A stretch of DNA of 64,000 nucleotides from a phage, in the sequence record PQ374922.1. One strand, given 5' to 3'. A program made the position numbers and the translations under genes. Below the pieces are notes generated by a model. That model saw only the letters and a program-made list of their open reading frames with translations. It ran no database searches and was not told where the DNA came from. Of this stretch, positions 1 to 64,000 are shown one piece after another. Each line of letters begins with the position of its first letter. Within the stretch, counting starts at the first letter, position 1.

Positions 1-1
1 T

Positions 2-262
2 AACTTCAAAGACTACGACTCCCTGGAAAAGCGCCTGCGCAAAGTTCTGGCAATCCCTGATGACCAGCCTCTGGTTGAAGGTGGTGCAGCCACGATGGCT
101 CATGCTCCTAGCACCCAGACCACACATCAGCCAACTGCTCAAGACAGCCTGAAACAGCAACAGGCCGCGCCGTCGCAGGCTCAGACTCAGACTCAGTCTC
201 AACCGAATGCCAGAAACACGGCTTCCATTGACGAATTCGAGCAGTATCTCAAGTCTAACTGA
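2..262 (+). CDS. 3' end of an upstream gene (C-terminal fragment, Gln/Thr/Ala-rich tail ...IDEFEQYLKSN)
   Basis: Open frame from window edge to TGA at 260-262, followed immediately by a hairpin terminator. Confidence 0.4.
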   Translation, partial: NFKDYDSLEKRLRKVLAIPDDQPLVEGGAATMAHAPSTQTTHQPTAQDSLKQQQAAPSQAQTQTQSQPNARNTASIDEFEQYLKSN

Positions 263-267
263 TCAAC

Positions 268-295
268 AAGCCATCTTCGGATGGCTTTTTATTTT
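268..295 (+). terminator. Rho-independent terminator (hairpin aagccatc-ttcg-gatggctt plus T-run)
   Basis: 8-bp GC-containing stem followed by TTTTTATTTT, sited between two convergent genes. Confidence 0.6.
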
Positions 296-1233
296 CCCAT
301 CACGTCTTGCAATATTCCCAACAGGCTTGTCTTCTCCGCCGCCGTCAGGTTATCGTTACCCATGATGTCACGAGAGATACCTACCGAGATGCGCTCGAAG
401 TCCTGTATGCTTATCCCAGCCAGGTTGTTTACAAGTTGGTCAAGCTGTTTGTAAGCCAGGAGAGCCTCTCCTGTGAAGTTCCCTTCTTTCAACTTGCGAT
501 AAAGCTGTCCAGCTTTTGAGGCCGCAGTTTCCCAGTCACCACTGGTAAGAGCGTCAGCAATGCCGAGAGGAAGAAAATCGCTGGAAAGGCTGCGTGTTTC
601 ATATTCTGTCTCCGAAAGCACTTTGTTGTAAGAGAAAGAAATGTTGTACTGGTTGAACTGGTCTGTGGCACCTTTATCTAGCTCAATAGAACTGAAATTT
701 ATTGGGTGAGCCTCGACGATGTAGACGCGGTGGACCACTTGATCTTCGGTGTCAAGCTGTTCAATGCATATGTCAGTCACGAAGTCTTCGTAATATCCCA
801 TTTTGGTGGTGTGTGGATCAAAGATCAGACTCTTCCACTTGTCCATCACAGACTTCTCATAATAGTCATTGGCTAATAAGAATGACAAGTCGAGGTCGAC
901 GTTGGACTTGTTGTTCGGCATCTTGATGTGATTACCGTTGTTTGTCATTGGAGTGGTGTCGATACCAACCCCTGGCAATGAGGCAACCATACACATCATC
1001 TGAAGGGAACGGGACGTCTGGTTTGTCCCTCCAAAGAAAGCGTTTACAATACGGGCTGACTGCTTAAACAAGTCACCAAAAGATGAATTGGTTCTGTACG
1101 CCTTTCCGTCATTAGCCAGAGTGGCATTGGAGTCAAAGATCCCTGGTGGTAGAGGGATGGTCACTCTGAAGCGGTTCTTGCGCGACAAGCCCCGCTGTAA
1201 TATCTGTGTGATAAAATTGCGATAGTCTTCCAC
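289..1233 (-). CDS. Late-expressed hypothetical virion protein, possibly a tail-tube-fold baseplate protein (gp48/gp54-like)
   Basis: 314-aa ORF with GTG start and GGAG RBS; exact TATAAATA late promoter about 35 nt upstream; N-terminal strand motif RFRVTIPLP resembles the first strand of tube-fold proteins. The family assignment is inference. Confidence 0.55.
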   Translation of the reverse strand: MEDYRNFITQILQRGLSRKNRFRVTIPLPPGIFDSNATLANDGKAYRTNSSFGDLFKQSARIVNAFFGGTNQTSRSLQMMCMVASLPGVGIDTTPMTNNGNHIKMPNNKSNVDLDLSFLLANDYYEKSVMDKWKSLIFDPHTTKMGYYEDFVTDICIEQLDTEDQVVHRVYIVEAHPINFSSIELDKGATDQFNQYNISFSYNKVLSETEYETRSLSSDFLPLGIADALTSGDWETAASKAGQLYRKLKEGNFTGEALLAYKQLDQLVNNLAGISIQDFERISVGISRDIMGNDNLTAAEKTSLLGILQDVMGK

Positions 1234-1267
1234 GGTGAGGACTCCACTTAAATAAAATAACTGTTAT

Positions 1268-1275
1268 TATTTATA
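1268..1275 (-). promoter_or_regulatory. T4-type late promoter (TATAAATA)
   Basis: Exact TATAAATA on the minus strand, about 35 nt upstream of the start codon at 1233. Confidence 0.6.
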
Positions 1276-1286
1276 GGAGTTGACAA

Positions 1287-1991
1287 ATGGCAAAGAATGC
1301 AGCTGGCGAAGAAGATCCGTTGCTGTTTCCGGCCGAGATGGACGCCCCCGAGCTGGTCAAGCGTTACATCCGCAAGTACCGTCAACACTTCGGTCCAGAG
1401 GCGAAGCGTAACATCCGCCGTTCGCATGTGTGGTTCATGGAGCGTGTGTCTAAGGACGCCAACCTGAGTCCCAACCATATGAAACAGGCGTTTGCTGATC
1501 ACAAACGTCCGGTACAAGGTGTGCGGTATATAGTCGGGCGTATGTTCTATTTCAAATATGATGCTCTGACGAAGAATGAACTACCCTACTGGGATATGTA
1601 CCCTCTGGTGTTCTTCTTCAACTTTGTCAAGGGTGATGGCATCACCTTTGGAGAGAAGGGTGTGACATACCTCTGGGGGCTCAACATGCACTACCTGCCA
1701 CCGAAGCTCAGGCTGTTGGTGTTTGAGGATCTGATCAAGTTGCGTAACGAACGGGCATACCGCTCAAAGACGCGTCTGAAGCTCACCTGGGAAGCCCTGA
1801 AGCGCTTCGCCAACCATCCGCTGTACAATCACTGTGTGAAGCTGTACCGTGCCGATCAGTTCCGTTCACAGCTTTACGAGATTGAGCCACAGTACTGGGA
1901 GATCGTTCTCTTCATGCGCACTGCCCGCTTCCAGAAACAGAGCCAGATGTCTGTGTGGAAAGATGCACGTCGTATGCATAAGAAGAAATAG
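1287..1991 (+). CDS. Hypothetical protein (234 aa, basic)
   Basis: ATG preceded by AGGAG RBS; long ORF with no recognisable motif. Confidence 0.55.
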   Translation: MAKNAAGEEDPLLFPAEMDAPELVKRYIRKYRQHFGPEAKRNIRRSHVWFMERVSKDANLSPNHMKQAFADHKRPVQGVRYIVGRMFYFKYDALTKNELPYWDMYPLVFFFNFVKGDGITFGEKGVTYLWGLNMHYLPPKLRLLVFEDLIKLRNERAYRSKTRLKLTWEALKRFANHPLYNHCVKLYRADQFRSQLYEIEPQYWEIVLFMRTARFQKQSQMSVWKDARRMHKKK

Positions 1992-2053
1992 TTCTATAAC
2001 CCGTTCCGAGGGATAATTCGTGAACAGGTAATCCTAAATGATGAGGCTATAAC

Positions 2054-2803
2054 ATGTCACAAATTTATCGTATGTTCGGGTTAGAGTTTACCCCAGCTCG
2101 CCTTGATATGAAACTCCCAAATTTTGAAAAGAGTGGATTCGAAGTCGGTTGTGTTCTGGGTTTCGATCGAAACGGCAGATTCGTTCGCGAACAAAATATT
2201 TTCGATGTTCTGGGTGTGAAACCGGACAGTGAAACAGCAATCCGCTTCGAAGAGGACATCCGTTTTGGTCATTCCGACCTGTACGATTATGTCCGTGATG
2301 TGATCGCTGGTTATGAACAAGCTAAAGCACACATGAAGATGGCCACCGATGCATGCCTGAAACTGGCGCATTGTCTATACTTCTTTGGTCGCAAGCGTCA
2401 GAATCTCGATATGGTATTCCCATCGGAACTGCTTGAACGCTTCTCTGAAACCGAATTCCTGCTGAAGCAAGCCGACGGAGTTGCTGTCAAATCTAGTGAA
2501 GTATTCAAATACCCGATAAATCTGGTGTCTGGGCATCTGCTGGTAGGGCGTGATCAGGTCGACCTGGCGATTCATCCGGATATGGAGTATGATCAGAACT
2601 CCTGTCGTGCCATCCACAACTACGTAGGTGTCATTCTAGAAAACTTGTACTCAGCCATGGAAGAAGTGATGGCAGCAGAACAACAGGAAGAAGTGATTCG
2701 TCGTATCCGCGAAGATATCGAAGGGAAGGTGAAACAGGATGTTCTAGGGGAATATCCACCAGAGTATTTCCCTGAAGTTCCAAACTTCTACTTGTCCAAA
2801 TAA
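2054..2803 (+). CDS. Hypothetical protein (249 aa)
   Basis: Long ORF in an early-gene block; no motif recognised. Confidence 0.55.
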   Translation: MSQIYRMFGLEFTPARLDMKLPNFEKSGFEVGCVLGFDRNGRFVREQNIFDVLGVKPDSETAIRFEEDIRFGHSDLYDYVRDVIAGYEQAKAHMKMATDACLKLAHCLYFFGRKRQNLDMVFPSELLERFSETEFLLKQADGVAVKSSEVFKYPINLVSGHLLVGRDQVDLAIHPDMEYDQNSCRAIHNYVGVILENLYSAMEEVMAAEQQEEVIRRIREDIEGKVKQDVLGEYPPEYFPEVPNFYLSK

Positions 2804-2823
2804 CTCCACTGTGAGAGGTGTGT

Positions 2824-3099
2824 ATGAAACGTTATCTGAAGCTGACGACTGTCCTTGAGTCGATCATAGAGTATTTCATCATGCAACACCTCCGCGCTGA
2901 CAACATGCATTTAGACGGTTGCCTGACGTATGACCACAAGATCATTGTCCATTCTGTTGAAGTGGTGGATGATGATCTGATGATTGCAAATGTAGAACAC
3001 TGTCTGTTTGATGAGTCGGTTGATGCGTACTGCCAACCACGGTTCGCAAAAGTCGAGCTAACAAATTGTTGGCCGCCGGAAATGGTTTTTCTATATTGA
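2824..3099 (+). CDS. Hypothetical small protein (about 91 aa)
   Basis: ATG at 2824 with GAGAGG RBS, just downstream of the previous stop. Confidence 0.35.
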   Translation: MKRYLKLTTVLESIIEYFIMQHLRADNMHLDGCLTYDHKIIVHSVEVVDDDLMIANVEHCLFDESVDAYCQPRFAKVELTNCWPPEMVFLY

Positions 3100-3190
3100 C
3101 GTAGAAAGTTAATATTCACGCAAGTTCGCGCTCCGCTTGGTCGCGCACCTTATAACACTAAGGTGTTAACTTTCTTTTCAATAAAAAGTA

Positions 3191-3220
3191 GTTTACATCT
3201 ATGAAAATGCAGTATATTAT
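3191..3220 (+). promoter_or_regulatory. T4-type early (sigma70-like) promoter
   Basis: A-rich upstream tract, -35 GTTTACA, about 17-nt spacer, -10 TATATT/TATTAT, roughly 70 nt upstream of the 3289 gene. Confidence 0.45.
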
Positions 3221-3288
3221 GTTCTCACTACACAGTCAGAACAACAATATGCCGCGGATACGGTCTTAATAACGAAAGGGTTTTTATT

Positions 3289-4125
3289 ATGTCATATATT
3301 CTTCATGTGGATTCTGGAACCAAAATTGAAATTGAAGGCAAAGACGTTGCGGCTATCCAGGCTGAAATCAAAGAAGCAGGTCTGATCATCGGAAACGTTA
3401 CCCTGCGCCGTATGGTTGAAGGTGTTCTTCAGGCTGCCAACGGCTTCGAACTGATTGAAGGTCTGAGCGCTGAAGAGAAGGAAGAAACTCAGCAGGCTCT
3501 GGCGCAAGCCCAAGAGCAAGCCCAAGCTGAAGTATCGCTGAAAGTCGCTGAAACTATTGATGCTGAAGCACCGATCTCTGCCGATGCATGTGAAGCCCCA
3601 GTGTCCGACGCCCCGGTAGACGCGGTTGAAGATGCAGTCAACGCGGCGCTGGAAGAAGGTAATCAGCCGTCCGACGCGAAAATCGGTTCCTTGGCGTCTT
3701 CTATGCTGAAAGAAGCATCGAAGGGTAAGACCCTGACCCCGCAGGCAGCGCTGGTAGAGCGTAAACGCCGTCACACCAAACGTGAGGAAATGGTTGACTT
3801 GGCTCGCGCTTCTAATCACGGTCCGGTCTTGGCGGCGATTGAAGCTGGTGTTGTCCCCGGCGTGTTCCTGAGCTACGTGAACCCAGACATGCGTTGGTTC
3901 CAGTTCCCGGTCACCGAACTGGCTAACCCTGAAAACCTTCACGCTCGCACCAATACGTATGTCGACGTTGCGCCTATCGTTTCCGGTGGCTGGGGCTTCA
4001 GTCTGTACGTGAACGGCAAGTCCTTCACCAAACGTCAGAAGATCAAAGAGTCTGATGCTGAGTCTCTGGTTAAGGCGATCAATGAATGGCTTCCACAGGC
4101 TCTGGCTGAAGCGAAAGCTGTGTAA
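3289..4125 (+). CDS. Hypothetical protein with central Ala/Gln/Glu-rich low-complexity linker (278 aa)
   Basis: ATG with upstream GAAAGGG; two globular segments separated by an AQAQEQAQAE linker. Confidence 0.55.
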   Translation: MSYILHVDSGTKIEIEGKDVAAIQAEIKEAGLIIGNVTLRRMVEGVLQAANGFELIEGLSAEEKEETQQALAQAQEQAQAEVSLKVAETIDAEAPISADACEAPVSDAPVDAVEDAVNAALEEGNQPSDAKIGSLASSMLKEASKGKTLTPQAALVERKRRHTKREEMVDLARASNHGPVLAAIEAGVVPGVFLSYVNPDMRWFQFPVTELANPENLHARTNTYVDVAPIVSGGWGFSLYVNGKSFTKRQKIKESDAESLVKAINEWLPQALAEAKAV

Positions 4126-4154
4126 ATTTAAGTTCAGAAACTGTTCAAAAGATG

Positions 4155-4185
4155 AAGGGGCTGCTATAATAGCAGCTCCTTTTGT
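4155..4185 (+). terminator. Hairpin with TATAAT in the loop plus T-run (terminator and/or early-promoter stem-loop)
   Basis: ggggctgc-TATAAT-agcagctcc followed by TTTTGTTTATT, between the 3289 gene and the kinase gene. Confidence 0.5.
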
Positions 4186-4200
4186 TTATTGGAGCAGTTT

Positions 4201-4860
4201 ATGTCCTACTCCCTGAAGGGGTTGATGAAGCGCCCCGTCCACACATTCTTTAAACCACCAGTCGTAAAGGGGATCTATCCAGCACGAGGGCAAATCTACT
4301 ACGTCAAAGGCTCCAATGGTAGCGGTAAATCCACTGTACCGTCTCAGCTGGCGGAGAGGGATCCTCAGGCGTATGTCGTGACCCATAACGGCAAGGTAAT
4401 GCTGACTGTCTGTCCTTCGTTCAACGTGGTCTGTATCGGTAAATATGACAAGTCGAAGTCCAAGGGGGTTGATTCCCTGAAGGACACTGAGCAGATGTTG
4501 TTCGCGTTGTCTATTGCTGACCAACCAGAATACTTGAAATATGATGTGATTTTCGAAGGTATCATTCCATCCACATTATTGAGTTCTTGGATCCCCCGCC
4601 TGACGCGCCCACCACGTGAATTGGTTGTGCTCTTTATGGACACTCCCCTTGAAACGTGTATCTCCCGCGTTAAATCACGTAACGGTGGTGTGGAATTCAA
4701 TGAAAGTCTGGTGGTCGAGAAGTGGGAGAGAGTTCATGACCATCGTCAACGACATAAAGACTTGTTCCCTACGGTAGCTGCGGGTATGATGAAGTCTCAC
4801 GGCCTAACGGTAGACCAGGCTGTGATGGCATTCCTCTGTCGTGATTTTGGGAGTATCTGA
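4201..4860 (+). CDS. P-loop NTPase/kinase of unknown specificity
   Basis: Walker A GSNGSGKST near residue 40; ATG at 4201 with GGAGCAG RBS; stop overlaps the start of the next gene (TGATG). Confidence 0.65.
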   Translation: MSYSLKGLMKRPVHTFFKPPVVKGIYPARGQIYYVKGSNGSGKSTVPSQLAERDPQAYVVTHNGKVMLTVCPSFNVVCIGKYDKSKSKGVDSLKDTEQMLFALSIADQPEYLKYDVIFEGIIPSTLLSSWIPRLTRPPRELVVLFMDTPLETCISRVKSRNGGVEFNESLVVEKWERVHDHRQRHKDLFPTVAAGMMKSHGLTVDQAVMAFLCRDFGSI

Positions 4861-5906
4861 TGGAAATCAAAGCAATTAACAACAATGACATGTTGAAGCA
4901 GGCTGTCTTGGCTATCCGTGAATTCGGGATCGAATCTGATCCTGGTAATGCTGAAATCAATACTGATAGCACCCGCTTCCTTGATGGTGTGACTATCACT
5001 GTTTCCGATATTCGTGACCGCTGGCTCTCCGTTGAAGGTCGCAACTCATCGGCTATCGCTGCCATCGGCGAGACCTTCTGGGTGTTGTCAGGTCGCAACG
5101 ACATAAAGTTCCTGTCACGCGTATTGCCTCGCGCTGCTAACTTTTCGGATGATGGGGTAACATGGCGAGCTGCTTATGGTCCGCGTCTGTACGCCCATGG
5201 CCAGCTGGATAGCGTTATCAACCGCCTGCGCAAGAACCCAAACACTCGCCAGGCGTACCTCACTATTTATGATCCGGCTTTGGATTCGGATGCTGGTCTG
5301 GCGAAGTTCAGCGAGAGCGGCGAAGCGAAGACCAAGGACATGGTGTGTAACCTGGCTCTGTTGTTCGCCATCGTTGAAGGTCGTCTGAACCTGACGGTCA
5401 TCAATCGCTCACAGGATGTTCTGTGGGGGATGAGTTCAATAAACTTCATTGAGTTCTCTATTCTTCAGGAAGTGATTGCTCGGGTGCTGGACGTTGACGT
5501 CGGTCAGTACAAGCTATTCTCTAATAATCTTCATTACTACAACAATGAAGTCAGCCAGAAGCAGCTGGGAAAGATCACGAAGGACACCAAAGTAGAAGCT
5601 GGGTTCATCAACTCCATGATTCACTTCACGAACGTGACCAACCAGAACCATATCCGCAATCTGTTCACTGGTGTGCTTCATCACTGTGATATCGGCAGCC
5701 CGTGGGAAACTGTGGTCGCCCACCTGAAGGAATATGATGCTGATCGTGGCCTGATTGTACAGATGGCGTACTGTCTGCACTGCAAACTGAACGAAAAGCT
5801 CATTAACCTGGACCTGATTCAGGATCATGGCTTGAACACCGCGCTCACGCATTCCCCGGTTGACCGCAAGATCATTGATCCTAAGTTCCTGGAAGGTGTA
5901 GTATGA
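4860..5906 (+). CDS. Thymidylate-synthase-fold pyrimidine C5 hydroxymethylase-like enzyme (gp42-like, divergent)
   Basis: TS-fold motifs: ETFWVLSGRNDIKFL (cf. ELLWFIKGSTNAKEL), RQAYLTIYDP, candidate catalytic Cys163 in DMVCNL, then 20 residues to RSQD as in TS (R166/D169). The canonical PCH and PFNIAS motifs are not conserved and there is a roughly 100-aa C-terminal extension. Confidence 0.7.
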   Translation: MEIKAINNNDMLKQAVLAIREFGIESDPGNAEINTDSTRFLDGVTITVSDIRDRWLSVEGRNSSAIAAIGETFWVLSGRNDIKFLSRVLPRAANFSDDGVTWRAAYGPRLYAHGQLDSVINRLRKNPNTRQAYLTIYDPALDSDAGLAKFSESGEAKTKDMVCNLALLFAIVEGRLNLTVINRSQDVLWGMSSINFIEFSILQEVIARVLDVDVGQYKLFSNNLHYYNNEVSQKQLGKITKDTKVEAGFINSMIHFTNVTNQNHIRNLFTGVLHHCDIGSPWETVVAHLKEYDADRGLIVQMAYCLHCKLNEKLINLDLIQDHGLNTALTHSPVDRKIIDPKFLEGVV

Positions 5907-6472
5907 TGTATCCAAATCTTGAATTCTTTACGGGGCGCAAGCGCTCCGGTAAGGACTTCTGTTTGGAGTCCCTGATCAGTTATCACCACTTACAGGGTGA
6001 TATGGACATCCAGCGCCTTTCGTTCTCGGATGAACTGCGCCGTGTGGCCAACTACATCTACCCATGGCTCCCAGCGGAGGTAGAGGATGCCGTGAAGGAC
6101 GTTCCTTACGTGCACCCTGATAACCCCAAGGGTTTAACTCCACGGCAGATCTGGCTTCATCTAGGCAGCGATACGGGCTTGCGTTACGTACAACCCGATC
6201 TGTTCCTGGCATTCTTCAAGCGCTTCCAGCTTCCTCTGGTAGAGCAGAACCCCCACGTTCATTATATCGTGAGCGATCTGCGTACCCCTCAGGAATATGA
6301 ATGGGCGCTGAGTACGAAATGTCCTATCACCCGTATTTCAAAGGCCGACCGTGCTGGTATCATAGAGGACGATATAGAGGCTTTCATTGACCAAATGAAA
6401 GTGGACTACGAATTCCTCAATCCATTTGATGGTTGGGAACCGTTCGTTAAATTCTACGGAGAACGTAAATGA
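5903..6472 (+). CDS. 1: Deoxynucleoside monophosphate kinase (T4 gp1-like)
   Basis: FFTGRKRSGKDF (cf. T4 gp1 FLSGVKRSGKDT) and HYIVSDLRTPQE (cf. YYIVPDTRQDHE); ATGA overlap with the upstream gene. Confidence 0.8.
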   Translation: MMYPNLEFFTGRKRSGKDFCLESLISYHHLQGDMDIQRLSFSDELRRVANYIYPWLPAEVEDAVKDVPYVHPDNPKGLTPRQIWLHLGSDTGLRYVQPDLFLAFFKRFQLPLVEQNPHVHYIVSDLRTPQEYEWALSTKCPITRISKADRAGIIEDDIEAFIDQMKVDYEFLNPFDGWEPFVKFYGERK

Positions 6473-7023
6473 TCACAGCAGGGCATATCAAAAGCCTGCT
6501 CGAACTCCAAAAGGCCACTAACGTGGCCTACTTTGGGGAAGAGTGGAAGAATGTATGGAGTCAGAACGCAGTCATCAACTCTATCTATCGTGAGTGGGCA
6601 GAGTTCCTTGATGAAACCACCCGTGACTGGAAGGTTTATGGCAACGACATCGGGTTTGATCATACGAACGCAGTTTATGAACTGGTGGACGTGGTACACT
6701 TCATGTTGTGCTTCATCCTTGTGGACCGCACCAAAGGTGAGATCGAAGAAGAATTTGAAGTCCTTAGTAATCGCGAATTCACCCCATCTGCTTTGGGTGT
6801 TGTAGGGCATCGCAATGTTACGTACCGCCTTGGGCAATTCATGAACGATCCTTGCGTTGAGACTCTCATGTTCTTCCTGTCGTCTGCGTGTTCTTATATG
6901 GAGATCGACATTGAGACTTACATACTGGCACACAAACGCAAGAACGATCGCAATCGCCTGCGTGCTGCTGGTGGCGCGGATTACGATAAGTCCGCAGAAA
7001 CCCCTCTGACCCTGGAGTTCTAA
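6469..7023 (+). CDS. All-alpha NTP pyrophosphatase (dCTPase/dUTPase gp56-like or MazG-like)
   Basis: Acidic helical pattern EWAEFLDETTRDW...YELVDVVHF typical of all-alpha NTP-PPases; ATGA overlap with gp1. Confidence 0.5.
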   Translation: MITAGHIKSLLELQKATNVAYFGEEWKNVWSQNAVINSIYREWAEFLDETTRDWKVYGNDIGFDHTNAVYELVDVVHFMLCFILVDRTKGEIEEEFEVLSNREFTPSALGVVGHRNVTYRLGQFMNDPCVETLMFFLSSACSYMEIDIETYILAHKRKNDRNRLRAAGGADYDKSAETPLTLEF

Positions 7024-7565
7024 TGTTTACAGTCGTCGTTTCATACCATGCGGAGAACGCTGCTCAGGCATCCTCCAAATTCGCCGAGCACATCATCGGC
7101 GGCGGACATAATGTATTCCTTACTGAATACAACAGGCCTGTTAAACCGGGCGACGGTCTTTCGGCGACTGTTACGCATAAGATCGCCAGCGAGCAACCAG
7201 AGTCTCTGTTCAGGATGATCGAAGAGTATGCCGGTGGTGGCACCAAGATACCAGATGAACTGGTAGACGTCTATTTTGAAGGCTCGATCTATTACATCCA
7301 CGCTATGCCAAAGGATGTAACCATTGAACAGATGATGTATATCCTGAATATAGCACTGAACACTGCGTGCATCAACCGCACGAACTACAACAATCTGCGC
7401 AATATGTACCTAACCGACCGGCATAATGACGCATCGTCGCTTGTTGAGACAATGTCCCTGAAGAGCATCCAAGAGGCGGTTAACATTTTGTCCCAGAAGG
7501 TTATGGGTGTAGAATTATTAACGACGATCAACAATAAAGAGGAAGTGAAATGGCCAGTTCATTAA
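7023..7565 (+). CDS. Hypothetical protein (180 aa)
   Basis: ORF translationally coupled (TAATG) to the upstream gene; no motif recognised. Confidence 0.5.
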   Translation: MFTVVVSYHAENAAQASSKFAEHIIGGGHNVFLTEYNRPVKPGDGLSATVTHKIASEQPESLFRMIEEYAGGGTKIPDELVDVYFEGSIYYIHAMPKDVTIEQMMYILNIALNTACINRTNYNNLRNMYLTDRHNDASSLVETMSLKSIQEAVNILSQKVMGVELLTTINNKEEVKWPVH

Positions 7566-8635
7566 TGGACCGCATGCTGAAGGTTGCTAAGAAACACGAT
7601 GACCAGGCTTCAGTGCTGTCCAAATCCGACGCTCTGGAACCGTCTATCATCTGTTCTACTGGTATTCCCCTGATCGATATCGCATGGTCTGGGCGTATTG
7701 ACGGCGGTCTGATCTCCGGTATCAAGATGATGGTGGGTGATTCCCGTACCTTCAAAACGATGTTCGGTCTGGTAGACGTCAAGGCGTACATGGACAAGTT
7801 CCCTGATGCTATCTGCGTCTTTGCGGACTCAGAAAAGGGTGCCAACGCCGATTACTGGACCTCTATGGGCATTGACATGGACCGCGTCCTGTACGTACCG
7901 ATCGACAACGTTGAACAGACCAAGATCCGCTTGCTGCAGATCCTACAGGAAGTCAAGAAAGGCGACCATGTTATAATCTTCATCGACTCTATCAGCCAAC
8001 TTCCCTCCACCAAGGAAGTTGAAGATGCGATCAAAGGGAACGACACTCAAGACATGACCCGCGCCCGTGCCCTTAACAGCTTCTGGCGTGTCATGACTCC
8101 CGAAATCAACAGCAAAAATCTCGTGTGTGTTTGGATCAACTCCTATTACGATGAGATCGGCAACCAGTATGCCGAGCCCAACATCAAAGGCGGCAAGCAG
8201 GGCTTCTTATCCTCCAACTTGATCTGGTTTATCACCCGTTCTCAGGTGAAGGAAGACAAAGATCTGCTGGGCTGGAACTTCAACATAAGCATCATGAAAG
8301 GTCGCCATGTCAAAGAGAAAGCCAAGCTCCCTGTGACGGTACTGTACAACGGTGGTATTGATCGCTGGAGCGGCCTGCTTGAGATCGCTCGTGCTCTGGG
8401 TTATGTTGATATGCCGTCTTCCGGTTGGTATGTGCGTACAGCCAAGGGTGGTTTCGATCCTGAGAAGGAAAAGAAATATCAAAAGCGTCAGATGGATGAT
8501 GATTTCTGGTATCCGCTGCTGGAGAATGTCAACTTCGCCGATGACGTGAAGAAAATGTTCGGTGTTTCTAACGGTACTGTTATGCCTGCTAACATGCTGG
8601 AGCAAATGGACCATGTTATCAACACAAGCGAATAA
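7550..8635 (+). CDS. uvsX: UvsX RecA-like recombinase
   Basis: Strong similarity by eye to T4 UvsX: FADSEKGANADYWTSMGIDMDRV, IIFIDSISQL, DMTRARALNSFWRVMTPEI. Confidence 0.9.
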   Translation: MASSLMDRMLKVAKKHDDQASVLSKSDALEPSIICSTGIPLIDIAWSGRIDGGLISGIKMMVGDSRTFKTMFGLVDVKAYMDKFPDAICVFADSEKGANADYWTSMGIDMDRVLYVPIDNVEQTKIRLLQILQEVKKGDHVIIFIDSISQLPSTKEVEDAIKGNDTQDMTRARALNSFWRVMTPEINSKNLVCVWINSYYDEIGNQYAEPNIKGGKQGFLSSNLIWFITRSQVKEDKDLLGWNFNISIMKGRHVKEKAKLPVTVLYNGGIDRWSGLLEIARALGYVDMPSSGWYVRTAKGGFDPEKEKKYQKRQMDDDFWYPLLENVNFADDVKKMFGVSNGTVMPANMLEQMDHVINTSE

Positions 8636-8942
8636 CAGTGGAGGGGGAGGAGACTCCCCCAATAACTACACAATCATCGACCCTGGTGCTGATCAGCTGG
8701 CGATCATCAAGATCACTTCTGGCAAATTCCGTGGTGTTCAATTCCGGTTCGGCAAGGTGGCCATCAACGAAGTGGACGGCGAACCCCGCCTGTCTTTCGT
8801 GACTGATATATTGAAGAAACCATTGCGTCTGATGTTTGTGAATTTGAAAGAAAATGACTTGTTCACTGAGGTGTCAGGGGATATCCTTGTAGAACTCATG
8901 CAGCGTAATGCTCAGGAATATAATAAATTTTTGGTGGGATGA
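8562..8942 (+). CDS. Hypothetical protein overlapping the 3' end of uvsX (occupies the gp40 position)
   Basis: ORF in an alternative frame beginning 74 nt inside uvsX; hydrophobic N-terminus MFLTVLLCLLTCW. An in-frame GTG further downstream could be the true start. Confidence 0.35.
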   Translation: MFLTVLLCLLTCWSKWTMLSTQANNSGGGGDSPNNYTIIDPGADQLAIIKITSGKFRGVQFRFGKVAINEVDGEPRLSFVTDILKKPLRLMFVNLKENDLFTEVSGDILVELMQRNAQEYNKFLVG

Positions 8943-8954
8943 CCGAGGGGTCCT

Positions 8955-9437
8955 ATGTTAACACAACAGTCTCTTAAAGAAATTCTGCATTACGACGAAG
9001 ACACTGGGTGGTTTACATGGCTGACGGATCGTGGTGGTACTGCCAAAGCCGGAACAAGAGCTGGGTCTTTAAAACCTGACGGATACAGGGTTATAAGAAT
9101 CGGCGAGAAGAAGCATTTAGAACACAGGTTGGCATTTCTCTATAAAACTGGTTCATGGCCAAAGAAATTGGTCGACCACAAAAATCGTATAAGAGACGAC
9201 AACCGCTGGTTGAACCTTAGAGAATCTAATGAAAGCCAGAATGCCGTCAACACAGATTTGTATAGCCACAACACCACAGGCGCGAGGGGTGTATTTCGAT
9301 ACAAGAATAGATGGTGTGTGCAAATCAGAGTTAATGGGAAATATAGATCGTTTGGGTATTACGATGAATTCGAAGAAGCAAAGGAAATGGCGAACAAAGC
9401 CTACAAAGAATTGTTCGGAGAATTTTATCAAGGTTAG
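8955..9437 (+). CDS. HNH homing endonuclease with AP2-like DNA-binding domain
   Basis: GYRVIRIGEKKHLEHRLAFLY...VDHKNRIRDDNRWLNLRE (HNH) and GVFRYKNRWCVQIRVNGKYRSFGYYDEFEEA (AP2-like); inserted between the uvsX block and gene 41. Confidence 0.85.
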   Translation: MLTQQSLKEILHYDEDTGWFTWLTDRGGTAKAGTRAGSLKPDGYRVIRIGEKKHLEHRLAFLYKTGSWPKKLVDHKNRIRDDNRWLNLRESNESQNAVNTDLYSHNTTGARGVFRYKNRWCVQIRVNGKYRSFGYYDEFEEAKEMANKAYKELFGEFYQG

Positions 9438-9477
9438 TGTTTGGTCTCTGTCAAACCAGATAATTTAGGAACGCAAT

Positions 9478-10902
9478 ATGTTACTCGAATCTGTCGTGCT
9501 TTCACAGTTGATTTACAATGAAGATTACCAAAGAAAGATCCTGCCGTACCTGAAAGCCGATTATTTTGACAACGAAGGCGAAAAGGTCATCTTTGGTCTG
9601 ATTGACAGTTATACCTCAGAGTACAATGCCCGCCCGTCTGTCGAAGCACTATCTATAATTCTTGAACGGACAAAGCTGAACGAATATGTGTTTGACCAGG
9701 CGGTATCTGCCCTGGAGAACATCAACGACAACACCTTCAATGAAGAGTGGCTGGCGAAGGAAACCGAGGCTTGGGCGCGGCAAAAGGCCGTACACAACGC
9801 AATCAAGACCGCCGTTAACATCTACGGTGACGAGAAGCGCAAGGACGAGATGAACAACATCCCGACCATGTTGCAGGAAGCCCTGGCGATCCGGTTTGAT
9901 TCATACCTCGGTCACATCTATTGGGAGATGGCGGCAGAGCAGTATGACCACATGAACTCCAACGAGGCCAAGATCCCGTTCGCAGTTGAGATATTCAATA
10001 AGGCGACACGTGGTGGCGTTGGTAAGAAGACACTGAACATCGTAACAGGTGCGATCAACGCAGGTAAGACCACAACGCTGATTGACCTGACCGCAGGGTA
10101 CTCTGAGCAGGGGCTGAACGTCTTTGTCTTCACCCTTGAAGTGGCTGAGAACGTCTGGCGACACCGTCTTGATGCCCGTATCATGCGTCGCGACTTTGAG
10201 TCTTTAGAGAAACTCACAAGGCACGAGTATATTGCAACGATAGAGAAGCTCCGCAGTCGCCAAGATGGTGCGCCCAAGGGTGATATCGTCATCAAGGAAT
10301 ATCCTTCCGGTACTGGACACACAGGTTTATTCCGCCGCGATATCCTTGAGTACATCCAGGCAACTGGTCGTGCTCCTGATGTTATCGTTATTGACTATCT
10401 TGGCGAAGCTGCTTCCTCGCGCCTGCCTGCCCACCTGATGCAGAACACGAACGTCTATTACACGTCTGTGGCTCGTGAGTTTCGTGCGCTGGGATTTGAG
10501 TTTGATGTCCCTGTATGGACTGGTATGCAGTTCAATCGTGAGAATCAGAATAGCACTGATGGTGGAATCAGTGATTTGGCAGATGCTATCGGTATTCCGA
10601 AGGTGGCCGACTTCATCATGGCATTCTATGCTCCTGACGAACTGGCGGCGGTCAAGAAAGCCCGAGCCTCAATACTCAAGAACCGTTATGCCAACAAGCA
10701 GAAGCTGAAATCATTCCTGTTTGGTATGGACCAAGACAAACAGATCCTGTTTGACCTGGACTGGAATGAAGTTAAGAAGGACCTGACTGAGGCTGAGGCC
10801 AAATATGTCGAAAACGTACACATCAAACATGACCTCAACAAGTCCGGGGCTGCTGTCAGCGATGAGCAGAAAGCCCAAACGGTCAATAATTGGAAATTCT
10901 AG
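9478..10902 (+). CDS. 41: Replicative DNA helicase (gp41, DnaB-like)
   Basis: 474 aa; Walker A GAINAGKTTT; DnaB-like architecture; synteny with uvsX. Confidence 0.9.
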   Translation: MLLESVVLSQLIYNEDYQRKILPYLKADYFDNEGEKVIFGLIDSYTSEYNARPSVEALSIILERTKLNEYVFDQAVSALENINDNTFNEEWLAKETEAWARQKAVHNAIKTAVNIYGDEKRKDEMNNIPTMLQEALAIRFDSYLGHIYWEMAAEQYDHMNSNEAKIPFAVEIFNKATRGGVGKKTLNIVTGAINAGKTTTLIDLTAGYSEQGLNVFVFTLEVAENVWRHRLDARIMRRDFESLEKLTRHEYIATIEKLRSRQDGAPKGDIVIKEYPSGTGHTGLFRRDILEYIQATGRAPDVIVIDYLGEAASSRLPAHLMQNTNVYYTSVAREFRALGFEFDVPVWTGMQFNRENQNSTDGGISDLADAIGIPKVADFIMAFYAPDELAAVKKARASILKNRYANKQKLKSFLFGMDQDKQILFDLDWNEVKKDLTEAEAKYVENVHIKHDLNKSGAAVSDEQKAQTVNNWKF

Positions 10903-10906
10903 GCAA

Positions 10907-10943
10907 TTCAATAAGGCGGGTCATAGGGTATAATTCTATGATC
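10907..10943 (+). promoter_or_regulatory. Early-promoter stem-loop (TTCAATAA, then hairpin with TATAAT in the loop)
   Basis: TTCAATAA at 10907-10914; hairpin tcatag-ggTATAATt-ctatga at 10921-10941; about 25 nt upstream of the 10967 ATG. Confidence 0.4.
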
Positions 10944-10966
10944 TGAATGTAAACCAGGAGCACATC

Positions 10967-11302
10967 ATGTCACACAATGATTTTATGGCTGGCCTGGTGC
11001 AGGCCGCCAAACAGGTGTGCCACACCAAACAAGCGATTGAGCTGAGTCCGGAGCAGACTCTGGAGTTCTTCAACAATCGTAAAATCTGGGAGGAATATGG
11101 AATTGGTATGATATGCCAAGAGGGTGAACTCGTACAGCTGGATCTACCGTCATTTCCCCTTCCAGTGCGCACCAACACAGTGGAATGGTATACGACGGAA
11201 GATGGTGTAGAGATCATCCCGAAGTTCCAGTATCACTCAATCGTAAACTTCTTTTTACGCCGTTGCGGGACTAATCTGATCCCACGAGGTATGAGATCTT
11301 AA
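10967..11302 (+). CDS. Hypothetical protein (111 aa)
   Basis: ATG with AGGAG RBS. Confidence 0.5.
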   Translation: MSHNDFMAGLVQAAKQVCHTKQAIELSPEQTLEFFNNRKIWEEYGIGMICQEGELVQLDLPSFPLPVRTNTVEWYTTEDGVEIIPKFQYHSIVNFFLRRCGTNLIPRGMRS

Positions 11303-11317
11303 CAAGAGGAACACCAA

Positions 11318-11632
11318 ATGTCTGTAGAACAAATCGGCTTTTATGTACTACCATCTGATCCTGAATCCCGTCGCAAGCTGATAGGTGCGATTGAAAACTG
11401 TCGTGCCGCCCAGGTCCGCATCAAGTCGGAACAGACTTTCATTACTGAGACTCTGGCCGAGCTGGCGAAAGACACGGGTATCAAGGCCAGCGATTTGCGC
11501 AAGGTTGTATCCGACCGCGCCAATGGAACTTACCATAAGACGATCGAAACGAGCGAGAAATATCAAGACTTATACGAGTCTCTATTCCCGAACGCCAAGC
11601 CCGATCGAGATCCGAATGCCAGTGGCGAATAA
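11318..11632 (+). CDS. Hypothetical protein (104 aa)
   Basis: ATG with GAGGAA RBS; followed by a strong terminator. Confidence 0.5.
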   Translation: MSVEQIGFYVLPSDPESRRKLIGAIENCRAAQVRIKSEQTFITETLAELAKDTGIKASDLRKVVSDRANGTYHKTIETSEKYQDLYESLFPNAKPDRDPNASGE

Positions 11633-11651
11633 GTCAATCGAACACCAAGAA

Positions 11652-11675
11652 GCCCAGTCAAGTACTGGGCTTTTT
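11652..11675 (+). terminator. Rho-independent terminator
   Basis: gcccagt-caagt-actgggc stem-loop followed by TTTTT. Confidence 0.6.
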
Positions 11676-11759
11676 AACTTCAATAACTTTACTTTCAAGA
11701 AATAATCGCCTAATATTTAATCTGTATTGAAGAGTTACAACTACATCATGAGGCTGGAA

Positions 11760-12953
11760 ATGAACGTCAAAACATTCAATATTCCGATCGACAATGAAGG
11801 GTTGGTAGTTGAGCGACTGAAGAAGCTCGAGCGCACTGCCGAAAGGTTGGGTGTTCCGTTTCCGACTGTGACTTATGGTGAACCCTTCAAAACCCACACC
11901 CGCGACTTCACTGGTGAGATCCTTACTCACTGGTGGAAACCTGTTACTCTCGAAGGCGAAGGCATTGACCGCCCCATCTCTTATGGTGGCTGGAAGATCA
12001 TCGGTCAGTTCAATCACGAATATCCAAAGGTTATTCTTAACCGCCTGTCCGACAACATCAATCCCGACTTCATCCGTCGCTTCGAGGCAGAGAACGTCTC
12101 TTGGTGTCAGCATTGCAATCTAGCCATCCGTCGCAAGAACACATATGTGATTGAAAATGAGGAAACGCACACCCAGATGCTGATTGGTAGCACCTGTATG
12201 CATCATTATGTGCCTCATCAGAAGTCCCTTGACGCGATTATGTCTTACTATCTGGAAATCCAAGAGTTCTTCATGCCAGACGAGGACGACCCAGAGGGTA
12301 TATATCGCGTCCAAAATGAGCGCTTCACCGACACCCACAGTTACCTGCGCGCATGCTTCCAGGTAATGCTGGCAGGCGTGGATATCAAGTCTGAACTGTT
12401 TGACAAAGTACTGGGCTATGTCCGGTCTCACCAGAAACCAAAAGCAGGTTCCGATGAAGAGTATTTCGTAAACAAGGCACACGAATACCGTGAAGATGCC
12501 GAGTCGGAAATGTACCATATGAAGCTCTTCATCAGTGCGCTGTCCGAATCCAATGAGTTCAATGTCCGCCTGAAACGCATGTGTGAACCCGGCTATCACC
12601 TCATCAAGGATAACAACACAGTCCGCTGGGGTGCCAAGAAGTATTACGATTACATCCATCGTCCTCGTACTGACCGCAAGGCGGAGAACAAATGGGTGGG
12701 CGAAGTCGGTGAAATGCTGGAAGTGCAAGTCAGGTTCGACAAGCGCACCTTCCTCTTCTCCAATGAATATGGTGATAGTTACCTGTTTACTTTCAAAACA
12801 GCAGAAGGCAATACAATTACATGGAAGACCTCTTATATGGATACAGAGTTCTTGCAGGGCGATATGATCATCCGTGGTCGTGTCAAAGAACTGACTGAGT
12901 ACAACGGCGTTAAACAAACTCAGGTCACCAGAGCCAAATTGAGGAAATTATGA
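11760..12953 (+). CDS. Hypothetical protein with Cys/His cluster (putative zinc-binding), about 397 aa
   Basis: CQHCNLAIRRKNTYVIENEETHTQMLIGSTCMHH; ATG at 11760 with GAGG RBS (the ORF table allows a TTG at 11727). Sits where gene 61 would be in T4, but no Toprim motif was found. Confidence 0.55.
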   Translation: MNVKTFNIPIDNEGLVVERLKKLERTAERLGVPFPTVTYGEPFKTHTRDFTGEILTHWWKPVTLEGEGIDRPISYGGWKIIGQFNHEYPKVILNRLSDNINPDFIRRFEAENVSWCQHCNLAIRRKNTYVIENEETHTQMLIGSTCMHHYVPHQKSLDAIMSYYLEIQEFFMPDEDDPEGIYRVQNERFTDTHSYLRACFQVMLAGVDIKSELFDKVLGYVRSHQKPKAGSDEEYFVNKAHEYREDAESEMYHMKLFISALSESNEFNVRLKRMCEPGYHLIKDNNTVRWGAKKYYDYIHRPRTDRKAENKWVGEVGEMLEVQVRFDKRTFLFSNEYGDSYLFTFKTAEGNTITWKTSYMDTEFLQGDMIIRGRVKELTEYNGVKQTQVTRAKLRKL

Positions 12954-13066
12954 ATTTAATTGAGTTTGTCCTGAAGTCGTTCGCCTTTGGTCTGATAGCA
13001 TGCGGGATGATTACAGCTGTGCTTCTCATCATAGCCCTGGTCATCCCCTTTAAGAGGAAACGTTGA
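12950..13066 (+). CDS. Small hydrophobic protein (38 aa, one TM helix)
   Basis: ATGA overlap with the upstream stop and TGATG overlap with the downstream start; GAGGAA RBS; sequence MNLIEFVLKSFAFGLIACGMITAVLLIIALVIPFKRKR. Confidence 0.4.
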   Translation: MNLIEFVLKSFAFGLIACGMITAVLLIIALVIPFKRKR

Positions 13067-13278
13067 TGGAATGTTCATGCGGAGGGCAGGGCACAAGTGC
13101 TTACCTGCCATTCACCACTGTGAAGGAAGCCGAAGCCGCTGGATTTGCCGTGGACAAGGCTCCCTGTGTAATCGCCACGAAGGATTGCCCGTGCTGTAAG
13201 AGGCACTCTCAGGACGTCTTCTACGCCCCTGATGCGCGTCCGGCTACGGTCAACCTGCTCTCACTGATGAGGAAGTGA
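13066..13278 (+). CDS. Small Cys-rich protein (about 70 aa)
   Basis: CSCGG...CPCCKRH motifs; translationally coupled to the small TM ORF. Confidence 0.45.
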   Translation: MECSCGGQGTSAYLPFTTVKEAEAAGFAVDKAPCVIATKDCPCCKRHSQDVFYAPDARPATVNLLSLMRK

Positions 13279-13452
13279 CATGCGCGAGTATTTCAACTGG
13301 CTGTTGGGTAAGCCCCTGATGCGCTGAGATCCGTTGTCTAATCGATGCCATTGACGCCCGACAACACAAGCGCCGGATTAATCACACAGAGGCTCAGGCC
13401 GAAATTAAAATCGTGAAGAAGTCCACAAGGCTCTGGGTTTCATAACAAATAA

Positions 13453-13485
13453 TTCAATAAACTATTCACCCATATAATACATGGG
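13453..13485 (+). promoter_or_regulatory. Early-promoter stem-loop (TTCAATAA, then cccat-ATAATAC-atggg)
   Basis: Same architecture as at 10907, about 25 nt upstream of the 13507 ATG. Confidence 0.35.
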
Positions 13486-13506
13486 AACTTACAGAAGGAA
13501 CAGACC

Positions 13507-13848
13507 ATGACTACACTCGTAGAAACATTATTCCCAGGCTGCGTGCTTGGGCGCGGTGGATCCGAAGCCAACGGGCTACCGATTGACGTCGAACCTCAGA
13601 ACTGTGTTATTGTTGACAAGTTTCACGACAACCATTATGCCCTGAACAATCGTCGTGACCACTATCTTGTTTCCGTAGGAGATTCTTTGGTCAGTCTGCG
13701 CATCTGCAAGGCTATGCCAGGATCCGGCTATGGAGCATTCGCCTATATTCACAGCGTGTCAAATGACGAGCTGGGTAAAGAAGCTCTGGTTGAAAAATTC
13801 AAGAGTTGGAAGGATTCTTTCACCTCAATTGAACCTCCGAAGAAATAA
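13507..13848 (+). CDS. Hypothetical protein (113 aa)
   Basis: ATG with GAAGGAA RBS. Confidence 0.5.
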   Translation: MTTLVETLFPGCVLGRGGSEANGLPIDVEPQNCVIVDKFHDNHYALNNRRDHYLVSVGDSLVSLRICKAMPGSGYGAFAYIHSVSNDELGKEALVEKFKSWKDSFTSIEPPKK

Positions 13849-13908
13849 CTGAGGACTACACACTGACCTCATTATCGGTCAGGCAAAATCTCACACCCGC
13901 CAATAATC

Positions 13909-13951
13909 TATTGAAGTCCCCAGGGTTATAATAGCAGCACATATAACCCTG
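13909..13951 (+). promoter_or_regulatory. Early-promoter stem-loop upstream of DNA ligase
   Basis: TATTGAAG followed by a 10-bp hairpin cagggttata/tataaccctg containing TATAAT; shares the tataatagcagc core with the 4155 element. Confidence 0.4.
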
Positions 13952-13961
13952 GAGACACCAC

Positions 13962-15392
13962 ATGATCCCTATCCTTGAAACAGTCCACCGACTTCGCGAA
14001 ACCAAAGGCAGCAATGCGAAGAAAGCCGTGCTGACCGAAGCATTCAAGAACAACCCAGACTTGGCAGACTTCCTGCAATATGTCTATGACCCAATGACGT
14101 CGTTCTATCGGACTGAGTTGAAGCTCAGCGCGTACCCTCGCATGCTCGTCCGTGAGAAGACTGATGACATCAGCGAAGTCTATGACGTCCTCGACCAGAT
14201 GGCACAGCGCCTTGTCGGTGGCCAAAAGGCTGATGCCCTGTTGGCCTCTGTCGCCCTGAAGATGGATCCCCAATACCACGAACTCATTCAGATGATCCTA
14301 GACCGTGATATCAAGGCGGGTATCGCTGAGAAGGGCATCAACGCTGCATTCAACGCCGCCGGAGGCACTGGACGCCTGATCAACATTCTTCCATATCATC
14401 GTTATGACAACATGACGATTGACCTGCTGAAGAAGATGGACTTCAAGCGCGGCGTCTACAGCCAGCTGAAGTCAGACGGTATGTTCGCCAACATCATCTG
14501 TCGTTACAACAAAGAGCCTGAGATTCGCTCTCGCTCCGGTTCCCTTATTGCAGGCGGTTCGGTTGATAACCTTTCACTGGTGTTCAAAGACCTGATCTAC
14601 GATGCGGGGATTGGTGAGAGTGTGTTCCATGGTGAACTTCTCGTTGTTGACCTCAAGTCGAATACCATCCTGCCTCGTGCTGTCGGTAACGGTAAACTCA
14701 ACAGCGTGATTCAGACAGGAGAACCCCTAGAAGATCGTTATCGGGTGATCTACCGGGTGTGGGATGTTGTCCCGTACGACAACTGGTTCAACTCCCAGCG
14801 CGTGGACACCCCGTATGAGCGCCGCTTCGATATCATCCAGCAACTGTTTGATGAAGACGACGGTCTGGTTCAGGTTCAAGAAACCCGCGTTGTTCACTCA
14901 TTTGCCGAAGCCGTTGACCACTTCAAAGACGCGCTGGCTCGCAAAGAAGAAGGCACGATATGTAAGGCCGCCGACATGCCTTGGGAAGATGGTACTTCTT
15001 CTGAAGGTCTGAAGCTGAAGATGGAGGTTGAGTGTGACCTTGAAATCGTGGGCTTCAACGAGGCTGACAAGAAGGGTAAACACGCCAAGACTTTTGGCTC
15101 ACTGATTTGTAAAACTTCCGACAGCCTGCTTGTTGTTGGCGTATCAGGGATCTCAGATGAGCTGAGACGCCATATGTGGGAGAACCAGGGCGACTACATT
15201 GGCAAGATCGCCGCAGTGCTCTCCAATGGCGTACAGGATAAGACAGATGATGCGATGAAGTCTTTGTTCCTGCCTCGCCTTGTAGAAGTCCGCATTGACA
15301 AGAAAGTGGCCAACACACTGGATGAAGTCTATGCGATACAGAAAGCGTACATCGAAAACATCGCATTCCTGTTGGAGAAGAGTAATGGGTGA
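13962..15392 (+). CDS. 30: ATP-dependent DNA ligase (T4 gp30-like)
   Basis: 476 aa; nucleotidyltransferase motif I KxDG in YSQLKSDGMFA (cf. T4 QLKADGARCF); N-terminal region similar to T4 ligase. Confidence 0.9.
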   Translation: MIPILETVHRLRETKGSNAKKAVLTEAFKNNPDLADFLQYVYDPMTSFYRTELKLSAYPRMLVREKTDDISEVYDVLDQMAQRLVGGQKADALLASVALKMDPQYHELIQMILDRDIKAGIAEKGINAAFNAAGGTGRLINILPYHRYDNMTIDLLKKMDFKRGVYSQLKSDGMFANIICRYNKEPEIRSRSGSLIAGGSVDNLSLVFKDLIYDAGIGESVFHGELLVVDLKSNTILPRAVGNGKLNSVIQTGEPLEDRYRVIYRVWDVVPYDNWFNSQRVDTPYERRFDIIQQLFDEDDGLVQVQETRVVHSFAEAVDHFKDALARKEEGTICKAADMPWEDGTSSEGLKLKMEVECDLEIVGFNEADKKGKHAKTFGSLICKTSDSLLVVGVSGISDELRRHMWENQGDYIGKIAAVLSNGVQDKTDDAMKSLFLPRLVEVRIDKKVANTLDEVYAIQKAYIENIAFLLEKSNG

Positions 15393-15618
15393 GTATATGA
15401 GTTTCTGGTGGGCGAAGTTCTTGGTTGAACTTCAGATATCCGGCATCGTCTTCTTGATCGCCGTGATCCTAGTTGCCCGTTCGGCGTTCAAGCAATGGCG
15501 CTGCAAACACAGCACCTATCGTGAGAACCATGCTTGCCATGCTATCTGCACCCATTGCGGGAAGGATCTTGGGTTTGTGGGTACTGTCCGCAAGATGAAG
15601 AATCACAAAGAGGTGTGA
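15385..15618 (+). CDS. Small membrane protein with C-terminal Cys/His cluster (about 77 aa)
   Basis: ATG overlapping the ligase stop; one TM helix (IVFLIAVILVA) then CKH...HACHAICTHCG. Confidence 0.45.
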   Translation: MGEYMSFWWAKFLVELQISGIVFLIAVILVARSAFKQWRCKHSTYRENHACHAICTHCGKDLGFVGTVRKMKNHKEV

Positions 15619-15622
15619 TCTG

Positions 15623-15880
15623 ATGGACGAGCTATTCGCATTGGTGATTGCATTAACGTTCTTACTGTCCTTGATTATCAGCTCGCTTGTGTTGTTGCTG
15701 GTGTGGATAGCTATTCCCGAGATCAATAACCACAAGGCGCTCGTTGTCGTGATTATCCTAGGTCTGAGTGCTTCCCTCACTCTTCACTATTCCAAACAGG
15801 AGTATAATCCTAACAAATATTATAAGACATTAGCGGACAAGTATCATGAGTTTAAGAATGAAAGAGCTTCCGGTAAATGA
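15623..15880 (+). CDS. Small membrane protein (85 aa, two TM helices)
   Basis: Hydrophobic segments LVIALTFLLSLIISSLVLLLVWIAI and LVVVIILGLSASLTL. Confidence 0.5.
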   Translation: MDELFALVIALTFLLSLIISSLVLLLVWIAIPEINNHKALVVVIILGLSASLTLHYSKQEYNPNKYYKTLADKYHEFKNERASGK

Positions 15881-16100
15881 CAAGAAGTACATGTACAAGG
15901 TTCTGCTGAGCCTCGGGGTGTCACAATCTGGGCTGGCTCGTTTATTGGATTGTTCTAATGTTGTGAACTACTGGGCGAAGGGTTATCGTGTTGTCCCCCG
16001 CTCCTTCCGTCGCTTCATCCTGGTGTTACAGTTCATCAAGAAGAAAGGGCTGATGGAAGAGTTATTGCAATTTATTAAAGAAGAGGAACGCAAATGCTAA
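15846..16100 (+). CDS. Small helix-turn-helix DNA-binding protein
   Basis: GVSQSGLARLLDCSNVVNYWAKG resembles an XRE/Cro-type HTH; overlaps neighbours, so the start is uncertain. Confidence 0.45.
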   Translation: MSLRMKELPVNDKKYMYKVLLSLGVSQSGLARLLDCSNVVNYWAKGYRVVPRSFRRFILVLQFIKKKGLMEELLQFIKEEERKC

Positions 16101-16753
16101 CAGAGTGGCAGAAGATGGAGTTCGAGCGGGCGTTCAACGTTTACTGTGTCTTCATGGCGATCAAGCTGCACTTCACCACTAAGGACTTCGATTACAGCTT
16201 GTATGGACCGATGAATTACAAGTTCGAGACGTTCTTGGCGAAGGAGGCCGTGTGCAAACAGTTTGCTCGCCTTGCCCGTCGGTTCGAGTCATCACAGGGT
16301 GAAGTGGTAGAGAACTACATCATTGCCAACTTCATCAAATCACCCAAGACCTGGGTGACGACATTGCTTACACGCCAGGCTCAGGCCAATTATGATGAAT
16401 ACCGTAAGCTGTACGAGAACTTCACATATAACTTCCTTGAGGAGTTCGAGCGGGAGATGATCCCTGCCATAAGGGAGCGCAACTGCACCTTCATTGAGTA
16501 CATCAAGGGGACGGGTACAGGTCATCCACCGTTGCTGACAGACATCATCATCAAGAAGTTCCCGATTTGGTTCCTTGTCGGTCTGAACAAGATCGTTGGT
16601 TTCATTCATCTATACGATACGATTCTGCGTGATGACATCTACTGGAACTCAGAGGCGTTCTTGCTCAGGAAGACGAATGCTGTGGTTCCGGATGAGGATA
16701 CCACATATTCAAAACAGAGACTCCGTGAGCTAATACAAGCCCACGGAATCTGA
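16094..16753 (+). CDS. Hypothetical protein (219 aa)
   Basis: ORF overlapping the HTH gene by 7 nt (start codon inside its 3' end); no motif recognised. Confidence 0.5.
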   Translation: MLTEWQKMEFERAFNVYCVFMAIKLHFTTKDFDYSLYGPMNYKFETFLAKEAVCKQFARLARRFESSQGEVVENYIIANFIKSPKTWVTTLLTRQAQANYDEYRKLYENFTYNFLEEFEREMIPAIRERNCTFIEYIKGTGTGHPPLLTDIIIKKFPIWFLVGLNKIVGFIHLYDTILRDDIYWNSEAFLLRKTNAVVPDEDTTYSKQRLRELIQAHGI

Positions 16754-18700
16754 TTACCATTCCCACAGGATGCGGGAATTATCTGTTTTGTTCTCAGGCT
16801 CAAGATATGAGCTGTTGAAGTTATTGGTCGTGTTGATCCTCTTAGAAGCATCCACATTCTGCTGTACTGGCATCACGACGCTGGCCGGAGGCGGTGAATA
16901 GCCGCCTTGTACTTGCTCAATATTAGACAGCGCCCTCCCTTGTGATGGCATGGCCCCGCCCAGAGTACCACCCCCGATAGAACCATACGCAGCTTTCAGC
17001 TGAGAGGTGCGGTCATTAGTCATATTCTTGTAATCTGAAGACACACCAGAAGGTATTGGAGTCAGCGTTTGTGGATCGATGTTCGGTTGTGCTGGCGTCT
17101 GTGGCTGCTGGGTCTCTGTCACATCAGGAGACGGATTCTCATTAGTGTCAATCAGCATAGACTGGCGAGCCTCATCCATCTTCTGCTTCGCAGCCTGTCC
17201 ACCCAGAGCGTCAGGGATGATGCTGACGAACTTGTCAACGATATCGAACATCGCATTGGTGATTGTGTTCAGCATGTTGAAGAAAGGTTTCTTCACATTT
17301 TCGGCAAATCCCTTCTTGATATCGTCAATGACCTTGTTGGCCACACCCATGCCCTCGTCGATCACACTACTGATACCCCCTGTGATCCAGTCTACCAGCT
17401 TTATCAACTCGGACTGTAGGTTGTCTGCTAACTTGCCAGGGATATCCGTAAGAGACGTGTCTCTCCCGATCCCTGCAAACAAGTCGTTGCTAATCCAGTC
17501 GATAATACCATTCAGCCAACGAGCGGGAGCCTCAGTGATCATGAGGGTGTATTTGCGCAGGGTTTCTCCCGCCTTGGTATCAAAGCCAAAGATCTTGGAC
17601 ACCCAGTCAAATAGATCACCAAATCCACCAACCAGTTCTGATATCCCCGCCCGTACTCGGTCAACTATCGTGACAGCACCTTTACCCAGGATCTCCTTCG
17701 CATCAATGAAGCCTTTACCGAAGTCCCAGATCATAGACAGGAGAGCCAGTGGGCCGACTTTCAGGAACTTGAACACCTTCCCAAATGGACCCAGAAGTTT
17801 GGTGATACCTTCTCCCAGCTTGGAGAACATGCCGAGGAAAGTCCCGACAACACCACCGATGATCTTGAACGGCTTGAGCAAGAAGCCCTTCAGTGCATTC
17901 AGGCCAAGCATGGCCGCCACAGCAGCCCCGATACCGGAGGAATCGTCTTTCTGGTCATCGTCTTTGGGTATAACAGAACCCGCCTGAGGATGGCCACCCG
18001 TTTCTTTGTCGGTTTCCCCACGGCGCATCTCGTCCTTCTCACGCCACTTCTGGTCTTCATCAAAGATGCGTGTCAACACTCCAACGATATGACCGCCCGT
18101 GCGCCCAATCTTGTTTTCAATGCTAGACAAGCGAGTAAGGGTGTCATCGGAGTTCTTTTTCAGTTCAGCAACATCGTCACGAACCTCGATCATCACTCCG
18201 TCGATCATGTTCAAGAATGATCCCACGCGGACCAGAGACACACTCTGCTCGTCCATGCGCTTGAGGGTGTCATCATTGGCAGACTTCAGCTGGTCTGAGA
18301 TCAGGTTAAGATACTCTAGGGACGTGTCATCTGTTGGCATGCGGGTGATCTCACCGAGGCGGTCAATCTTGCCTGCGATATTCTCCAGTTCCCGATTGCC
18401 TTCGTTACCCACATCGACAGTATCCTTCATCCATACGCTGAAGTCGCGGGTGAAGATAGGAGACATGCGAGCGAATCCCATGACGATCTCATTGACTGTC
18501 GGGATACGGATTTCAAATGGCTTGGACTCGGCCTTGGTGCCCTGTTTGGTGGCAGATTCCAGCTTGGCCAGATTCTTGTTCATCCGGTCAAGCTGTTTGT
18601 TGGTTTCATTCTGAGCGCGGAGTTGTTTGCGCTGCATCATCTCCGCCTTGATCTTGTCTAGAACTTTGACAACATCATTGTTCGTTGCTTCCTGTGCCAT
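16754..18700 (-). CDS. Tail tape-measure / baseplate hub protein (gp29-like)
   Basis: 648 aa; N-terminal coiled-coil, central Gly/hydrophobic region (GIGAAVAAMLGLNALKGFLL...), Gln/Pro-rich C-terminus; last gene of the baseplate-hub block. Confidence 0.55.
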   Translation of the reverse strand: MAQEATNNDVVKVLDKIKAEMMQRKQLRAQNETNKQLDRMNKNLAKLESATKQGTKAESKPFEIRIPTVNEIVMGFARMSPIFTRDFSVWMKDTVDVGNEGNRELENIAGKIDRLGEITRMPTDDTSLEYLNLISDQLKSANDDTLKRMDEQSVSLVRVGSFLNMIDGVMIEVRDDVAELKKNSDDTLTRLSSIENKIGRTGGHIVGVLTRIFDEDQKWREKDEMRRGETDKETGGHPQAGSVIPKDDDQKDDSSGIGAAVAAMLGLNALKGFLLKPFKIIGGVVGTFLGMFSKLGEGITKLLGPFGKVFKFLKVGPLALLSMIWDFGKGFIDAKEILGKGAVTIVDRVRAGISELVGGFGDLFDWVSKIFGFDTKAGETLRKYTLMITEAPARWLNGIIDWISNDLFAGIGRDTSLTDIPGKLADNLQSELIKLVDWITGGISSVIDEGMGVANKVIDDIKKGFAENVKKPFFNMLNTITNAMFDIVDKFVSIIPDALGGQAAKQKMDEARQSMLIDTNENPSPDVTETQQPQTPAQPNIDPQTLTPIPSGVSSDYKNMTNDRTSQLKAAYGSIGGGTLGGAMPSQGRALSNIEQVQGGYSPPPASVVMPVQQNVDASKRINTTNNFNSSYLEPENKTDNSRILWEW

Positions 18701-18711
18701 GGGTCACCTCG

Positions 18712-20100
18712 TTAAACCTTCTGTGCTTGGCCTTTCTCAATCGCCTGAGGAGTAGTGGTGGAAGCAGTTGTCTGATTGGTCTGAGGTGGAAGCACCTGCT
18801 CCAGCAAACTGTCCTTGGCAATCTCAGCGATGCACTGATAATCTTTGGTCAGGCGGGAAATCTTGTGACGCACTTTGGTCACGATATAGTGGCCTGTCGA
18901 TAGCTTACTTAACTCTGCCAGGTTTTCGTTCTTCTTAGGACGGTTGGACTGGTCTTCGACGTAGAACACCTGACCGACGTTCAGGCGGTTATCACCAACG
19001 AGCAACACGCGCATCACAGTGCTGGCAAGACTGAAGTTGATAACACGACGAGCATAATCAATCTGCTCCGCTCCATCCGGCTGGGCTTCAATGTAACGGA
19101 CGTTCTGACGATTGAATTCATCTGAGAACATCGGGAACGGATCAAGATGAGCCGTCTCTGCAAACCACTCAGTATAGATGCGCTGTGTTGGGGTGACTGT
19201 CTTGGTCTCAAAGTCGTAGACGCGCTCGTTCACCGCCAGGACATCGCGGTAGTTTGCCATGAACTGGTCACGCGCCAGCTTCTTCTCTGCCTTGATGATC
19301 GTGCGCATAAAGCGCTCAGAGTTGAAGTTGTTATCCTGCATGAGCGGCGCGTCCTGAGGATCACGGAACAACTTGTTCTGCTGAGCTAGTTCCTGCTTCT
19401 CTTCTGCTGTCAATGACTGGCTGCCCTGGTTGAACAACGTCGTCAGGCTCTTGAAGTGATAGCCATTGAAGTCTTCATAGAACACGAATGGCATGAACAA
19501 TTCGTCATAAGAACGGCTCGCCATATAATCAATAGATCGCAGCACAGGCCAGAGCGGGGTGGCGAACCGCTCTTGAATTCCATATGACGGGTCGATGTCT
19601 TCGAACTTGGTGCGCGACTCCAACTGATTGAAGATTGTCTTTGCCATGTCAGAGTACGAACCGTCAAGACCGAGGGAGCATCGGATCATGCTGTCCTTAT
19701 AGGCATCGGTGGTCACCATGTGCAACCAGAATGCTTTCTTGGACGAGCTGTTGGACTCATCAGCTACGCGCCCAACACGCGCTACGCGCAGGGAGAGAGT
19801 GGTGTATTCCGAGGCCGCCGGACTCTTGAATGACACCACAACTTCTTCACCACCCAAGATAGGCATTGTGTCAAGAATGTCCCACCCTTCTTTTATCAAG
19901 ACATTGGCTGTAAGCGATGGAGATGACTTCCCTTCAAGACCCAGATCCTGGAAGACGTTGAACTCCTCAAACAACGCCGTCAGGTCATATGGCGTTGGTG
20001 ATCCACCCTGGGGTGTATGAGGGAGTATCGCCATATACTTCAGGTCAAATGTTGTTGACGGTGTTACAATACCGTCTTGGGTCTCTCTGTTTTCGATCAT
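18712..20100 (-). CDS. Baseplate hub structural protein (possibly gp27-like)
   Basis: 462 aa, immediately upstream of the tape-measure gene; weak resemblance to the gp27 central region. Inference. Confidence 0.45.
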   Translation of the reverse strand: MIENRETQDGIVTPSTTFDLKYMAILPHTPQGGSPTPYDLTALFEEFNVFQDLGLEGKSSPSLTANVLIKEGWDILDTMPILGGEEVVVSFKSPAASEYTTLSLRVARVGRVADESNSSSKKAFWLHMVTTDAYKDSMIRCSLGLDGSYSDMAKTIFNQLESRTKFEDIDPSYGIQERFATPLWPVLRSIDYMASRSYDELFMPFVFYEDFNGYHFKSLTTLFNQGSQSLTAEEKQELAQQNKLFRDPQDAPLMQDNNFNSERFMRTIIKAEKKLARDQFMANYRDVLAVNERVYDFETKTVTPTQRIYTEWFAETAHLDPFPMFSDEFNRQNVRYIEAQPDGAEQIDYARRVINFSLASTVMRVLLVGDNRLNVGQVFYVEDQSNRPKKNENLAELSKLSTGHYIVTKVRHKISRLTKDYQCIAEIAKDSLLEQVLPPQTNQTTASTTTPQAIEKGQAQKV

Positions 20101-20651
20101 TTCGCCAACTCCTGCTCCAGCTGATTGACAAACGAAGACACATAATCTGGGTCGAGTACTTGGATGTTCCGTTTGGCTTCATTCTTACTGATTGCATCAT
20201 CATGGTATGAAACTGCCGTCAGACCATAGTTAGCAATTATGGACGGCTCATCCAGGTCTAGGTTATATGCGAATTTGATAGCACGGGCGTCGGTCACATT
20301 GTTGAACTGGTCGACATAATAGGCTGTATCCCACATACCATCGATGCCGTAATCTGCAGTCAGTTCTTCAACAATACGGCGTTCCGGTTTCGGCCAGTCC
20401 TTATTGATGTCCATGATGCCGTTTATCAGACAAGGTATCCAAAACAACTCGAAGGATCCGTAAACGCGTTCTGCGAAAGACCTTGGGGTTTCCCCATCTT
20501 GGATCGTATACGGCAGGAGAAGCCCTTCGATGTCCTTAATTTTCTGTAAGATCATCACCCGGCGCGTTAAATTCTGTAACAGCACCTGATCATTCTCTTG
20601 GACATCTTGCAATTGATGCCAAACAAGTGGAAACTTCTCAAAATATTTCAT
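20097..20651 (-). CDS. Baseplate-associated protein (possibly gp28-like, 184 aa)
   Basis: Size and position in the hub operon; 4-nt overlap with the downstream gene. Confidence 0.35.
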   Translation of the reverse strand: MKYFEKFPLVWHQLQDVQENDQVLLQNLTRRVMILQKIKDIEGLLLPYTIQDGETPRSFAERVYGSFELFWIPCLINGIMDINKDWPKPERRIVEELTADYGIDGMWDTAYYVDQFNNVTDARAIKFAYNLDLDEPSIIANYGLTAVSYHDDAISKNEAKRNIQVLDPDYVSSFVNQLEQELAK

Positions 20652-20662
20652 GGCATCCTCTC

Positions 20663-21631
20663 TTAGAAGCTATCGCCTTCGGTTTCAAAGCGCCCTTTGT
20701 GTAGAGGCTCCAGTTCGATGAAGGTCATGTCAACCTGCGTGGACACGATACCATCATCTTTGTGAACCGCGTATGAACTGTCCGGCGTCTCGTTGACGAA
20801 CATGTTGGAAAGTACACAAGTGGAGATGCGGTGCAGCCACTGGTTACGCTCCCCATTGACCATGAACGTAATGTCGAATGTTGAAGGATGCAAGTAAAAC
20901 GCGCTGGAATTCTTGTTGTACTTGTACTCTGGGTACATGTGCATCTTGAACATGCGGATGATCTCACGGACCATCTTGGCTTCCTTCTGAGATCGCGGCG
21001 TGAATTTGAATGTAAATGGAATCTCACGGTTGCGAACACCCTGGAAGATCATCTCCACATATGGGTTGGTCATGGTGCCTGTGAACAACTCAAGGGTGTC
21101 ATGGGCGTTAATGCTCGGCAGGAATGGAATAGCCTCCGACGCAGATTGGATAGCCTTGGTGGCAGCGAATCGCCCCATCTCCTTCCCGACGTTGAGCGCA
21201 TCACCCAGTTTAAACTGAGTCATGTCTTGGGCGGCGCGGGAAAGGAACTGTGCCCCCATACCAGCCAGCCCCAGCTCACTACCATTCCAGCCAACGCCAT
21301 AGTTGGTTGTAATGGACTCGGGCATACAAAGTACGATAGACTCGTTTGAACGAACGTGACGCGCCCATGCATATTTGGTGATGGAACCAGACTTGGACCC
21401 ATAGACCACAGGAGTATTCCCCAGAGGGTTCTGTATTGGGTTCTCGATAGTCTGAGTAGCCGTGTTGCCATAAGATGAACCGGAGATGCGGTTGATGTTG
21501 AATAGGACATAGTGTCCTAAGGTCTTACCCCCAGTGACGTCCAGGGGATAAGACAATTGCTTCTGAGCCTGGGACAATCCCTTCGTGTTCAGAACCTTGA
21601 TCTTATCGATTGTCTTCTTGAAGTCGGCCAT
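20663..21631 (-). CDS. Baseplate/tail-tube-associated structural protein (322 aa)
   Basis: First gene of the minus-strand structural operon; TAAATA-type motif upstream. Confidence 0.4.
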   Translation of the reverse strand: MADFKKTIDKIKVLNTKGLSQAQKQLSYPLDVTGGKTLGHYVLFNINRISGSSYGNTATQTIENPIQNPLGNTPVVYGSKSGSITKYAWARHVRSNESIVLCMPESITTNYGVGWNGSELGLAGMGAQFLSRAAQDMTQFKLGDALNVGKEMGRFAATKAIQSASEAIPFLPSINAHDTLELFTGTMTNPYVEMIFQGVRNREIPFTFKFTPRSQKEAKMVREIIRMFKMHMYPEYKYNKNSSAFYLHPSTFDITFMVNGERNQWLHRISTCVLSNMFVNETPDSSYAVHKDDGIVSTQVDMTFIELEPLHKGRFETEGDSF

Positions 21632-21642
21632 GGTCTCAGCCC

Positions 21643-21673
21643 TTAAATAGATAGAGTGTTATGGCTATTTAGG
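21643..21673. promoter_or_regulatory. Divergent late-promoter-like inverted repeat (TTAAATAG ... CTATTTAGG)
   Basis: Two TAAATA cores in opposite orientation between the divergent starts at 21631 (-) and 21682 (+). Confidence 0.3.
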
Positions 21674-21681
21674 ACTAGATT

Positions 21682-22296
21682 ATGAGCAACTATCTTCAGG
21701 GGAAGTACACCCCAGTTAATCCCAAGAAATATCAGGGGAATGTGAACAACATCATCTTCCGCTCTTCGCTGGAGTTGGTGGCTTTCAAGTTCTGTGATAT
21801 GAACTCCGCGATAGTGAAGTGGTCTAGTGAGGAGACCGTAATCCCTTACATTTCCCCAGTAGACGGGCGCACCCATCGTTACTTCATGGACCTCAAGGTC
21901 TGGACGCGCCGTGAAGGGCAAGAGGAACTACAGGTCACCCTCATTGAGATCAAGCCCAAAGACCAGATCAAGCAGCCGAAGAAGACTCCGAACATGAAGG
22001 AGTCGACATTCAACAATGCGATGCGAACCTGGTTGGTCAATTCTGCCAAGTGGCAGGCCACCCGCGAACTGTGTGCCAAGAAGAACTGGAAGTTCATTAT
22101 ATGGACCGAAGAGCATCTTGTTCCGGGTGAAGATCCGGATGTTCGTAAACAGTTTGAGCTGAAGTCGAAAAAGAAACGGGATATGGAGATGCAAGACCGT
22201 CGCCATGCTGAGCGTGTCAGATTCTTGAAAGAACAGATGATGAAGGAAGTAAGACCCGCCCCAACGGAGCGGGATGATGGACTGCTCTTACCTTAA
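21682..22296 (+). CDS. Hypothetical late protein (204 aa), possibly baseplate-hub assembly (gp26/gp51-like) or head-completion-like
   Basis: Divergent from the hub operon; size close to gp26. Assignment is inference. Confidence 0.4.
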   Translation: MSNYLQGKYTPVNPKKYQGNVNNIIFRSSLELVAFKFCDMNSAIVKWSSEETVIPYISPVDGRTHRYFMDLKVWTRREGQEELQVTLIEIKPKDQIKQPKKTPNMKESTFNNAMRTWLVNSAKWQATRELCAKKNWKFIIWTEEHLVPGEDPDVRKQFELKSKKKRDMEMQDRRHAERVRFLKEQMMKEVRPAPTERDDGLLLP

Positions 22297-22505
22297 CTTC
22301 TCTTGTGGCCAGGGGCGTAACAGGTATGTCTGTCGCGCCCAATTTGCCAGCCGTCTGCTCGCGCCTGTTTGACACACTCACCCCAAGTCTCACCAGTGTA
22401 TTGTTTGAACCCGCACTTGGGGTGATGCTCTTCCCAAGCCCAACTGCATGCCTTGCAATCTGAGCATTCACAATAAAGATCGATGGTGTAACCTGAAATG
22501 ATCAT
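22293..22505 (-). CDS. Small Cys-rich (zinc-binding?) protein, 70 aa
   Basis: CECSDCKACSWAW...HPKC...C...H pattern. Confidence 0.4.
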   Translation of the reverse strand: MIISGYTIDLYCECSDCKACSWAWEEHHPKCGFKQYTGETWGECVKQARADGWQIGRDRHTCYAPGHKRS

Positions 22506-22507
22506 GA

Positions 22508-22915
22508 TCAGTCTTCTAGGTGATCGTAGATCTTCTGACGGAACGCATTACCACCAGCACAACCCTTGGCCAGCAGGTGGGTGCCGCCCGTACCGATCAC
22601 GCTGATTGTTGAGAAGCCCAAGATGCGGCCTGTGATGGACTGATCAACCTTCACTGTCTCCACCTTACCAATGCGCAACTCATCAGCATCACGACGGATG
22701 AACCCGCGCTTGACGATGACGCGCTTGTTAGTCACAGCGAATTCAGTTGTCAATACATTTAAAATTGTTGGTATCAGAAATAACAAGCTGAATCCAAATG
22801 TTGGGATAAACGTTAAAATAACCAGAACGTAAATCCAAAAACCGCTCCACCAAGTCGGGCGGGTGAAGGCAATAACGTGCTCGTCTTTGCCGAGCATACG
22901 ATCTACATAACGCAT
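22508..22915 (-). CDS. Membrane protein with bacterial PH-like (bPH_2/YdbT-like) domain
   Basis: Two TM helices (WWSGFWIYVLVILTFIPTFGFSLLFLIPTIL) followed by a small beta-rich domain, as in bPH_2 proteins. Confidence 0.45.
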   Translation of the reverse strand: MRYVDRMLGKDEHVIAFTRPTWWSGFWIYVLVILTFIPTFGFSLLFLIPTILNVLTTEFAVTNKRVIVKRGFIRRDADELRIGKVETVKVDQSITGRILGFSTISVIGTGGTHLLAKGCAGGNAFRQKIYDHLED

Positions 22916-22925
22916 GATAAATTCC

Positions 22926-23435
22926 TTATTTGTCAGGGTTCACTAAAACAGGGGTGGATACCAGTTCGCCGTTCTTCACAGAATGCTGGACTACAACAAA
23001 CTGATCGACCATGCGATATACTTCAATTCCAGCAGCCAGCATGTCAATAATACCGTCTATGATACGATATGGTCGGTCATAGAACACTTTAGCGATCTTG
23101 CCACTGCCGATAATACGACGGGTGCACTCTGGGCATGGACTATGAGTGACAAACATCACTAGGCCACAACAGTCTTCAGTGTGCTGGGGGAGTTTGCTCA
23201 GAGCATTCTCCTCGGCGTGGATAACACCCACCGATACCAGTTGACCGTCTACTTCCTTCTCACAGACATTAGGAGCGCCAGGAGCAGTCCCGTTCCAACC
23301 GATAGACAGGGGCTGGTCAACACGCGGGTCAACGATAACACAGCCGACCTTCAGGCGCTGGGCATAGCTGGACAGAGCGTATGCATGAGCCGAGCGCATA
23401 TGCGCAAATAACATACGGGGTTTGATAGCCATCAC
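22926..23435 (-). CDS. cd: dCMP deaminase
   Basis: Zinc-dependent deaminase motifs HAEENAL and PCPECTRRI. Confidence 0.85.
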   Translation of the reverse strand: MMAIKPRMLFAHMRSAHAYALSSYAQRLKVGCVIVDPRVDQPLSIGWNGTAPGAPNVCEKEVDGQLVSVGVIHAEENALSKLPQHTEDCCGLVMFVTHSPCPECTRRIIGSGKIAKVFYDRPYRIIDGIIDMLAAGIEVYRMVDQFVVVQHSVKNGELVSTPVLVNPDK

Positions 23436-23746
23436 ATCACCAGTTTCTTTTCAAGGAGGAAGATCATGTCGTCTTGGTCTGCACGACCAAAGATCTGACC
23501 CATGGCGACCATCTGGTGGACTTCCCTTACAATGATTTCTTTGCCAGGAGTAACTTCATCCAGGTCCATGATAGTGCTGACGCGGTCTACCATGCGCGGC
23601 GGGTGATTAATGTAGCGCTGCAGGTACTTCTCGCGAGTGGCGATCAAAGTGTTCAGCTCGGACAGCTCTGTCTCTTCTTCTGAGAAGCGCTTTTCCTTCG
23701 CCTGTAGTTCAGCCAGACGCTCATACATTTCTTTTAATGGGGTCAT
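23432..23746 (-). CDS. Hypothetical coiled-coil protein (104 aa)
   Basis: ATGA overlap with cd; predicted helical. Confidence 0.5.
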   Translation of the reverse strand: MTPLKEMYERLAELQAKEKRFSEEETELSELNTLIATREKYLQRYINHPPRMVDRVSTIMDLDEVTPGKEIIVREVHQMVAMGQIFGRADQDDMIFLLEKKLVM

Positions 23747-23815
23747 TTCCGGTTCCTCTTAATAAACGAAGGGAAGTATATACTCCCCCTTCTTCAATAA
23801 CCGCTGAATCTTTAT

Positions 23816-24205
23816 TCAGAGATAAGATTTACCGAGTTCGGTCAGGCGATAGAACGTCATCTCAGTGTTCGGCCAGTTCACGTAAGAACCGTCATGAACC
23901 ATTGAGCCAGCTGGTTCGATCAACCCCTTGGCGAGAAGGGAAGCCCCTGTGCGGGTGTCCCATGGGTCGCCTTTGACGGAGGTGAAACCACCAGCGTTCA
24001 GGCATACCTGGAACGTCCAGACGGTGTTGCCCTTGTCATTGGTCCAGGATTTGGGATGCAAGTACCATTCACCATAACGGTAATGACCTTTCTCAAAGTT
24101 CTCTATCCCGTAGAGAACCGAGAGTTGGTGTCCTGTAATACGCGGCTTTTTCATGACAATACTCCTTTCAGAGCTAAAACGGAAAGCACACCAATAATCA
24201 ACCAT
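23816..24205 (-). CDS. Hypothetical protein (129 aa; start probably internal at MKKPRITG)
   Basis: ORF with alternative internal ATG. Confidence 0.45.
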   Translation of the reverse strand: MVDYWCAFRFSSERSIVMKKPRITGHQLSVLYGIENFEKGHYRYGEWYLHPKSWTNDKGNTVWTFQVCLNAGGFTSVKGDPWDTRTGASLLAKGLIEPAGSMVHDGSYVNWPNTEMTFYRLTELGKSYL

Positions 24206-24468
24206 GTCGGGATAATCGGCTTGCAGTTCATGTGGGTTTCTCCACCTTCGATGTTCGGGCTTCCTTGTATAAGAACGTGTTCACAGGAAGCTCTGAACGT
24301 CATTACACAGCCCATCAACACAATCGGCCTGATATAATAACCCGTTTTAGTTTGCTTCACGATACATGGAGAGGAGAAGCGCAGATATGGATCCCCTTTC
24401 CGGTAGCCTGTGATTGTGACCTTCTGCACTTCATAAGGCACTTTTTGGCCAGAAAAATAAATTTTCAT
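24151..24468 (-). CDS. Hypothetical tail-anchored membrane protein (105 aa)
   Basis: C-terminal TM segment [16 protein letters not shown]. Confidence 0.45.
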
Positions 24469-25043
24469 ATTTCAATCCCCAGATTGGTGTAGAGCAGCTC
24501 GGCCAATGTCACAGGGCGCTTGAATTGTTCCCAGCTGCAGTTCAGGTATTCACGTTCTTCACGCATTTTACTGTGAAGATGACCATGGATATTATACGCC
24601 CAGCGGTCCAATTGATAAGGAACGTGAGTGGTCAGCACACGACCAACCGGAGTATCACGCTCATACATCGCACCAAAGGAGCTAATCCATCCCTCTTGAT
24701 ACAGCTTCATCAACATCTTGAATCTGTCATGGTTGCCTTGCGCCACCCTGATGATAAAGTTCGGTCGCCAGTCATCGGGAACCGGGCGGCGCTTGAACTC
24801 ATCAATATTCCGCTTGGCACCCTCGCGCATCAGGCGAATGAACCCCTCAGCCCCGATGAAGCAGATGTCGCCTGCAAGTTCAAGGACGTCTCGAGACTTC
24901 AGCCCCTGAAAGATACTGTCGATAACTGCAGCATCATGCGCCTCTTGGGTATCGAACCCACGGGGCTTGAAGATCTTCTTGTGTCCAAGGTGGGTGTCTC
25001 CCAGATACTTTACAATTCCTGCCATTATGGTCTCCTCAACCAT
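24465..25043 (-). CDS. Calcineurin-like metallophosphoesterase
   Basis: Metallophosphatase motifs GDTHLG, GNHD, HGHLH. Confidence 0.7.
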
Positions 25044-25453
25044 TCTAAAATCGGTACGTTCACAAACCCTTTATGCCAGCGATGTGGTTTGTGACCTCTG
25101 TTGTGTTCGAGCAAACACGTGTCCGGTGGGACACTGAAGTGGATGCCGTCGATGTCGTAGTAATGCCCATCAATCAGAGTATACACATGACCTTCGGTCT
25201 GACTGTAATGGATCTCTGCTTGGGGATACACGTGCTTCAACAACAGAGCGACCTGGTAACACTTCCCGTTCTTCCCCACGTACTCGACATCCACCTGTTG
25301 TGGAAACACATCTTTGACAAGGTTTATCAATCTCGTGATGTCATTTACAACAACCGAACGTTTCATATCGCCTCTCCCGAGGATTCGTTGGTGAACCAAT
25401 GATACTCTATCCCGGATATAGAAAAGCCCCTCACGGGGCTTGATCATCTTCAT
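25025..25453 (-). CDS. Hypothetical protein (142 aa)
   Basis: ORF in operon context. Confidence 0.45.
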
Positions 25454-25733
25454 CAGGGAATATACGCCATCGACCTATTCCATACCACTCACCGATAGAG
25501 TTCCATGTCCTTTCCCCAGGCCAGCCACCGACCGTGTAGTAATGCGCCACCAGCCGCCAGTAAGGAAGAGAGGCCGTGTTCACGCCGCCGTCGGCCTTTA
25601 GGCAGGCCAAGTACCAATTCGTGAGACTGAACGCCTGAAATAACGGATGAAGGAACATGAAGTACAGGTAGCCCAATATGGCTGCGAACACCCCAGCTGT
25701 TACGATCACACCGATGACAGTGAATACAATCAT
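25431..25733 (-). CDS. Hypothetical membrane protein (100 aa)
   Basis: N-terminal TM segment IVFTVIGVIVTAGVFAAILGYLYFMF. Confidence 0.4.
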   Translation of the reverse strand: MIVFTVIGVIVTAGVFAAILGYLYFMFLHPLFQAFSLTNWYLACLKADGGVNTASLPYWRLVAHYYTVGGWPGERTWNSIGEWYGIGRWRIFPDEDDQAP

Positions 25734-26362
25734 CCCACAACCTCCAGCCCCATCAGATCTTCCATGGTCTTCTGAATACGCAGCCAGTCAAGCGCAGCGT
25801 CATAACGAGGGTCGTGATAGACCATACCTTCCAGTTCCCACGCCTTGATGCCAGCATACCGATCCTGCTGTCCAACACCCTTCAGCCAACTCACGATGTC
25901 GAAGGTGTGGTGGTAGTCCCAAGGCTCGTTGGAGTCCTGCTTACACGTCACCTCAATGATGTGCTGAGCCTTGCGCAGATCGAACAAGTTACGGTCACAC
26001 CAGTCAACCGAGCGCGGGTCTACCCCAAGAAGATGACAACCCTTGCGGATTTCATCGGCCAGCTGGAAGATAGAGATGTCATCTTCCTTGGGATACAGAC
26101 TGACGGCGCGAGCCGCATCACACGGGTTACGTTTACCCGTGCCCAGCCACCATTCTACCGTCCCCTGGTCCTTCACGCGACCGAGTTCGATCTGTTCTTT
26201 GACATTCAGCTTAATGAACGTCGTGCGCTCCTCAACCAGCTGCTGAAGAGTATAACGCTTGGTCAGGTCGGCGATGGTGTGTGCCCAAGACAGCATGACT
26301 GCATCATCCCAGCGCCCCAGGGTTTCGCTGTCGGCAACTGCAAGGAAATTAGACTTGTACAT
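25730..26362 (-). CDS. DEDD-type 3'-5' exonuclease (DexA-like)
   Basis: Exo I-like motif FLAVADSETLG near the N-terminus; size similar to T4 DexA. Confidence 0.55.
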   Translation of the reverse strand: MYKSNFLAVADSETLGRWDDAVMLSWAHTIADLTKRYTLQQLVEERTTFIKLNVKEQIELGRVKDQGTVEWWLGTGKRNPCDAARAVSLYPKEDDISIFQLADEIRKGCHLLGVDPRSVDWCDRNLFDLRKAQHIIEVTCKQDSNEPWDYHHTFDIVSWLKGVGQQDRYAGIKAWELEGMVYHDPRYDAALDWLRIQKTMEDLMGLEVVG

Positions 26363-26977
26363 TTATGCCTCCTCGTCGATGATTTCTTGCTCATCTTCGA
26401 CAATCATGATACTTTCTGTGTCCAGATGAGAAAGTTCCATCAGATCATCATCGAACCCGTCTCCTTCCCTGATATAGAAGACTGGGACGACACGACGGCG
26501 GGTCTCTTCATACACGCTTTCAGAGATTCGATTGATATGGCGCACTACACTGTAGAGGTTCAGACCACCAATGCCACAGCCGATAGCAGGCAGGCCGACA
26601 TAGACGGTTTCATCTTTAGTTGCTTCCACAATTTCGTGAACCTGCTCAAACAACATCTGAACAGAACTGATGACAGACGGCATGCGAGCGTTCGGACCTG
26701 GATAAAACTGAGTGTAGAGGTTCGCGCCCCAGACACCAGTGCTGTGGTCAAATGCATAGGACATGCCACCCAGGCGTTGCTCTGGACCACGAGGGTCGTT
26801 CGCATCGACTTCACGCAGGGCTGGGAAGTTGTTACCGATGTGCAGAGCAATGCCCGCACCCATGGTAGACCAACAGTTGGCACCGTGGGCAAAGATGTCG
26901 ATCAGATTGAAGCTACAGGCGGCTTTCAGTAGATCACCACCATTGATTACATAAGTTGTCATGCGTACTGTCTCCAT
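26363..26977 (-). CDS. Macro-domain-like protein (ADP-ribose binding/processing) with acidic C-terminal tail
   Basis: IDIFAHGANCWSTMGAGIA resembles the macrodomain N-x(6)-GGG-like signature. Assignment is tentative. Confidence 0.45.
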   Translation of the reverse strand: METVRMTTYVINGGDLLKAACSFNLIDIFAHGANCWSTMGAGIALHIGNNFPALREVDANDPRGPEQRLGGMSYAFDHSTGVWGANLYTQFYPGPNARMPSVISSVQMLFEQVHEIVEATKDETVYVGLPAIGCGIGGLNLYSVVRHINRISESVYEETRRRVVPVFYIREGDGFDDDLMELSHLDTESIMIVEDEQEIIDEEA

Positions 26978-27201
26978 TCAATAATGCTGTTGTCAACACA
27001 TGACACCTGGATGATGCCTGTGCGGTGGTGATAATCAGTCATCTGCATGATAAAGTTGTTCCCATTGTTGATAATGGTGTTGACAACGATACCCTTGGCA
27101 GCAAGGCGTATTACAATGGCAGTGCAAAGGCGGTCCATGTAACCGGACACAGAACCTGGTTCGAAGCATCGCTCGAACAGATTTTCAAATTCTGGGCTCA
27201 T
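26959..27201 (-). CDS. Hypothetical protein (80 aa)
   Basis: ORF with overlapping start. Confidence 0.35.
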   Translation of the reverse strand: MSPEFENLFERCFEPGSVSGYMDRLCTAIVIRLAAKGIVVNTIINNGNNFIMQMTDYHHRTGIIQVSCVDNSIIEWRQYA

Positions 27202-27251
27202 TTGATGTTACCAAACAAGGGGTCGAGGCGGTAATAATACCGCCTTTTTCT

Positions 27252-27662
27252 TCAATAGAGGTCTTCGGAAAAGAGTTCGCGGAAAGGGGTTGTCTTCAGG
27301 CGCACCTGATTGATCTGTCCAGCTTCACGGGCTACGATGCATGCCTCTTCACGAGTGAGGAAGTTGCCCTGGTTGTCGATGAATCCCTGTTCGCGGGTAT
27401 GGATGGATTTAATGACGCCTGCTTCTTTCAGGATCTTGAGCTGGCTGTTCATGAATTTGCTATGGTGACGGTCGGCAACGACGATCACGTCACCATATTT
27501 GTTGGCGGCAGCGACCACACGGCGCTCCCAGGCACCTTCGACAGGAAGTTCACGAGTGTACAATGGAATCATCGTATCGCCGATGTCATCCCCTTTCACC
27601 TGTGAGAACAACTTGCCTTCAGTGCCCGTTGGGAGTTCACGAAAATATCCCAGTAATTTCAT
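27252..27662 (-). CDS. Hypothetical protein (136 aa)
   Basis: ORF; no motif recognised. Confidence 0.5.
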   Translation of the reverse strand: MKLLGYFRELPTGTEGKLFSQVKGDDIGDTMIPLYTRELPVEGAWERRVVAAANKYGDVIVVADRHHSKFMNSQLKILKEAGVIKSIHTREQGFIDNQGNFLTREEACIVAREAGQINQVRLKTTPFRELFSEDLY

Positions 27663-27979
27663 AATCTATTCAATCCAAATTTCAGGTTCAGATATGTCGA
27701 CCATATCCACTGTCTGGTTCTTCAGATCATGGAAACGGTCGCCGAGGAATTGTATTTTGCCGTCGGTCAGGAACAGATGGCAAATGATGCTGGATCAGTT
27801 GTATTCACCAGCAGGCTCGGTGTGAACGCAAGAGCAACGACATTGTTGTTCCACATCCACATCAAGACCTTGGATTTCGCCCTTAATGCGATACAGATGA
27901 AGTATATCACACCCAGGACAATGAAAATACAAGGAATCATCCATAGACAGAAGTTTAGGACTCAGAAGCTATGTTATGA

Positions 27980-28267
27980 TCAACCCTCTACAGTAGCATC
28001 GGGATCGTAGGGGCGCAGTTCACCAACCAGTTTCGGAAAGAGTGCAATCCCGAACAGGTTGAAAGAACGCATAGTGCCTACCATTGCAACATCTTCCCCT
28101 TCCTCGATATCTTTCAGGGCGCACATTGGGTAATATTCATCGACCTCTGGGTCTTCCGTCTCACCATAGAGACCAAACGCCACCTCTTCTTTGATAAAGC
28201 GAGGAACCAGGAAATCAAATAGGAAAATGATGAATACCACAGGTGCCGCAGAACGGAGATAGAACAT
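27980..28267 (-). CDS. Hypothetical protein with N-terminal hydrophobic segment (95 aa)
   Basis: AAPVVFIIFLFDFLV hydrophobic stretch. Confidence 0.4.
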   Translation of the reverse strand: MFYLRSAAPVVFIIFLFDFLVPRFIKEEVAFGLYGETEDPEVDEYYPMCALKDIEEGEDVAMVGTMRSFNLFGIALFPKLVGELRPYDPDATVEG

Positions 28268-28306
28268 AGCACAACCCTCCAGGTGAGGAGGGCGAACCCT
28301 CCTATG

Positions 28307-29638
28307 TTAAAGGCCAAGAGCCTTTTCAAGGTCATCAAGGTCTTCAGTGTAAAGATCGATGTCCTCTTTCTTACTTAATTCCTTGTGCTGTGCTTCAAGG
28401 TTCTCAATCTGCTTCAGTAGGCGCTCACGGGCGTCCAGAGTAATAGACGACAGAGGCATCTTGAACAACTCGTCAAGATCACCACCAAAGTCCGGGTGGT
28501 CCTGCATGAACAGAGACTTCAGCACGTCAATCTTTTGGCGGAGATCAACACGCGTCGCCCATTCAATGAACACCGCCCGGTCACCCAGCTTGCGGATCCT
28601 GTCTGCCATGTCCTTCAACAGATACTGGCGACGGTCTTCATACCGTGACAGGCGATAATTGAAGAACGGCAGCAACATGTCCCGCCAACCAGAATAACGA
28701 TGAATAACACCGTCTTCATCCCACGCTGTCCAAACAGGCTTGGTGGCTGAATACAGCTTGAACATCTGCTCAACCTGCTCGTCACTCAGCTTAGAGAGTT
28801 CGCCGCGCTTAAACACAACCGTGATATCCCAGCCATCTTCCGTCGTGTCGTTGGCGTACTCGGTGAGGATACCAGCCTTGTACAGAGGCAGCAACACCTT
28901 GGTCTCATAGGTCTTGGCAAACCAACCCACTGGGACTTCGGTGATATGCAGGGTCGTGGCATTGACCCGACGGAAGATACCACGACTATATGCTCTTCCT
29001 TCCTCAGTATAGCCTGTCTCTCCTTTGAAGCCGTTCCAGTACGGTTTTAAGTCTTTCGGGTCTTCGCCACGGAGAAGCGCTCTCAGGGCATTCAGCACGG
29101 ACTTAACGCAATGACACGGGGTGTCGGTGGAATATCCGGTGCCGATACCATTGATCCCATTCACCAGGAACATGGGTAGGATGGGCAGAAAGAACTTCGG
29201 CTCCAGCCTTTCTTCACCAAGGTAGTTGTATTCCAAGATACCCTCATCCTCCTTGCGGAAGATCTTGCGGATAACGTCAGATACAGCGACGGATATGTAT
29301 CGGGCAGATGAAGCATCACGCCCCATGATAGAACCAAACTGGCCATCGCGGTCAAAGTACGGGATGTTGTTCGTGCCTGGGAACCCCTGAGCCATGTTCA
29401 CGATAGTGCCGCTCATGTTCTCACCACCAGACTTGTAGTTGGTGCGAGCGGCGGCGAACATACCAAGGCGGTCAACGATCTCCTCCTTGTTGTACTCAAG
29501 AGCAGCAAAGAGGATCTTGCGCTGGCTTGGCTTGAGGCTGTCAATCAGCTGAGGGATTTGACGGATGCTGTTGACCACAGAAAACTGCTTATGGTCAGTG
29601 TTGACAAAGTCCGTTACAGTAATGCTCTTAGCAACCAT
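28307..29638 (-). CDS. 52: DNA topoisomerase II medium subunit (gp52, GyrA-like)
   Basis: LKPSQRKILFAALEY...YFDRDGQFGSIMGRDASSARYI matches T4 gp52. Start set to the ATG at 29638, which has a GAGG RBS and sits just after the gp39 stop. Confidence 0.9.
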   Translation of the reverse strand: MVAKSITVTDFVNTDHKQFSVVNSIRQIPQLIDSLKPSQRKILFAALEYNKEEIVDRLGMFAAARTNYKSGGENMSGTIVNMAQGFPGTNNIPYFDRDGQFGSIMGRDASSARYISVAVSDVIRKIFRKEDEGILEYNYLGEERLEPKFFLPILPMFLVNGINGIGTGYSTDTPCHCVKSVLNALRALLRGEDPKDLKPYWNGFKGETGYTEEGRAYSRGIFRRVNATTLHITEVPVGWFAKTYETKVLLPLYKAGILTEYANDTTEDGWDITVVFKRGELSKLSDEQVEQMFKLYSATKPVWTAWDEDGVIHRYSGWRDMLLPFFNYRLSRYEDRRQYLLKDMADRIRKLGDRAVFIEWATRVDLRQKIDVLKSLFMQDHPDFGGDLDELFKMPLSSITLDARERLLKQIENLEAQHKELSKKEDIDLYTEDLDDLEKALGL

Positions 29639-29639
29639 C

Positions 29640-31550
29640 TTATTCATCCTCAGTTTCAAACAGGCAAACATCGCTAAACCAGGTTTTGCGGTAATCGGCG
29701 GCCTCATCACCGAAGCCATTCTTCAGTGACTGTTGGTAGCCATCGTCCAGCGTGACCGTCGTAGTATACGCATCCAGGTTGTTTAGAATACGTTTGAAGT
29801 CTTCAGTGCTGTTACCACCAAGACCTTTCAGATATTTCTTCTTCGTGATCTTCTTGGCATCAGGCGTCTTCAGGAACTCCTCATACTCGGCGTTGTTCAT
29901 GAACTCATGCATCACCTTACCACACCACACACGCATGTAAGGGGTGCGCAGGAGCTTCAGCCTGCCCTGACGGACATACTCCGGCCAGTAGGTGCAATAC
30001 AGGGTGATCAACAACCCACGGATGTGGATGCCGTCATCGTCCGCATCGGTAGCCACAACAGTCTGTGGGTAACGGGTGATATCAAGGGGCTGGCCTGGCA
30101 CTGCGCCGCCATGGATCGTACACAGGTTCTTGAACTCTTCATTGTTCATCACCTTTGAGCGCGGAGCGTTCAGGCAGTTGATGAACTTACCACGAAGCGG
30201 GAACAACCCGATCTTCTTGGTGTCGCGGGCGTTCAGGATAGGATTGGAGGCACTATCACCCTCTGTCAGCAACAGGGAGCATCCGCTGCGGTCACCACGG
30301 GCGGTCGCCGGGTAATACTTCTCAATCTCACGATAATCTCGCTTGCTGATGTCCTTCTTGGCCTTTTCAAACTCAGCATCATCCTGCTCATTGCGCAGGG
30401 AAGCCAGTTCTTTGCTCAGACCAGCCGTAACGAACTCAAGCGCCTTGCGGATCAGTTTATCACTGGGCTTGTACGACGTACCGAACTGGCTGACAGGAGT
30501 GGTCATGCGCTCCTTGGTCTGGCTGTCAAAGCGCGGGTTGTTGATGTCGGCGGCGATGAACAAGGACATGTGGTTCTTGATCATTGCTGGCTTCAGTTCG
30601 GTCTTGAACTTCTTCACCAGCTGGGGACGAATCGCTGCCACGATCTGGTCAGCAACATAATCAACGTGAGGACCACCGATGTGGGTGGCAATAGAGTTCA
30701 CGTATGATGCGTGCATGAACGTACCGGATGAAGGGGCTACAGCAACAGACCAATCCCCGGTTTCGTCAACAGCCGAACCAGCATGGAAGTAATCAACGAA
30801 GTGGCCAAAGCGGTCAATCCGGATTTGCTTCCCGTTGAGAACAATCTTCAGGCGCGGGTTACACGCAGCCACTTCAAACGCGCGGCGATAGATCATCAGA
30901 AGGTTGTTCTGGTCAAGCCCTTTGACGCCCAGACGAGCATAGTCAGGGATCCAGGCGATGGATGTGCCAGGACTGTTCACGTTGCTGATGACTGGGTTAG
31001 ATTTCTTGCTCATGTTGTCTTCAAACGTCTGAGTATAAGACTTCTTGCCGTCATTAGTCGTGACGCGAAACCATTTGGAGAACACGTTGACGAGGGACGC
31101 CCCTTCGCCATTCTGACCACCGGACTTCTGGTTGTTGTACTCTTCGTCTTCGTCGTTGAAGTTCGATCCCGCATATAGAGAGCCGAACAACATTTCAGGA
31201 AGCCACTCGTTGGTGACGCCATGCTTGACCACAGGGATACCCCCGTTGTCAGCAACGATGATTTGACCGTTCATCGGGGAAACTGTGACGGTGATTTCCG
31301 TCAGGGATTTGCCCTCAGGGGTCTTGCTGTGGTCAACACAGTTGGTGATGATTTCATCAAACTGTTTGATCAGCGCGGGGGAATACTCAAAGTTGTCACG
31401 GAAGATGACTTTGTCCTTAGTTGGGTCATACACCCACACCGTCCCCACAGACGAACGAATACTGCCCAGATGACGCTCTGGGCGGAGTAGGATATGCTCA
31501 ACGTGAGTGAGCTTCTTGTACTTGCGTTCAATATCAATTTTGTTGGACAT
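29640..31550 (-). CDS. 39: DNA topoisomerase II large subunit, fused gp39/gp60 (GyrB-like)
   Basis: RFDSQTKERMTTP and LLLTEGDSASNPILNARD...LFPLRGK match T4 gp39; 636 aa is consistent with a gp39+gp60 fusion. Confidence 0.9.
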   Translation of the reverse strand: MSNKIDIERKYKKLTHVEHILLRPERHLGSIRSSVGTVWVYDPTKDKVIFRDNFEYSPALIKQFDEIITNCVDHSKTPEGKSLTEITVTVSPMNGQIIVADNGGIPVVKHGVTNEWLPEMLFGSLYAGSNFNDEDEEYNNQKSGGQNGEGASLVNVFSKWFRVTTNDGKKSYTQTFEDNMSKKSNPVISNVNSPGTSIAWIPDYARLGVKGLDQNNLLMIYRRAFEVAACNPRLKIVLNGKQIRIDRFGHFVDYFHAGSAVDETGDWSVAVAPSSGTFMHASYVNSIATHIGGPHVDYVADQIVAAIRPQLVKKFKTELKPAMIKNHMSLFIAADINNPRFDSQTKERMTTPVSQFGTSYKPSDKLIRKALEFVTAGLSKELASLRNEQDDAEFEKAKKDISKRDYREIEKYYPATARGDRSGCSLLLTEGDSASNPILNARDTKKIGLFPLRGKFINCLNAPRSKVMNNEEFKNLCTIHGGAVPGQPLDITRYPQTVVATDADDDGIHIRGLLITLYCTYWPEYVRQGRLKLLRTPYMRVWCGKVMHEFMNNAEYEEFLKTPDAKKITKKKYLKGLGGNSTEDFKRILNNLDAYTTTVTLDDGYQQSLKNGFGDEAADYRKTWFSDVCLFETEDE

Positions 31551-31599
31551 CGGCCTATCCCGTCAATGGTAAACACACAAGATTATGTATGGGGTCGGC

Positions 31600-32181
31600 T
31601 TATAGACCAAATTTGCTACGCCACTTTTCAACCTTGTGTTCAATAGCGTGCTCCACTTTAATGCGAGTGGCCATCAAAGAGGATCCACGGATCGCCCCTT
31701 CCCCACACCCCATGCGCGCAACATGCTTGATTAGGTCATTGACGAGTTGATCCAATCTGTCTTGACTGCGATAAGGCTGGTTGCACAATCGGATAATCCG
31801 GCCATGATAATGATGGATAAGATTCAGATGCTTTTGAGGATCACGATCAATCAGACGGAACCAGTCTTCTTCCAACAGATTAGAAGAAATATCGTTCACT
31901 GTCGCCATGTGGTTGATGACAGAGTCGATCATTTCGACCTTGTTCAGAGAGCCGCGCATTTGGACGTCGTCATAATCCATGACGTACAGAAGGTCAATAG
32001 CAGAGATAATGACATCAGCAACTTCGCCATTCAACGGCTCGGAAGATACTATGCCATGAAACACATCAGACAGTTCACAGATCTCTTCACCTAGTTTGTT
32101 CAGAACAAACACAGGCGAACGGTCTGGGGTATGAGCAGTGCAGTCATAAGAAGTGTCGACGATAGTGTGTAGAAATTTCAT
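31600..32181 (-). CDS. MazG-like all-alpha NTP pyrophosphohydrolase
   Basis: LNKLGEEICELSD ... GEVADVIISAIDLLYVMDYD fits the MazG EE-x-x-EL / E-x-ADV pattern. Confidence 0.5.
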   Translation of the reverse strand: MKFLHTIVDTSYDCTAHTPDRSPVFVLNKLGEEICELSDVFHGIVSSEPLNGEVADVIISAIDLLYVMDYDDVQMRGSLNKVEMIDSVINHMATVNDISSNLLEEDWFRLIDRDPQKHLNLIHHYHGRIIRLCNQPYRSQDRLDQLVNDLIKHVARMGCGEGAIRGSSLMATRIKVEHAIEHKVEKWRSKFGL

Positions 32182-32681
32182 TTCAAAGTTCCTTGTATGC
32201 GGAGACGATTAATGTGGGCAATGATATAGTCCATAGAGTTTTGAAAACTGTATTTCCCGTTCTGAACATATGCATGGATCAGGGGTAGGCGACTGTACGC
32301 CAATCTGATCTTCAGACGTTCAGGCATTGTCTGGAGTTTCATACTAGTTGCAAATAGGATATCGCGCTTGAATTCTTCGGTAGACGGGTCCAGGACAATG
32401 ACGCGGGAAGCCGCCAATCCCTGTCCATATTGCTTGGCCTCATAACCGTCGAGCAGGCGCAGGTTGTCATCCCTATACTTCAGCCAATACCAGTACCCCT
32501 CCATGGAGTTAAACACACCATGTTCATGGGTAGTCATTGGATGATGGGTAAAATGCGAGAGGAAGCGCCCGAGTTCCGTCTGGCTCCGGCTGTAGATGTT
32601 GAAGTGATTCTTACCCTCTGTTGCAGGGGTCATCTTGTTCTGTGGAACGCTCATTAACAGCATCATGATGTAGTTTCTCAA
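32178..32681 (-). CDS. Hypothetical protein (167 aa)
   Basis: ATGA overlap with the MazG-like gene. Confidence 0.5.
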   Translation of the reverse strand: MRNYIMMLLMSVPQNKMTPATEGKNHFNIYSRSQTELGRFLSHFTHHPMTTHEHGVFNSMEGYWYWLKYRDDNLRLLDGYEAKQYGQGLAASRVIVLDPSTEEFKRDILFATSMKLQTMPERLKIRLAYSRLPLIHAYVQNGKYSFQNSMDYIIAHINRLRIQGTLK

Positions 32682-32682
32682 A

Positions 32683-32904
32683 TCAAAGTATTGCTGTGTG
32701 CAGCCAGTTTATTTCTTCACACCCCAAATAGGAGCAGAGTAAACCGACAACAGAAAATATAATGGCAAGAAGGTAACGAGTCACCTGCATTTGTGGTGTT
32801 GTAAGCAGGCCGATAACGCTTTCGAGCGCCAGGAACAAACACACCCCAGCGATTACACCGAATTTGAACGAATTACGTTCTCTGTTAATTCTGAACTTGT
32901 ACAT
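32683..32904 (-). CDS. Small membrane protein (73 aa, two TM helices)
   Basis: Hydrophobic segments FGVIAGVCLFLALESVIGLL and LLAIIFSVVGLLCSYL. Confidence 0.4.
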   Translation of the reverse strand: MYKFRINRERNSFKFGVIAGVCLFLALESVIGLLTTPQMQVTRYLLAIIFSVVGLLCSYLGCEEINWLHTAIL

Positions 32905-32953
32905 TGCGCACCTCCTGTTAGGGAAATAGGGGAGTTTCCTCCCCTGTAACTAT

Positions 32954-33499
32954 CTAGCCCAGAAACACTACTAAAGTCAAATTAGTGAGGGCGCTGCGGC
33001 CTTCCCGCAGCATTTCATGCGCAGATGCAAGGCGCTTGGGGTCATGCAATGTATCAGAGAACACGATGATGTTTGCTTTATCGATGCCCGTGCCCATGTA
33101 ATGGGAGATGGTTGTCGTGTGCTGTTTCTTGTCTACATCGGGCAATGATACATCCGCGCCTGCTCGGGAGCGGAAGAAAGAATCGCGTTCACTAACGCTA
33201 TGGAAGACTCCCATGATGTTGAGGTTGTTCTCTGTCTGGAAATCATAGGACAGAATCTTCTTCAGCGCGGCGGTGTGCCCAGTCTGGCGCAGCATGCGAT
33301 AGTACAGTATGTTTCCAGGACAGGTGGGGTCCGTCACACCTCCCCTCGATTGGCGATCTTTCTGGATTTCATACGCATCCAGGATAAGTTGTTGGACCAT
33401 TTCAATATGGGCAGTCAGGGAGATTTCGACTTTACGTTTGACCATGGATTTCATTTGGTGTATCCTCAGATAGGTTCCGCTCATGGGGAACGGTTCCAT
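32954..33499 (-). CDS. Hypothetical protein (181 aa)
   Basis: ORF; start probably internal (MKSMVKRK). Confidence 0.5.
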   Translation of the reverse strand: MEPFPMSGTYLRIHQMKSMVKRKVEISLTAHIEMVQQLILDAYEIQKDRQSRGGVTDPTCPGNILYYRMLRQTGHTAALKKILSYDFQTENNLNIMGVFHSVSERDSFFRSRAGADVSLPDVDKKQHTTTISHYMGTGIDKANIIVFSDTLHDPKRLASAHEMLREGRSALTNLTLVVFLG

Positions 33500-33521
33500 T
33501 ATACACCAAATGCTGGAAATG

Positions 33522-33545
33522 AAAAAGAGGCCGGAGCCTCTTTTG
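33522..33545. terminator. Bidirectional hairpin terminator (GAGGCCGGAGCCTC flanked by A-run and T-run)
   Basis: aaaaaGAGGCCGGAGCCTCtttt; the same hairpin core recurs at 35737. Confidence 0.55.
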
Positions 33546-33572
33546 TTAACCCATGATCATCGCGTTCATGGC

Positions 33573-33830
33573 TCATTCCTCTTCATATTTGCCTGTCCTG
33601 AAGTTCCACTTTCGCGCATTCTTCAGGTCGAGGTCTTTGAAGATGTTTCCAAAGATCTTTTGGAAGGAGGTCTGCTCTTGTTCTTCCTCAAGATCCTTGG
33701 GCTTCTTGACAGGCTCTTTCACCATACCGCCTTCGGGTTTCCCCACATCGGCGGTCGTGGTTCCAGGGGCTGCTGAGTCTTCAAGGAAGTCCTGGAAGCC
33801 TTTCATGATTAGACCGCAGCCATTTCGCAA
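33573..33830 (-). CDS. Hypothetical small protein (85 aa)
   Basis: ORF; Lys/Glu-rich. Confidence 0.4.
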   Translation of the reverse strand: MRNGCGLIMKGFQDFLEDSAAPGTTTADVGKPEGGMVKEPVKKPKDLEEEQEQTSFQKIFGNIFKDLDLKNARKWNFRTGKYEEE

Positions 33831-34618
33831 CGAGTAGAGGTCACAGAGTGGCCGTCAGCGTCTTCAACAACACACCAGTACTCACCCTCGTTTTCGGCAG
33901 CAACTGCAGTGATAACCAGGCTCGCAGTTGCAGCAGTGGGGTTAGTGCCAGCATCGATCACCTCACCTTCACCACCAGGGACATCAGAGAAGTACCAAGT
34001 ATGTGTGTATGGGGTAGTGCCGCCTGTAGCAGCGATGGTGAAGGTTGCGGATTCACCTGTTGTTACATCCTGAGAAGCGGCCAGATCGGTAGACAGAGAC
34101 AGAGCGCCAGCCACTGTGATGACGGTAGAGTCAGTGTGGTCACCTTCGATGGTTACACCGTAAACAGTCACTGAACCCGGCGCCAGTAGCTTGAATTTAC
34201 CACCACCGATGTGCACAGCTTTGGTCAGATCGCCAGAGTACCAGTTGACACCCTGGTAGGTCGCGTTCTCCGGAGCGACGACCGCCTTCAGTTCAACAAC
34301 CTGACCGACTTCACCATTAGCAGTTTCAGGGGTGATGGTCAGGCCAGTGGTCAGTACAGCGCTTGGGTCGTGGATTTCATAAGACAGCTGGAAGCCAACG
34401 GGCTTGGTTGGATCCACTTTGGTGACGCCATCGGCCTGCAAATTGCTCTTGGTCAGCAGTGCATCCAGACCTTTACACTCAGTCAGGATCTCGTCTGGGT
34501 CTTGGTTAAGACTGGTCTTTTCCCAACCCCGAGCAGTACCTGTTACAGTGTGAAGACGCTCAGTTTCCGGTTTGTTGCGAACAACTTCCGGTGCTACTAA
34601 TACAGTGATCGTTGGCAT
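33809..34618 (-). CDS. Ig-like domain surface protein (Hoc-like capsid or virion decoration protein)
   Basis: Big_2-like segment SVTVYGVTIEGDHTDSTVITV and I-set-like GEYWCVVEDADGHSVTSTRCE; ATG at 34618 with GGAGG RBS. Confidence 0.55.
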   Translation of the reverse strand: MPTITVLVAPEVVRNKPETERLHTVTGTARGWEKTSLNQDPDEILTECKGLDALLTKSNLQADGVTKVDPTKPVGFQLSYEIHDPSAVLTTGLTITPETANGEVGQVVELKAVVAPENATYQGVNWYSGDLTKAVHIGGGKFKLLAPGSVTVYGVTIEGDHTDSTVITVAGALSLSTDLAASQDVTTGESATFTIAATGGTTPYTHTWYFSDVPGGEGEVIDAGTNPTAATASLVITAVAAENEGEYWCVVEDADGHSVTSTRCEMAAV

Positions 34619-34989
34619 GGTTTCCTCCACTCATCCAAATCGTTGTTCAGAGCCATCATCAGCTCATTATCTGGTTCGTATGAACCGGAACATAAATCAT
34701 CGCGCCATACGCCTAATGTCAACAAAGCAGCCTTGAGGCGTGGCAACTGGGTCTTATCCACCTTCAAAACGAGCATGCGGCAAGCAGCCTCTGTTTCGAA
34801 CGTATTGAAGACAGTAATCAATTGATTGAGAATCAACCGAGGACTCTTACCAGGGACAAATCTCTTCAATGATTGATTAATTAGCGAAATCCGCTGAATG
34901 TCTACCAGCAGTTCATCCCACGAGACAGAATCTACAATATAATGCCTCAGTGCATAATCCATCAAGTTGCTTTCGTCAACGATAGGCAT
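34597..34989 (-). CDS. Hypothetical protein (130 aa)
   Basis: ORF upstream of the Ig-like gene. Confidence 0.45.
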   Translation of the reverse strand: MPIVDESNLMDYALRHYIVDSVSWDELLVDIQRISLINQSLKRFVPGKSPRLILNQLITVFNTFETEAACRMLVLKVDKTQLPRLKAALLTLGVWRDDLCSGSYEPDNELMMALNNDLDEWRKPCQRSLY

Positions 34990-35019
34990 ATTGAATAAGT
35001 TCAGCTGTTGTACGTCGGC

Positions 35020-35445
35020 TTATTTAATCTGCAATTTTTCGATCAGCTTCGCAATCAGCTGAATGCGATCTTCTTCTGTGATACCCAGCGGCGCAGCCAA
35101 CAACTTGAGATCGTCAACCCCCAACAGGTTCAGAGTCTCGACTATGATGTTGGTTTCAATCACAGCCCCGGTTTCAAACGGCTTGCCGAACTTGTCGCGA
35201 CCATAACGCTTGAGGGTCGCAGCCAGCCCTGGAAGCTCCTGGAGGAGTTCCTTCGTGCCGTCTTGGTATTCGCACACCCAACCGTACCCGCCAGCGTAGA
35301 CGACGCCTCCGTCTCCCCCTGGAGGGATGTTATCGATGGCGCGTTGTAGGTAGGTAGGCAACACACCTTCCTCCTTCGCCTGGATGTCATCGACTGGGGC
35401 TTCGGTTTTGATTTCAACTTTCTTGACTTCTGGTTTCTTGGCCAT
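35020..35445 (-). CDS. Hypothetical protein (141 aa)
   Basis: ORF; Lys/Glu-rich termini. Confidence 0.5.
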   Translation of the reverse strand: MAKKPEVKKVEIKTEAPVDDIQAKEEGVLPTYLQRAIDNIPPGGDGGVVYAGGYGWVCEYQDGTKELLQELPGLAATLKRYGRDKFGKPFETGAVIETNIIVETLNLLGVDDLKLLAAPLGITEEDRIQLIAKLIEKLQIK

Positions 35446-35719
35446 GTTCGGTTCTCCTATAGACTGTTACGTATTTACCACAGCAATTACAGCAGTACAC
35501 GTGCATTGCGTAACCATCATCTGTGAAATCACATCCACCACAGCGACAGAACAATTTCACGAACTGGTCACCATGCACTTCACGGGGTGGGAATTGTTTG
35601 TGTGAGTATTCCCTCATCTCCCCTTCAAACTGGAAGGAGTCTATCAAGAATTTGTCTGTCACACGATGCGAGCCATACGTCTGTCTTGCATATTTGAAGT
35701 AGACATCAGTGGTTAACAT
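35414..35719 (-). CDS. Cys-rich small protein (101 aa)
   Basis: CRCGGCDF...YCCNCCGKY cysteine cluster. Confidence 0.45.
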   Translation of the reverse strand: MLTTDVYFKYARQTYGSHRVTDKFLIDSFQFEGEMREYSHKQFPPREVHGDQFVKLFCRCGGCDFTDDGYAMHVYCCNCCGKYVTVYRRTEHGQETRSQES

Positions 35720-35729
35720 ATCGACCTCA

Positions 35730-35753
35730 AAGAAAAGGAGGCCGGAGCCTCCT
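35730..35753 (-). terminator. Rho-independent terminator downstream of rIIB
   Basis: GGAGGCCGGAGCCTCC hairpin followed on the minus strand by a T-run. Confidence 0.55.
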
Positions 35754-35770
35754 TGGTGGATGGGGTTTGG

Positions 35771-37333
35771 TTACTTGTACAGACCTGTCACGTCAATAGA
35801 CTTGTGCTGGCGATTGTACTCAGCAGTGTAGTCATCCAACACCAGGTATTCACAGCAGCGGATTTTGCTTGAACCAAAATCATCGGTGACCGACACGATG
35901 TCACGCGGGTTCAGCTTACAGCGAACGACACGCTGGCCAACAGAACCGAAGCACTGTTTCAGATAGGCCAGGGAGCAAACGTGCAAACCGTATGAACACA
36001 GTTCAGAGTTGTTGTCGTTCACGAATGAGCGAGCCATCCGCACGATAGTGCCTGGGGCGTTGCTGATCGTGTTGCTGTGCTTGTCCATGTAGTTGCCGCG
36101 CACCGATTTGTAGAGGATGATGTCACCATCGTCGTCAATTTCGATGTCAGAGTACGCCATGAACTCATAGATGCGCCCAGACTGAACCAGAGAAGCTGAC
36201 GGGTTCTGGAACATTTTGTCCATAAACTTCGCCATGCGGTCCAGGTTGTGGAAGTCACCCTTCAGCATCAGCGCCAGTACACGCTTGGCGATGGATGTGC
36301 CTGTGATGTCATGACCGGACCAGCGGACACGGTTGTCAGACACGTCTACTAGACCAGCAGCGTACTTCGCGATGGCTTCACGGGGGCGCATCAGCGAGTA
36401 TGCCAGCTTCACGTCTTTGTCTTTGATCGCCTGTACGATGCGGTCATAGGCCGGGTGTGAAGTGGTGATCGTTTCCGGCTTGCCGTCAATCGCGATAACA
36501 ACGCTGTCAGGAAGAATCAGGATCTGGTGTTCGTTCAGGAACACGTCCAGGTCTTTCGCGCCGAAGTCCTGCTTGGTCTTCTTATCATCAGCCACTTCTT
36601 CAACGTCTTTGACAGCGACGGCGAATTCTACAGAAGACAGAGCCAGACGCAGGGTGCGACCGAGGATGCCATCAAAGTAACCAACACGGCGACGGGCATC
36701 CAAGGATCCACGGATAGGATAGGTTTCCCCGTCAATCACAACGCTGATTTCAACGTTGCTCGGAACTTTGTCCGCACCTTCTGACAGAGCCACAGAAATT
36801 TCTGCCATCTTGCCGATATCTTCAACATCGAAAGCACGACTATCACCTTCCACAGGAGTCAATTCAGACTTTTCAAAGAAAGCCCCTTTGAAATTGCCGT
36901 CGTTAGTGAGACACAGATACTTGTTGTGGTTCGGCAGATATGCCCCAACATACCATTCTGTGCCATCTTTGTCTTTGGCCGTGCCGCCCGGTTGGACCTC
37001 GAACACTTCTTGTTCTTCCGGCTTGATAGGAGAGATCACAGTTACCTTGTTTTCCTCCTCGGTAATGCGGACCAACAGGGCACGGGCGATCGTCTTGGCG
37101 CTTACAGCAAAGAACTCAGCCAGGGCACGGTTGCTTTCACCAGCCTTGCTCTTCATCTGAATCTGCTGAATCTCTTCAGTGGTAAGAGATTTCAGCGATA
37201 ACGGGTTGACACCGAGTTCCGTGTCTGCAACACGTTGTACAGTCGAGCGGGGTATGCCCAACAGAGTAGCAATTGCGCTCTGGCTTTTGCCTTCCTTCAA
37301 ATACTTCAGGATCTTTTCGTCAATCTTGTTCAT
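35771..37333 (-). CDS. rIIB: rIIB-like membrane-associated protein (enlarged, about 520 aa)
   Basis: Immediately downstream of rIIA on the same strand; N-terminal HTH-like segment. Start set to the internal ATG at 37333 (MNKIDEK) to avoid overlap with rIIA. Confidence 0.55.
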   Translation of the reverse strand: MNKIDEKILKYLKEGKSQSAIATLLGIPRSTVQRVADTELGVNPLSLKSLTTEEIQQIQMKSKAGESNRALAEFFAVSAKTIARALLVRITEEENKVTVISPIKPEEQEVFEVQPGGTAKDKDGTEWYVGAYLPNHNKYLCLTNDGNFKGAFFEKSELTPVEGDSRAFDVEDIGKMAEISVALSEGADKVPSNVEISVVIDGETYPIRGSLDARRRVGYFDGILGRTLRLALSSVEFAVAVKDVEEVADDKKTKQDFGAKDLDVFLNEHQILILPDSVVIAIDGKPETITTSHPAYDRIVQAIKDKDVKLAYSLMRPREAIAKYAAGLVDVSDNRVRWSGHDITGTSIAKRVLALMLKGDFHNLDRMAKFMDKMFQNPSASLVQSGRIYEFMAYSDIEIDDDGDIILYKSVRGNYMDKHSNTISNAPGTIVRMARSFVNDNNSELCSYGLHVCSLAYLKQCFGSVGQRVVRCKLNPRDIVSVTDDFGSSKIRCCEYLVLDDYTAEYNRQHKSIDVTGLYK

Positions 37334-37364
37334 CTTGTAGTTCCCACGTTGGTTAACAGGACTA

Positions 37365-40121
37365 TTATGCCCTGATAATGGAATTTGAAATAACGTCCAA
37401 GTAATCCGAAGAATTTTCAATCGGGTTCAGGGCGCTTGGTTTGTAATTCTCTTTCAAGAACCGGACAACACGATGACGCTCGATGGTCAATCGGTTTTCC
37501 CGCCTTGCTTTCAATGACGGAGTCCTCGATATATCAAACGGTGTAAATCCATGAGACAGCAACACATCCGAAGCGTATTCAAAGATCTGTAGCATCTGAT
37601 GTTCTGAACGGAAGATCTTTTCGTCACGCTCGTTGGCGTACAAATTCACGTTAAGAGAATGTATTGTGTCCTGGAAATGGCTAAATCGACGCTTGTCATT
37701 GATTGAAACCGGGGCTTTCGCCAGGCTTTGGTAATGACGTACAGTCTGCTCATCCAAGATATCGTCCACAACTTTCATTAACTTGTTGTAACGGCTGACC
37801 AATTTTCCATAACGATCGTCTTCAACATCACCAAACGCCTGATGAACCAGATGGCTCCCGTATTTTAATCGATCCGCCCCAAGGCGCATGCGGCGGTATG
37901 ATTCCAGTATGCGTCTGGCGCTATCGCGTTCCATCATAGGCTTCACGTTTTCCAACATGATCTTCAGGATTTCATCGATCGGTATGAAGACCTCTGGGAA
38001 CTTCTTCATCATTGGCACGGATTTACGACGAGCCAAGAAGATTCGGTTGTGAACGTTCAACATATCGCTGATATACACTGGCTTGCCTTCATCGTCGACA
38101 CTGACTGCGTGCTCATACAGAGATTTACGAATACCCCGCGCCGCCGCAGTCGTCAACGTTCTGTCCATCACCTGATGGATACACGCATGGCCAGACACCT
38201 CAATATAGACGATGCGCTCGCCCTTGTTGATGATATCTGAGATCTGGTCGCCCGTCAGTTCTTCATACTGGTATATGTCGAAGTTGCTGCGCGTGAACGG
38301 AAACAGGCCAGGGTCTTTGGTGACCGGGGGCGTGACATACGACAGTTCGTTCATGAACTTGACTTCAGCAGGCTCCAACACCGCACTCAGCCAATCGACG
38401 AACTTGTCGGCGAAGCACAGATAATCAACCGTCGTTTCTTCTTTACCAATCCAAGTTTCAAAGAAATCATAGAGAGCCTGAGAATTCTTGAACGCAGGGT
38501 TGTCCTTAGATTGGTTGCGCTTGGTGACATAGGATGTGTTCGGCTTGGCCACGATGACTATCGTCCCTGTATCTTTCAGCTGCTTGATCTTCAGATTACG
38601 TGCACGAACACTATCTTCGATCACCACAGTAACATGCTGGCCGCGATCAATCCACTTCTGGATTTCTGAAATGGTCAAATTACTGGACTCACCCCAGTCA
38701 TAGAAGATCTCCATAGAGAACGGCGATGACAGCTCATTGAACGGCGCGGTATGGTCATAATCGCGATCAATCTCAACAGGCAGCGGGTAACGGTAATATG
38801 AATCATGAAAGCGCTTGTCAGCCGGGTATTCCTTTTCAACCATCTTGCGGAACCCACTGCCGAACATTTCACTCAGTTTTACCTTCTCCATATACAGGGC
38901 AAGAGGACCGCGCTTACACGCCAGCTCCAGGTCACGCATCTTTTCTGTCAAGATTGCATTGGCGGTGCCCTTAAACTCCTCAGAGAGCGTCTCACGCGTG
39001 AATTCGTCATATGAAAGGTCTTCACGCGACGGTGGTACGTTCAGCGAGCCAAGTTCGAAGAACGTATAGGACGATGGAAACTTGCTCATGATGGAAGCAG
39101 TGTCCGGGTCCAGCTGGTCCAGGTCAATCGGGTACGACACGCCACCCATTACAGCATAATGGGTGTTCCCCTGGCCTTTCGGCTGGATGTACGTGTTGTT
39201 GACCTTGAAATCATAACTGATATCTTCCCAGCTGAAGCGGTATGAAGCGTTCTCAACAATTGGACGTTGTTCAGGGCGCATAACACGACCAAGGCGAACC
39301 AGCTCATCAGAGAATGCGGAGAAGCGAGCGTTCTTCACCGGGATCTTCACCGTCATGCCGTTGAACTCATCGGTGTCTTCCGGCTTAGGATCACGGGTTT
39401 CAAGATCTTTGGTGATCAGATCAACAGTCGGGATGCGCTTGGCATTCAGGTACATCAGGAAGCGATGGAGTTTACCGTCCATGCGGCTTTCCACTGTGAA
39501 CGAATCCGATACCGCAAATGGTGATTTGGAGCCAAGACCGAATGCCCCAATCTGATCATCATCTTCTTCCTTCGTACTGTGGAAGAGAGTGGTATACAAC
39601 CCAGGCGTACGAATGATTTCACCATCTTCGCGACGGAACACTAGACCACCATTATAGAACGCAGGCACACCGATGACCTCAGCTGAGTCAGGGATCTCGT
39701 CTTCCTTGACCACCATGTTGCCTTCCAGCAGCACCTCATCTTCCTGCGCTGGGATAGGCTCGCCAATGATCTTCTCGAGTGGCAGACCGATGCCGTAATC
39801 ACGGATTTCCAGCCATGGTTCAAAGTCATCAGGTAGATGCACAACAACCTGCTTACCCTTCGGTGCAAGGTATTTGCTATGGCGGGCAGGAGGCGGAGTG
39901 AGAGGCGCGTAGTGGGATGCTATCATACGGTGCATACGATCACGCATGCCATGGGAGTCGATGGCGTTACAGACGGTTTCGCGCAGGGCTGCAGCCTCTT
40001 TGTAACGATACAATGATGAGAACAGAGTCTCAAACATCTTATCGTTCATCTTCACGTTGAACGCCTGCCCCTGAATGGAAGACGACGAGCGGATAAAGTG
40101 CTCGGACTTGCGCATTTTCAT
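37365..40121 (-). CDS. rIIA: rIIA-like protein with GHKL/Bergerat-type ATPase N-terminal domain
   Basis: 918 aa; N-terminal ETVCNAIDSHGMRD (N-box-like) and Gly-rich GAFGLGSKSPFAVSD (G2-box-like); synteny with the rIIB-like gene. Confidence 0.7.
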   Translation of the reverse strand: MKMRKSEHFIRSSSSIQGQAFNVKMNDKMFETLFSSLYRYKEAAALRETVCNAIDSHGMRDRMHRMIASHYAPLTPPPARHSKYLAPKGKQVVVHLPDDFEPWLEIRDYGIGLPLEKIIGEPIPAQEDEVLLEGNMVVKEDEIPDSAEVIGVPAFYNGGLVFRREDGEIIRTPGLYTTLFHSTKEEDDDQIGAFGLGSKSPFAVSDSFTVESRMDGKLHRFLMYLNAKRIPTVDLITKDLETRDPKPEDTDEFNGMTVKIPVKNARFSAFSDELVRLGRVMRPEQRPIVENASYRFSWEDISYDFKVNNTYIQPKGQGNTHYAVMGGVSYPIDLDQLDPDTASIMSKFPSSYTFFELGSLNVPPSREDLSYDEFTRETLSEEFKGTANAILTEKMRDLELACKRGPLALYMEKVKLSEMFGSGFRKMVEKEYPADKRFHDSYYRYPLPVEIDRDYDHTAPFNELSSPFSMEIFYDWGESSNLTISEIQKWIDRGQHVTVVIEDSVRARNLKIKQLKDTGTIVIVAKPNTSYVTKRNQSKDNPAFKNSQALYDFFETWIGKEETTVDYLCFADKFVDWLSAVLEPAEVKFMNELSYVTPPVTKDPGLFPFTRSNFDIYQYEELTGDQISDIINKGERIVYIEVSGHACIHQVMDRTLTTAAARGIRKSLYEHAVSVDDEGKPVYISDMLNVHNRIFLARRKSVPMMKKFPEVFIPIDEILKIMLENVKPMMERDSARRILESYRRMRLGADRLKYGSHLVHQAFGDVEDDRYGKLVSRYNKLMKVVDDILDEQTVRHYQSLAKAPVSINDKRRFSHFQDTIHSLNVNLYANERDEKIFRSEHQMLQIFEYASDVLLSHGFTPFDISRTPSLKARRENRLTIERHRVVRFLKENYKPSALNPIENSSDYLDVISNSIIRA

Positions 40122-40194
40122 AGTATAGAAATCCTATCAATGTCAAAGGGGAACATATTGGTTGAGTGGGTATAATACGGTGGGCGTCTTCAAT

Positions 40195-40222
40195 TGAAAA
40201 AGCCCTCGGCTGAGGGCTTTGT
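40195..40222. terminator. Bidirectional hairpin terminator (agccctc-ggct-gagggct)
   Basis: Stem-loop flanked by an A-run and a T-run, between rIIA and the downstream minus-strand operon. Confidence 0.55.
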
Positions 40223-40227
40223 TCAGA

Positions 40228-40575
40228 TCAATCTTCGGTGGCAAATCGCGCCTGGAAGTCGAATGTTGGGCGCTGGGCACCAGGTTCCAACTTCTCTTCC
40301 AGATAGCCGATGATGGTGCGGGTGACCGACACAGGCTCTTTGCGTGGGTTGACTGGAGTAGCCAGCGCGATGATAGAGGACTGCTGCTCTTCTACACGCG
40401 TGTATTCCACATTGAAGTGATAGCGAGAACCAAAGGCCGCCACTTCGACTTCAACGATTTGTAGATCTTTCAGGTCAGTGCTGCTCAGGGTTCCCACGTT
40501 CAACTGTGAGCGCAGGTGCTCAACAATGTTGGAGTACACATACTGTGGGGTGATCAGCTGTTCAATAGAACTCAT
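40228..40575 (-). CDS. Hypothetical protein (115 aa)
   Basis: ORF; no motif recognised. Confidence 0.5.
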   Translation of the reverse strand: MSSIEQLITPQYVYSNIVEHLRSQLNVGTLSSTDLKDLQIVEVEVAAFGSRYHFNVEYTRVEEQQSSIIALATPVNPRKEPVSVTRTIIGYLEEKLEPGAQRPTFDFQARFATED

Positions 40576-40716
40576 AACATATCCTCTACTTTTTGGGTTC
40601 GGTTTTACTTAATCGAGCGACCTCTGCTCGAAGGAAGATTATCTCGTCGGTCATCAAACATCACCCATGATCTGGCCAACTTTGGAGTGCCTGAAGGATC
40701 TTTCTATAGGCACTCC

Positions 40717-40917
40717 TCACTTACGTTTGCGCTTGTTCTTTCCATAGGTCTTCGCCTTCTTCTTGCGGGTTACAGATGGACGACCATGTCCTGGTTCGCC
40801 GGGTGTGCCACCCTGAGTGTAACGACGCCCCCACATGTCATCACCACGATGCGCGGCGACGATTTCCATTTCTGACAGCGCTAGCATAGCAGCAACAGCC
40901 GCAGATGATTTCTTCAT
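40717..40917 (-). CDS. Small protein with hydrophobic N-terminus and highly basic C-terminal tail (66 aa)
   Basis: MKKSSAAVAAMLAL ... RKKKAKTYGKNKRKRK. Confidence 0.35.
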   Translation of the reverse strand: MKKSSAAVAAMLALSEMEIVAAHRGDDMWGRRYTQGGTPGEPGHGRPSVTRKKKAKTYGKNKRKRK

Positions 40918-41450
40918 TTTGTTTCCCCCTTGGCAGCATAGGACAGTGCCTGAACAATCATTACAGCCAGATCGATCGGCGAGTAGGTGCTGTTCAGATC
41001 TTCTCGAACACTCTGCTCGATTTCTTCATCAGACTGGACCACAGGACAGTTCTTCCCCTGGCGACGGCGTTCTGCGTTGATCATATCACGCAGGAGCAGA
41101 TCGGTGAAGGAGTACTCGTCAAAGTTCTCCAGGTATTTCTGAATCCCAGTGGATACAGGGGTTGGCTCCGGCTCCTGTGCCCTAGGATCTTTCAGGGCAG
41201 CAACAGTGGCATCAATATCCCACAGAGGGTTCATCAGTAACAGAAGATTAACTGTTTCTCCTGACTCTGAAGTCGGGTTATTTCCCAGCACCTTGTAAAG
41301 ATTCTTCAGGGTGCTGTCAAAGGTCAGAACGGTCTGTGCCAGTTCTTCATAAGTTGGTTTGGTAGTCATCAGCGTTTGCTCCGGCGTTTGTTCTTCATCT
41401 TTCTTGGCTTGTCTGTCATGTTCCTGTCCACGAAAAAGGGGATAGGGCAA
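40914..41450 (-). CDS. Hypothetical protein (178 aa; start possibly internal)
   Basis: ATGA overlap with the downstream gene. Confidence 0.45.
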   Translation of the reverse strand: MPYPLFRGQEHDRQAKKDEEQTPEQTLMTTKPTYEELAQTVLTFDSTLKNLYKVLGNNPTSESGETVNLLLLMNPLWDIDATVAALKDPRAQEPEPTPVSTGIQKYLENFDEYSFTDLLLRDMINAERRRQGKNCPVVQSDEEIEQSVREDLNSTYSPIDLAVMIVQALSYAAKGETK

Positions 41451-41481
41451 TAATACCCTATCCCCTTTTATTGAAGAACGA

Positions 41482-41895
41482 TTAGTCTTCAGATTCTACT
41501 TTGCCGCCTCGTAGATCCCGAACTGGTTTACCGTCCGGTGCCATCACATAAATGGTGTTGATTGTCTCAAACCAAGACAGCTGGTCAACACCCTCGGTGT
41601 ATGGGGTCACCGGAACAGAAGTCTTGACCTCTTTGCCTTTCGTGTTCGGATGTTCAACCACATCCAAGAACGCACATTTCCCGCTCGGAAGGATCACACC
41701 ATCAGTAAACAGCACGATCTTCTTGCGAGGGTTGCTGGCCTCACCCAGGCACACCACCAGATGATGGATCATCTCGGGGCGGTCAATCAACATGTCGTCT
41801 TTGATAATCCCTTGCTTGATAGCAGAGATCACCACTTCATCCAACAGAGCCTGCTGTTGGTCCAGTGTCAGGGATTCAGTGAGTTTCACGCTCAT
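41482..41895 (-). CDS. Hypothetical protein (137 aa)
   Basis: ORF; no motif recognised. Confidence 0.5.
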   Translation of the reverse strand: MSVKLTESLTLDQQQALLDEVVISAIKQGIIKDDMLIDRPEMIHHLVVCLGEASNPRKKIVLFTDGVILPSGKCAFLDVVEHPNTKGKEVKTSVPVTPYTEGVDQLSWFETINTIYVMAPDGKPVRDLRGGKVESED

Positions 41896-41899
41896 GACA

Positions 41900-42469
41900 T
41901 CAGCCTTTGAAGTTAATCGGTTTCTGAATACCAGCGTCGAACGCGGCCTGGGTACGGGTATCGCTCACCACCTGGCAGGTCTTGTCAAGGTCGATGCGCG
42001 GGTAGCCGAACATGCCAGCAATCAACGAACCAGGGAATTGAGCCAGCTTGGTTTCGTACATTGCGCAGATATCCAGCTTCTTGGTCTGGCTGATGCGGAA
42101 TTCATCACGCCCAGAACTGATCACCACCTGGATCTCTTTGTACAGGCTGGAATCGAACTGAATATTCTGCTCCTGGATCCACTGCATGACGGCCTTGGAA
42201 CCATCAGCGCCATAACGCCCTTCGAACGTGCCTTTGATCACTTCCTTCAGGCCGTCTTTATACATGTCAGGAATCTGCGCCGTCTCCTGAACTTTGAGCG
42301 TGTAGTTGCTCAGGTAGTTCTCGGAGTCTTTGTTGAACTTCTTGACCTGCTGCTCAGTGCGGTTGAAGTCGTTGAAGTAGCTGATGACTGTACTGATGCC
42401 GAGAATCACTATACCCAGCAAAGCCAAACCAACTATCCAACCTGTTGCGATACCCTTAGATTGAGACAT
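41900..42469 (-). CDS. LemA-family membrane protein
   Basis: N-terminal TM helix plus C-terminal YETKLAQFPGSLIAGMFGY matching the LemA YN-x-x-I-x-x-FP-x-N-x-x-A-x-x-FGF pattern; typical length of about 190 aa. Confidence 0.5.
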   Translation of the reverse strand: MSQSKGIATGWIVGLALLGIVILGISTVISYFNDFNRTEQQVKKFNKDSENYLSNYTLKVQETAQIPDMYKDGLKEVIKGTFEGRYGADGSKAVMQWIQEQNIQFDSSLYKEIQVVISSGRDEFRISQTKKLDICAMYETKLAQFPGSLIAGMFGYPRIDLDKTCQVVSDTRTQAAFDAGIQKPINFKG

Positions 42470-42487
42470 TCTTACTTCCTCTTTTGA

Positions 42488-43600
42488 TTAAAAATTAAAC
42501 GGATAACGACGGCCACCATTGTACTCCATTCGCTGTAATATGAAAATTGCGGTGAACGGCAGACAGCCTAGCAGAACAACAATCACAACTTCCCAGGTCT
42601 TGAGTTCCCGCCACTTCAGGTACTCCATTTCCTTCATCTCAACGCGGTTGTAGCCTTTGGTGATGTTAGCGACAACATCAGCCATGACACCGACACCCAT
42701 GTCGTGTCCTGTGAGAGCCATGCCATTGCGAGAGTGGAGTTCACGGTTATGCATACCATCAGCGAACGAAGTGCTCTTACCCCAGTTGATCTTCAGGTCT
42801 TTGTTGATGTCGGTCACGACGATAACGTCGTTCTTTTTACCACCATCCCAAGCATAGACCAAGCCCTGGAAGTATTCAACTGGCTGACCGGAAGTCACAA
42901 CCCAGACGATATTGACCTGACGTGAAGCGCCTAATGTTTTCAGAGTATTGTTCAGATGGTCGTTCCAGTATGTGGTCGGTAACGCCAGACCAGACACATT
43001 CAGTACACGAGTGACGCGATAGTAGTCATAGACCTCAGGGTACTTGGGAATCTTGTCTTTGAAGCGCTCAGCAAACTGCTGGTCTGAACGAGAGAACAGA
43101 GAGTCTTTGTTACCCAGCACATAGTTCATGTAGGAATGCTCACGGGCTGCGGGTTCGCCGATCTGAACCTGCGCCCAGCGCGGGGGCTGACCAAGACCGC
43201 GACGATCAATGCGGTCAATCGTCAGATTACCGACAGTCGTCAACACATCCCAGTCCACGTCATATGAATGCTCATAACATGTACTGCAATGGCGAGTGCG
43301 GGTACAGGACTTGCTGCTGCCGGAGCCGGAGCATGATGTGGTGTAGTAGCAGTTGCATTCATATGAATGCTCACAGCTCACCTTATTCCGCTCCTTTGCA
43401 GTGACGTACCCGTTCAGGATCTCAACATCCCCTGAACTGCCAAGGGAGAACGCAGCATAAGTCCCCGCCTGAATCAGACAGGATAGCACCACTACAATCG
43501 CGGTCGCTATCAGAGTCTCTTTCGGCTCATGGGTCTTGCGGTGGTAGATCACAAACAGGATAGCCAGTACCAATGGCACACCAAACAGGAGGTAGATCAT
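42488..43600 (-). CDS. Membrane protein with N- and C-terminal TM helices and a Cys-rich extracytoplasmic domain (370 aa)
   Basis: TM helices at both ends; cluster CEHSYECNCYYTTSCSGSGSSKSCTRTRHCSTC; 4-nt overlap with the downstream gene. Confidence 0.55.
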   Translation of the reverse strand: MIYLLFGVPLVLAILFVIYHRKTHEPKETLIATAIVVVLSCLIQAGTYAAFSLGSSGDVEILNGYVTAKERNKVSCEHSYECNCYYTTSCSGSGSSKSCTRTRHCSTCYEHSYDVDWDVLTTVGNLTIDRIDRRGLGQPPRWAQVQIGEPAAREHSYMNYVLGNKDSLFSRSDQQFAERFKDKIPKYPEVYDYYRVTRVLNVSGLALPTTYWNDHLNNTLKTLGASRQVNIVWVVTSGQPVEYFQGLVYAWDGGKKNDVIVVTDINKDLKINWGKSTSFADGMHNRELHSRNGMALTGHDMGVGVMADVVANITKGYNRVEMKEMEYLKWRELKTWEVVIVVLLGCLPFTAIFILQRMEYNGGRRYPFNF

Positions 43601-43815
43601 TTGGATTCACCGACGAGCTGCGCCTTGGTCATCCCAAGGAGTTGATCTTTATGCTCAGGATTGGCACCGTTCTTTAACAACAAATCCCAACGCTCTTCAT
43701 GGTACTGTGGGTCCAGTGCTTCATCAAATGTGATGTGGTGGCGGAACATAATAGTTGCCACTGAATGGACACAGTGAGCGATTGCGCGCTTCATTGTTCG
43801 GGTATTCTTGATCAT
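43597..43815 (-). CDS. Hypothetical protein (72 aa)
   Basis: ORF overlapping the start of the 370-aa gene. Confidence 0.4.
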   Translation of the reverse strand: MIKNTRTMKRAIAHCVHSVATIMFRHHITFDEALDPQYHEERWDLLLKNGANPEHKDQLLGMTKAQLVGESK

Positions 43816-43983
43816 TTGGATTCTCCCATGACGATAACGGAAGCGCCAAAAGTCGCTTCCATGTTGAGTAGAGACATATCTTCAATTCGTTGCATTGCCA
43901 TGATGTATATTCTTGCAAAAAGAAAGGGGAACGGGCTAATAATAACCCATTCCCCTTTATTGAAGGAAGCAACCCCAGTCAGA

Positions 43984-44151
43984 TTACTTTTTCTTCAGCT
44001 CTTCCAGTTTGGCTTCGATCTGGTCCAGAATCTCTTTGCCTTTCTGAACAATCACTTCACCATCTTGCGCGTGTTTACGGAAGACCAGAGCACCAGCGAT
44101 GAAGCCGACAACCGCGCCAGGAAGCGCATAAACCAGCAGATCTTGTAACAT
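43984..44151 (-). CDS. Small membrane protein (55 aa) expressed from a late promoter
   Basis: ATG with GAGGA RBS; one TM helix (LLVYALPGAVVGFIAGALVF) plus amphipathic C-terminus; exact TATAAATA 29 nt upstream. Below the 60-aa cutoff of the ORF track. Confidence 0.45.
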   Translation of the reverse strand: MLQDLLVYALPGAVVGFIAGALVFRKHAQDGEVIVQKGKEILDQIEAKLEELKKK

Positions 44152-44179
44152 GATAATATCCTCGCTTTATAGGCGAGGA

Positions 44180-44187
44180 TATTTATA
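44180..44187 (-). promoter_or_regulatory. T4-type late promoter (TATAAATA)
   Basis: Exact TATAAATA on the minus strand, directly after the stop of the 411-aa gene and upstream of the 55-aa ORF. Confidence 0.5.
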
Positions 44188-45423
44188 TCAGCGTTTCAAG
44201 AGTGTCATGAGGTTGACGCTGCTGGACTTCGGCTTGTCCTCAACCTTGCGCACAGGCATCTTCAGGTTCGTACATACCTCGGACGGTTCCCAGCGCGTAC
44301 CCTTTTGCAGGTGCCAGATATGCAGAGGAACACCAGTCTCAAAGAACACAGGCATCTTCCACTTCTGGACGCCTGGAACGTGCCCTACAGGAGCCTTTTC
44401 GCACAACAGGGTATCTGGCAGCCAGAGCGAACGGGCTTCCCAGAGCGCTGCGCAGGAGTATTCAGGCCAGACGCGTTCCATGTAGTCTATCTCATCCCAG
44501 GTACGCTCTGCGTCCCACCCGATGTAACGGGTATTCTTCAGTCGGAAGAATTTCTTCAGCCAACAAGCGCCGGAGGTTTCAAAGTTCAGGCGGTTGATGA
44601 ACGTCAGGTGCCCGAACTCAGCCACACAATCCTGGAACGCCTGCTCAAGGTCGGCCTCAAGGATGTCACACTCTTCATCCGTGATAGCACAACCGTTGAT
44701 CTTTTTCTTCCCGTGTTTAGTCACCCAATCGTCACGGTTGGACAAGAACGCCGCGCCATTACGGTTGGACTCGCTTCCATCACGATCACGCAGCATGAAG
44801 CCAGGGACGTCAATGGTGTATTCGTTCCCGAAGACCATGTTCAGGGCTTCCAGGAAGTTCCAGGCGCTCAGGCGACCGAAGTATTTCCAGGACATCGCCG
44901 TGTCCCACAGCTGGGTGAATTGTTCTGTCTTATCGATGCACACCAACATCCCACGGAAAGCGTCATATTGAGTACGGCCAGCCAGCCAGTCAATATAGGA
45001 CTGAACACACGGGATCATCTTGGACTTGCGGTAGCGACAGTCGGTATCGAATCGCATGCGTTCAAAGTTCAGATTATACCAATCAGAGAAGCGCTGCATC
45101 TCTTCCTTAGACTGAGGCGGCACAGGGAACTCACTGTAGATCGTCCACGGTCCGACGGCGTTATAGCAACAACCCCACAGGAATGCCATCCAGATCTTGC
45201 GCTCGACTTTCTGTTCGAGGCTGATGCCTTCAGTGACTTCGATCGCATAGTCCATCAGACGCATCTGCTGGTTGTGCTCTTCTGTGTAGGACAGCGCCTC
45301 CACCCAAGCCTTGAGCAGGTACATGCGATTCTCAGGCTTGCGATAATCAACAGCCAGGTCAATCGGGTACTTCCATTCAGCCGGAGGCGTATAGCCCGTC
45401 GGCATTTTAGATAAATGATGCAT
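44188..45423 (-). CDS. Hypothetical enzyme-sized protein (411 aa, Trp/aromatic-rich)
   Basis: Long ORF, last in an operon with the P-loop kinase; no nucleotidyltransferase KxDG or other motif recognised. Confidence 0.6.
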   Translation of the reverse strand: MHHLSKMPTGYTPPAEWKYPIDLAVDYRKPENRMYLLKAWVEALSYTEEHNQQMRLMDYAIEVTEGISLEQKVERKIWMAFLWGCCYNAVGPWTIYSEFPVPPQSKEEMQRFSDWYNLNFERMRFDTDCRYRKSKMIPCVQSYIDWLAGRTQYDAFRGMLVCIDKTEQFTQLWDTAMSWKYFGRLSAWNFLEALNMVFGNEYTIDVPGFMLRDRDGSESNRNGAAFLSNRDDWVTKHGKKKINGCAITDEECDILEADLEQAFQDCVAEFGHLTFINRLNFETSGACWLKKFFRLKNTRYIGWDAERTWDEIDYMERVWPEYSCAALWEARSLWLPDTLLCEKAPVGHVPGVQKWKMPVFFETGVPLHIWHLQKGTRWEPSEVCTNLKMPVRKVEDKPKSSSVNLMTLLKR

Positions 45424-45784
45424 CTTTCGCTTCCTCTTCAGGAGCCACAGCTTCAGGCTCAGGAGCCAGCTGAATGTCTTCTGGTTTCACGAACCCCATC
45501 GGACGTTCCCACATATCGACAAAGCGACGGTCAGCGGTCACGAACCACAGACGGGCTGCGGTGTGGGTCTTACTCGAGATGAACATCTGAGCGTTCGTCT
45601 GGGTACGGAACGGAGCAGCCTGCAACCACTTGCCAAAGTCTTTGGACGACGGATTGGCATTCAGTTGGAACTGAGGGATGACGCAGTTCTTTTCAGGAAT
45701 CAGGCGCACGGCAGTAATGTGCTTGGCGTTTCCGGTGTAGTCAATCGCAACAGCCACAGCATCGCGAGGGATTTGAATTTTCAT
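45407..45784 (-). CDS. Hypothetical protein (about 126 aa from internal ATG)
   Basis: ATG at 45784 with AAGGAA RBS, overlapping the stop of the upstream small ORF (ATGA). Confidence 0.45.
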   Translation of the reverse strand: MKIQIPRDAVAVAIDYTGNAKHITAVRLIPEKNCVIPQFQLNANPSSKDFGKWLQAAPFRTQTNAQMFISSKTHTAARLWFVTADRRFVDMWERPMGFVKPEDIQLAPEPEAVAPEEEAKDASFI

Positions 45785-45984
45785 TTTGGTTCCTTGAATA
45801 TTTTGTAACCAGCAGCGCCGATAGACATCACCGCGCCAATACAGTACATCACAGTCACGTTCAACTTCTCTGAGGTTGTTAAGTCCAGAGGGGTGAAATG
45901 ATAGGCTAGGGCAGTACACATTGAAACGGCTGCCATAACCAGACCAATGAACAACAGATAATTAGACAACCGTTTCATGATCAC
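45781..45984 (-). CDS. Small membrane protein (67 aa, two TM helices)
   Basis: LLFIGLVMAAVSMCTALAY and VMYCIGAVMSIGAAGY; coupled to neighbours on both sides. Confidence 0.45.
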   Translation of the reverse strand: MIMKRLSNYLLFIGLVMAAVSMCTALAYHFTPLDLTTSEKLNVTVMYCIGAVMSIGAAGYKIFKEPK

Positions 45985-46898
45985 CCCTTCTTCATCAGGT
46001 CAAGGAGAGAGCGCGACGCTGCCTTCGTTGCTTCTGGCTGGGCGCTCGCCTTGGTTTTAGTTTTGGATGCCTTCTGCGGCTTCTCAGGGACTCTGTGCGC
46101 CAAAGGATCATGGCCGCCAACCTCACGAGTCATCGGATTGGTTTCACAGTAGGCGTAGAAGTCTTTGGTGTGTATGTCAACACCACGCAGTTCAGAGCGT
46201 ATCTGATGACAAATCGCATTACCCACAACCCACAGCGGGGCGTCGAACGGTAGTACCGCCAACTCGGACTGCTGTTTGGTCGTGAACTCCTGGGTGTTGG
46301 CATCCGGTGATTTATACAGGATATCCTGTCCGCTGTAATCATCAACAGCCACAGTGAAGCCCAGCGCCAGCATTTCGGCCTTCGACTTCTCAAACTCCTT
46401 GTAGTAAGATTCGTTGCGCGACCAGCCGGAGTTCCCTGCTTCTTTACCAGATCGACCACGGATACGAGCATCGTACTGATAGCGGTCGGGGTACGCAAAG
46501 TACAGCAGCGCCAATGATTCAATCGGATAGTTCTTGAACATCCATTCAGGACGCCATTTGTCCGACAGCATGAGAGGTTCGCCCTCGCACACCAGAGTGT
46601 ATCCCTGAACCAACCAGCACTTGATTAGATCACGAGCAATATCGCCTGAGCCTGTAGCAGCATGGATTGCATCCATTGAAGTCCAGGAAGCCAGGCCGGA
46701 TTTGTTAGACACGGTGTACTGTCCAACGAAGATTAACTTCAGCTCTCCGAACTTCAAGCCAAACGGGCGAGTCTTGTCACCAACGGTGTAGGTCAGTTCG
46801 GTAGGCTCCAGCTTCGTACGGAGCCATTCGATGAACTGGACCACTCTCGTACCCTTGCCCGTGGCCGAGGTGCCTTTCACTACAATTATTTTAGCCAT
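45981..46898 (-). CDS. P-loop kinase-like protein (305 aa) with Lys/Ala/Thr-rich C-terminal tail
   Basis: N-terminal Walker A VKGTSATGKGT; no HAD DxDGT motif, so not a T4 Pnkp-type bifunctional enzyme. Confidence 0.6.
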   Translation of the reverse strand: MAKIIVVKGTSATGKGTRVVQFIEWLRTKLEPTELTYTVGDKTRPFGLKFGELKLIFVGQYTVSNKSGLASWTSMDAIHAATGSGDIARDLIKCWLVQGYTLVCEGEPLMLSDKWRPEWMFKNYPIESLALLYFAYPDRYQYDARIRGRSGKEAGNSGWSRNESYYKEFEKSKAEMLALGFTVAVDDYSGQDILYKSPDANTQEFTTKQQSELAVLPFDAPLWVVGNAICHQIRSELRGVDIHTKDFYAYCETNPMTREVGGHDPLAHRVPEKPQKASKTKTKASAQPEATKAASRSLLDLMKKG

Positions 46899-47577
46899 TT
46901 AATATTCTCCAACCGAGACATGTTTTAGCCCTACCTTTCAAGAGATTCGTTATATTACCGGAAGGGAGGCCATATTGAAGTTCCATGTCGCACCTCCTTA
47001 ACTCAACGATGCGACCATCTTTGTGCTGCCATTTGTAAATCTTTTCATCGCGACCAGGACCAATGTCTATCAGACCAAGAGCATGCAGCCTCTTCCTAGT
47101 TTCCCCTCCACGCGTTTGAGATTCAGAGGAAGGTCTTGGTGGTTTGGGGATCTTCCCTTCTGACATCAATTTGCTTATGATCTTACCCTTTCTGGCTTGT
47201 GCTTCAGGGGTGAGTCTTGGTGGAGGTTTAATCTTACCTTCAGCGATCAAACGTTTGCGGGTTGCGGCGCTCTTTGCGGATGACTCTGGCGTGGCCAATG
47301 GAGGCTTTCCACCCCCGACGACCATGTTGTAGCACCACCCAGAGTCAAGGATCTCCTGGCAGACCAGTTCAGACTCTATCTGAAGGATAACCGAATCTTT
47401 CCCTCGGAACAGAACTTCAAACTTGAACTGGTCTTCACCGTATTTCTTGAACGCTCGTTGTAATGCAATGCTTCCCTGACCACACTTATGCTCAGCCAAC
47501 CGCCTATCCGGTTCTGAGGTGACACCGACATAGAATTTATGATTGACGAGATTCGTTATCAGGTAGAGCGATAGCAT
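46891..47577 (-). CDS. GIY-YIG homing endonuclease (Seg-like)
   Basis: YLITNLVNHKFYVGVTSEPDRRLAEHK...FKKYGEDQFKFEVL (GIY-YIG); C-terminal repeated GKIKPPPRLTPE / GKIPKPPRPSSE DNA-binding-like modules. Confidence 0.85.
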   Translation of the reverse strand: MLSLYLITNLVNHKFYVGVTSEPDRRLAEHKCGQGSIALQRAFKKYGEDQFKFEVLFRGKDSVILQIESELVCQEILDSGWCYNMVVGGGKPPLATPESSAKSAATRKRLIAEGKIKPPPRLTPEAQARKGKIISKLMSEGKIPKPPRPSSESQTRGGETRKRLHALGLIDIGPGRDEKIYKWQHKDGRIVELRRCDMELQYGLPSGNITNLLKGRAKTCLGWRILNG

Positions 47578-47882
47578 TACACAGCATCCTCAATACGCCA
47601 GCTCACGCCGCCCAGCCAAGGTGCCCAGAACACAGCAACCTGTGGGCGGCCATTCTCTTCAAACTTCACTTTATACTGGTCGTCAAAGTTATAGAAGATT
47701 TCATCTGCTTCAGAGCGCTGGCCGATCTTCACCAGTACATCATGAAGAGCCTTGGCTGCACCGATAGGAGTTGGAGTCTCCTGCTGACGAATGAAGTTGT
47801 TCACATGGTTAATCACGCTATCCATGTCGCTATCACCGGAACGCTTGTCTGGGGTTTCCCCAAACTTGGATTGTTCTTGCAC
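47577..47882 (-). CDS. Hypothetical protein (101 aa)
   Basis: ORF; no motif recognised. Confidence 0.45.
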   Translation of the reverse strand: MQEQSKFGETPDKRSGDSDMDSVINHVNNFIRQQETPTPIGAAKALHDVLVKIGQRSEADEIFYNFDDQYKVKFEENGRPQVAVFWAPWLGGVSWRIEDAV

Positions 47883-47891
47883 GATGTCCTC

Positions 47892-48671
47892 CTATCGGAC
47901 GTATTGATAATGACTAATCAGGCGGTTAACCACTTCAACAATATTGTAATTCAGGAAGTCGAAGTGATTCTGGCCTTCTACTGGTTTAATATAAAGCATG
48001 TCTTCCGAATTCGAAAGATCCAGTTTTTCATAATTGCCCTGAGGAACAAAGATAACAAAGATGTTGTTCAGACCACACGGCTCGACATACTTCGGATTGT
48101 CATCAATCAGGACATCGCCTGCCAGCAGATGCTTTTCGTCGGTGCTGACAAACCCGTTGAAGATACCAGGGAACTTGTCGTAGACAAACTGGCGCTTGCT
48201 GCGCTCGTGTTCCGGCTCGCACTTCGACACCGCAACGAATTCAACATTGTCGAAATCTTCAAGCAAGATATCCTTCAGATTTACCAGGAACTCGTAAGCG
48301 CCGGGGAGCGGGTTCATCTTGGCGTACAAGTCAGGGCGACGCCACCAATCCATAGGATCGTTACCGCTTGGCACACGTTGTTTGTGCATCCCCAATTGGA
48401 CTTCATGGTATAGCCACGCCGGATGCGCACGTTCACGCATCAGAATAGCCAGGTCGCCAGCATGGGACATATAACACTCTTTGGTAATCGGCTGGAACTG
48501 GTATGACTTATGTTCCCCCGTAGCGATAGCAGCGGCGGCGATGTTCTCTTCGTTGAACCACTGCACCCAAGGGGAGAGGCTGTCGACCAACGTCAGGTCA
48601 ACATCCACGAGAACGCGATACAGGCCACCGACCTTTGATTTCATATCATAGATACAAACCAGGTTGTTCAT
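47892..48671 (-). CDS. HAD-superfamily phosphatase, 5'(3')-deoxyribonucleotidase-like
   Basis: HAD motif I VLVDVDLTLVD (DxDxT) near the N-terminus. Confidence 0.55.
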   Translation of the reverse strand: MNNLVCIYDMKSKVGGLYRVLVDVDLTLVDSLSPWVQWFNEENIAAAAIATGEHKSYQFQPITKECYMSHAGDLAILMRERAHPAWLYHEVQLGMHKQRVPSGNDPMDWWRRPDLYAKMNPLPGAYEFLVNLKDILLEDFDNVEFVAVSKCEPEHERSKRQFVYDKFPGIFNGFVSTDEKHLLAGDVLIDDNPKYVEPCGLNNIFVIFVPQGNYEKLDLSNSEDMLYIKPVEGQNHFDFLNYNIVEVVNRLISHYQYVR

Positions 48672-49018
48672 TTGTCTTCCTCAACTTTATCGTAGCCTGT
48701 AGCAACACACTGTTCTTCGGTACAATCTGCATACAGAACGACGGAGGCCTGCTTCACGTAGGTGATGCAGTGGTAAGTTTCGTCTTCCTGGATGGAATCG
48801 TCATAGTTGCAGACAGTTTGGAGCGGACCGGGGGTGGCGTTATCCAACGCCGCATGCGCCTTAATGGTGTCTTCCATCTTGGACACGGCCTGCTCATTGG
48901 TGAACGTCGGCGCGTCAAGGTCTACAGTAGAAGCAACGTCCAGAAGGGTGGAACACGCAGTGGTAGAGAAAGCCAGAGCGCACACCAGAAGAATCTTATT
49001 GAGTTTCATTTCAATCAC
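48668..49018 (-). CDS. Secreted protein or lipoprotein (116 aa, Cys-containing)
   Basis: N-terminal signal-like MKLNKILLVCALAFSTTACS with a possible lipobox; 4 further Cys in the mature part. Confidence 0.45.
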   Translation of the reverse strand: MIEMKLNKILLVCALAFSTTACSTLLDVASTVDLDAPTFTNEQAVSKMEDTIKAHAALDNATPGPLQTVCNYDDSIQEDETYHCITYVKQASVVLYADCTEEQCVATGYDKVEEDK

Positions 49019-49071
49019 CTGTTTGTCAAAGGGTTAACAGGGGGAATTATATCCCCCTTTGGTTTATTGAA

Positions 49072-52071
49072 TCAACCTTTCTTCTTTTGCATCATGGCAA
49101 GAAGGTTCACACGGCGCTTGTGTGACCAGCCGACCACGTCGAGGATAGACTGAATCGGATCAATGAAGGACTTCTCAAAGGCCGCCTGATAATCCACCCA
49201 TTTGCCCAGACCAAGCTCCTCGGGGAAGAACTCAGGATATGCAAAGTAGTTCTGCCCAAACGGGTTGCCCGGCTTCAACAACACCATCTGTACCTTATCA
49301 CCCGACTCGATCATCGGTAGACCCAGATCTTCGTTCTTCTCAACCAGACGGTTGTAGCCCACACACGCCTTGGCAGCAAAATGAGCACCAGATATAAACG
49401 AGCCGTCAGCAGCCACACACTTCTCTATGTCGGACACGCCTGACGCCTTGGCGATATCGTCTACAGAGAGTTTCATGTACTCCTCTTTGTACTGGGAGAT
49501 GAGCGTCTGTACTTCCTCTTCGGTGCCGAGTAGGATCTTCTCATAGCACTTGACAAGGCGCTCACGACACCATTCCGGCGTGGTGGACTTGCGGGCTTCC
49601 AGACCTTTGAACTTGATCTTCGGCTTCTCGTACTTGATACCCTCACTGTCGTACACGGCCATGGCATACATCTTCTTGGCTCGCCAGACAGCGGCTGACG
49701 CAATGACCTCACGCTCCCACACCATGCGCTGTTCAAATCCGTTCATGGTGTTACACAGAAGCTGTGCCCACTCATTGGTCTTCGGCTGGTAGTTGTCTTT
49801 GATCCATTGGTCGATATTATCAACCATAGCATGATGGTCAGTAACATCAGGCCACAACTGCTTGACAAGACGCTCAATGCAGATGTAGTTGGAGTCGGTA
49901 TCCCCTGCGATGACGAAGTCCTGGCCTGTTGTACCACACAGCTTGTTCAGATAGTCATCAGTGTAACGCTTGTTCCACTTGTTGATCAGCTGACCGGATG
50001 TGGTGATGGCTTCGGCAATGTTGAGGTTGAAGTACTCTTTGAACCAGACGTTCGAGATAGCGCCATAACCTGCGTTCATCAAGATCTTCAGACCTTGCTG
50101 TAGGGTATCTTGAGCGACGCCCAGGTCTTCCCACTTCTTCATCACTTCGGTCAGGGCATCAAGATCAATGTTCTTGTGCTCTTCATACCACTCTGGGTCA
50201 TAGTAGCGAGACTTTATGGCAGACTCAAGATGGAAGTCGCCCTTCGACATCTCTTTACACCAACCAGCCCACTGCTCATACTTCAGACCCTTGGCCTTCT
50301 CTACTTTACGGTCGCTGTAGATACCACGCATGATTTCAGACAGGAACGACATCTTCTCGTTGCTGAAGAATTGAACGTTCGGCGTGAACGACACGTTGTA
50401 GCGGCGCAGGGTTTCAAAGTGGAACTCACCCAGGGCAACCAACTCATCAACAACCTGCAGGCGTTCGTCAACCGCACGCAACATCTTGTCGTGAAGGGCT
50501 TTCATCAACCGACGTTTGTGCATCGGCGTTGCCATGTTATTCATCTGAGCAGCCAGCTCTTCACACATAGCCTCAATAATCTCGCGGCGCTGGTGTTTGT
50601 CGCCAACGATAGTCTCTGGACCGAGGTTGTACTGCTGTATGATGTGAGGATACAGGGAGTTCAAATCTTCCGAGAAGACCCAGAAGTAGATTCCTGGTGT
50701 CACATCCATGACGTATGCACCCTCAAAGTCGGTCGGACCATCGTATACACGCTGGATCTTAGGCACTATCCCCTTCTCGTACAGGCGATAGTAGCACATG
50801 GCCAGCCACGGAGCCACAGTGCCCAGACCGTCTTCATAGTTGGACTTGGTGCGGTAGGCCAGGACGAACATCAGCTGGAGCAGGCGCAGCTTCTGTTCAA
50901 GTCGCCATACCAGCTTAACGTCTTTGATACCATATCGGGTGTGTTTGCAGTAGTCGTTGAAGTACAGATCAAAGAGCGACTTGCTCTCACTGTAGTCCAT
51001 CTTCTTCTCACCCAGCTCACAATACGCAATCCAGTCAAGAGAGTAGCGTTCACGGGTGGTGTACGTGTGTTTCTTGTAGATCTGCATATAATCGAGCATA
51101 GGGCAACCCACGAACTGATACGTCGTGATATCGCCCTTCTTATCGCGAATGATACGCTTCTTAATGATACCCCAAGGACTGAGGCGCGACGTTTCAGCCT
51201 CACCCAGAACCTGATTCATGCGCTCAACAAGATAAGGGCTATCAAACGTCTCAATGTTCCAGCCTGTCCAGCCGTCGAACTGACGCTGTGACCAGAAGTC
51301 AAGGAACGAGCGCAGCAGATCTTGTTCGGTGGTGAACTCCTGATAAACAACCTCAAGACCGCCGATCTCTTTGTCTTCGGTGTCGTATGCGAATTTGTTA
51401 CGATCTTTGGCACAGGGCATACCCCAGACCATGAACTTATTGGTCGCCATATCCTGAAGCTGGATCAGGGTAATGGGGAACGCCGCATTCATGTCTTGGG
51501 TGATCTTGCCGTTGCTGTCAATGATAGGGAACTGATCAGTGACGTTGTTGCTGATGAAAGAACCAGGGAAGTGCTCACGGACAAAATCATGGTTGGCCAG
51601 AACTTGTTTATGGAAGCGGCGAATGCGCGCCTCATTCCCTTTGAACGTCTGCTGCTCAATGGTTGGGTGAGGGAATGGACCTTTGGTCATCTTTCCATCT
51701 TTCCACCCGGCGGAGAACACTTCGATATCGAGGTTAGCAATATGGATGTTGGAATAATCCGGCTCAATCTTTCCAGGAAAGCTATGGGCGATGAACTGGT
51801 ATGCATAATCGGTCTGCCCGTAAATGGCCGCACCCTGGACTTCCTTGTACTCTTCAAGATAGTTGTCAGCGTCACGCATGGAAGGGAACTGCTTGGCTAC
51901 CAGGGGTTCATTGAGAAGGCCGACCTTTTCAACATTTGAATAGTCAGCCGTGGGTAAATAGAGAGTGGGTTCGAATTTCTTTTTCAACAGACGGCGATTA
52001 CCCATGTCATCTGCAATTCGAATCAACAGGTCATTGCCCCTGCGGGCAACGTTCGTATAGAAAACGGTCAT
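49072..52071 (-). CDS. 43: DNA polymerase (gp43, family B) with 3'-5' exonuclease domain
   Basis: Exo I ANLDIEVF, Pol motif A DLNSLYPHII, motif C AGDTDSNYIC; overall collinear with T4 gp43. Confidence 0.95.
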   Translation of the reverse strand: MTVFYTNVARRGNDLLIRIADDMGNRRLLKKKFEPTLYLPTADYSNVEKVGLLNEPLVAKQFPSMRDADNYLEEYKEVQGAAIYGQTDYAYQFIAHSFPGKIEPDYSNIHIANLDIEVFSAGWKDGKMTKGPFPHPTIEQQTFKGNEARIRRFHKQVLANHDFVREHFPGSFISNNVTDQFPIIDSNGKITQDMNAAFPITLIQLQDMATNKFMVWGMPCAKDRNKFAYDTEDKEIGGLEVVYQEFTTEQDLLRSFLDFWSQRQFDGWTGWNIETFDSPYLVERMNQVLGEAETSRLSPWGIIKKRIIRDKKGDITTYQFVGCPMLDYMQIYKKHTYTTRERYSLDWIAYCELGEKKMDYSESKSLFDLYFNDYCKHTRYGIKDVKLVWRLEQKLRLLQLMFVLAYRTKSNYEDGLGTVAPWLAMCYYRLYEKGIVPKIQRVYDGPTDFEGAYVMDVTPGIYFWVFSEDLNSLYPHIIQQYNLGPETIVGDKHQRREIIEAMCEELAAQMNNMATPMHKRRLMKALHDKMLRAVDERLQVVDELVALGEFHFETLRRYNVSFTPNVQFFSNEKMSFLSEIMRGIYSDRKVEKAKGLKYEQWAGWCKEMSKGDFHLESAIKSRYYDPEWYEEHKNIDLDALTEVMKKWEDLGVAQDTLQQGLKILMNAGYGAISNVWFKEYFNLNIAEAITTSGQLINKWNKRYTDDYLNKLCGTTGQDFVIAGDTDSNYICIERLVKQLWPDVTDHHAMVDNIDQWIKDNYQPKTNEWAQLLCNTMNGFEQRMVWEREVIASAAVWRAKKMYAMAVYDSEGIKYEKPKIKFKGLEARKSTTPEWCRERLVKCYEKILLGTEEEVQTLISQYKEEYMKLSVDDIAKASGVSDIEKCVAADGSFISGAHFAAKACVGYNRLVEKNEDLGLPMIESGDKVQMVLLKPGNPFGQNYFAYPEFFPEELGLGKWVDYQAAFEKSFIDPIQSILDVVGWSHKRRVNLLAMMQKKKG

Positions 52072-52150
52072 GTAATTCTCCAGGTTATCCGTGCCGTTAG
52101 CACGTGGGCATATTTAACCATAGAGCCATTCATTGACCAAGGAGTTTATT

Positions 52151-52723
52151 ATGGCAATCCCCCTCGTTGGTATGATCCCAGGGGCGCTCAAGCAACTCTG
52201 GAACCTCGGGACTGATTTGATCCAATATAAGCGGGAAGTTGTACAGGCCAAACACGACGTCAAGCTGGAGGCCATCAAGTCCTCCTCAGATTGGGAGCTG
52301 TCTAAGATTACCGAAGTCGGCGGGTCTTGGAAAGACGAATTCTGGACTATCGTGTTGGCCATACCCGCCATCCTCGTCATGACTGCTCCGGTTGTGGAAC
52401 TGATTCTGTTCCCTGGTGAGTATCATAAAGGGGATTTCATCAAAGCAGTAATCGGTGGCCTTCAGGCACTAGATACCGCACCTGAATGGTATACCTATTC
52501 GTTATTGACAGCAATTAGTGCATCATTCGGTATCAAAGGCTACAACCACTACAAAAGCAACAGGCGAAAAGCCCAAGCTATGGATGCTCTCAAGCAATTT
52601 GGGGTTCGGGTCGTACAGAAAGATCCCACTGTTGTTACTCAGTCGGGTTCTCCCGATCTTGAGTCTGCTCCCCCAGCTGGGTCTACTGCGACCTCTGGTG
52701 CGTGGCCTGATCTGAAGAAATAA
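52151..52723 (+). CDS. Hypothetical membrane protein (about 190 aa)
   Basis: ATG at 52151 with AAGGAG RBS; hydrophobic segments in the N-terminal half; divergent from gene 43. Confidence 0.45.
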   Translation: MAIPLVGMIPGALKQLWNLGTDLIQYKREVVQAKHDVKLEAIKSSSDWELSKITEVGGSWKDEFWTIVLAIPAILVMTAPVVELILFPGEYHKGDFIKAVIGGLQALDTAPEWYTYSLLTAISASFGIKGYNHYKSNRRKAQAMDALKQFGVRVVQKDPTVVTQSGSPDLESAPPAGSTATSGAWPDLKK

Positions 52724-52729
52724 GTTCAA

Positions 52730-52755
52730 GGGGAGGAAACTCCCCTTTCTTTTGG
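52730..52755 (+). terminator. Rho-independent terminator
   Basis: gggga-ggaaac-tcccc hairpin followed by TTTCTTTTGG. Confidence 0.55.
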
Positions 52756-52765
52756 TGTTTAGGGA

Positions 52766-52978
52766 ATGAAAGTGGTAAACAAGAGATTGCTCGTCACCCA
52801 GGGCGGGGCGACGATAGTGCGCGGAAGGATCTATGAACAAACACAGCTGGGTGATCACAAGACGCGCCTGACTGTTAAGGCTCCAGATGGTGGTTGGCCA
52901 ACAAAGGTAATTGTCCCTGACGGCCTCATAGAACGAGGGACGGCGACGTACAGGGGAGCAGAGTTCAAAATTTATTAA
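52766..52978 (+). CDS. Hypothetical small protein (70 aa)
   Basis: ORF between a terminator and a promoter; weak. Confidence 0.3.
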   Translation: MKVVNKRLLVTQGGATIVRGRIYEQTQLGDHKTRLTVKAPDGGWPTKVIVPDGLIERGTATYRGAEFKIY

Positions 52979-52995
52979 AATATTTATTGAATAAA

Positions 52996-53024
52996 GTTTA
53001 CTTCTTCAATAACTGGCGTATACT
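52996..53024 (+). promoter_or_regulatory. T4-type early promoter
   Basis: -35 GTTTAC, 17-nt spacer, -10 TATACT, with A/T-rich TTATTGAATAAA upstream. Confidence 0.45.
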
Positions 53025-53073
53025 TCTAATTGTAGTACGAACAAACAACAATCTGAAGAGAAGGAAATACATC

Positions 53074-53631
53074 ATGGCAATCGAAATTATCGCTCAATCC
53101 AAATCTGGTAAAACTGTAATGTACGGCACTGAAGAAGGCCGCGCAATCACCACTCTGGGTACAATTGACGGTTCCAACCCAGTGAAAGGCGGTCGCTACC
53201 TGGTTGAATACGGTTCACACCTGCTGATGGTAAGCAAAGTCGATGGTCGTGAAATCATGATTCCCCGCAAAGAGTACTTCGACTCGCGCATTGAAGCCAT
53301 GAACTTCTTCCTTTTCCAGGAACGTCACGAACTGTTCGTTGAAGCGAAAGACGCAGGCCTGGACGATGCGACTGCCGAACTGATCGCTGAAGGTAAAATG
53401 ACTCTTGAGGCTGCTCTGGGTGACATGGATTGCGATGCTGAAGCCCATTACATCGAATATTCCGCTTATCAGAATGAATGCGAAGACGATCCTGAAGATG
53501 ACGGCTTCGACCCTGACCTTCACGGGGGCGAGGATGACAATACTCCTTCCCTGGAAGTGATCATGGCAGGCGGTCAGGCCGCTTGGGAGTGGCAGAACGA
53601 AAAGAACGCCTGGCTGGATTCCCACCTTTAA
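53074..53631 (+). CDS. Hypothetical acidic protein (about 185 aa)
   Basis: ATG at 53074 with GAAGGAAAT RBS. Confidence 0.5.
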   Translation: MAIEIIAQSKSGKTVMYGTEEGRAITTLGTIDGSNPVKGGRYLVEYGSHLLMVSKVDGREIMIPRKEYFDSRIEAMNFFLFQERHELFVEAKDAGLDDATAELIAEGKMTLEAALGDMDCDAEAHYIEYSAYQNECEDDPEDDGFDPDLHGGEDDNTPSLEVIMAGGQAAWEWQNEKNAWLDSHL

Positions 53632-53644
53632 TGTGAAGAAATAA

Positions 53645-53668
53645 AGAAAGGGGCTTAACGCCCCTTTT
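53645..53668. terminator. Bidirectional hairpin terminator between convergent genes
   Basis: aggggc-ttaac-gcccct flanked by an A-run and a T-run. Confidence 0.55.
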
Positions 53669-53669
53669 C

Positions 53670-54128
53670 TTATTCTTCCCAGAAGTCTTCGTCGTCCCCG
53701 ACAGCAGCCAGTTCCGTGTCCAGTTCTTCATCGGTAAACGGTGGCAGCACCCCGTTCTGAATCAGATAATCCATCTCATCGTCTTCCAGCTGCAGGTCGG
53801 TGGCAATATACAGCGCTCCGCTGCCCTCTTCGTCCGTCTCGATACTGTACGAAGTGTATGGCACCCCATTCACTGTAATGATGATAGAGGTCGGATCCTT
53901 AGGATCTACGTGCGCCTCGAACGGCACGCCATCAATCGGTGCATCTTCCAGGAAGGTGGCAAGTGCTACGGCGGCGCGGACAACATCAGTGCCTTCAACG
54001 CCTGCATAGATCTCTTCCGCGCCTGTCTCTTCACGATCAAACAGCTCAATCGTGATACCGTCTTGAACACCAGTCCATACAGGGATGTCATTGGTGTATT
54101 CTGATTCAAACAATTTGGAGGTTGGCAT
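53670..54128 (-). CDS. Hypothetical highly acidic protein (152 aa)
   Basis: ATG with GAGGAA RBS; CCTAAATACCCC motif about 30 nt upstream. Confidence 0.5.
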   Translation of the reverse strand: MPTSKLFESEYTNDIPVWTGVQDGITIELFDREETGAEEIYAGVEGTDVVRAAVALATFLEDAPIDGVPFEAHVDPKDPTSIIITVNGVPYTSYSIETDEEGSGALYIATDLQLEDDEMDYLIQNGVLPPFTDEELDTELAAVGDDEDFWEE

Positions 54129-54272
54129 GTTGGGTTCCTCATTGGGTTAGCCATATGGGGTATTTAGGCTTCCCGCTTGGCGAGGTCTGGTTTGTACAGG
54201 ACGCCTCTAGGAAATATTGGAGGAAGGTTTCATAGATACCCCACACTGGTTGTATGGGGTATTTAGGAGGGA

Positions 54273-55466
54273 TCAGGAAGGGGTGAATTCGTTTACAGGT
54301 ACTGCTTCGGGGATAGCCAGTTCAGGACATGCTGCCTTCATCGGCTCGATGTATGGCTTGCTACCCACAATCCAGAACAGAGTGTTCTCGTTGAGCAACT
54401 CGGGCTTGTGTTGCTGAACCCAGGTCATGACCTTGCCTTCATAGCGAGGGTGCAACTCAATATCACCCCACTGATATTCCATCAGGTCATTGTAACGAAC
54501 CCAATTAGTGGTATGAAGATCCCAATGGTGTACCTCAAAGCGAGGAAGCACGACCTCTGGCTCTTCCTTCTGCCTGATACCACTTAGGAGGCCAGCCAGC
54601 GAAACGCTCTTAGAGGCATGCTGAAGCTCCTTCTTGCCGTGTACATAGTCTGGGTTGTCGTGATAGCGACGGGTGAAGTCGACAATGTGCGGCAGATTGG
54701 CATGTTTGCCGATGATGCGCAGACGGCTCTCAATGAAGTCCAGGCGGTTCGGACCGATGCCAATCAGATACACACGCTTCAGATTAGGCTTCGGATGCAT
54801 TGCCAGCCCGGTCAGAATGCTTGTGCAAGAGTTGCACGATCCGGCTGGGATAATCAGATCGGTAATATGGTCAGGGATGTTGGCAACCTGCTCGCCACCC
54901 AGCATATGGAAGCCAGCGATGCGCTCAGGAGAATGCGCTGTATGGTCGAGGGTGATACCATATTCCAGATAATACGCCTTTGGATTCTGTTGTTCGATCA
55001 ACTTCTTACAGCGCGGCTGGATCGTGCTGTTGTAACCCGAGCCGACGAAGTTGAACTCACTACCAAACCAGGCTGACATTGCCACCATGTCGTGGTTCAT
55101 ACAGGTGGTGGGTTTGGTCGCTCCGAGTACAGTGGTTGTCTTGCCGCCGAAGTGCCGAGAGACTGCTGTCGCCATAGGGGACTGCGGACTACCAACGACA
55201 GTACCATGGATGATGTCAGGGGAGCCTCCGGCCTTGAGGTGCTCAACCATCAACCAGATGGCCTGGCGGAGTTTGCTGCCGTTGATGCCCTGCTGGCCAT
55301 TTGCATAATTGGATAGCGGCGCAAAATAATCTTCACGCTTGAACCAGACCTGCTGGTTGGTTTCGGGGTTGACGACAAGTTCGCACGGGGTGTGCTTGTA
55401 GAGATAATCTTCCCAATGGACCAGGTTGCGGTCGAGGGAAAGGGTATCGAAGATGGTCTTGTTCAT
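54273..55466 (-). CDS. PLP-dependent enzyme of the tryptophan-synthase-beta fold (ACC deaminase / D-cysteine desulfhydrase-like)
   Basis: WFKREDYFAPL...NGSKLRQAIWLM (cf. DcyD FIKRDD...GGNKLRKLEFL, with Lys as the PLP-binding residue) and Gly-rich IIPAGSCNSCTS (cf. IPVGGSNALG). Confidence 0.6.
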   Translation of the reverse strand: MNKTIFDTLSLDRNLVHWEDYLYKHTPCELVVNPETNQQVWFKREDYFAPLSNYANGQQGINGSKLRQAIWLMVEHLKAGGSPDIIHGTVVGSPQSPMATAVSRHFGGKTTTVLGATKPTTCMNHDMVAMSAWFGSEFNFVGSGYNSTIQPRCKKLIEQQNPKAYYLEYGITLDHTAHSPERIAGFHMLGGEQVANIPDHITDLIIPAGSCNSCTSILTGLAMHPKPNLKRVYLIGIGPNRLDFIESRLRIIGKHANLPHIVDFTRRYHDNPDYVHGKKELQHASKSVSLAGLLSGIRQKEEPEVVLPRFEVHHWDLHTTNWVRYNDLMEYQWGDIELHPRYEGKVMTWVQQHKPELLNENTLFWIVGSKPYIEPMKAACPELAIPEAVPVNEFTPS

Positions 55467-55535
55467 TCTATTTCTCCTGTAGACATTGGCTTATCATAGC
55501 GTATCTACAGGAATATAGAAAAGGAGAATCTCGGA

Positions 55536-56192
55536 TTACTTCTTGAACAGACGAAGGAACTTCATCATGTTTTCCATGAAAGTCGGCTTCTTGACCTTTT
55601 GTTTTACCGGAGCGCCCTGATCATTCAGAACACGACTGGCCGGAGGAGTAGGCGGTGTCGGCGCTTTCGTTTCACAGGCTGGAACGATGTTCACGTCATG
55701 ATGAGAAGACTCAGATGTAGTGTTAACAACATTGTTCTCCTGGACGACAGGCTTGACGAGATTCTTTTCGTACTCACGCGCCATGGCCTGATACATCAGA
55801 TTCAAATCCACCAGATCAACAGACTTGACCTTGCGACGACGCCAATTGGCGCTTTCTTCGCCATAGAAATCATATCCGTTTCTGATCAGCCAGTGTACGG
55901 CTTGTTCAAACGAACCGAAGACCATAAGTGGAGCGCCCTGGCCTTTCTCAGATTGTTCCAGGCTACCATAACCCATCAACACAACCTGGTCTTTGATACT
56001 CAAATCAAACGTCATACCAAGGTTCGGGATGTTTTTATCGCGGCGGAAGAACCCGCCATCACGGTAGACGTAAACAGGCGACAGGAACTCATTCAGAGTA
56101 CGCTTGACACCCTTGTATCGGAAGAGTCTGACAATTGGAGGGGTGTCATGGGAAATCACTTCGTTCAATTCCCAGATAGAAACATTACGCAT
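55536..56192 (-). CDS. Hypothetical protein (218 aa) with Pro/Thr-rich linker
   Basis: ORF; PTPPTPPAS linker near the C-terminus. Confidence 0.5.
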   Translation of the reverse strand: MRNVSIWELNEVISHDTPPIVRLFRYKGVKRTLNEFLSPVYVYRDGGFFRRDKNIPNLGMTFDLSIKDQVVLMGYGSLEQSEKGQGAPLMVFGSFEQAVHWLIRNGYDFYGEESANWRRRKVKSVDLVDLNLMYQAMAREYEKNLVKPVVQENNVVNTTSESSHHDVNIVPACETKAPTPPTPPASRVLNDQGAPVKQKVKKPTFMENMMKFLRLFKK

Positions 56193-56320
56193 CGGTGTAT
56201 CCTCAAATCTATGACAGGGGGGGGTTAACGGTTAAATTTTAAACCCCCTTTGTATCATTGAACAAACTACGATAAAGGAGGACATGCTTGGGTCGATAAG
56301 AAGATAATAAGACAGGGATA

Positions 56321-56347
56321 AAAAGAAAGCCGGATAGGATATCCGGC
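56321..56347 (-). terminator. Rho-independent terminator for the minus-strand tRNA-region transcript
   Basis: gccggata-gga-tatccggc hairpin followed on the minus strand by a T-run. Confidence 0.45.
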
Positions 56348-56564
56348 TATACCACATCGATGGGATGGGTTGAAAGACTACACGCTTGCACTGGTACTAC
56401 CCTATGGGAGAGCGCGTCAGGAGTCGAACCTGAAGTCGTCGACGTAGAGAAAGCTATTTGCATTTCACTATCCTCGCCGCGATTTTCTTAACTTCCTAAA
56501 CACCCGATTACGAGAGAGTCGACATGCACATCTTCTAACTCTTCAGGAAGTCACGCCCGTAATT

Positions 56565-56653
56565 TGGCGGAAGGTGAAGGATTCGAACCTTCGGGGGCTA
56601 AAAGCCCCACTCGATTAGCAGTCGAGTCCCTTAAACCTCTCGGGCAACCTTCC
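56565..56653 (-). tRNA. tRNA-Ser (anticodon GCU)
   Basis: Cloverleaf folded by eye: acceptor GGAAGGT/ACCTTCC, D-arm CCC/GGG, anticodon stem CTCGA/TCGAG with loop CTGCTAA, long variable arm GGGGCTTTTAGCCCC, T-arm GAAGG-TTCGAAT-CCTTC, encoded CCA. Confidence 0.85.
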
Positions 56654-56906
56654 AATTTGGACGGGCTTCACACCCGATTGAGCATTTGATCTGCCGTAGC
56701 CCAACTCCCCGCGCTTCTCAGCGCCGATTGGTTAACTGGCGACCAGTGCCTTCTGGTTCAATCTCCTGGAACTTTACAGGCTTTGCGCCCGACCATTTCT
56801 GGAAGTTGGGGCATCGTTTCCGATGCGGAGTCATCCCCATTTTATACACAGCTGGCTGCAACGCTTACTGTGTTTGTCGGAGTGTCATGTTTCACACCCC
56901 TTAACA

Positions 56907-56983
56907 TGGTGATCCTGATTGGGTTTGAACCAATGACCAATGAATTATGAGTTCACTGCTCTAACCGACTGAGCTACAGGACC
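56907..56983 (-). tRNA. tRNA-Met (anticodon CAU; elongator Met or Ile-lysidine type)
   Basis: Cloverleaf: acceptor GGTCCTG/CAGGATC, D-arm GCTC-AGTCGGTTA-GAGC, anticodon loop CTCATAA, T-arm ATTGG-TTCAAAC-CCAAT, encoded CCA. Confidence 0.85.
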
Positions 56984-59203
56984 AAATTATTGTGTACCAA
57001 CCAAGGACTGTCAACCCTTTATCCCGTTTGTGCATGATCAGTTCATGCATGCCTGTTTGTGCGCCTCACGGCATGCGCTTCTGTGGGTCTTTGGCTTGCA
57101 CCATAGCCTCGCCACAGGCGTTTATTTTTCCAGGGCTTTCCACTTACAAGTCTTAACCAGACCGGGATACGGGCTTGTAAGATCGGGTTGGACACAACTT
57201 TGATAGCTCTGGTACTAAAGATCCCGCGTCACCCATAGACATGGTTTATAAAATCCAGAGCCATCAAAGTTGCAACCAAATGTTACAACTCGCAGCTTCT
57301 ATGTAGAAGCAACTTGTCCTCTAACGCTCGGACCAAACGAGGCTGGCTGGTTGATTCAGAGCCGCTGGTTGCTCCAGCAAGCATGGGTTGATAGCCCGGC
57401 AACATAGAATCACCCAAAGATGAAGAACATTCATGACTCACATCACACCACGAATGGCCTGAAAGAGAATCGAACTCTTTAATGCTCTTCATTTTGTGAA
57501 CTTGAGAATACTACGCCTGTCTCGGGTTTCCCCTTAGTTCGGCCTCCCAGTCCTCGCCGCGCCGGGTAGCTAACCCTGATGGCTCGTCTGCTACTGAGTT
57601 CTTCTTGGTGCCCACCAGTGTCCGGAATGTGTAGGCATCGCAATCTGCAAGGCATGGTCTATTTCACCCAATGCTCTCTCAAGTTCACAAATCGAAGTGC
57701 CCTGACTCAACAGTATGGCCCAATATGCTGTTATCGTCCACCGGATTGGCCGCCCAATTTGTAGATCAACCTTTGGGTTTAAGATAAATTGCCAAGGCAC
57801 TTCGATTTGTGTGCCCTTCACCTGCCAGGGATCAGGGCTGATGGCAAGACTTCGCTCACATCTTTCAAGATACTCGTGAGAATATCCTCAAAGATGTGGT
57901 GCCGTTTTAGGGAGTCGAACCCAAATGTTCGGCCAGCGTTGACCTTACATCCCATCTGACTTAGGCAACCCACCTCTGCTTACTCAGGAGATTATCCCCT
58001 TTGGACAGTCAGATGTAACGGCATTTTATTTAACAATTCATTCAACTGATAACTTCAGGGGACCACTCTCATCTCCCCACATTTCGACCGCCCGGGACGG
58101 TTTAGTGGTACGTCACTTGGTCTGTTACACGGTAGGAGCCGATTCTCCCTCGAATTACCTCTTGTTCGTATGCCTACAAACAATTTCACAGATTGCTGAC
58201 AAGTTATCATGTGAATGAATTGTCATTGTATGCCCTGACTTATTAATCACATCTCAGGGCCGCGATGCGCCAGATTCTGTTACAGGGAACTGGAATACCC
58301 CGCTGACTTATAGGCTATTACGCCGCCATCAGAACTTCGGAATCATTAGCATTTATTTGCTTGGTCAGTTTCTAAAAACCCGCAAAGTCACGCACAACGA
58401 AAACCTGTTTGAGTCCTAAACGTACCTGTCTTAGTTCACAACGCTATGAGTGACCAGGACTCAAACAGCTTGCCGTTCAGTGGGTTAACTATACTTTGTA
58501 ACCCGTTATTGATAAAACCTTTTATTTTGTTGGCGAGGGTGCCACCATCGTTTTGCCGGAACTTACGCATCCGGCCTCGCCTGTTGGTGCTCCTTCGAAT
58601 CCGGGAAGATCAGCAGGAACTATGAATCAAGTTAATTCTACCAACAGGAGCCTGTGTTGCCCTTTGACGCAACATTATGAACCCTCTACGAAGACTCATA
58701 ATGTTGTCGGCGTGATGGAACCTGGCAGATCCGTCCTCCCCTATATGTTGGTGTCGACTCGCCAACGGGGCGCTCTCAAGCATCTGAGCTAATCACGCTA
58801 CAACAGGGGGTTTCGTTCTCCGACGGTCAGTGCGTCCACCGACACCAGCGAGGTTGATATTACGCCTCTATTCGTCACGGTGCCCTGAGACTGGGCTTTC
58901 CTGGTTTCGGGTTCCAGCCCTACTACCACCGCGCTATTCGCCTCGTGTTTAATACTTTACTACAGCCCAGCTAATTTGAAAAATCCTCTCCTCTTTGAGC
59001 TACACTGCCCACAGCAGTGCGGACGAACCTTCACTCAAAACCGGATGCGCCGAAGTGGGCGTCTGTTTACCAGACTGATCGGGTAGACCCAGGAGAGTAA
59101 AGGTAATCCCGATCAGGAGGATGAGGAGTAACATCATGTAAAACATAGTGTTCCCTCCCTTCCATGCAACTAACTTTACTGCAATTCTTTATTGAATAAA
59201 GCG

Positions 59204-59773
59204 TTATTTTAACACTTCTAACTTCACAATACGACGCAGAAGGTAAACATATTCGCCAGCAGCTTCATGCGTCATATAATGGGTAGAAGGTGTGGAATGA
59301 GTGTTCTGGGTTTCTTTTAATCCAACACGTTCTGCCCAACCATTAATAGAGTTCCCATAGAAACCGATAATCGCACCAAAATAAATGCGCCCGCTTTCTG
59401 GCTCTAAAACATAGTTGACAGTGAAGCAAATGTCAGAACGAATAGACTCCAGTTTCATACCAACACGACCTTCAGAGAATTCGTTACGAACATATAAATG
59501 ACGGAAGCGATCGCGCCGTGCTTGTGATGATTCTTCCAATTCTTGTCGAAGTGAAGAAGTTATGTCAATATTAAATGAAAATGTTGGATTTCGTAAATCA
59601 GAACGGGCCAACTCTAACGCAGATTCAATAACGCGACGGAAATTGATACTTTTACCTGTCAGGCGTTTCACTTCATCGGTGATTGTTTCAAAAGGGACTT
59701 TCGTGGCGCGTTCCCCTTCGTATTTTGCTAACAAAGGAACAATGTGTTTCATGATTGCTGTGTTAATGTGCAT
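59204..59773 (-). CDS. Hypothetical protein (189 aa)
   Basis: ATG start; no motif recognised. Confidence 0.5.
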   Translation of the reverse strand: MHINTAIMKHIVPLLAKYEGERATKVPFETITDEVKRLTGKSINFRRVIESALELARSDLRNPTFSFNIDITSSLRQELEESSQARRDRFRHLYVRNEFSEGRVGMKLESIRSDICFTVNYVLEPESGRIYFGAIIGFYGNSINGWAERVGLKETQNTHSTPSTHYMTHEAAGEYVYLLRRIVKLEVLK

Positions 59774-60138
59774 TCCGGAGCCTCACTGGATTGATTAAAT
59801 GTCTCCGTTATTATATTGGGAGTATGTTTATTGAATATAAACACAGGAATGGCCAATAAAACAATGACAGTGATTATTAATAGGCAAAAACTACTTTTCT
59901 ACAACATCAAGAAACTGTATCCTAACGCAGTGCCCTTCGAGTTGTGAGTGTTAACGAACAACGAGAAGCAGCCTCCATGGCTGTGGAATGGTGCTGCCCG
60001 CATAGGGCGGTGTTACGAGCGAGGGCGTCAGCCCCCTCGCGAGTTATATTAGAATAAATTAAACGCGCGCGAGCGTTTTGATTCCCGTTGGCTAAATATC
60101 TTCAACACCATATTCAAACTCAGGTGATGGAGATTATC

Positions 60139-61917
60139 ATGGCCACGCAAACAGTCCCTTCACTCGATGTCAGGGCTTTCGAGTATCTTATCAAGAAGCG
60201 CATGAAAGCTGATCCAACTTTCAAGGATTATGACTTTGAAGGTTCTGGTCTCAGTGCAATCGTGCGTATCTTGGCCTCGGATGCCAACTCTATCGGGTTC
60301 ATGCAGAACATGCTGAATGGCGAAAGCCATCTTCACTCTGCTCAACAGCGTTCTAATGTCGGTCTGGCGGCGGGGTTCTTATCTTACACCCCTCACAACT
60401 ACCAGGCAGCGTACCTGTACGCAAACGTCACAGTCACTCCATATGACGCCAGCACGGCTCCAGACACGATTGTGATGGATCGCCGCGCGATGTTCATTGG
60501 GGTGAAGGATGGAAAATCCTATAACTTCACGGTTGACCAACCTGTGAGTGCCTCTCTTGTAGACGGCTCTTACAAGTTCGAGAACATCAAACTCATACAG
60601 GGTAACTGGCTGTACAAGTCCTATGATGTGGAAGGCAGCGCGATCTCCACCTATGTGATCCCATCTTCTTCCGTGGACATCGACCATATGGTGGTGCAGG
60701 TGCAGGAATCTGAGACATCTGACGTGCGGTCTACCTTCTCACGATATGTCAGCCCGTTCGATTTGAGCCAGTATGCGCAACTCTACTTCGTTGAGCTGGG
60801 GTTGGAAGGGATGTACACGTTCGAATTCGGTGATGGGTATATCTGTAAGCGAGTAGAAGACGGGAACGTCGTGTACCTCCAGTATCTGGAGACAGCTGGT
60901 GCAGACGGCAATGACATCACTGCCTTGTCCTCCGCGTCTTCCATCGGGGGATTCAACCTTGTAGATGTTGAGCTGGTGTCAGAACGTTCTTCCGGTGGTA
61001 AGGACCCAGAGAGCATTGAGGACATCAAGCGTCTTGCTCCGCTGGCTTATCAGGCTGAGGGTGCGGCAGTGGCCGAAGTCGATTATGCTGTGTTGACCGA
61101 GCGTCTGTTCTCCAACGTCTCCCGCGCCAAAGCATATGGCGGCGACACGCTCTCTCCGCCTGACTCCGGATACGTTTACATTGCTGTGATACCTTCTGTT
61201 GGTGAGGCGCTCTCGGACGCTGAGAAGGCAGATATCGTGGCGACGTTGGACAAGTACAATGTGGGCACGATCACACCCAAGATTGTCGACGCTGAACTGA
61301 CTTATGTTGATGTCACCACCCGCGTGTTCTGGGATCCGACTTCCACGTCCTATACCGAAGAGCAGTTGAAGACAGTCGTGAAGAACGGTGTTGTCAACTG
61401 GGGCTTGGGGAATCTAGAAGGATTCGACGAACTGTTTGATAAAGAGCAGTTGCAGTCGGCCATCACCGACATGGACAGATCGATAGTGTCAAACATCACT
61501 TCTGTGAAGTATAAGCGCCATTTCAAGCCAGACTATGGGGTACTGGACAGCTTCACGTTCGATTATGGGCGCTCGATTGCGTCTGGTTCTGTGCGTATCA
61601 GTGGGTTTAAGCCGCTTCCGGCCGAGGTCGAATTCACTTACTACATACGCGACGTCAGTGGTGTCCTGAATATGTACAAGGTGAGTACAACAGACACGAC
61701 CAAGGAATATCTGGTACAAGCTGTTGGAACGGTTGATTATGTGACTGGCGTTGTTGAACTCCAGCGTATCATAGTATCCAACTACAACACTGAGGGTGTG
61801 ACAATAATTGTGTCTCCAGACGGTCTTGATCAGAACATTCAGGCCACACAGAATCAGGTGCTCCGCATCGGTGCTGTAACTGTGGAGCCGGAGGTGCGTT
61901 ATGTCCAAAGATCTTAA
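60139..61917 (+). CDS. Baseplate wedge protein (gp6 / P2 gpJ-like)
   Basis: About 590 aa; FEFGDGY-type segment typical of baseplate J-like proteins; ATG at 60139 with GGAG RBS; CTAAATAT late-like motif upstream. Confidence 0.55.
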   Translation: MATQTVPSLDVRAFEYLIKKRMKADPTFKDYDFEGSGLSAIVRILASDANSIGFMQNMLNGESHLHSAQQRSNVGLAAGFLSYTPHNYQAAYLYANVTVTPYDASTAPDTIVMDRRAMFIGVKDGKSYNFTVDQPVSASLVDGSYKFENIKLIQGNWLYKSYDVEGSAISTYVIPSSSVDIDHMVVQVQESETSDVRSTFSRYVSPFDLSQYAQLYFVELGLEGMYTFEFGDGYICKRVEDGNVVYLQYLETAGADGNDITALSSASSIGGFNLVDVELVSERSSGGKDPESIEDIKRLAPLAYQAEGAAVAEVDYAVLTERLFSNVSRAKAYGGDTLSPPDSGYVYIAVIPSVGEALSDAEKADIVATLDKYNVGTITPKIVDAELTYVDVTTRVFWDPTSTSYTEEQLKTVVKNGVVNWGLGNLEGFDELFDKEQLQSAITDMDRSIVSNITSVKYKRHFKPDYGVLDSFTFDYGRSIASGSVRISGFKPLPAEVEFTYYIRDVSGVLNMYKVSTTDTTKEYLVQAVGTVDYVTGVVELQRIIVSNYNTEGVTIIVSPDGLDQNIQATQNQVLRIGAVTVEPEVRYVQRS

Positions 61918-62755
61918 TAACGGACACAATGGGGTGAAATATGAAACCCCATTGTTTTACCAGAATGAATTCCCAGTATTCATCGAGTTTATGGATACGT
62001 TCTTCAACTGGTTGTATCGCCAGCAGGGATTCACCGAAGAGGAGATCTTGGCGTATCTGGCAGACACTGGTGGTTGGGTGAACCCAAATACGGATCAGTC
62101 TCCTATTGAACAGTTGATTGACATCAAGAAGCGCAAGACGCCAGGTGCTGAGGCCAAAGACTTCTTGGAAGACAAGTTCCTGACGCGCACGTTTGAGAAC
62201 ATGATGGCGCTAGACTTCGAAGATTTGCTGGACGTGGACGGTCGGCCATTAATCTCAATGGAAGACAAGAACGAACGCATCGACGATTGGTATGCTGATT
62301 TTGGATTCCAGAGAACGGTTGATAAGTCCTTCCTGGAGTTCGGGAAGTTTGTTCCAGTTGGTTCGGACAGTTTAGTGACTTCAGATGGAGACACACTCTC
62401 TGTGTATGTCGAGGGAACTGAACGCCGGACACTGGACCATGTACGCTGGTTGAAGTTACTTAAACACATTTATCGCATTCGCGGGACGAAGAAAGCGATT
62501 GAATTGTTCTTCTGGATTTACTTTGGTTGCCCAGTGAGTGTGTATTATCCCAAGGAAGCAATTGGTGGCCTGGACGACAACTTTGAATGTGACGGCGCGA
62601 CAGGAATGCGTGACGATTACTACTATGATGAATTCACGTATGTGATAAGAGTTCCTGGCAACGTATCTGATTTTGAAGGTGTGTTTGATCGCGTCTTCCG
62701 TCAGCATTTCCATCCTGCTGGGTTTACTGTATTCCTAGAAAGTTCAAGGAGTTAA
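61901..62755 (+). CDS. Baseplate or tail-fibre-associated protein (284 aa)
   Basis: Translationally coupled between the gp6-like gene and the tail-fibre gene. Confidence 0.45.
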   Translation: MSKDLNNGHNGVKYETPLFYQNEFPVFIEFMDTFFNWLYRQQGFTEEEILAYLADTGGWVNPNTDQSPIEQLIDIKKRKTPGAEAKDFLEDKFLTRTFENMMALDFEDLLDVDGRPLISMEDKNERIDDWYADFGFQRTVDKSFLEFGKFVPVGSDSLVTSDGDTLSVYVEGTERRTLDHVRWLKLLKHIYRIRGTKKAIELFFWIYFGCPVSVYYPKEAIGGLDDNFECDGATGMRDDYYYDEFTYVIRVPGNVSDFEGVFDRVFRQHFHPAGFTVFLESSRS

Positions 62756-62757
62756 AA

Positions 62758-63948
62758 ATGGCCGATTTTCTGAGTCGATACACAGGTCAGCAGATTGATG
62801 CAATCCTTTCTTCTGTTGACGATAAAATAAGCAAGACTGATGTTGTCAACGATTTCGCTGTTGATGATCCGTTGTTCCCTCCTTCAGCTCATTTGACATA
62901 CGAGCTGAAGCGTTCTGTGGATAATATCTACGACACACTGGAAAACAAAGTGATTCGCACCGACGGTGGTGAACAAACGATCAACGGGAACAAGACTTTT
63001 GCTGCGTTGTTGACAGCCAACGGCGGCCTGACTGTTCCGGCTGGAAAGAAACTGTCTATCGCGGATGAGCCTATAGTAGCGACAGATGGTGTTAACCTGA
63101 GCATGCTGAGAAAGCATGGTGTCAGTGAAGACACTACCCCACCTGGTTCTGGTTTGGCTGGGGAGTTGTTGGCATCCGGATATTACAAATTCAATTTGGA
63201 TTTCACCAGATTGTCTGCGTATACCGGATCAACGATGCCGACTTCAATTCCAGTACAAACAGATTCTGGAGCGCGTTATTGGACAATGACTGCATTTTTT
63301 GATGCGTTGTTTGCAGATAACCGATTTAATGGATATGTGACATCGACAGCGTATGACGCAGATATGCTGAGTCTAGAGTCCCAGATTAATAACATCAACA
63401 CGTCGTTGAACGGGAAAGTCAACACATCGACTTACAACACTAAGATGGCGTCGTTGGATTTGAGTATCTCCAATATCAATACGTCTCTGGGTAATAAAGT
63501 CGAGGTCAGCACGTACAACACGAAGATGACATCTCTGGATAACAGCATCAGTTCTCTTTCCAGTGATAAAGTTAATGTATCAACGTATAATGCCAAGATG
63601 ACCTCTGTCGACAATAGTTTAGGGAACGCCGTTTATCGTACCAAAACGAATTTGTCTTCTTACACGGTTTCGGCTTCTGGGACGACGGCTCTTCCAGATT
63701 TTGATTTGGTGAACCTTTGTCAAATACTGGTGACCGCGCAATGGGGAACAGGTAACGTTGTTGATACATATCGAGTAACCATAACTCGCGACGGAACTAT
63801 CAAGTCGGAGTTGTTGGTTCAGAAAAGTACGAGCGGTACAGTGACGTTCACAGGGGCTGTGGTGGGTGGTAAATTGAGAATTTCCGTTGTTAATGCGAAT
63901 ACAACAACTGCTTGTTCGGTCGATTATTCTATTGTAGCTTCTTTCTAA
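62758..63948 (+). CDS. Tail fibre protein (short-tail-fibre/fibritin-like) with internal repeats
   Basis: N-terminal fibre motif TDGGEQTINGNKTF...GVNLSMLRK (cf. T4 gp12 GGQTINGTLRI); three tandem repeats of about 25 aa (NINTSLNGKVNTSTYNTKM-SLD); AGGAG RBS. Confidence 0.65.
   Translation: MADFLSRYTGQQIDAILSSVDDKISKTDVVNDFAVDDPLFPPSAHLTYELKRSVDNIYDTLENKVIRTDGGEQTINGNKTFAALLTANGGLTVPAGKKLSIADEPIVATDGVNLSMLRKHGVSEDTTPPGSGLAGELLASGYYKFNLDFTRLSAYTGSTMPTSIPVQTDSGARYWTMTAFFDALFADNRFNGYVTSTAYDADMLSLESQINNINTSLNGKVNTSTYNTKMASLDLSISNINTSLGNKVEVSTYNTKMTSLDNSISSLSSDKVNVSTYNAKMTSVDNSLGNAVYRTKTNLSSYTVSASGTTALPDFDLVNLCQILVTAQWGTGNVVDTYRVTITRDGTIKSELLVQKSTSGTVTFTGAVVGGKLRISVVNANTTTACSVDYSIVASF
63367..63615 (+). 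repeat. Three tandem ~75-81-nt coding repeats inside the tail-fibre gene
   Basis: Repeat units encoding NINTSLNGKVNTSTYNTKMASLD / NINTSLGNKVEVSTYNTKMTSLD / SSDKVNVSTYNAKMTSVD. Confidence 0.6.
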
Positions 63949-63958
63949 AGTGAAAACT

Positions 63959-63997
63959 AAATACCCCTAGATGAAACGAACACATTTAGGGGTATTT
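63959..63997 (+). terminator. Hairpin (aaatacccct / aggggtattt) after the tail-fibre gene; terminator-like
   Basis: 10-bp inverted repeat with a 19-nt loop right after the stop codon; the window ends before any T-run can be assessed. Confidence 0.4.
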
Positions 63998-64000
63998 GAA

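Follow-up and report, generated by a model that had tools for sequence, protein, structure and literature searches.

In the middle promoters of phage T4, where sigma70 is appropriated by MotA and AsiA, a conserved box takes the place of the -35 element, and 12 (plus or minus 1) nt separate its end from the TAnnnT -10 hexamer downstream. Phages of the family Ackermannviridae ('Viunalikevirus') carry a regulatory motif of their own, the original description of which is reportedly that of Adriaenssens et al. (2012, Arch Virol). This family motif, TTCAAT[N14]TATAAT, is reported with a few perfect copies in each genome (PMC7283392), and early and middle promoters were not identified in CBA120 (PMC3184105). 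PeSLs are defined by a sigma70-type -35/N17/-10 promoter with a stem-loop just upstream, and 'PmSL' elements have been described in Vibrio phage nt-1 (PMC4122927).

The window analysed here, a stretch of 64,000 nt from sequence record PQ374922.1, belongs to an Ackermannviridae phage (ViI-like, Agtrevirus) with 99.5% identity to Escherichia phage YX22. The repeated TTCAATAA…TATAAT element in this window is real. Its conserved 8-bp box occurs 16 times compared to 2.2 expected copies, a number reached in none of 100 shuffles, and TTCAATAA-N10-14-TAWWAT occurs six times compared to an expectation of 0.01. An unseeded 8-mer search of the whole genome returned TTCAATAA as the most over-represented intergenic 8-mer (24 copies, 1.3 expected), with four copies in the 134 kb of coding DNA; about one third of all intergenic regions contain a box. 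The first-pass annotation had proposed a recurrent intergenic regulatory cassette of promoter and stem-loop at gene boundaries, which was right, and had named a lack of motif enrichment as part of what would refute it; the counts are far above chance.

In its main form the element has two parts at a fixed distance, TTCAATAA-N12-TAT(A/T)AT, with a sharp peak of the spacing between box and -10 at 12 nt. At this spacing 8, 11 and 24 sites were found with zero, one and up to two box mismatches; a control on the reversed sequence gave 0, 0 and 2. Each genome holds approximately 20-25 degenerate copies. The motif has the same orientation as the next gene, lies 54-63 nt ahead of its start codon, and its consensus information is restricted to box and -10. 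Since TTCAATAA-N12-TATAAT equals TTCAAT-N14-TATAAT, an identical pattern in the same phage family with no essential difference, the core of the finding is already known as a published signature of these phages (PMC7283392), and we consider it probable that the copies represent the family-specific Ackermannviridae promoter. The first reading of the sequence was unaware of this hallmark. Added here are the 8-bp extent of the box, its invariant spacing, the number of degenerate copies, the start-codon distance and the hairpin loop, some of which may be in print already. The less familiar detail is the position of the -10 box, which about half of the copies carry inside the terminator hairpin loop of the gene upstream.

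Ten sites had been listed in the first-pass annotation, and five of them (13453, 41475, 43964, 49071 and 59835) carry the exact box, N12 and -10. The promoter-like cassette on the plus strand at 13453..13478 consists of TTCAATAA (13453-13460), N12 and TATAAT (13473-13478), with the start codon 54 nt from the box start and only a weak 5-bp hairpin (z -0.6). The other four are on the minus strand. In the cassette at 41429..41475 (box 41468-41475), a 16-pair hairpin (41434-41469; dG -31, z -6.5), followed by TTTTT, carries the -10 TATTAT (41450-41455) in its loop, and the ATG is 56 nt from the box start. The cassette at 43917..43964 (box 43957-43964; -10 TATTAT 43939-43944) likewise has a looped -10, here within a terminator-like hairpin (43923-43958; z -5.8) that precedes a T-run, with the ATG 63 nt from the box start. 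At 49039..49071 the cassette starts 1 nt past the stop codon of DNA polymerase (box 49064-49071; -10 TATAAT 49046-49051), and a 7-bp hairpin, GGGGGA/TCCCCC (49039-49058), without a clear T-run carries the -10 in its loop. The site at 59810..59835 (box 59828-59835, N12, -10 TATAAT 59810-59815) is without a significant hairpin (z -0.6). Two further listed sites agree in part. On the plus strand, 10907..10945 has an exact box (10907-10914), an N14 spacer and TATAAT (10929-10934) within a moderate hairpin (10917-10945; z -2.3), 60 nt from box to start codon; the degenerate site 4144..4182 has TTCAAAAG (4144-4151), N13 and TATAAT (4165-4170), the last enclosed by a terminator-like hairpin of 13 pairs (4154-4182; z -5.6) with TTTTGTTT behind it, 57 nt from box to start codon. 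Another degenerate site, upstream of rIIA on the minus strand (40172..40226), combines TTCAATTG (40191-40198), N13 and TATTAT (40172-40177) with a separate terminator hairpin upstream (about 40203-40226), which is a PeSL-like order. The remaining three listed sites (13908, 23800 and 27258) carry the reverse-complement box, (C/T)TATTGAA, separated by 11-12 nt from a hexamer resembling a -10.

The comparison of cassette positions among relatives, suggested along with the first reading, showed no departure from the geometry in any paired copy of 17 related loci out of 19, with rIIA identity as low as 48%; all 48 box/-10 pairs in the relatives have N12 and are on the coding strand. Between Agtrevirus and loci with about 54% rIIA identity, which are probably Kuttervirus, the cassettes are 96-100% identical compared to a region average of 75.5%, and most occupy conserved, syntenic positions across genera. 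The box is also enriched in distant family members from Vibrio (11 compared to 1.2 expected) and Serratia (8 compared to 1.2).

We infer promoter activity and its timing from these sequence features. The 8-bp box TTCAATAa, which is separated by exactly 12 nt from a downstream sigma70-type -10, TAT(A/T)AT, would lie at about -32 to -25, and transcription would start approximately 7 nt past the -10, giving a leader of 20-30 nt with a Shine-Dalgarno sequence. Because the box is too near the -10 for a normal -35 role and is placed where T4 middle promoters have their MotA box, the -10 may be read by host sigma70 RNA polymerase while a putative phage-encoded factor reads the box. The geometry is shared with T4 middle promoters and the PmSL elements, but the box sequence is unrelated (TTCAATAA here, TGCTT in T4), and the phage encodes no homolog of MotA or AsiA (PMC3184105 and our own searches). 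Nor was any other identified box-binding protein found in the phage; a conserved 162-aa early protein gave only a grey-zone fold match to the MotA DNA-binding domain. This lack of an identifiable factor would suit host sigma70 RNA polymerase reading the sites alone as early promoters, with the box as an unusual -35-like or UP-like contact, as would the near-consensus sigma70 -10 hexamer and the presence of the box at T4-early-like TTTACA/TTTACT-N17 promoters. Spacing between sigma70 elements is normally 16-18 nt, however, and the 14 nt from TTCAAT to TATAAT fall outside this range. Moreover, a TGn extended -10 is absent from the box-linked sites, and the box is invariant from Vibrio to Escherichia hosts and conserved above a typical -35, which suits a dedicated reader. 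We therefore regard recognition by sigma70 alone as unlikely. Canonical sigma70 promoters were not enriched.

A promoter element at -30 fails, in its pure form, to account for the boxes at TTTACT promoters and in inverted pairs. On the plus strand at 3177..3220, the box (3177-3184) lies upstream of a T4-early-like TTTACA (3192-3197), N17 and TATTAT (3215-3220), the best sigma70-like match (10/12). At 11679..11716 (plus strand) the box (11679-11686) directly follows a terminator hairpin and abuts TTTACT (11688-11693)-N17-TAATAT (11711-11716). At 52984..53024 (plus strand) an inverted pair is formed by TTATTGAA (52984-52991) and TTCAATAA (53005-53012), the latter within the 16-nt spacer of TTTACT (52997-53002) and TATACT (53019-53024). 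The same TTATTGAA-N13-TTCAATAA arrangement occurs in the related locus L004 (14713/14734), and in several genera one conserved early gene has a cluster of two to three boxes. The position of the box between -35 and -10 or just upstream, the inverted pairs and the clusters could indicate that TTCAATAA mainly serves as operator, bound by a phage regulator that might, for instance, shut off early promoters, and that N12 reflects regulation of ordinary promoters and not their recognition. This seems doubtful, as the dominant class has strict spacing and orientation to the -10 and no recognisable -35, which gives it the look of a core promoter element, and the consensus has no palindromic extension of the box.

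Returning to the probable family-specific promoter, the first-pass annotation had placed TATAAT in a hairpin throughout, and this holds for about half of the sites. Strong hairpins surround the -10 at 4140-4200, 13900-13965, 41420-41482 and 43905-43972 (z -5.4 to -6.5) and moderate ones at 10900, 23745, 27205 and 49010 (z about -2), and 13445 and 59780 (z about -0.6) have none. Across the genome, the -10 is in the loop of a stable hairpin at 8 of 15 box-linked sites compared to 14 of 192 (7%) intergenic -10-like hexamers without a linked box (Fisher p = 1.8e-5). The association of hairpin and box is therefore real, though not universal. The hairpins at 4154-4182, 41434-41469 and 43923-43958 share with intrinsic (rho-independent) terminators a G+C-rich stem and T-run just past stop codons of co-directional genes, and those at 4154-4182 and 43923-43958 are the top-ranked terminator-like sites. 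Unlike in such terminators, the loop here also supplies the -10 of the promoter that follows.

Where this G+C-rich inverted repeat is made up of the spacer and the sequence following the -10, RNA reading through from the upstream gene may fold into the hairpin, often with a U-run, which would terminate or stabilise that transcript. RNA initiated at the cassette would begin inside the 3' arm and so escape the hairpin, and each cassette could act as a compact terminator/promoter junction. Several hairpins look like intrinsic terminators, but this role cannot be general for the cassettes, because half of the sites have no hairpin and several hairpins, such as 49039-49058 and 13916-13956, have no T-run. 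Hairpin promoters of phage N4 provide a precedent for an extruded cruciform that presents the -10 single-stranded, and the precise placement of the -10 in the loop at 8 of 15 sites together with the missing T-runs would fit hairpins acting in DNA. Such a role is nevertheless highly improbable: the strongest hairpins carry canonical terminator tails, half of the promoter-like sites lack any hairpin, and stems are maintained across lineages mostly by G-C to G-U changes, which keep RNA pairing but weaken DNA pairing. Two compensatory changes also maintain stems, and the 41429..41475 cassette, kept across genera, shows both kinds of change.

The reverse-orientation boxes have just three to four members genome-wide and are not separable from chance. 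On the plus strand, 13908..13956 comprises CTATTGAA (13908-13915), N11 and TATAAT (13927-13932) with a strong hairpin (13916-13956; z -5.4), the 3' arm of which overlies GGAG, the Shine-Dalgarno sequence of DNA ligase. The minus-strand sites are 23769..23800, with TTATTGAA (23793-23800), N12, TATACT and a hairpin with TATATA at its tip (23769-23790; z -2.4), and 27226..27258, with CTATTGAA (27251-27258), N11 and a TATTAT that the GGCGGTA/TACCGCC hairpin (27226-27245; z -1.9) holds in its loop. The core TATAATAGCAGC reported as shared is indeed present at 4165 and 13927, in a stem at one site and a loop at the other, but this 12-mer is without evidential weight since we estimate that approximately 100 exact 12-mer pairs occur by chance per 64 kb.

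The cassettes had also been likened to PeSLs and read as mobile markers of module boundaries. Both are units of promoter, stem-loop, Shine-Dalgarno sequence and start codon in short intergenic gaps, more conserved than neighbouring genes and sometimes adjoining gene indels, and the cassettes do recall these composite promoter-terminator elements of T4-like phages. Identity with PeSLs as defined in PMC4122927 was rejected, as the 12 nt from box to -10 match T4 middle promoters and the -10 lies within the hairpin instead of downstream of it. The likeness is thus only partly supported, given this layout and the distribution of indels. Compared to phage A221, two of about nine indels begin directly after a box-bearing promoter and approximately three of nine are at cassettes, which is no enrichment over intergenic regions generally because about one third of these contain a box. 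No second cassette was present on the far side of the single ORF indel examined in detail. Support for mobile cassettes at module boundaries is therefore anecdotal, and a main role as PeSL-type cassettes that shuffle accessory genes through recombination (minicircle excision and insertion) is very unlikely, also considering that most cassettes are syntenic across genera. In favour of such shuffling are the conservation of cassettes far above that of flanking genes, the occurrence of the same cassette ahead of alternative genes in different phages, and one hairpin in the related locus L022 that is present as its own reverse complement. At 52984..53024, a gene replacement relative to A221 begins just past the downstream start codon. 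The window also contains CTAAATAcCcc, the companion of the published family motif.

Escherichia phage YX22 was matched at 99.5% identity by megablast of positions 3000-14500 of the window, and further matches comprised many Ackermannviridae (ViI-like) phages of Escherichia, Shigella, Salmonella, Dickeya and Klebsiella. The annotated relatives are classified in the Ackermannviridae, subfamily Aglimvirinae. ViI-like phages substitute hypermodified bases for thymine in their genomes. Hypermodified thymidines have been reported in phage DNA (PMC5889632). Joining the window with the remainder of the YX22 genome (L004 and L005) covered the whole genome of about 155 kb, in which genes were called with our own codon-usage model.

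In a seed-free count of all 8-mers, the 8-bp box TTCAATAA was the top-ranked intergenic 8-mer genome-wide (24 copies vs 1.3 expected), while it occurs only four times in 134 kb of coding sequence. The window contains 16 copies compared to 2.2 expected, and six instances of TTCAATAA-N10-14-TAWWAT compared to 0.01 expected, five of which have a spacer of exactly 12 nt (N12). The recurrent intergenic box proposed in the first-pass annotation is thereby borne out, and enrichment over chance, which had been set as the test beforehand, is present. Counting as -10-like every TAnnnT hexamer with at most one mismatch to TATAAT, the distance between box and hexamer showed a sharp genome-wide peak at 12 nt, with 8, 11 and 24 N12 sites at zero, one and up to two box mismatches and 0, 0 and 2 in the reversed-sequence control. 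Together, the enrichment counts and the spacing peak rule out that the motif arises by chance or as an artefact of composition. Nearly all box-N12 sites are oriented like the next gene, the distance between the start codon and the box's first base is 54-63 nt and the leader often ends in a(c/t)atcATG. Information content is limited to TTCAATAa and TATaAT plus a G-rich patch at the 3' end of the spacer. A palindromic operator (TTATT-S-AATAA) was ruled out, as there is neither information upstream of the box nor a palindromic extension, and so were canonical sigma70 promoters, for which a consensus scan revealed no enrichment.

The first-pass annotation had listed ten sites of one common layout. 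Five of these (13453, 41475, 43964, 49071 and 59835) are canonical, hereafter class A, with an exact box, N12 and a TAT(A/T)AT hexamer; site 10907 is a variant with a 14-nt spacer and site 4144 combines a degenerate box with N13. The other three (13908, 23800 and 27258) carry the reverse complement, (C/T)TATTGAA, at 11-12 nt from a -10-like hexamer. As a second class, the reverse-oriented box has 3-4 members genome-wide and is inseparable from chance. Two sites do share the 12-mer core TATAATAGCAGC, as had been described, but it was set aside because its structural roles differ between them and its occurrence is expected by chance. Other copies of the box adjoin or sit inside T4-early-like promoters of the form TTTAC(A/T)-N16/17-TAT(A/T)(A/C)T, for example at 3177, 11679 and 53005 in the window, 14720 and 21648 in L004 and 12084 in L005, and some of these copies form inverted pairs (TTATTGAA-N13-TTCAATAA). 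As a separate observation, an ATG located 56 nt after box 41475 opens a very basic mini-ORF of 16 codons (MTDKPRKMKNKRRSKR; window 41369-41419, minus strand), whose TGA stop overlaps the ATG of a 151-aa gene. In relatives, the equivalent ATG appears to start the full-length protein.

TTCAAT[N14]TATAAT is a published regulatory motif of the Ackermannviridae (PMC7283392). It is the same string as TTCAATAA-N12-TATAAT, so the motif was already published, and pattern, family membership and conservation among family members all agree with it here. The box/-10 motif is thus a known hallmark of the family and in itself nothing new. Searches on the motif, on promoter-early stem-loops (PeSLs) and on Ackermannviridae promoters and transcriptomes returned that paper as the only direct match, and in the literature searched we found no functional test of the motif. 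It probably originates in the 2012 genus paper, whose abstract reportedly mentions conserved regulatory sequences. In 2011, only eight sigma70-type promoters were found in the phages Ag3 and CBA120, early and middle promoters escaped identification, and homologs of MotA, AsiA, Alt and ModA were described as absent (PMC3121705; PMC3184105). The second published regulatory motif of the Ackermannviridae, CTAAATACCCC, is present in three copies in the window, at 54167 (-), 54266 (-) and 63957 (+). Among intergenic 8-mers, its sub-strings rank directly behind TTCAATAA in enrichment, and we take it to be the late promoter.

Comparison with related phages corroborated the cassettes. We analysed the loci around rIIA in 19 IMG/VR contigs, in which rIIA identity ranges from 99% to 48%. 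Across the 17 loci that reach upstream of rIIA (the remaining two are truncated and do not include it), all 48 of 48 box/-10 pairs have the 12-nt spacer on the coding strand. In loci, probably of Kuttervirus, whose rIIA is about 54% identical to that of the window, the alignable region averages 75.5% identity, whereas the three orthologous cassettes that lie upstream of rIIA reach 96-100%. The box is also enriched in a Vibrio member (11 vs 1.2 expected) and a Serratia member (8 vs 1.2), and only weakly in a 31-kb Klebsiella locus (4 vs 1.0). In these members, it adjoins -10-like hexamers or sits inside TTTAC-type promoters. The box/-10 motif is a real, family-wide and strongly non-random feature, and its position, orientation and conservation suggest that box-N12-TATAAT may serve as a promoter or as a regulatory signal of another kind.

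The hairpin carrying TATAAT, which had been described as part of the layout, accompanies a portion of the sites. Strong folds (z -5.4 to -6.5) were detected at 4140-4200, 13900-13965, 41420-41482 and 43905-43972 and moderate folds (z about -2) at four named sites, and there was none at 13445 and 59780. With a stable hairpin defined by dG <= -10 and at least five enclosing pairs, 8 of 15 box-linked -10 hexamers lie in a hairpin loop, compared to 14 of 192 in other intergenic and 20 of 429 in coding sequence (Fisher p = 1.8e-5 and 4e-7, respectively). Hence, the hairpin association is real for about half of the copies. In an independent scan, the top-ranked terminator-like sites of the respective regions were 4154-4182 (+) and 43958-43923 (-), and the intrinsic-terminator arrangement of a G+C-rich stem-loop with a T-run after a co-directional gene is found at 4154-4182, 43923-43958 and 41434-41469, and is not found at 49039-49058 and 13916-13956. 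The box-linked hairpins are best read as overlapping predicted terminators. A -10 placed in a terminator loop makes a compact and tidy natural part for insulated expression units. Their stems are kept across relatives: changes are mainly from G-C to G-U, two pairs are altered on both sides and none of the core pairs is broken. Substitutions of this kind are in line with selection for pairing in the RNA and less so with selection for a cruciform in the DNA. None of the hairpins matched an Rfam family, the only matches being two tRNAs. The strong hairpin at 13916-13956 (+; dG -21 kcal/mol, z -5.4) is without a T-run. The DNA ligase gene starts at 13962, and its Shine-Dalgarno sequence, GGAG, is covered by the 3' arm of this hairpin, which could therefore control translation instead of ending transcripts.

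The first-pass annotation had likened the element to the PeSLs of T4-like phages and considered it a possible mobile cassette. In a PeSL, a sigma70-type -35/N17/-10 promoter is immediately preceded by an AT-rich stretch and a stem-loop and is followed by a Shine-Dalgarno sequence and a start codon, while PmSL variants contain a Mot box and a -10 (PMC4122927). The likeness lies in the composite unit of promoter, terminator and leader, which here, too, closes with a Shine-Dalgarno sequence and a start codon, the latter 54-63 nt from the box. The layout, however, is different. Class A sites lack a -35 and have box and -10 separated by 12 nt, there is no enrichment of the sigma70 consensus, and only three box-associated window sites (3192, 11688 and 52997) fit TTTAC(A/T)-N16/17. 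Moreover, 8 of 15 sites have their -10 inside the hairpin, whereas a hairpin upstream of the promoter, as in PeSLs, is found only at 40198, 11679 and 3177. Variable ORFs flanked by two cassettes, with indels concentrated at the cassettes, are a feature of PeSLs that was not seen here, in a small sample. PeSL membership was rejected because of the differing layout and the lack of two-cassette geometry in the case examined.

In favour of mobility, two of about nine indel or replacement events relative to phage A221 (L002 and L003) begin directly after box promoters (window 43895 and 53082). However, about three of the nine lie near a box, and since about a third of the intergenic regions carry one, indels match the intergenic baseline and show no enrichment at cassettes in this small sample. 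The clearest indel is an ORF of about 64 codons, which follows cassette 43964 in the loci of two relatives (L006 and L010) and is absent in the window; on its far side there is no second cassette. In a further relative (L022:5427-5470), the hairpin orthologous to that of cassette 43964 is the exact reverse complement, so that the -10 position reads TAATAA. This looks like the inversion of a palindromic segment and hints at occasional hairpin-mediated rearrangement. Overall, the PeSL/mobile-cassette interpretation is only partly supported, and the claim of mobility is weak. It was also observed that two unrelated genes after box promoters share a leader and first codons (a(t/a)acatcATGgcaat) at window 43895-43915 and 53060-53085, which are the exact points of divergence between the window and A221. 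Such short shared leaders might serve as recombination points.

In T4 middle promoters, a conserved box ends 12 (+/-1) nt upstream of a sigma70 -10 and replaces the -35. The main predicted pre-late promoter class described here has exactly this geometry although these phages are without MotA and AsiA. This suggests that the host sigma70 polymerase would act together with a phage factor that reads the box. Phages from Vibrio to Escherichia have an invariant box, which argues for a conserved reader; its identification would explain how genes are timed in a phage family that is in wide use for biocontrol and phage engineering. The T4 MotA box has a TGCTT core, whereas the box here is TTCAATAa, and T4 encodes MotA and AsiA, for which no homologs were found here. 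Pfam and PHROGs gave no MotA or AsiA match for eight proteins (six early-gene products and two histone-like), and T4 MotA and AsiA compared to all 188 predicted proteins yielded noise only in phmmer and blastp, with a MotA query confirmed as 98% identical to a real MotA. A PDB sequence search with five of the six early proteins was likewise negative, the profile of the candidate family described below does not find MotA, and hhalign of this family against a genuine MotA family alignment returned 0.6% probability.

None of the six genes that T4-early-like promoters immediately precede has a Pfam family, and their PHROGs are all of 'unknown function'; the depositor annotations checked, those of the 162-aa and 114-aa early proteins, read 'hypothetical'. 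As candidate reader we consider the basic 162-aa early protein (L004 14137-14625; CBA120 orf104, YX22 WPH64487.1). Genera that share 54% identity in rIIA share 94% in this protein, which reaches Vibrio and Serratia members and has two to three boxes in its own promoter in the Escherichia, Serratia and Klebsiella members examined. An AlphaFold model built with 22 homologs (mean pLDDT 83) contains two alpha/beta domains, and Foldseek searches with this model returned nothing informative. Given the negative Foldseek, PDB-profile and hhalign results, the protein is a lead and not a finding.

It may be speculated, as a reading that we consider improbable, that these phages use a switch resembling sigma appropriation, in which a dedicated early protein of the phage would recognise TTCAATAA at about -30 and activate box-N12 promoters. 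TTTACT-type early promoters, in which the box lies in the spacer, might be turned off by the same protein. The candidate would be the highly conserved 162-aa protein of the CBA120 orf104 family, with a predicted C-terminal domain that may resemble the double-wing fold of MotA, and terminator hairpins holding the -10 in their loop would keep every gene insulated as its own unit. If true, the switch would involve a MotA analogue without detectable sequence homology and would answer the question from 2011 of how ViI-like phages recognise pre-late promoters.

Several further features of the window were recorded. The 160-aa ORF at 8955-9437 (+) has atypical codon usage and is absent from A221 (540 bp in the window vs 12 bp in A221); by eye, it looks like an HNH/AP2-type homing endonuclease. 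Another ORF of 228 aa at 46891-47577 (-) has a low codon-usage score, and its N-terminus (...YVGVTSEPDRRLAEHK...) reads like that of a GIY-YIG homing endonuclease. In the window, the DNA polymerase gene (49072-52071) runs without interruption, while that of A221 contains a 467-bp insertion (52016-52483, vs window 50652-50654) and is annotated as two CDS, which makes an intron or other mobile insertion probable. Finally, about 2.8 kb at 56193-58999 contain almost no convincing ORFs and only two tRNA genes (Ser-GCU and Met-CAU). As four tRNAs and a degenerate one were described at the equivalent place in CBA120 (PMC3184105), the remainder of this region may consist of decayed tRNA genes or other RNAs.

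Follow-up and report, generated by a model that had tools for sequence, protein, structure and literature searches.

A Probable Thymidine-Hypermodification Supply-and-Activation Operon Upstream of uvsX in an Agtrevirus-like Phage

Organization of the Locus

The window, i.e., the whole 64,000-nt stretch of DNA that was analysed, shares 99.6% identity with Escherichia phage YX22, its relatives are Agtrevirus/Aglimvirinae, and it represents an Agtrevirus-like phage of the Ackermannviridae. Five ORFs lie on the + strand at positions 4201–4860, 4860–5906, 5903–6472, 6469–7023 and 7023–7565 (genes 1–5), and their junctions read TGATG, ATGA, ATGA and TAATG in the DNA, exactly the overlaps through which the first-pass annotation had coupled five genes upstream of uvsX. 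Because each ORF matches a family strongly, all five can be regarded as real genes, and the anatomy proposed in that annotation (a P-loop kinase, a divergent TS-fold enzyme other than ThyA, a dNMP kinase, an all-alpha NTPase and an unknown gene) was correct. Its five-gene unit holds as to the genes but not as to the end at 7565, which is not obvious: the operon continues past this position into uvsX, and a search for + strand terminators gave none between it and 9600.

Ahead of gene 1, a conserved G+C-rich hairpin whose loop contains TATAAT (4154–4182, + strand) is followed by TTTTGTTTATT and the Shine–Dalgarno sequence of gene 1. The hairpin occurs once in the window, is the sole + strand terminator-like site within 3200–9600, and is near-invariant across the window, ZQ1, ViI and one divergent metagenomic relative while the flanking genes diverge; it either terminates the upstream gene or regulates the operon at whose head it stands. 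Gene 1 likely starts at ATG 4201, which is preceded by GGAG at a distance of 6 nt and gives an N-terminus in agreement with that of ViI gp67; TTG 4189 is a less likely start.

In the annotated genome of Salmonella phage ViI, 36% of same-strand junctions overlap (19% by 1 or 4 nt), so single overlaps are ordinary. A run of four consecutive 1- or 4-nt overlap junctions is found in this block alone among 95 in the ViI genome, all other such runs being of two or fewer; the naive chance of a run of four is p^4 = 0.0013 per position, with about 0.1 expected. ViI and divergent metagenomic relatives retain these overlaps, and the tight packing probably keeps the five products and UvsX co-expressed.

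Products of the Five Genes

Gene 1 (4201–4860, +) encodes a 5-hydroxymethyl-dU DNA kinase (5-HMUDK). Its product carries the Walker A motif GSNGSGKS at residues 37–44, matches Pfam PF18748 HMUDK_HMUD1 with an E-value of 5.9e-109 (362 bits, cut-off 27), and is 87.7% identical (219 aa) to its ortholog ViI Vi01_061c (YP_004327432, gp67), which has been shown biochemically to phosphorylate 5-hmdU in DNA (PMC8989533). The P-loop protein matches this family rather than the housekeeping kinase that the first-pass annotation had set against its own reading, and a P-loop kinase beside a TS homolog was rightly read there as a signature of thymidine-hypermodifying phages. Phages AG3, SKML-39 and LIMEstone, which share 89–92% nucleotide identity with the window, have also been published as 5-HMUDK encoders.

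Gene 2 (4860–5906, +) encodes a predicted TS-fold dUMP hydroxymethylase with a MilA-like C-terminal helical extension. It matches PF00303 (E 1e-15, above cut-off) and PHROG3676 (E 4e-183), but fails all NCBIfam ThyA equivalogs, scoring 16–58 bits against cut-offs of 108–427, with the best at 58 bits against 327. Cys163 stands within MVCN at the PCH position of ThyA, R183-S184-x-D186 is present, SSINFIEF replaces PFNIAS, and the roughly 108 aa that extend the C-terminus (residues ~241–348) are modelled as helices with pLDDT >90; the catalytic cysteine, the RSxD spacing, the lack of PCH and PFNIAS and an extension of roughly 100 aa had all been noticed earlier, and are borne out by sequence and model. 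The invariant residues of the family include C163, R183, D186, N195, H225 and Y227. The specificity residue Asn195 is invariant across 54 family members; SPO1-type and PaMx11-type dUMP enzymes and td likewise carry Asn at the aligned position, while Asp occupies it in MilA and in one phage enzyme annotated as dCMP hydroxymethyltransferase. The Ile-Asn ambiguity, at which dCMP and dUMP had been considered undecidable, is thereby resolved, and Asn195 indicates a uracil rather than a cytosine substrate.

It was also found by tblastn that gene 2 is 34% identical to SPO1/SP82G gp29-type enzymes (E 5e-26) and 22% identical to T4-type td (E 1e-5); the FSDDG and TKDxPCN motifs are common to gene 2 and the SPO1 gp29 ortholog. 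By this similarity ranking, gene 2 is far closer to gp29-type dUMP hydroxymethylases than to ThyA, in keeping with the earlier view that it is no ordinary thymidylate synthase, although the sequence does not tell hydroxymethylation from methylation with certainty. The best PDB match, both by sequence and by fold, is the CMP hydroxymethylase MilA, with 351 columns aligned, and ViI Vi01_060c is 77% identical.

Gene 3 (5903–6472, +) encodes a dNMP kinase, predicted to be a 5-hmdUMP kinase, with the P-loop GRKRSGKD at residues 11–18, a match to PHROG139 dNMP kinase (E 1.2e-47) and 91% identity to ViI Vi01_059c (dnk). No Pfam, NCBIfam or PDB match reached threshold, and the PDB search returned no solved chain, T4 gp1 included, at E ≤ 1. 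Its phage homologs among the tblastn matches listed are from Ackermannviridae and gene 231 of phage ΦW-14, which adjoins the dUMP hydroxymethyltransferase gene 230, with a weak match in one Ralstonia phage (E 4e-4); no T4-type phage is among them. The earlier label "gp1-like" therefore stands as to the dNMP kinase family but is only remotely true as to T4.

Gene 4 (6469–7023, +) encodes an all-alpha NTP pyrophosphatase of the dimeric dUTPase family, a predicted dUTPase/dTTPase. It matches PF08761 dUTPase_2 (E 6e-9, 36.7 bits, cut-off 22.9), PHROG173 (E 3e-40) and the Campylobacter dUTPase 1w2y (E 1e-3), with which the metal-binding acidic residues E42, E45, E71 and D74 (ExxE...ExxD) align, and it is 61% identical to ViI Vi01_058c. 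Gene 5 (7023–7565, +; PF24021) encodes an ACT-like protein confined to Ackermannviridae and 55% identical to the ViI ortholog 057c. It is an accessory protein coupled to gene 4 and uvsX, and the sole member of the block lacking a function assignment. The last 16 nt of gene 5 are shared with uvsX, which starts at 7550, such that the Shine–Dalgarno sequence and ATG of uvsX (GAGGAAGTGAAATGG) fall within the final codons of gene 5. The RecA-like recombinase gene uvsX (7550–8635, +; PF00154, PF21134), whose product is 70% identical to ViI UvsX, is the downstream continuation of the operon.

Second Cluster in the Window

The orthologs of ViI gp243, gp247 and gp226, whose activities or roles have been shown (PMC8989533), all lie within the window on the − strand at 84–92% identity. 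The serine:DNA transferase (AADT/aGPT-Pplase2; 44188–45423) matches PF18724 ADDT (E 1e-59), is 89% identical to gp247 and constitutes the second post-replicative step. The second 5-hmdU DNA kinase (45981–46898) matches PF18747 HMUD2 (E 3e-157) and is 84% identical to gp243. The PLP-dependent decarboxylase (54273–55466), for the last step from O-SerT to 5-NeOmdU, is 92% identical to gp226 (394 aa compared) and matches PALP with E 3e-7, below the Pfam cut-off. Two further − strand genes are an NT5C-like 5′-deoxynucleotidase (47892–48671; PF06941 NT5C, E 1.2e-8, 35.5 bits, cut-off 24.8; 76% to Vi01_194), a candidate dTMPase for pool exclusion by analogy with the classical hmdU-phage scheme (PMC8989533), and a family A DNA polymerase (49072–52071; 86% to ViI Vi01_190), which must incorporate 5-hmdUTP. 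Relative to ViI, an HNH-AP2 homing-endonuclease gene (8955–9437) and a GIY-YIG homing-endonuclease gene inserted in the second cluster (46891–47577) are extra.

Comparison with Known Systems

In phage ViI these five genes recur in identical order upstream of uvsX, with overlaps of 1, 4, 4, 1 and 16 nt: Vi01_061c (gp67, 5-HMUDK), 060c (dU hydroxymethyltransferase), 059c (dnk), 058c (dUTPase-like) and 057c. The upstream hairpin is shared, the operon proteins are 55–91% identical, genes 4 and 5 being the most diverged, and the second cluster is also shared. ViI belongs to Cvivirinae/Kuttervirus, whereas the window phage belongs to Aglimvirinae/Agtrevirus. The 5-NeOmdU pathway of ViI has been reported by Lee et al. 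2018 (PMC5889632) and Lee et al. 2021 (PMC8989533). The system is thus already described in ViI-like Ackermannviridae, with gp67 characterised, and the novelty implied by the first-pass annotation is absent.

Bacillus phage SPO1/SP8 follows the same pre-replicative logic with gp29 dUMP hydroxymethylase, hmdUMP kinase, dTTPase-dUTPase and dCMP deaminase, and its hydroxymethylase shares the Cys, the Asn and a C-terminal extension with gene 2 in addition to the two motifs above. However, the SPO1 pathway ends at 5-hmdU and its accessory enzymes come from other families; no 5-HMUDK, AADT or PLP decarboxylase is reported for SPO1. In PaMx11/M6-type Pseudomonas siphophages (5-AcNmdU, 5-NedU), 5-HMUDK, a TS homolog of 348 aa and an enzyme of the nucleotide pool are neighbours near the DNA polymerase, and in Delftia phage ΦW-14 (putrescinyl-T) the hydroxymethylase has a dNMP kinase of the gene 3 family as its partner. 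Both differ from the window phage in tailoring enzymes and final bases, have an HD/YfbR-like nucleotidase in place of the dimeric dUTPase, and lack the ACT_phage gene. Analogous modules include AADT-FAD-AcT-kinase-TS homolog-HD nucleotidase in a PaMx11-like Pseudomonas phage and dCTP deaminase-TS homolog-YfbR-like-kinase on a metagenomic contig.

MilA, from mildiomycin biosynthesis (PDB 5b6d, 5jnh), is the closest solved structure to gene 2 (E 1e-17) and aligns full-length, including the C-terminal helical extension (TM 0.71–0.79). Unlike gene 2, it is a bacterial secondary-metabolism enzyme; it acts on a cytosine ribonucleotide and is only ~20% identical. The T4 hmC module (gp42 dCMP hydroxymethylase, gp1 dNMP kinase, gp56 dCTPase) has a common strategy, namely synthesis of a hydroxymethylated pyrimidine nucleotide ahead of replication together with destruction of the canonical dNTP, but its base differs, the specificity site of gene 2 is occupied by Asn and not Asp, the NTPase is from another family, and the post-replicative chemistry is glucosylation rather than phosphorylation and amino-acid transfer.

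Proposed Pathway and Alternative Readings

The block is, with high confidence, an Ackermannviridae thymidine-hypermodification supply-and-activation operon orthologous to ViI Vi01_061c–057c. It is very unlikely that the operon supplies 5-hmdU for a final base other than that of ViI, such as unmodified 5-hmdU (SPO1-like) or another amino-acid adduct. No Agtrevirus nucleoside analysis was found in the literature, AADT donors vary among phages (Ser, Gly, putrescine) and the GIY-YIG gene is inserted in the second cluster, but the window phage has AADT, the PLP decarboxylase and the two kinases in intact form, at 84–92% identity to the ViI enzymes, and an identical 301-Da base is made even by the far more distant Vibrio phage 1.255.O and the Taipeivirus phiHS2.

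Equally improbable is housekeeping dTTP synthesis, in which a divergent thymidylate synthase would act with a thymidylate/dNMP kinase and a dUTPase, and the P-loop protein would be a small terminase or generic kinase. The database labels "thymidylate synthase", "thymidylate kinase", "dUTP diphosphatase" and "terminase small subunit", the PF00303 match and the mostly canonical T in the virion DNA of relatives favour it; against it are the low ThyA equivalog scores of gene 2, its lack of PCH/PFNIAS and clustering with hydroxymethylases, the PF18748 score and proven ortholog of gene 1, and the genuine small terminase of ViI, which adjoins the large terminase elsewhere in the genome.

Least credible is a T4-like hmC module of dCMP hydroxymethylase, gp1-type kinase and dCTPase/dUTPase, for although gene 2 has a TS fold with hydroxymethylase-like architecture, its best solved relative acts on a cytosine nucleotide, and a dNMP kinase and an NTP pyrophosphatase adjoin it as in T4 logic, Asn195 is invariant, gene 1 belongs to the 5-hmdU and not the hmC DNA kinase family, the downstream enzymes are those of thymidine hypermodification, 5-NeOmdU occurs in relatives, whose reported canonical nucleosides include dC, and gene 4 is of the dimeric dUTPase family, unlike T4 gp56, which is of the trimeric family. 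Between the compact hmC module and the different pyrimidine pathway suggested earlier, the former thus falls with Asn195 and the latter stands as thymidine hypermodification.

In support of the thymidine-hypermodification reading, a pre-replicative scheme for hmdU phages has been described (PMC8989533). Cys163 of gene 2 would attack C6 of dUMP, and the methylene of CH2-THF would be transferred and hydrated without reduction to give 5-hmdUMP, which would be phosphorylated to the diphosphate by gene 3 and on to 5-hmdUTP by host NDP kinase. Gene 4, as a dimeric all-alpha enzyme, would hydrolyse dUTP, and probably dTTP, to the monophosphate, feeding dUMP to gene 2 and excluding U and T from phage DNA, and the phage DNA polymerase would incorporate 5-hmdU. 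These four steps are suggested by homology, residues and gene order, as is the transfer of the whole pathway from ViI to this phage; no enzymology of the ViI-type hydroxymethylase, dNMP kinase or dUTPase-like protein was found in the literature.

After replication, gene 1 and the kinase at 45981–46898 would convert 5-hmdU in DNA to 5-PmdU by phosphorylating its hydroxymethyl group, the transferase would exchange the phosphate for serine to give O-SerT, and the PLP enzyme would decarboxylate this to 5-(2-aminoethoxy)methyl-dU (5-NeOmdU); phosphorylation, serine transfer and decarboxylation have been shown for the ViI orthologs (PMC8989533). 5-NeOmdU is present in DNA from virions of ViI, CBA6, CBA120, Vibrio phage 1.255.O and phiHS2, i.e., it has been measured in Kuttervirus, Taipeivirus and one Vibrio relative, and ~60–85% of T is canonical in these phages. 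In the window phage, 5-NeOmdU would likewise replace part of the thymine, and many restriction enzymes would be blocked.

Organization of the Five-Gene Block

The block of five genes lying directly upstream of uvsX (7550–8635) is the thymidine-hypermodification system of the Ackermannviridae, which is already known. In Salmonella phage ViI (Vi01), Vi01_061c to 057c show the order and the overlaps of all five genes as in the window, likewise upstream of uvsX, and the protein identities of genes 1–5 to their ViI counterparts are 88, 77, 91, 61 and 55%, respectively. Nucleotide identity of the region is 99.6% to Escherichia phage YX22, 97–98% to several Agtrevirus-like coliphages, 91–92% to Shigella phage Ag3 as well as Salmonella phage SKML-39, and 89% to Dickeya Limestonevirus phages; the taxonomy lines of the relatives read Ackermannviridae; Aglimvirinae; Agtrevirus. 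The first-pass annotation had described the anatomy of the five genes accurately and had offered two interpretations, a compact hmC module or another pyrimidine-modification pathway of the thymidine-hypermodifying type, of which the second is right.

In the list of ORFs and in the raw sequence, all five genes are on the + strand: the 5-hmdU DNA kinase (gene 1, 4201–4860; abbreviated 5-HMUDK), the predicted TS-fold hydroxymethylase (gene 2, 4860–5906), the dNMP kinase (gene 3, 5903–6472), the all-alpha dUTPase-family NTPase (gene 4, 6469–7023), and the ACT-like protein (gene 5, 7023–7565). The junctions, read from the DNA, are TGATG, ATGA, ATGA, and TAATG in order, the same four that the first-pass annotation had reported. 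Gene 5 and uvsX overlap by 16 nt, and the ribosome-binding site and ATG of uvsX are inside the final codons of gene 5. Overlaps per se are common in the genomes of such phages: in ViI as annotated, 19% of the 95 junctions between same-strand genes are overlaps of 1 or 4 nt; the sole run of four successive overlaps of this kind among those 95 junctions is the block of genes 1–5, and this run is kept in distant relatives. No + strand terminator was found between the block and position 9600, and therefore the unit probably extends into uvsX.

Just 5′ of gene 1, a strong hairpin at 4154–4182, with a 13-bp stem and TATAAT in its loop, is followed by a T-run. The intergenic segment that holds it (4126–4200), together with the T-run and a Shine–Dalgarno sequence, is near-invariant across the window phage, ZQ1, ViI, and one divergent metagenomic relative; the flanking coding sequences diverge. 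The single stem change seen (A to G) preserves pairing as G-U, and the motif occurs once in the window. This element may serve as terminator, promoter, or regulatory RNA; a scan for sigma-70 promoters gave counts not above those of shuffled sequence, and no promoter is claimed.

5-hmdU DNA Kinase

The product of gene 1 matches Pfam PF18748, "5-hmdU DNA kinase", with an E-value of 5.9e-109 and a score of 362.5 bits (cut-off 27), the match covering residues 14–208 and profile positions 1–195 of 196; the Walker A motif GSNGSGKS is located at residues 37–44. It shares 87.7% identity over 219 aa with ViI gp67 (Vi01_061c = YP_004327432), and the two genes have matching position and overlaps, each adjoining a predicted dUMP hydroxymethylase gene. 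Lee et al. (PMC8989533) showed that ViI gp67 phosphorylates 5-hmdU in DNA. On this homology, gene 1 is a 5-hmdU DNA kinase, and ATP-dependent phosphorylation of 5-hmdU in duplex DNA is predicted for its product. The label "terminase small subunit", which comes from PHROG800, was rejected for gene 1, since PF18748 fits far better and the true small terminase of ViI adjoins the large terminase. Mis-annotation of 5-HMUDK under this label via PHROG800 is widespread, and it is carried by the 5-HMUDK genes of NC_015296, NC_049509, NC_013693, and PP931173 (RefSeq and Pharokka-style records). In the ZQ1 record, the 5-HMUDK gene is started at an internal Met, giving 174 aa compared with 219.

Predicted TS-Fold Hydroxymethylase

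Gene 2 belongs to the thymidylate synthase fold (PF00303, E 1e-15, 58 bits vs. a cut-off of 24.3), and its AlphaFold (AF2) model, built from 54 homologs, has this fold with a pLDDT of 94. Residues E71, W74, Y106, C163 (the catalytic Cys), R183, D186, G190, N195, H225, and Y227 are invariant across the 54 homologs, as is S184, which completes the phosphate/base-binding RSxD motif with R183 and D186. The reading of gene 2 as a bona fide ThyA fails because the NCBIfam equivalog cut-offs are missed, every such model falling widely short and the best scoring 57.8 bits against 327, and because the PCH and PFNIAS motifs are replaced by MVCN and SSINFIEF, respectively. The wider view of the block as housekeeping ThyA, Tmk, and Dut genes is ruled out by the NCBIfam cut-offs and by the orthology of gene 1 to ViI gp67.

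The closest solved match to gene 2 by sequence is the CMP hydroxymethylase MilA (E 1e-17), compared with E-values of 1e-6 to 1e-9 for true TS structures and 2e-6 for E. coli TS. In Foldseek comparisons, the model aligned with MilA over its entire length (351 columns), the helical extension of about 108 aa at the C-terminus included, but with TS structures over only about 260–270 columns. Identity to the SPO1/SP82G-type enzyme, encoded at a locus orthologous to SPO1 gene 29, is 34% (E 5e-26), compared with 22% (E 1e-5) to the T4-type td. The nearest phage relatives outside the Ackermannviridae include, at 33–39% identity and E 1e-26 to 1e-37, Pseudomonas phages that look M6/PaMx11-like and SPO1/SP82G; the Pseudomonas relative examined, PAKlein3, has a PaMx11-type cluster. 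By sequence comparison, gene 2 is thus nearer to known hydroxymethylases than to methyl-forming TS, and the clustering with ThyA that the first-pass annotation had named as evidence against its proposal was not seen, the protein being closer to MilA and the SPO1 type.

The hmC reading, in which gene 2 would be a dCMP hydroxymethylase of the T4 gp42 type, is decided by the residue at the specificity position. N195, invariant in the 54 homologs, occupies the position of the specificity Asn of E. coli TS (Asn177); Asn is also found there in td, the SPO1-type enzyme, and the enzyme of a PaMx11-like Pseudomonas phage, whereas Asp is found in MilA and in one phage enzyme annotated as dCMP hydroxymethyltransferase. 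This Asn/Asp alignment rules out the gp42-type assignment and, with it, the hmC interpretation of the block. The predicted product of gene 2 is 5-hmdUMP, which would arise by hydration with no hydride transfer from folate; the dependence of the enzymes further along on 5-hmdU DNA lends this indirect support. Among other members of the hydroxymethylase-like TS subfamily are many metagenomic fusion proteins of 470–590 aa, and further members are annotated in Klebsiella, Rhizobium, Paenarthrobacter, and Herbiconiux genomes, some of them on Mb-sized contigs.

Predicted Nucleotide-Pool Enzymes

Gene 3 matches PHROG139, "dNMP kinase" (E 1.2e-47), and carries the P-loop GRKRSGKD at residues 11–18, which may resemble that of T4 gp1. 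A phmmer search of PDB sequences returned nothing at E ≤ 1, T4 gp1 included, and no T4-type phage with a gene 3 homolog occurred among the tblastn matches listed (40 of 361 records); the homologs among these matches are from the Ackermannviridae, ΦW-14, and, weakly, one Ralstonia phage (E 4e-4). In ΦW-14, the homolog adjoins the dUMP hydroxymethyltransferase gene. Gene 4 matches PF08761 (dUTPase_2) with 36.7 bits against a cut-off of 22.9, and its ExxE...ExxD motif (E42, E45, E71, and D74) aligns with that of the C. jejuni dUTPase 1w2y; the NCBIfam dUTPase equivalog scores 29.6 against a cut-off of 300, far below it, and gene 4 is therefore a divergent member of the dimeric all-alpha dUTPase family.

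In the published pre-replicative scheme for 5-hmdU phages, the enzymes are dUMP hydroxymethylase, dTTPase, dTMPase, dCMP deaminase, dNMP kinase, and host NDP kinase (PMC8989533); three of these functions are matched by genes 2, 3, and 4. An NT5C-like 5′(3′)-deoxyribonucleotidase, the homolog of Vi01_194, is encoded at 47892–48671 on the − strand between the DNA polymerase and second kinase genes, and it is a plausible candidate for the dTMPase of hmdU pool switching; it is not named in the lists of hypermodification genes consulted.

Proposed Pathway of 5-NeOmdU Formation

The − strand of the window also encodes, around the DNA polymerase gene, counterparts of the other ViI enzymes defined by experiment. 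The second kinase, the ortholog of ViI gp243, is encoded at 45981–46898 (84% identity; PF18747, HMUD2, E 3e-157); the serine:DNA transferase (AADT), the ortholog of gp247, at 44188–45423 (89% identity; PF18724, E 1e-59); and the PLP decarboxylase, the ortholog of gp226, at 54273–55466 (92% identity). The ViI-type set of 5-HMUDK, HMUD2 kinase, clade-2 aGPT-Pplase/AADT, PLP decarboxylase, and hydroxymethylase is thus complete in the window, its tailoring enzymes being 84–92% identical to those of ViI; an ortholog of the non-essential aGPT-Pplase1 (gp160) is absent from the 64-kb window.

From homology, residues, and conserved gene order, we infer the pre-replicative steps and the whole scheme for the window phage as follows. 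Gene 2 would convert dUMP to 5-hmdUMP, gene 3 would phosphorylate it to 5-hmdUDP, host NDK would form 5-hmdUTP, and the phage polymerase would build 5-hmdU into DNA; in parallel, gene 4 would turn dUTP, and probably dTTP too, into monophosphates, and dTMP may be removed by the NT5C-like enzyme. In the DNA, gene 1 and the second kinase would convert 5-hmdU to its phosphorylated form, 5-PmdU, from which AADT would produce O-seryl-T, and the PLP decarboxylase would then yield the hypermodified thymine 5-NeOmdU. The post-replicative steps have been shown biochemically for the ViI orthologs. In relatives of the window phage, 5-NeOmdU has been measured in virion DNA, at about 40% of T in ViI, CBA6, CBA120, and Vibrio phage 1.255.O, and at 16% of T in the Taipeivirus phage phiHS2; Ag3, SKML-39, and LIMEstone are listed as ViI-like phages encoding 5-HMUDK, in which presence of the base is predicted, and according to a 2024 review, conservation of the modification genes extends over the family.

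Comparable modules with other accessory enzymes were found in one PaMx11-like phage and one metagenomic contig, which supports a modular supply cassette around the hydroxymethylase. The PaMx11-type cluster of PAKlein3 (392–8501) begins with AADT, an FAD oxidoreductase, an acetyltransferase, a P-loop kinase, and an HMUDK helical-domain protein, followed by a 348-aa TS homolog, an HD/YfbR-like nucleotidase, DNA polymerase, and dCMP deaminase. Several of these genes are labelled "VFDB virulence factor", "terminase small subunit", or "dATP triphosphohydrolase" in the record.

ACT-Like Protein

Gene 5 matches PF24021, "Phage ACT-like domain" (ACT_phage), over positions 1–176 of 176 with 262.8 bits against a cut-off of 27. 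Its model shows an N-terminal beta-alpha-beta-beta-alpha-beta arrangement, a ferredoxin-like/ACT-like half, with poorly defined C-terminal helices. Fold searches returned nothing specific, BFVD gave only uncharacterised Ackermannviridae proteins, and NCBIfam gave no match; matches to the ACT domains of a glycine-cleavage repressor and of formyl-THF deformylase lack the strength needed to suggest a one-carbon link. When 1.84 billion representatives were searched with the profile, the family fell into 18 representative clusters, of which 15 are stand-alone proteins of 157–191 aa and the exceptions are a 34-aa fragment, a 147-aa protein, and a weak match in a 1702-aa protein; the last, the sole long match, has an E-value of 8e-6 over about 35 profile positions, and no informative fusion occurs in the 18 clusters. 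In both divergent members inspected (two contigs), the gene sits between the dUTPase-like gene and uvsX.

The C-terminal nonapeptide of gene 5, KEEVKWPVH (window 7535–7565), is nearly invariant across the family, with eight of nine residues strictly so, likely because its codons also provide the ribosome-binding site and start codon of uvsX; the constraint thus likely stems from overlapping signals and not from protein function. That this protein, restricted to the Ackermannviridae and with its gene overlapping both neighbours, has a so far overlooked function in the hypermodification system is considered improbable. If it does, it might regulate the pool-switching enzymes by sensing a small ligand, inhibit the thymidylate synthase of the host, or determine which 5-hmdU become T and which become 5-NeOmdU.

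Homing-Endonuclease Insertions

Two homing-endonuclease genes that relatives lack are inserted near these loci. One, with HNH_3 and AP2 domains, is located at 8955–9437 (+ strand) and separates a small ORF 3′ of uvsX from the DnaB-like helicase gene. ZQ1, vB_CECAV_050, and ViI lack it at the matching position, and there the helicase gene comes immediately next. The other, of the GIY-YIG (group I intron-type) class, is located at 46891–47577 (− strand), where it separates the Vi01_195 homolog from the HMUD2 kinase gene and interrupts the second hypermodification cluster; its two flanking genes abut in ViI.

Significance

The practical value of these results is in annotation. In many GenBank/RefSeq records, the genes of the operon are labelled "terminase small subunit", "thymidylate synthase", "thymidylate kinase", "dUTPase", and "hypothetical protein". 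A correct reading of the operon predicts 5-NeOmdU in the DNA of the Agtrevirus-like coliphage of the window, and the predicted base bears on the sequencing and cloning of phage DNA, on how sensitive the phage is to restriction enzymes and perhaps also to BREX and CRISPR, and on its use in phage therapy or biocontrol.

Follow-up and report, generated by a model that had tools for sequence, protein, structure and literature searches.

What is a small HNH nuclease gene doing among the recombination and replication genes of a coliphage, and how recently did it arrive there? The question is raised by a 64,000-nt stretch of phage DNA (sequence record PQ374922.1, the whole of which is termed the window here), in which a preliminary description had placed an HNH-AP2 endonuclease at positions 8955-9437. 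The window is that of an Ackermannviridae (ViI-like) coliphage of the Aglimvirinae/Agtrevirus type; in its first 25 kb the identity to Escherichia phage YX22 is 99.2%, and that to nine other GenBank relatives 97-98.6%. The gene in question is, with high probability, a free-standing (intron-less) HNH-AP2 homing endonuclease gene carried in a 535-nt cassette by this Agtrevirus-like Ackermannviridae coliphage.

The ORF list and the sequence agree on an intact ORF of 160 aa, from ATG to TAG, which shares its direction of transcription with uvsX and the helicase gene. The genes of the region are as follows.

7023-7565, plus strand: ACT-like gene, the gene upstream of uvsX
7550-8635, plus strand: uvsX, RecA-like recombinase (RecA and T4_UVSX_C matches), the co-directional upstream neighbour
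8613-8942, plus strand: conserved 109-aa ORF, phrog_3998 (PHROGs), upstream of the insertion
8955-9437, plus strand: ORF of the probable HNH-AP2 homing endonuclease (160 aa)
9478-10902, plus strand: gp41/DnaB-like replicative helicase (Pfam, PHROGs), the downstream neighbour

Two small conserved ORFs come after the helicase gene on the same strand. The early identification is borne out by an ORF with the same coordinates and by matches to HNH_3, AP2 and phrog_99, and the position then given, between the uvsX block and the helicase gene, holds with one refinement: the 109-aa ORF intervenes, so that the HNH gene is not directly adjacent to uvsX, and the insertion point is the 6-nt spacer between the 109-aa ORF and the helicase gene. 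A scan of 7000-11800 for promoters and terminators returned no more sites than were found in shuffled sequence, and none around the cassette; as the gene has no such signals of its own and is co-directional with uvsX and the helicase gene, it is probably co-transcribed with both. It has no paralogue elsewhere in the window. An Rfam search of 8400-9900 at E <= 1 gave no match and no group I intron, and the gene, which has a Shine-Dalgarno sequence of its own, is flanked by two complete genes, in agreement with its having been called free-standing.

The product has the make-up of a two-domain endonuclease. Pfam HNH_3 matches residues 57-98 (E 9.5e-13; 48 bits, above the cut-off of 24.8) and Pfam AP2 matches residues 109-155 (E 2.2e-5; 25.1 bits, below the cut-off of 33.3), while in PHROGs the protein falls to phrog_99, 'HNH endonuclease' (E 5.6e-64). 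A protein database search yielded only 16 homologues, among which G43, Y44, A60, D74, H75, N77, D82, N83, N87, L88 and R89 are invariant, and their alignment was used as a profile. A search of PDB sequences with the single sequence found nothing relevant and the 16-sequence profile was required; it matches the structure of I-HmuI (1U3E, E 3.2e-7) in an alignment that begins at I-HmuI residue 23 and places D74, H75, N83, N87 and N96 on the same-numbered residues of that enzyme. In the profile search the C-terminal third leads to plant AP2/ERF structures (WRI1, E 7e-9; TEM1, E 7e-5), which strengthens the AP2 assignment. In the AlphaFold model (mean pLDDT 87) the N-terminus is rich in sheet, the core is beta-beta-alpha and the C-terminal domain has three strands and a helix, residues 100-110 forming a weak linker; the protein thus combines the beta-beta-alpha-metal fold of the HNH_3/I-HmuI type with the C-terminal AP2 domain of HNH-AP2 homing endonucleases. 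The protein is divided in this way.

8955-9119, plus strand: N-terminal beta-strand region, residues 1-55 (model strands 11-14, 19-22, 45-49 and 52-55), equivalent to the N-terminal DNA-contacting part of I-HmuI
9120-9248, plus strand: beta-beta-alpha-metal HNH core, residues 56-98, with D74, H75, N83, N87 and N96 (Pfam HNH_3)
9279-9425, plus strand: AP2 DNA-binding domain, residues 109-157, three strands plus helix

A loss of the catalytic residues, which the preliminary description had named as one of two findings that would speak against its reading, is not seen: D74-H75, N87 and N96 correspond one-to-one with I-HmuI, and from the I-HmuI literature these are presumably an Asp-His general base pair, a structural Asn and a metal-binding Asn. 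A small I-HmuI-like enzyme, consisting of a DNA-contacting sheet, an HNH site, a flexible linker and an AP2 domain, is supported. A packaging-module HNH protein of the HK97 gp74 type, defined by a place beside the terminase and the cos site and by conservation in all relatives, was considered and rejected, the gene being located between the uvsX-side ORF and the helicase gene and absent from ~89% of relatives.

The comparison with insert-free relatives that had been proposed at the outset gives a clear picture of the cassette. All ten of the closest GenBank relatives are without it, their uvsX-helicase region aligning in two pieces with the HNH region missing, and against LHE287 and YX22 the difference is a net insertion of 529 nt with flanks 99.6-100% identical. 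The net gain is the same in Agtrevirus and Kuttervirus, the Kuttervirus pair Maynard/UTK0005 displaying an equally clean insertion, and within the whole window the cassette is the only clean insertion relative to YX22. The 535 nt between the 109-aa ORF and the helicase gene, and the two halves of the presumed target on either side of them, are made up as follows.

last ~20 nt of 8613-8942, plus strand: left half of the presumed target, TTTTTGGTGGG, from empty-site conservation
8939-8942, plus strand: left junction, with the stop codon of the 109-aa ORF
8943-8954, plus strand: 5' spacer, with the Shine-Dalgarno sequence GAGGGG (8945-8950) of the HNH gene
9438-9477, plus strand: 3' spacer, with AGGAA (9467-9471) as the substitute Shine-Dalgarno sequence of the helicase gene
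9478-9503, plus strand: right half of the presumed target, the first 26 nt of the helicase gene, ATGTTACTCGAATCTGTCGTGCTTTC

The filled site reads GGTGGG(A/G)TGA, 12 nt with the Shine-Dalgarno sequence, the HNH ORF, 40 nt with AGGAA, and ATGTTACTCG; the 5' spacer is conserved in SNUABM02, Maynard and SS9, and the original Shine-Dalgarno sequence of the helicase gene (GGTGGGG) is now 535 nt away. The empty site of the ten closest relatives reads GGTGGGGTAG-TGGCCA-ATGTTACTCG, and that of YX22 and LHE287 contains AAATTTTTGGTGGGGTAGTGGCCAATGTTACTCGAATCTGTCGTGC. Across Agtrevirus, Limestonevirus, Kuttervirus and Taipeivirus the empty site takes the form TTTTGGTGGGGTAG, TTGCCA and ATGTTACTCGAATC, with spacer variants TGGCCA in the clade of the window and GTTGCCA in Limestonevirus phiD3. 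The stop codon of the 109-aa ORF is TGA in all cassette-carrying copies and TAG in all empty sites, and this change is the only flank marker that always accompanies the cassette. No terminal inverted repeats or target duplication are present at the cassette ends, and an insertion sequence or transposon was rejected on that ground. Folding of three variants of the cassette showed that a possible hairpin in the 3' spacer is not conserved, and it was dropped.

The site itself is among the most conserved parts of its surroundings. Among six genomes from four genera that lack the cassette, mean pairwise identity is ~90% over the 150 nt surrounding the junction, compared with ~78% for the 2.9-kb region; the longest invariant run of that region, GCCAATGTTACTCGAATC, lies across the helicase start, and the first 26 nt of the helicase gene are nearly invariant across the four genera. 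Homing endonucleases typically target such conserved sequence.

Evidence that the cassette has spread recently comes from its own lack of diversity. The exact 160-aa protein of the window, which has no NCBI accession, is encoded by at least 20 metagenome contigs, without exception in the same gene context. Six contigs were compared over the whole cassette, with 0 mismatches in 535 nt and flanks 1.0-3.5% different from those of the window; YX22 and LHE287, which lack the cassette, have flanks 0.8-1.0% different from those of the window, no more than the flanks of the six contigs. These contigs were picked by exact protein identity, non-synonymous sites thereby being fixed by construction, and the fair test lies in synonymous and non-coding positions: at third codon positions of the seven backgrounds, 0 of 160 sites segregate in the HNH gene and 96 of 1339 in six flanking genes (Fisher P = 1.3e-5). 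Diversity is back to ~7-14% from ~0.3 kb on either side of the cassette. Together with flanks of near identity in relatives lacking the gene, these values uphold the earlier claim of a recent mobile insertion.

Decaying copies also exist. On metagenome contig SRR31707703_3907 (positions 3001-3204 of L021) the cassette occupies the same site with a W68 nonsense mutation (TGG to TGA) that leaves a 67-aa product and removes both the HNH and the AP2 domain, the rest of the ORF remaining in frame and 98% identical to the window. This lineage is another Agtrevirus-like background, its helicase being 89% identical and its cassette 98% identical to those of the window. A second metagenome contig encodes another 67-aa version (P0025). 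An apparently decayed copy in SS9 (MK972699) was rejected: the annotated protein has 39 aa (L005, 3169-3288) and the 483-nt ORF is intact (L005, 2806-3288), an annotation artefact. The coexistence of empty, intact and decaying alleles, as read from these sequences, is that of the classical homing-endonuclease cycle. The HNH protein has dN/dS values of 0.05-0.28 and is thus under purifying selection.

With respect to a donor like pSal-SNUABM-02, a search of the flanks for a co-conversion tract found none outside the stop codon: the window tracks its cassette-free relatives on the left up to 8921, 18 nt from the junction, and on the right from 9597, no informative sites lie between these two positions, and the first one on the right is 119 nt into the helicase gene, so that the cut position is not deducible. 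The first 300 nt of the helicase gene have a low diversity that is common to cassette-free relatives, and this part of the valley is therefore not specific to the element. In every comparison, including those of cassette-free phages, synonymous divergence at 8613-8942 and 9478-9780 is well below that of uvsX or of the rest of the helicase gene (within Agtrevirus, dS is 0.087 vs 0.5, and nine genomes have 0/300 variable sites); the low dS at the 109-aa ORF and the helicase start may stem from constraint on the initiation of translation or from recurrent gene conversion around the homing site.

Larger exchanges are visible as well. Marshall (L011, 1200-2250) is ~100% identical to Maynard (L003) over a 5.6-kb region with the exception of uvsX, which is 63-74% identical to that of Maynard and partly Det7-like (L009; 88-92%); this is a whole-gene allele swap of uvsX, the right boundary of which is at the junction of uvsX and the 109-aa ORF, ~290 nt upstream of the cassette. 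In SS9, segments resembling Det7 and segments resembling Maynard are patched together. The recombination hotspot that had been predicted at the insertion site is accordingly no more than suggested by the sequences: mosaic breakpoints do lie near the site in Marshall and SS9, but equally sharp boundaries lie ~2 kb upstream, in the dUTPase region, so that no site-specific enrichment can be claimed.

The mosaic structure of the whole region, whether or not the cassette is present, is also what gives some substance to the idea that the cassette is a passive passenger, moved by ordinary homologous recombination and encoding a nuclease that is inactive or serves some other use, for instance against competitor or host DNA. 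The cut site is not marked by any co-conversion tract and a nonsense-mutated copy persists, as this idea would allow. It is nevertheless improbable. That synonymous diversity in the seven backgrounds is nil for the cassette and 7% for the flanks requires a recent sweep, which is unexpected for a neutral element; the dN/dS values, with catalytic residues intact in every full-length copy, speak for selection on nuclease function; and the point of insertion falls precisely within a stretch that ranks among the most conserved of the region, as homing targets do.

The distribution of the cassette bears on whether it was gained or merely retained. A nucleotide search with the 535-nt cassette found 29 phage records and a search with the 86-nt empty junction found 272 Ackermannviridae records, so that the cassette is present in 29 of 272 records having the junction (~11%), always at the same site; universal presence, which would have spoken against a recent insertion, is not what is found. 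The carriers are the Agtrevirus pSal-SNUABM-02 (97.4% identical) and 28 Kuttervirus records, including Maynard, Marshall, SS9, ECML-4 and Sa157lw (86.6-89.2%). Presence is thus sporadic, at one fixed site, with intact empty sites in relatives: the junction is uninterrupted in every sampled cassette-free record, and Kuttervirus phages 99.5-99.7% identical to Maynard in their flanks are without the HNH gene. The synonymous divergence of the cassette follows a course of its own. Between the window and pSal-SNUABM-02, dS is 0.065 for the HNH gene, 0.56 for uvsX and 0.51 for the helicase gene, and within Agtrevirus the cassette is ~8-fold below its flanking genes; between genera, dS is saturated in the flanks (above 2) and 0.85 in the HNH gene. 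SS9 is a Kuttervirus by its flanks, with a helicase dS of 0.33 from Maynard, and its HNH gene is at dS 0.52 from that of the window and 0.82 from that of Maynard. The gap in dS, the incongruence of SS9 and the identical cassettes in diverged backgrounds all decouple the history of the element from that of its flanks.

It would be very improbable, then, that the gene is ancestral to the Ackermannviridae and has been repeatedly deleted, with the window an instance of retention and not of gain. Its occurrence in two subfamilies (Aglimvirinae and Cvivirinae) with the same site and junctions, and the grouping of most copies with the host genus at genus level, fit such a history. However, ~243 empty sites in four genera have one structure (TAG, 6-7 nt, ATG) that independent deletions would not reproduce, the decoupled dS and the position of SS9 run against it, and phages with the empty site are closer to the window in their flanks than are other cassette-carrying contigs. 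It is scarcely credible that the protein has ceased to be a mobile nuclease and has been domesticated as a DNA-binding regulator of the AP2 type, acting for instance on helicase expression: AP2 domains are transcription factors elsewhere and the gene is immediately 5' of the helicase start, but relatives without it, ~89% of the total, replicate normally, the catalytic HNH residues are kept and one long phage contig has a version truncated to 67 aa.

A mobile HNH-AP2 homing endonuclease gene has close counterparts. The orthologue of pSal-SNUABM-02 (QOI58245) is likewise of 160 aa and 96% identical, and those of the Kuttervirus phages Maynard, Marshall, SS9, Sa157lw, ECML-4 and Mutine are 91-93% identical; all share the 535-nt cassette, insertion site and TGA junction with the window, and they differ from it in that the window copy is in an Escherichia coli Agtrevirus-like background whose GenBank relatives are all without the cassette. 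The same-site orthologues of Marshall, SS9 and Sa157lw are already annotated 'HNH homing endonuclease' in GenBank, and the annotation is therefore unchanged by these results. That ViI lacks this ORF has been remarked upon (PMC9686305), and in Agtrevirus homing nucleases are reported to be variable and uncorrelated with phylogeny (PMC10791037).

HNH-AP2 homing endonucleases are described in PMC10448857, citing Magnani et al. 2004, as a recognised family of phages, cyanobacteria and protists. The window protein shares with this family (including the FelixO1-like members and 'IPA-HNH' of ICP1) the architecture of an N-terminal HNH and a C-terminal AP2 domain, and the habit of free-standing phage genes adjoining essential replication genes; copies of Pantoea PdC23 and of FelixO1-like phages are 48-52% identical to it, and the HNH domains of ICP1 IPA-HNH are too divergent for Pfam HNH_3, whereas the window protein matches this profile well. 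I-HmuI of phage SPO1, an HNH_3 nicking homing endonuclease, is alike in that D74, H75, N87 and N96 coincide and in that both enzymes occur in phages with 5-hmdU-derived DNA (SPO1 being a hydroxymethyluracil phage). The I-HmuI gene, in contrast, is located in the DNA polymerase gene, within a group I intron, while that of the window is free-standing, and I-HmuI has C-terminal helices and a helix-turn-helix domain where the window protein has an AP2 domain. I-HmuI-type enzymes nick their substrate (PMC3428280). MobE of T4 is a free-standing HNH enzyme encoded between nrdA and nrdB by a promoterless gene, and it homes after a strand-specific nick (PMC2790892). The window gene resembles it in lacking a promoter, in its predicted co-transcription with the upstream gene and in its place between two conserved DNA-metabolism genes; the Mob-class T4 enzymes, MobE included, have a zinc-finger DNA-binding module (PMC10448857) in place of AP2. 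By analogy, MobE is the best functional model for the window gene. To judge from sequence comparison, a known element is seen here in a genomic background that is new for it, and the comparative evidence that it has spread recently is unusually clear.

A course of homing can be proposed, of which the opening step, transcription, and the closing one, the splitting of the site, rest on the sequences, whereas binding, cleavage and repair are inferred from the I-HmuI and MobE precedents. The HNH gene would be transcribed with the replication and recombination genes. In a mixed infection the enzyme would recognise the conserved empty site, approximately TTTTGGTGGGGTAG-TTGCCA-ATGTTACTCGAATC, and would use its N-terminal sheet and its AP2 domain to bind there; as AP2 domains prefer GC-rich sequence (PMC10448857), the GGTGGGG run next to the junction is a plausible contact for that domain and is offered as a lead. 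The HNH site may nick the DNA in the manner of I-HmuI and T4 MobE or may cut both strands. Repair of the break by UvsX-dependent phage recombination, with the filled co-infecting genome as template, would then copy the cassette, presumably with very short co-conversion tracts. As the insertion splits the site, filled alleles would be immune, and the new ribosome-binding site brought by the cassette would keep the helicase gene expressed.

In vivo, such an enzyme would have to tolerate partly hypermodified thymidines. The window encodes a 5-hmdU DNA kinase, and in Ackermannviridae ~40% of thymidine is replaced by 5-NeOmdU, a modification that makes DNA resistant to most commercial endonucleases (PMC11721090). 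It may tentatively be suggested, as a possibility on the doubtful side, that a drive sweep is ongoing in natural Agtrevirus-like coliphages and that the enzyme has adapted to cut DNA with ~40% 5-NeOmdU; the basis for the sweep is the identical cassette in backgrounds up to 3.5% diverged and the joint occurrence of empty, filled and decaying alleles. If true, this would allow homing dynamics to be measured in a tractable system from nature, and would provide a nuclease or nickase with tolerance of hypermodified DNA.

The locus has uses that do not depend on this suggestion. A whole homing-endonuclease life cycle is found at one locus, which could serve studies of homing in phages with hypermodified DNA, and the predicted target is short, extremely conserved and across the helicase start, making the enzyme easy to test. 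The cassette also flags Agtrevirus and Kuttervirus genomes with recent DNA exchange around the uvsX-helicase module, a point to consider in comparing such phages or in making up cocktails of them.

A second homing-endonuclease site is present in the window at 45981-47577 on the minus strand, where a GIY-YIG protein gene and a 5-hmdU DNA kinase 2 gene adjoin.

45981-46898, minus strand: 5-hmdU DNA kinase 2 (PF18747, E 3e-157), its start overlapped by 8 nt by the GIY-YIG gene
46891-47577, minus strand: 228-aa GIY-YIG protein (Pfam E 5.6e-8), with K/R-P-rich NUMOD3-like repeats

In the same place YX22 has one annotated ORF of 532 aa, which joins the kinase to a GIY-YIG-like N-terminus unlike that of the window (29% identical), and next to it ~790 nt of the kinase gene have also lost their megablast match to YX22 (window 46107-47566). 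It appears that one endonuclease gene has here been exchanged for another as an allele, together with a co-converted flank. Apart from the two endonuclease sites, megablast matches to YX22 are missing from the window only at 53083-53637, with 555 nt vs ~890 nt in YX22 and a 214-aa ORF lacking a Pfam match, and at 35640-35731, a 92-nt gap relative to YX22. In Dickeya phage phiD3 (L008, 5375-5659), an endonuclease-type ORF with a NUMOD3 motif lies two genes downstream of the helicase gene, flanked by homologues of phrog_639 and phrog_2319, where the window has a 94-nt spacer (11633-11726).

Follow-up and report, generated by a model that had tools for sequence, protein, structure and literature searches.

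The 397-aa protein encoded beyond the gp41 helicase gene in an Agtrevirus-like phage: a widespread putative zinc-finger and OB-fold protein rather than a primase

In phage T4 the primase gene 61 follows the helicase gene 41, which raises the question of what is encoded at the corresponding position in a 64,000-nucleotide stretch of phage DNA (record PQ374922.1; hereafter the window). A sequence-only reading had found a 397-aa protein with a Cys/His cluster there and proposed that it was either a primase that had diverged very strongly or a different factor encoded at that locus. By nucleotide identity the source phage is an Agtrevirus-like member of the Ackermannviridae: the 4.5 kb around the gene are 99.3% identical to Escherichia phage YX22 and share 91-98% identity with other Agtrevirus-like Ackermannviridae (Ag3, PC3, vB_CECAV_050). 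The features of the region are collected in Table 1. The gene does lie downstream of gene 41, as had been described, but it does not adjoin it, since a 111-aa ORF, a 104-aa DsbA-like ORF and a terminator-like hairpin intervene. It is followed in order by ORFs of 38, 70 and 113 aa, a DNA ligase gene and the gene for the gp59 helicase loader.

Table 1. Features of the region around the gene for the 397-aa protein (window coordinates).
Feature	Position	Strand	Basis or remark
uvsX	7550-8635		small ORF next
HNH/AP2 homing endonuclease	8955-9437		
gp41-type DnaB-like helicase	9478-10902		followed by the 111-aa ORF and the 104-aa DsbA-like regulator ORF
GC-rich hairpin with T-run, terminator-like	11650..11677	+	ends the upstream gp41/regulator unit
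397-aa protein, PHROG 2319 (unknown function)	11760..12953	+	ORF list and PHROG match
N-terminal alpha/beta domain, generic two-layer sandwich (aa 1-111)	11760..12092	+	model
Putative zinc finger (aa 112-150)	12093..12209	+	motif, predicted secondary structure, conservation
All-helical middle domain (aa 192-300)	12333..12659	+	predicted secondary structure
Predicted C-terminal five-stranded OB fold (aa 319-397)	12714..12950	+	signature W355, K376, Q386-T387, R391
38-aa single-pass membrane peptide, PHROG 6569	12950..13066	+	ATGA overlap
70-aa Cys-rich protein, PHROG 4789, six Cys	13066..13278	+	TGATG overlap
ATP-dependent DNA ligase, gp30-like, 476 aa	13962..15392	+	ligase label in relatives
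gp59 helicase loader	16094-16753		

The reading frame is well defined, with a GAGG at 11750-11753 preceding the ATG at 11760 and homologues using the same start Met. The overlaps that had been read as translational coupling are correct. At the first junction ('aaattATGAatt') the ATG of the 38-aa ORF at 12950 overlaps the TGA of the 397-aa gene (12951-12953), and at the second ('cgtTGATGgaa', 13064-13068) the TGA of the 38-aa ORF (13064-13066) overlaps the ATG of the 70-aa ORF at 13066; both overlaps are retained in Vi01 and in Klebsiella phage Menlow. The three ORFs recur in more than 200 genomes of Ackermannviridae, and homologues occur in 412 (397-aa protein), 279 (70-aa ORF) and 218 (38-aa ORF) phage records. 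Identity to Kuttervirus is about 80-86% for the small ORFs versus 70% for the 397-aa protein. On this comparative evidence the three ORFs are real genes and not chance features. The terminator-like hairpin upstream of them was reported on the minus strand only by the hairpin scan; its place and stem are kept in Ag3, Vi01 and Kevin with compensatory changes. Since it closes the gp41/regulator unit, the 397-aa gene probably heads a separate transcription unit. A sigma-70 promoter scan gave no plus-strand site upstream of the gene, and a search of the 64 kb for T4-type late-promoter motifs returned only two TATAAATA sites, none of them near it.

A canonical gene 61 is found elsewhere in the close relatives. 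In vB_CECAV_050 an annotated DNA primase lies at 55431-56489 and carries the motifs CPLC...CHNC and VVEGPID, and in YX22 the full-length gp61 homologue occupies 54425-55483, a position that the YX22 alignment places about 15.5 kb outside the window, past its left end; the gene is also present in PC3 and Ag3 and in every other close relative. The vB_CECAV_050 protein matches PHROG 47 'DNA primase' (E 2.8e-80) and, over its full length, the solved T4 primase (8dvf_H and 8gao_G; E 1e-42), and it is 29-30% identical to T-even gp61 over 100% of its length. A tblastn search of the 64-kb window found no primase; since gp61 falls outside the window, we infer its presence in this exact genome from relatives that are up to 99.3% identical at the locus.

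The 397-aa protein itself resembles T4 gp61 and the DnaG-type primases in having a Cys metal motif, a length in the range of about 350-400 aa and a gene near that of the gp41 helicase. However, it differs from T4 gp61 in fold, motifs and sequence. Structure comparison and a motif check revealed neither a Toprim fold with its Glu and DxD motifs nor an AEP/PrimPol catalytic fold with an acidic triad and His. As the sequence-only reading had noted, EGxxD is absent, and the sole DxD is a DED at residue 174, within an acidic loop. The zinc motif of the family has the form CxHC...Cxx(D/H), as against CxxC...CxxC in gp61 and DnaG-type primases. Alignment of the 397-aa family with the gp61 homologue of this phage group by hhalign gave a probability of 0.4%, and no primase match was obtained for the protein in Pfam, NCBIfam or PHROG. 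Pfam and NCBIfam do not recognise the genuine gp61 homologue either, so that a missing Pfam match is weak evidence in this phage group. With a clear gp61 elsewhere in the relatives and no likeness of the 397-aa protein in sequence or fold to gp61, Toprim or AEP primases, it is nearly certain that this protein is not a primase; of the two possibilities originally offered, the divergent primase falls and the different factor stands. The result at this locus is mostly a clarification that excludes a cryptic primase: the primase of the Ackermannviridae is an ordinary one of the T4 type, and neither 'primase' nor 'RecT-like' is a suitable label for the gene that comes after the helicase block.

The different factor belongs to a large family. 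The 397-aa protein matches PHROG 2319 with an E of 9.1e-159 (residues 1-396 on positions 1-398 of the 399-position profile), and 40 of 40 diverse homologues tested assign to the same PHROG. A profile built from 18 close homologues matched 8,519 representative clusters (formed at 50% identity) at E <= 1e-3 and 4,347 at E <= 1e-10, and nearly all of the best 150 of the 8,519 matches are full-length at 370-430 aa. Carriers include all Ackermannviridae genera examined, the schizo-T4 Vibrio and Aeromonas phages KVP40, nt-1, Aeh1 and phiAS5, Cronobacter phage S13, Caulobacter phiCbK-like phages, Ralstonia jumbo phage RsoM2USA, Streptomyces phage KimJongPhill, Rhodococcus phage Finch, Ruegeria phage RpAliso and Tunturiibacter phage Tunturi_5. 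The gene is already deposited as 'hypothetical protein' in hundreds of genomes and in PHROGs.

No characterised homologue emerged from Pfam, NCBIfam, PDB sequences, BFVD names or the literature searched. The 397-aa protein has no match in Pfam or NCBIfam, and a Pfam scan of the 40 diverse homologues and ten unusually long ones gave no informative fusions. A PDB sequence search with profiles from two alignments returned only noise-level L36 and cytochrome b562 matches, the PADLOC defence and anti-defence models gave nothing above noise (best, PtuB HNH at aa 108-166, E 0.005), and an IMG/VR search for related loci with a single distant member returned no match. The BFVD structure matches were uncharacterised relatives, one protein auto-named 'DNA primase/helicase' (115 columns) and two OB-type ssDNA-binding proteins. 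Literature searches by PHROG identifier, locus tags, OB plus zinc-ribbon anti-defence and Ackermannviridae transcriptomics turned up nothing on the 397-aa protein. A proteomics paper on Vi01-like phages assigns the homologue no function; the homologue is missing from the hypothetical proteins that mass spectrometry detected in Sajous1 virions (gp41 is absent from the list; PMC10892097). PHROG 2319, which ranges over enterobacterial, Vibrio, Caulobacter, Streptomyces and gut phages, is among the larger phage protein families without a Pfam model or known function.

AlphaFold2 models of the full protein (pLDDT 78, pTM 0.44) and of residues 1-182 (pLDDT 80, pTM 0.60) concur on the parts, namely an alpha/beta domain, a zinc finger, a helical domain and an OB fold; the pTM of 0.44 leaves the arrangement of the domains in the full model uncertain. 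The helical domain is preceded by an acidic disordered loop of low pLDDT (aa 172-191), and residues 157-191 have a pI of 4.05 with 10 Asp plus Glu. Five Cys are present (116, 119, 146, 199 and 275), and the Cys/His cluster that had been pointed out, C116-x-H-C119...C146-x-H-H149, is where it was said to be, with CQHC at 116-119 and C146-M-H148-H149 in this phage. In the predicted finger a knuckle, C116-x-H118-C119, is followed by a beta-hairpin (128-143; R125 is assigned to this element) and by a helix from residue 144, at the start of which stands C146-x-x-H149. The CxxC-type knuckle, with C146 and the D, E or H at 149 placed after the predicted hairpin, would suit a treble clef, but the fourth ligand differs among members and H118 is an alternative. 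The metal site is probably a treble-clef finger with C116, C119, C146 and residue 149 as ligands, and H118 would either stand in as a ligand or have a functional role. The finger weakly resembles the L36 zinc ribbon and the PtuB HNH scaffold, and the L36-like and PtuB (E 0.005) matches reflect the shared zinc scaffold only.

The pattern of conservation was assessed in 166 diverse homologues, each less than 50% identical to the 397-aa query. C116, C119 and C146 are present in 100% of them and H118, R125 and G143 in 99%, a degree of conservation that makes zinc binding plausible. At position 149, 80% of these homologues have Asp and 8% have Glu, and this phage has His, while position 123 is Arg in 90% and here Ile. 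The predicted OB fold has the expected topology, a five-stranded beta-barrel matching RPA, SSB, the RecG wedge and PriB; the segment is basic (pI 9.3), and its residues W355, K376, T387 and R391 are kept in 98-99% of the homologues and Q386 in 92%. Position 378 is His in 91% and Leu in this phage. The near-invariant set is limited to the metal ligands, H118, basic residues of the finger hairpin (R125, and in most members R123) and the OB signature, and no conserved acidic triad or HNH-type Asp-His/Asn was found among the 166 homologues.

The two small proteins that had been described as coupled to the 397-aa protein are as they were portrayed, a hydrophobic single-pass peptide of 38 aa (GRAVY 1.46, with a C-terminal KRKR) and a 70-aa product with six Cys. 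Equivalent transmembrane peptides are encoded 3' of the homologue in Vi01, Menlow (46 aa) and Kevin; in Serratia phage Kevin the large protein is only 34% identical, yet a 38-aa membrane peptide still comes next. The 70-aa protein is 48% identical (BLASTP, E 3e-21) to residues 1-63 of the 565-aa ligase of Kevin, a Miltonvirus, with the C-x-C...C...C-x-x-C motif kept between them, and residues 87-558 of the Kevin ligase are 53% identical to the 476-aa ligase of the window. The same fusion of the Cys-rich domain to ligase is carried by phiMAM1, and in PHROG the 70-aa ORF weakly matches the N-terminus of the ligase, in agreement with the Miltonvirus fusion. We therefore take the 70-aa protein to be the detached N-terminal Cys-rich domain of the ligase, and it very probably works with the DNA ligase as its partner. 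DNA ligase III offers a parallel: its N-terminal zinc finger senses nicks and is joined to a ligase that depends on ATP. As in the Miltonvirus fusion, a small Cys-rich module is N-terminal on an ATP-dependent ligase; the likeness is by architecture alone and, unlike the ligase III finger, the module in this phage is a separate 70-aa protein. That the module exists both split from and fused to the ligase provides a concrete clue to the function of a second orphan gene.

The lack of a conserved catalytic constellation makes non-enzymatic binding of single-stranded nucleic acid the most likely activity of the 397-aa protein, and the same follows from a basic, aromatic-bearing OB fold together with a zinc finger that has an Arg-rich hairpin. 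That it binds nucleic acid is in our view fairly probable. We give about an even chance to the fuller reading that it is a non-enzymatic single-stranded nucleic acid binder that aids replication, recombination or nick sealing, and only tentatively do we assign it to a replication, recombination or ligation pathway. In such a mechanism the zinc finger and OB fold would together grip ssDNA, and the protein would act as an accessory on ssDNA that arises during replication, recombination or nick sealing, perhaps close to the membrane. An accessory role at ssDNA is favoured because the gene has a fixed site in the replication/recombination block of the Ackermannviridae (uvsX, gp41, the 397-aa gene, ligase and gp59) and is coupled to a module associated with ligase; that its coupling to a membrane peptide is conserved hints, speculatively, at a location close to the membrane. 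Against this reading, these phages already encode gp32, gp59 and UvsY; the family has no tie to replication genes outside the Ackermannviridae; and the Ackermannviridae branch has lost family residues (R123 to I, H378 to L and D149 to H).

The main rival, which we consider somewhat unlikely, is a counter-defence or host-takeover factor, made early, whose OB fold and zinc finger would bind nucleic acid of the phage or the host, or else a host protein, and that might shield the incoming DNA or block a defence sensor instead of serving the replisome. It draws on the neighbourhoods of some 15 distant homologues, among which there is no consistent partner gene and outside the Ackermannviridae no link of PHROG 2319 members to replication genes. 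In several metagenomic contigs, as in KimJongPhill, Finch and Ccr2, the homologue sits within arrays of small unknown genes of a kind typical for early or accessory regions. It comes first behind 0.8-2.9 kb of AT-rich, non-coding, promoter-like sequence in RpAliso and in two large gut elements, and one of these stretches (L010) has repeated TTGACA-bearing elements. In the Straboviridae (Aeh1, nt-1, V05 and S13) it occupies the hyperplastic region between gene 24 and uvsW despite a full T4 replisome. The OB module also occurs alone in other early-region proteins, for example a KP15-like protein encoded beside ndd and rIIB. However, these contexts come from homologues only about 20-25% identical, no PADLOC match rose above noise, and the fixed position in the replication block of every Ackermannviridae genus examined would be unusual for fast-turnover genes. 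An RNA-binding factor for tRNA repair, tRNA protection or translational control is improbable. In this reading the OB fold would work as the one that binds the anticodon in class IIb aminoacyl-tRNA synthetases does, and the N-terminal domain as ribosomal S6/S10 or KH folds do. Genes for RNA repair are found no more than about 3 kb away in Aeh1 (rnlB), nt-1 (tRNA nucleotidyltransferase) and Ccr2 (RtcB); but the fold scores do not separate fold classes, the N-terminal matches are generic, and the RNA-repair genes are non-adjacent and missing in most contexts, the Ackermannviridae neighbours being DNA enzymes.

GenBank labels the homologues in vB_CECAV_050 and Tunturi_5, as well as an OB-only relative, 'RecT-like ssDNA annealing protein', and nearness to uvsX would suit a recombination role. 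We nevertheless consider a RecT-like single-strand annealing protein very improbable and rejected it, since the protein has no RecT/Redbeta (Rad52-like) fold and no RecT (PF03837), ERF or Rad52 Pfam match at E <= 1; the presence of the label on an OB-only protein makes it look like an automatic transfer. There is hardly any likelihood left for a very divergent primase, or for a degenerate nuclease of the HNH type on a zinc-finger beta-beta-alpha scaffold, for which the zinc motif, the place downstream of gp41, the weak PtuB match and the single BFVD auto-name speak. The primase version is countered by the canonical gp61 of the close relatives and the missing Toprim or AEP features and hhalign similarity described above. 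An active HNH nuclease was rejected because the family has Arg where HNH proteins have Asp-His; the conserved residues of its hairpin are Arg123 and Arg125, and neither Asp-His nor Asn is conserved.

Non-enzymatic binding of single-stranded nucleic acid, the reading we prefer, has structural parallels in RPA70 DBD-C, the Mcm10 internal domain and T4 gp32, which likewise combine an OB fold with a zinc motif, a combination that is predicted here. None of the three has detectable sequence homology with the 397-aa protein, in which the zinc finger is about 170 residues upstream of the OB fold, as opposed to inside or directly after it, and extra N-terminal alpha/beta and helical domains are present. 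Known kinds of domain are thus found in a different order, with additional domains and no sequence link to RPA70C, Mcm10 or gp32, and these phages encode a separate gp32 besides. Within PHROG 2319 the Ackermannviridae branch departs from the consensus at R123, D149 and H378.

It is doubtful, though conceivable, that PHROG 2319 constitutes a new class of phage single-stranded nucleic acid-binding protein, with a treble clef and an RPA-like OB fold, distinct from the gp32-type SSBs. If it did, thousands of phage lineages would carry such a binder, one that no sequence similarity links to any characterised family. It might then sense nicks or gaps together with the ligase and the ligase's detachable Cys-rich module, at a site anchored to the membrane, or it might protect phage DNA early on from host defences. 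The domain map and the short list of near-invariant residues make the family testable. Finally, the OB module has the signature GTVKEHxEYxGxKQTxLTRxK and is found alone at the C-terminus of PHROGs 3628, 30451, 27218 and 4095; the KP15-like protein, of 265 aa, aligns with the family over the OB fold only (hhalign probability 98%).

The Cys-rich ORF that closes the three-gene unit shows homology (48% identity, E 3e-21) to the N-terminal ~63 residues of DNA ligases of the genus Miltonvirus, as found in Serratia phage Kevin and phiMAM1. Since this domain and the ligase are fused in Miltonvirus and split in Agtrevirus, Kuttervirus and Taipeivirus, the comparison implies that the 70-aa product would be a ligase-associated zinc module.

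The unit's flanks were also compared among related phages. In Ag3 and Vi01, the 70-aa ORF is separated from the gene that follows by an ORF of ~116 aa (orf00051), in place of which window positions 13279-13506 are non-coding apart from a 16-codon ORF, as is the case in vB_CECAV_050. Sajous1 has an additional ORF of 66 aa, which lies after the membrane-peptide gene and ahead of the Cys-rich ORF. The unit thus varies among phages at its downstream end. On the 5' side, a GC-rich hairpin followed by a T-run occupies the same position in Ag3, Vi01 and Kevin, with compensatory changes in the stem, and a conserved TTGAA motif lies 3' of the hairpin, about 45 nt ahead of the ATG of the 397-aa gene. 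Further upstream, the homing-endonuclease gene next to gp41 looks like a mobile insertion, judging from its distribution: most close relatives lack it at this site (megablast matches begin at window 9478), only 7 nt separate gp41 from the preceding ORF in Ag3 and vB_CECAV_050, and pSal-SNUABM-02 carries an HNH_3 + AP2 gene at the same site.

Coordinates of features in the window and in other phages and elements
Feature	Sequence	Coordinates	Remark
Cys-rich ORF, 70 aa	window	13066-13278	homology to Miltonvirus ligase N-terminus
Fused ligase gene	L014 (Kevin)	8452-10149	
Fused ligase gene	L018 (phiMAM1)	3501-5198	
GC-rich hairpin + T-run	window	11650-11677	between DsbA-like regulator ORF and 397-aa gene
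HNH_3 + AP2 homing-endonuclease gene	window	8955-9437	between uvsX-adjacent ORF and gp41
AT-rich non-coding region	L010	5074-8001	precedes distant homologue
AT-rich non-coding region	L027	5332-7001	precedes distant homologue
AT-rich non-coding region	L025	4777-5605	precedes distant homologue
Early-region protein, 265 aa	L017 (phi1_146007)	3512-4309	KP15-like Klebsiella phage
gp61-type primase	PQ306799.1 (vB_CECAV_050)	55431-56489	
gp61-type primase	OR776998.1 (YX22)	54425-55483	
Thymidine hypermodification genes	window	44188-45423, 45981-46898, 54273-55466	all minus strand

Three unrelated elements (L010, L027 and L025; two of them large gut elements and one RpAliso) have a long non-coding, AT-rich region without tRNAs, and the first gene downstream of it encodes a distant homologue of the 397-aa protein. 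Repeated elements of 27-37 nt, each with TTGACA, are present in L010, and AT-rich direct repeats of another type in L027; these regions look like early-promoter clusters. The phi1_146007 protein, which adjoins ndd and rIIB, has the OB module, including the KEHGEYKDVKQT signature of that module, in common with the 397-aa protein family, and nothing else. It bears the same dubious 'RecT-like' label as homologues of the 397-aa protein.

The gp61-type primase of Ackermannviridae, here from relatives of the window, is a genuine primase that matched the T4 primase of known structure (E 1e-42), yet it had no match in Pfam at E <= 0.01 or in NCBIfam at E <= 1. Automatic annotation could be misled by this gap in coverage. 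Finally, the thymidine hypermodification genes of the window, typical of ViI-like phages, encode an amino acid:DNA transferase (PF18724, E 1e-59), 5-hmdU DNA kinase 2 (PF18747, E 3e-157) and a PLP-dependent enzyme.
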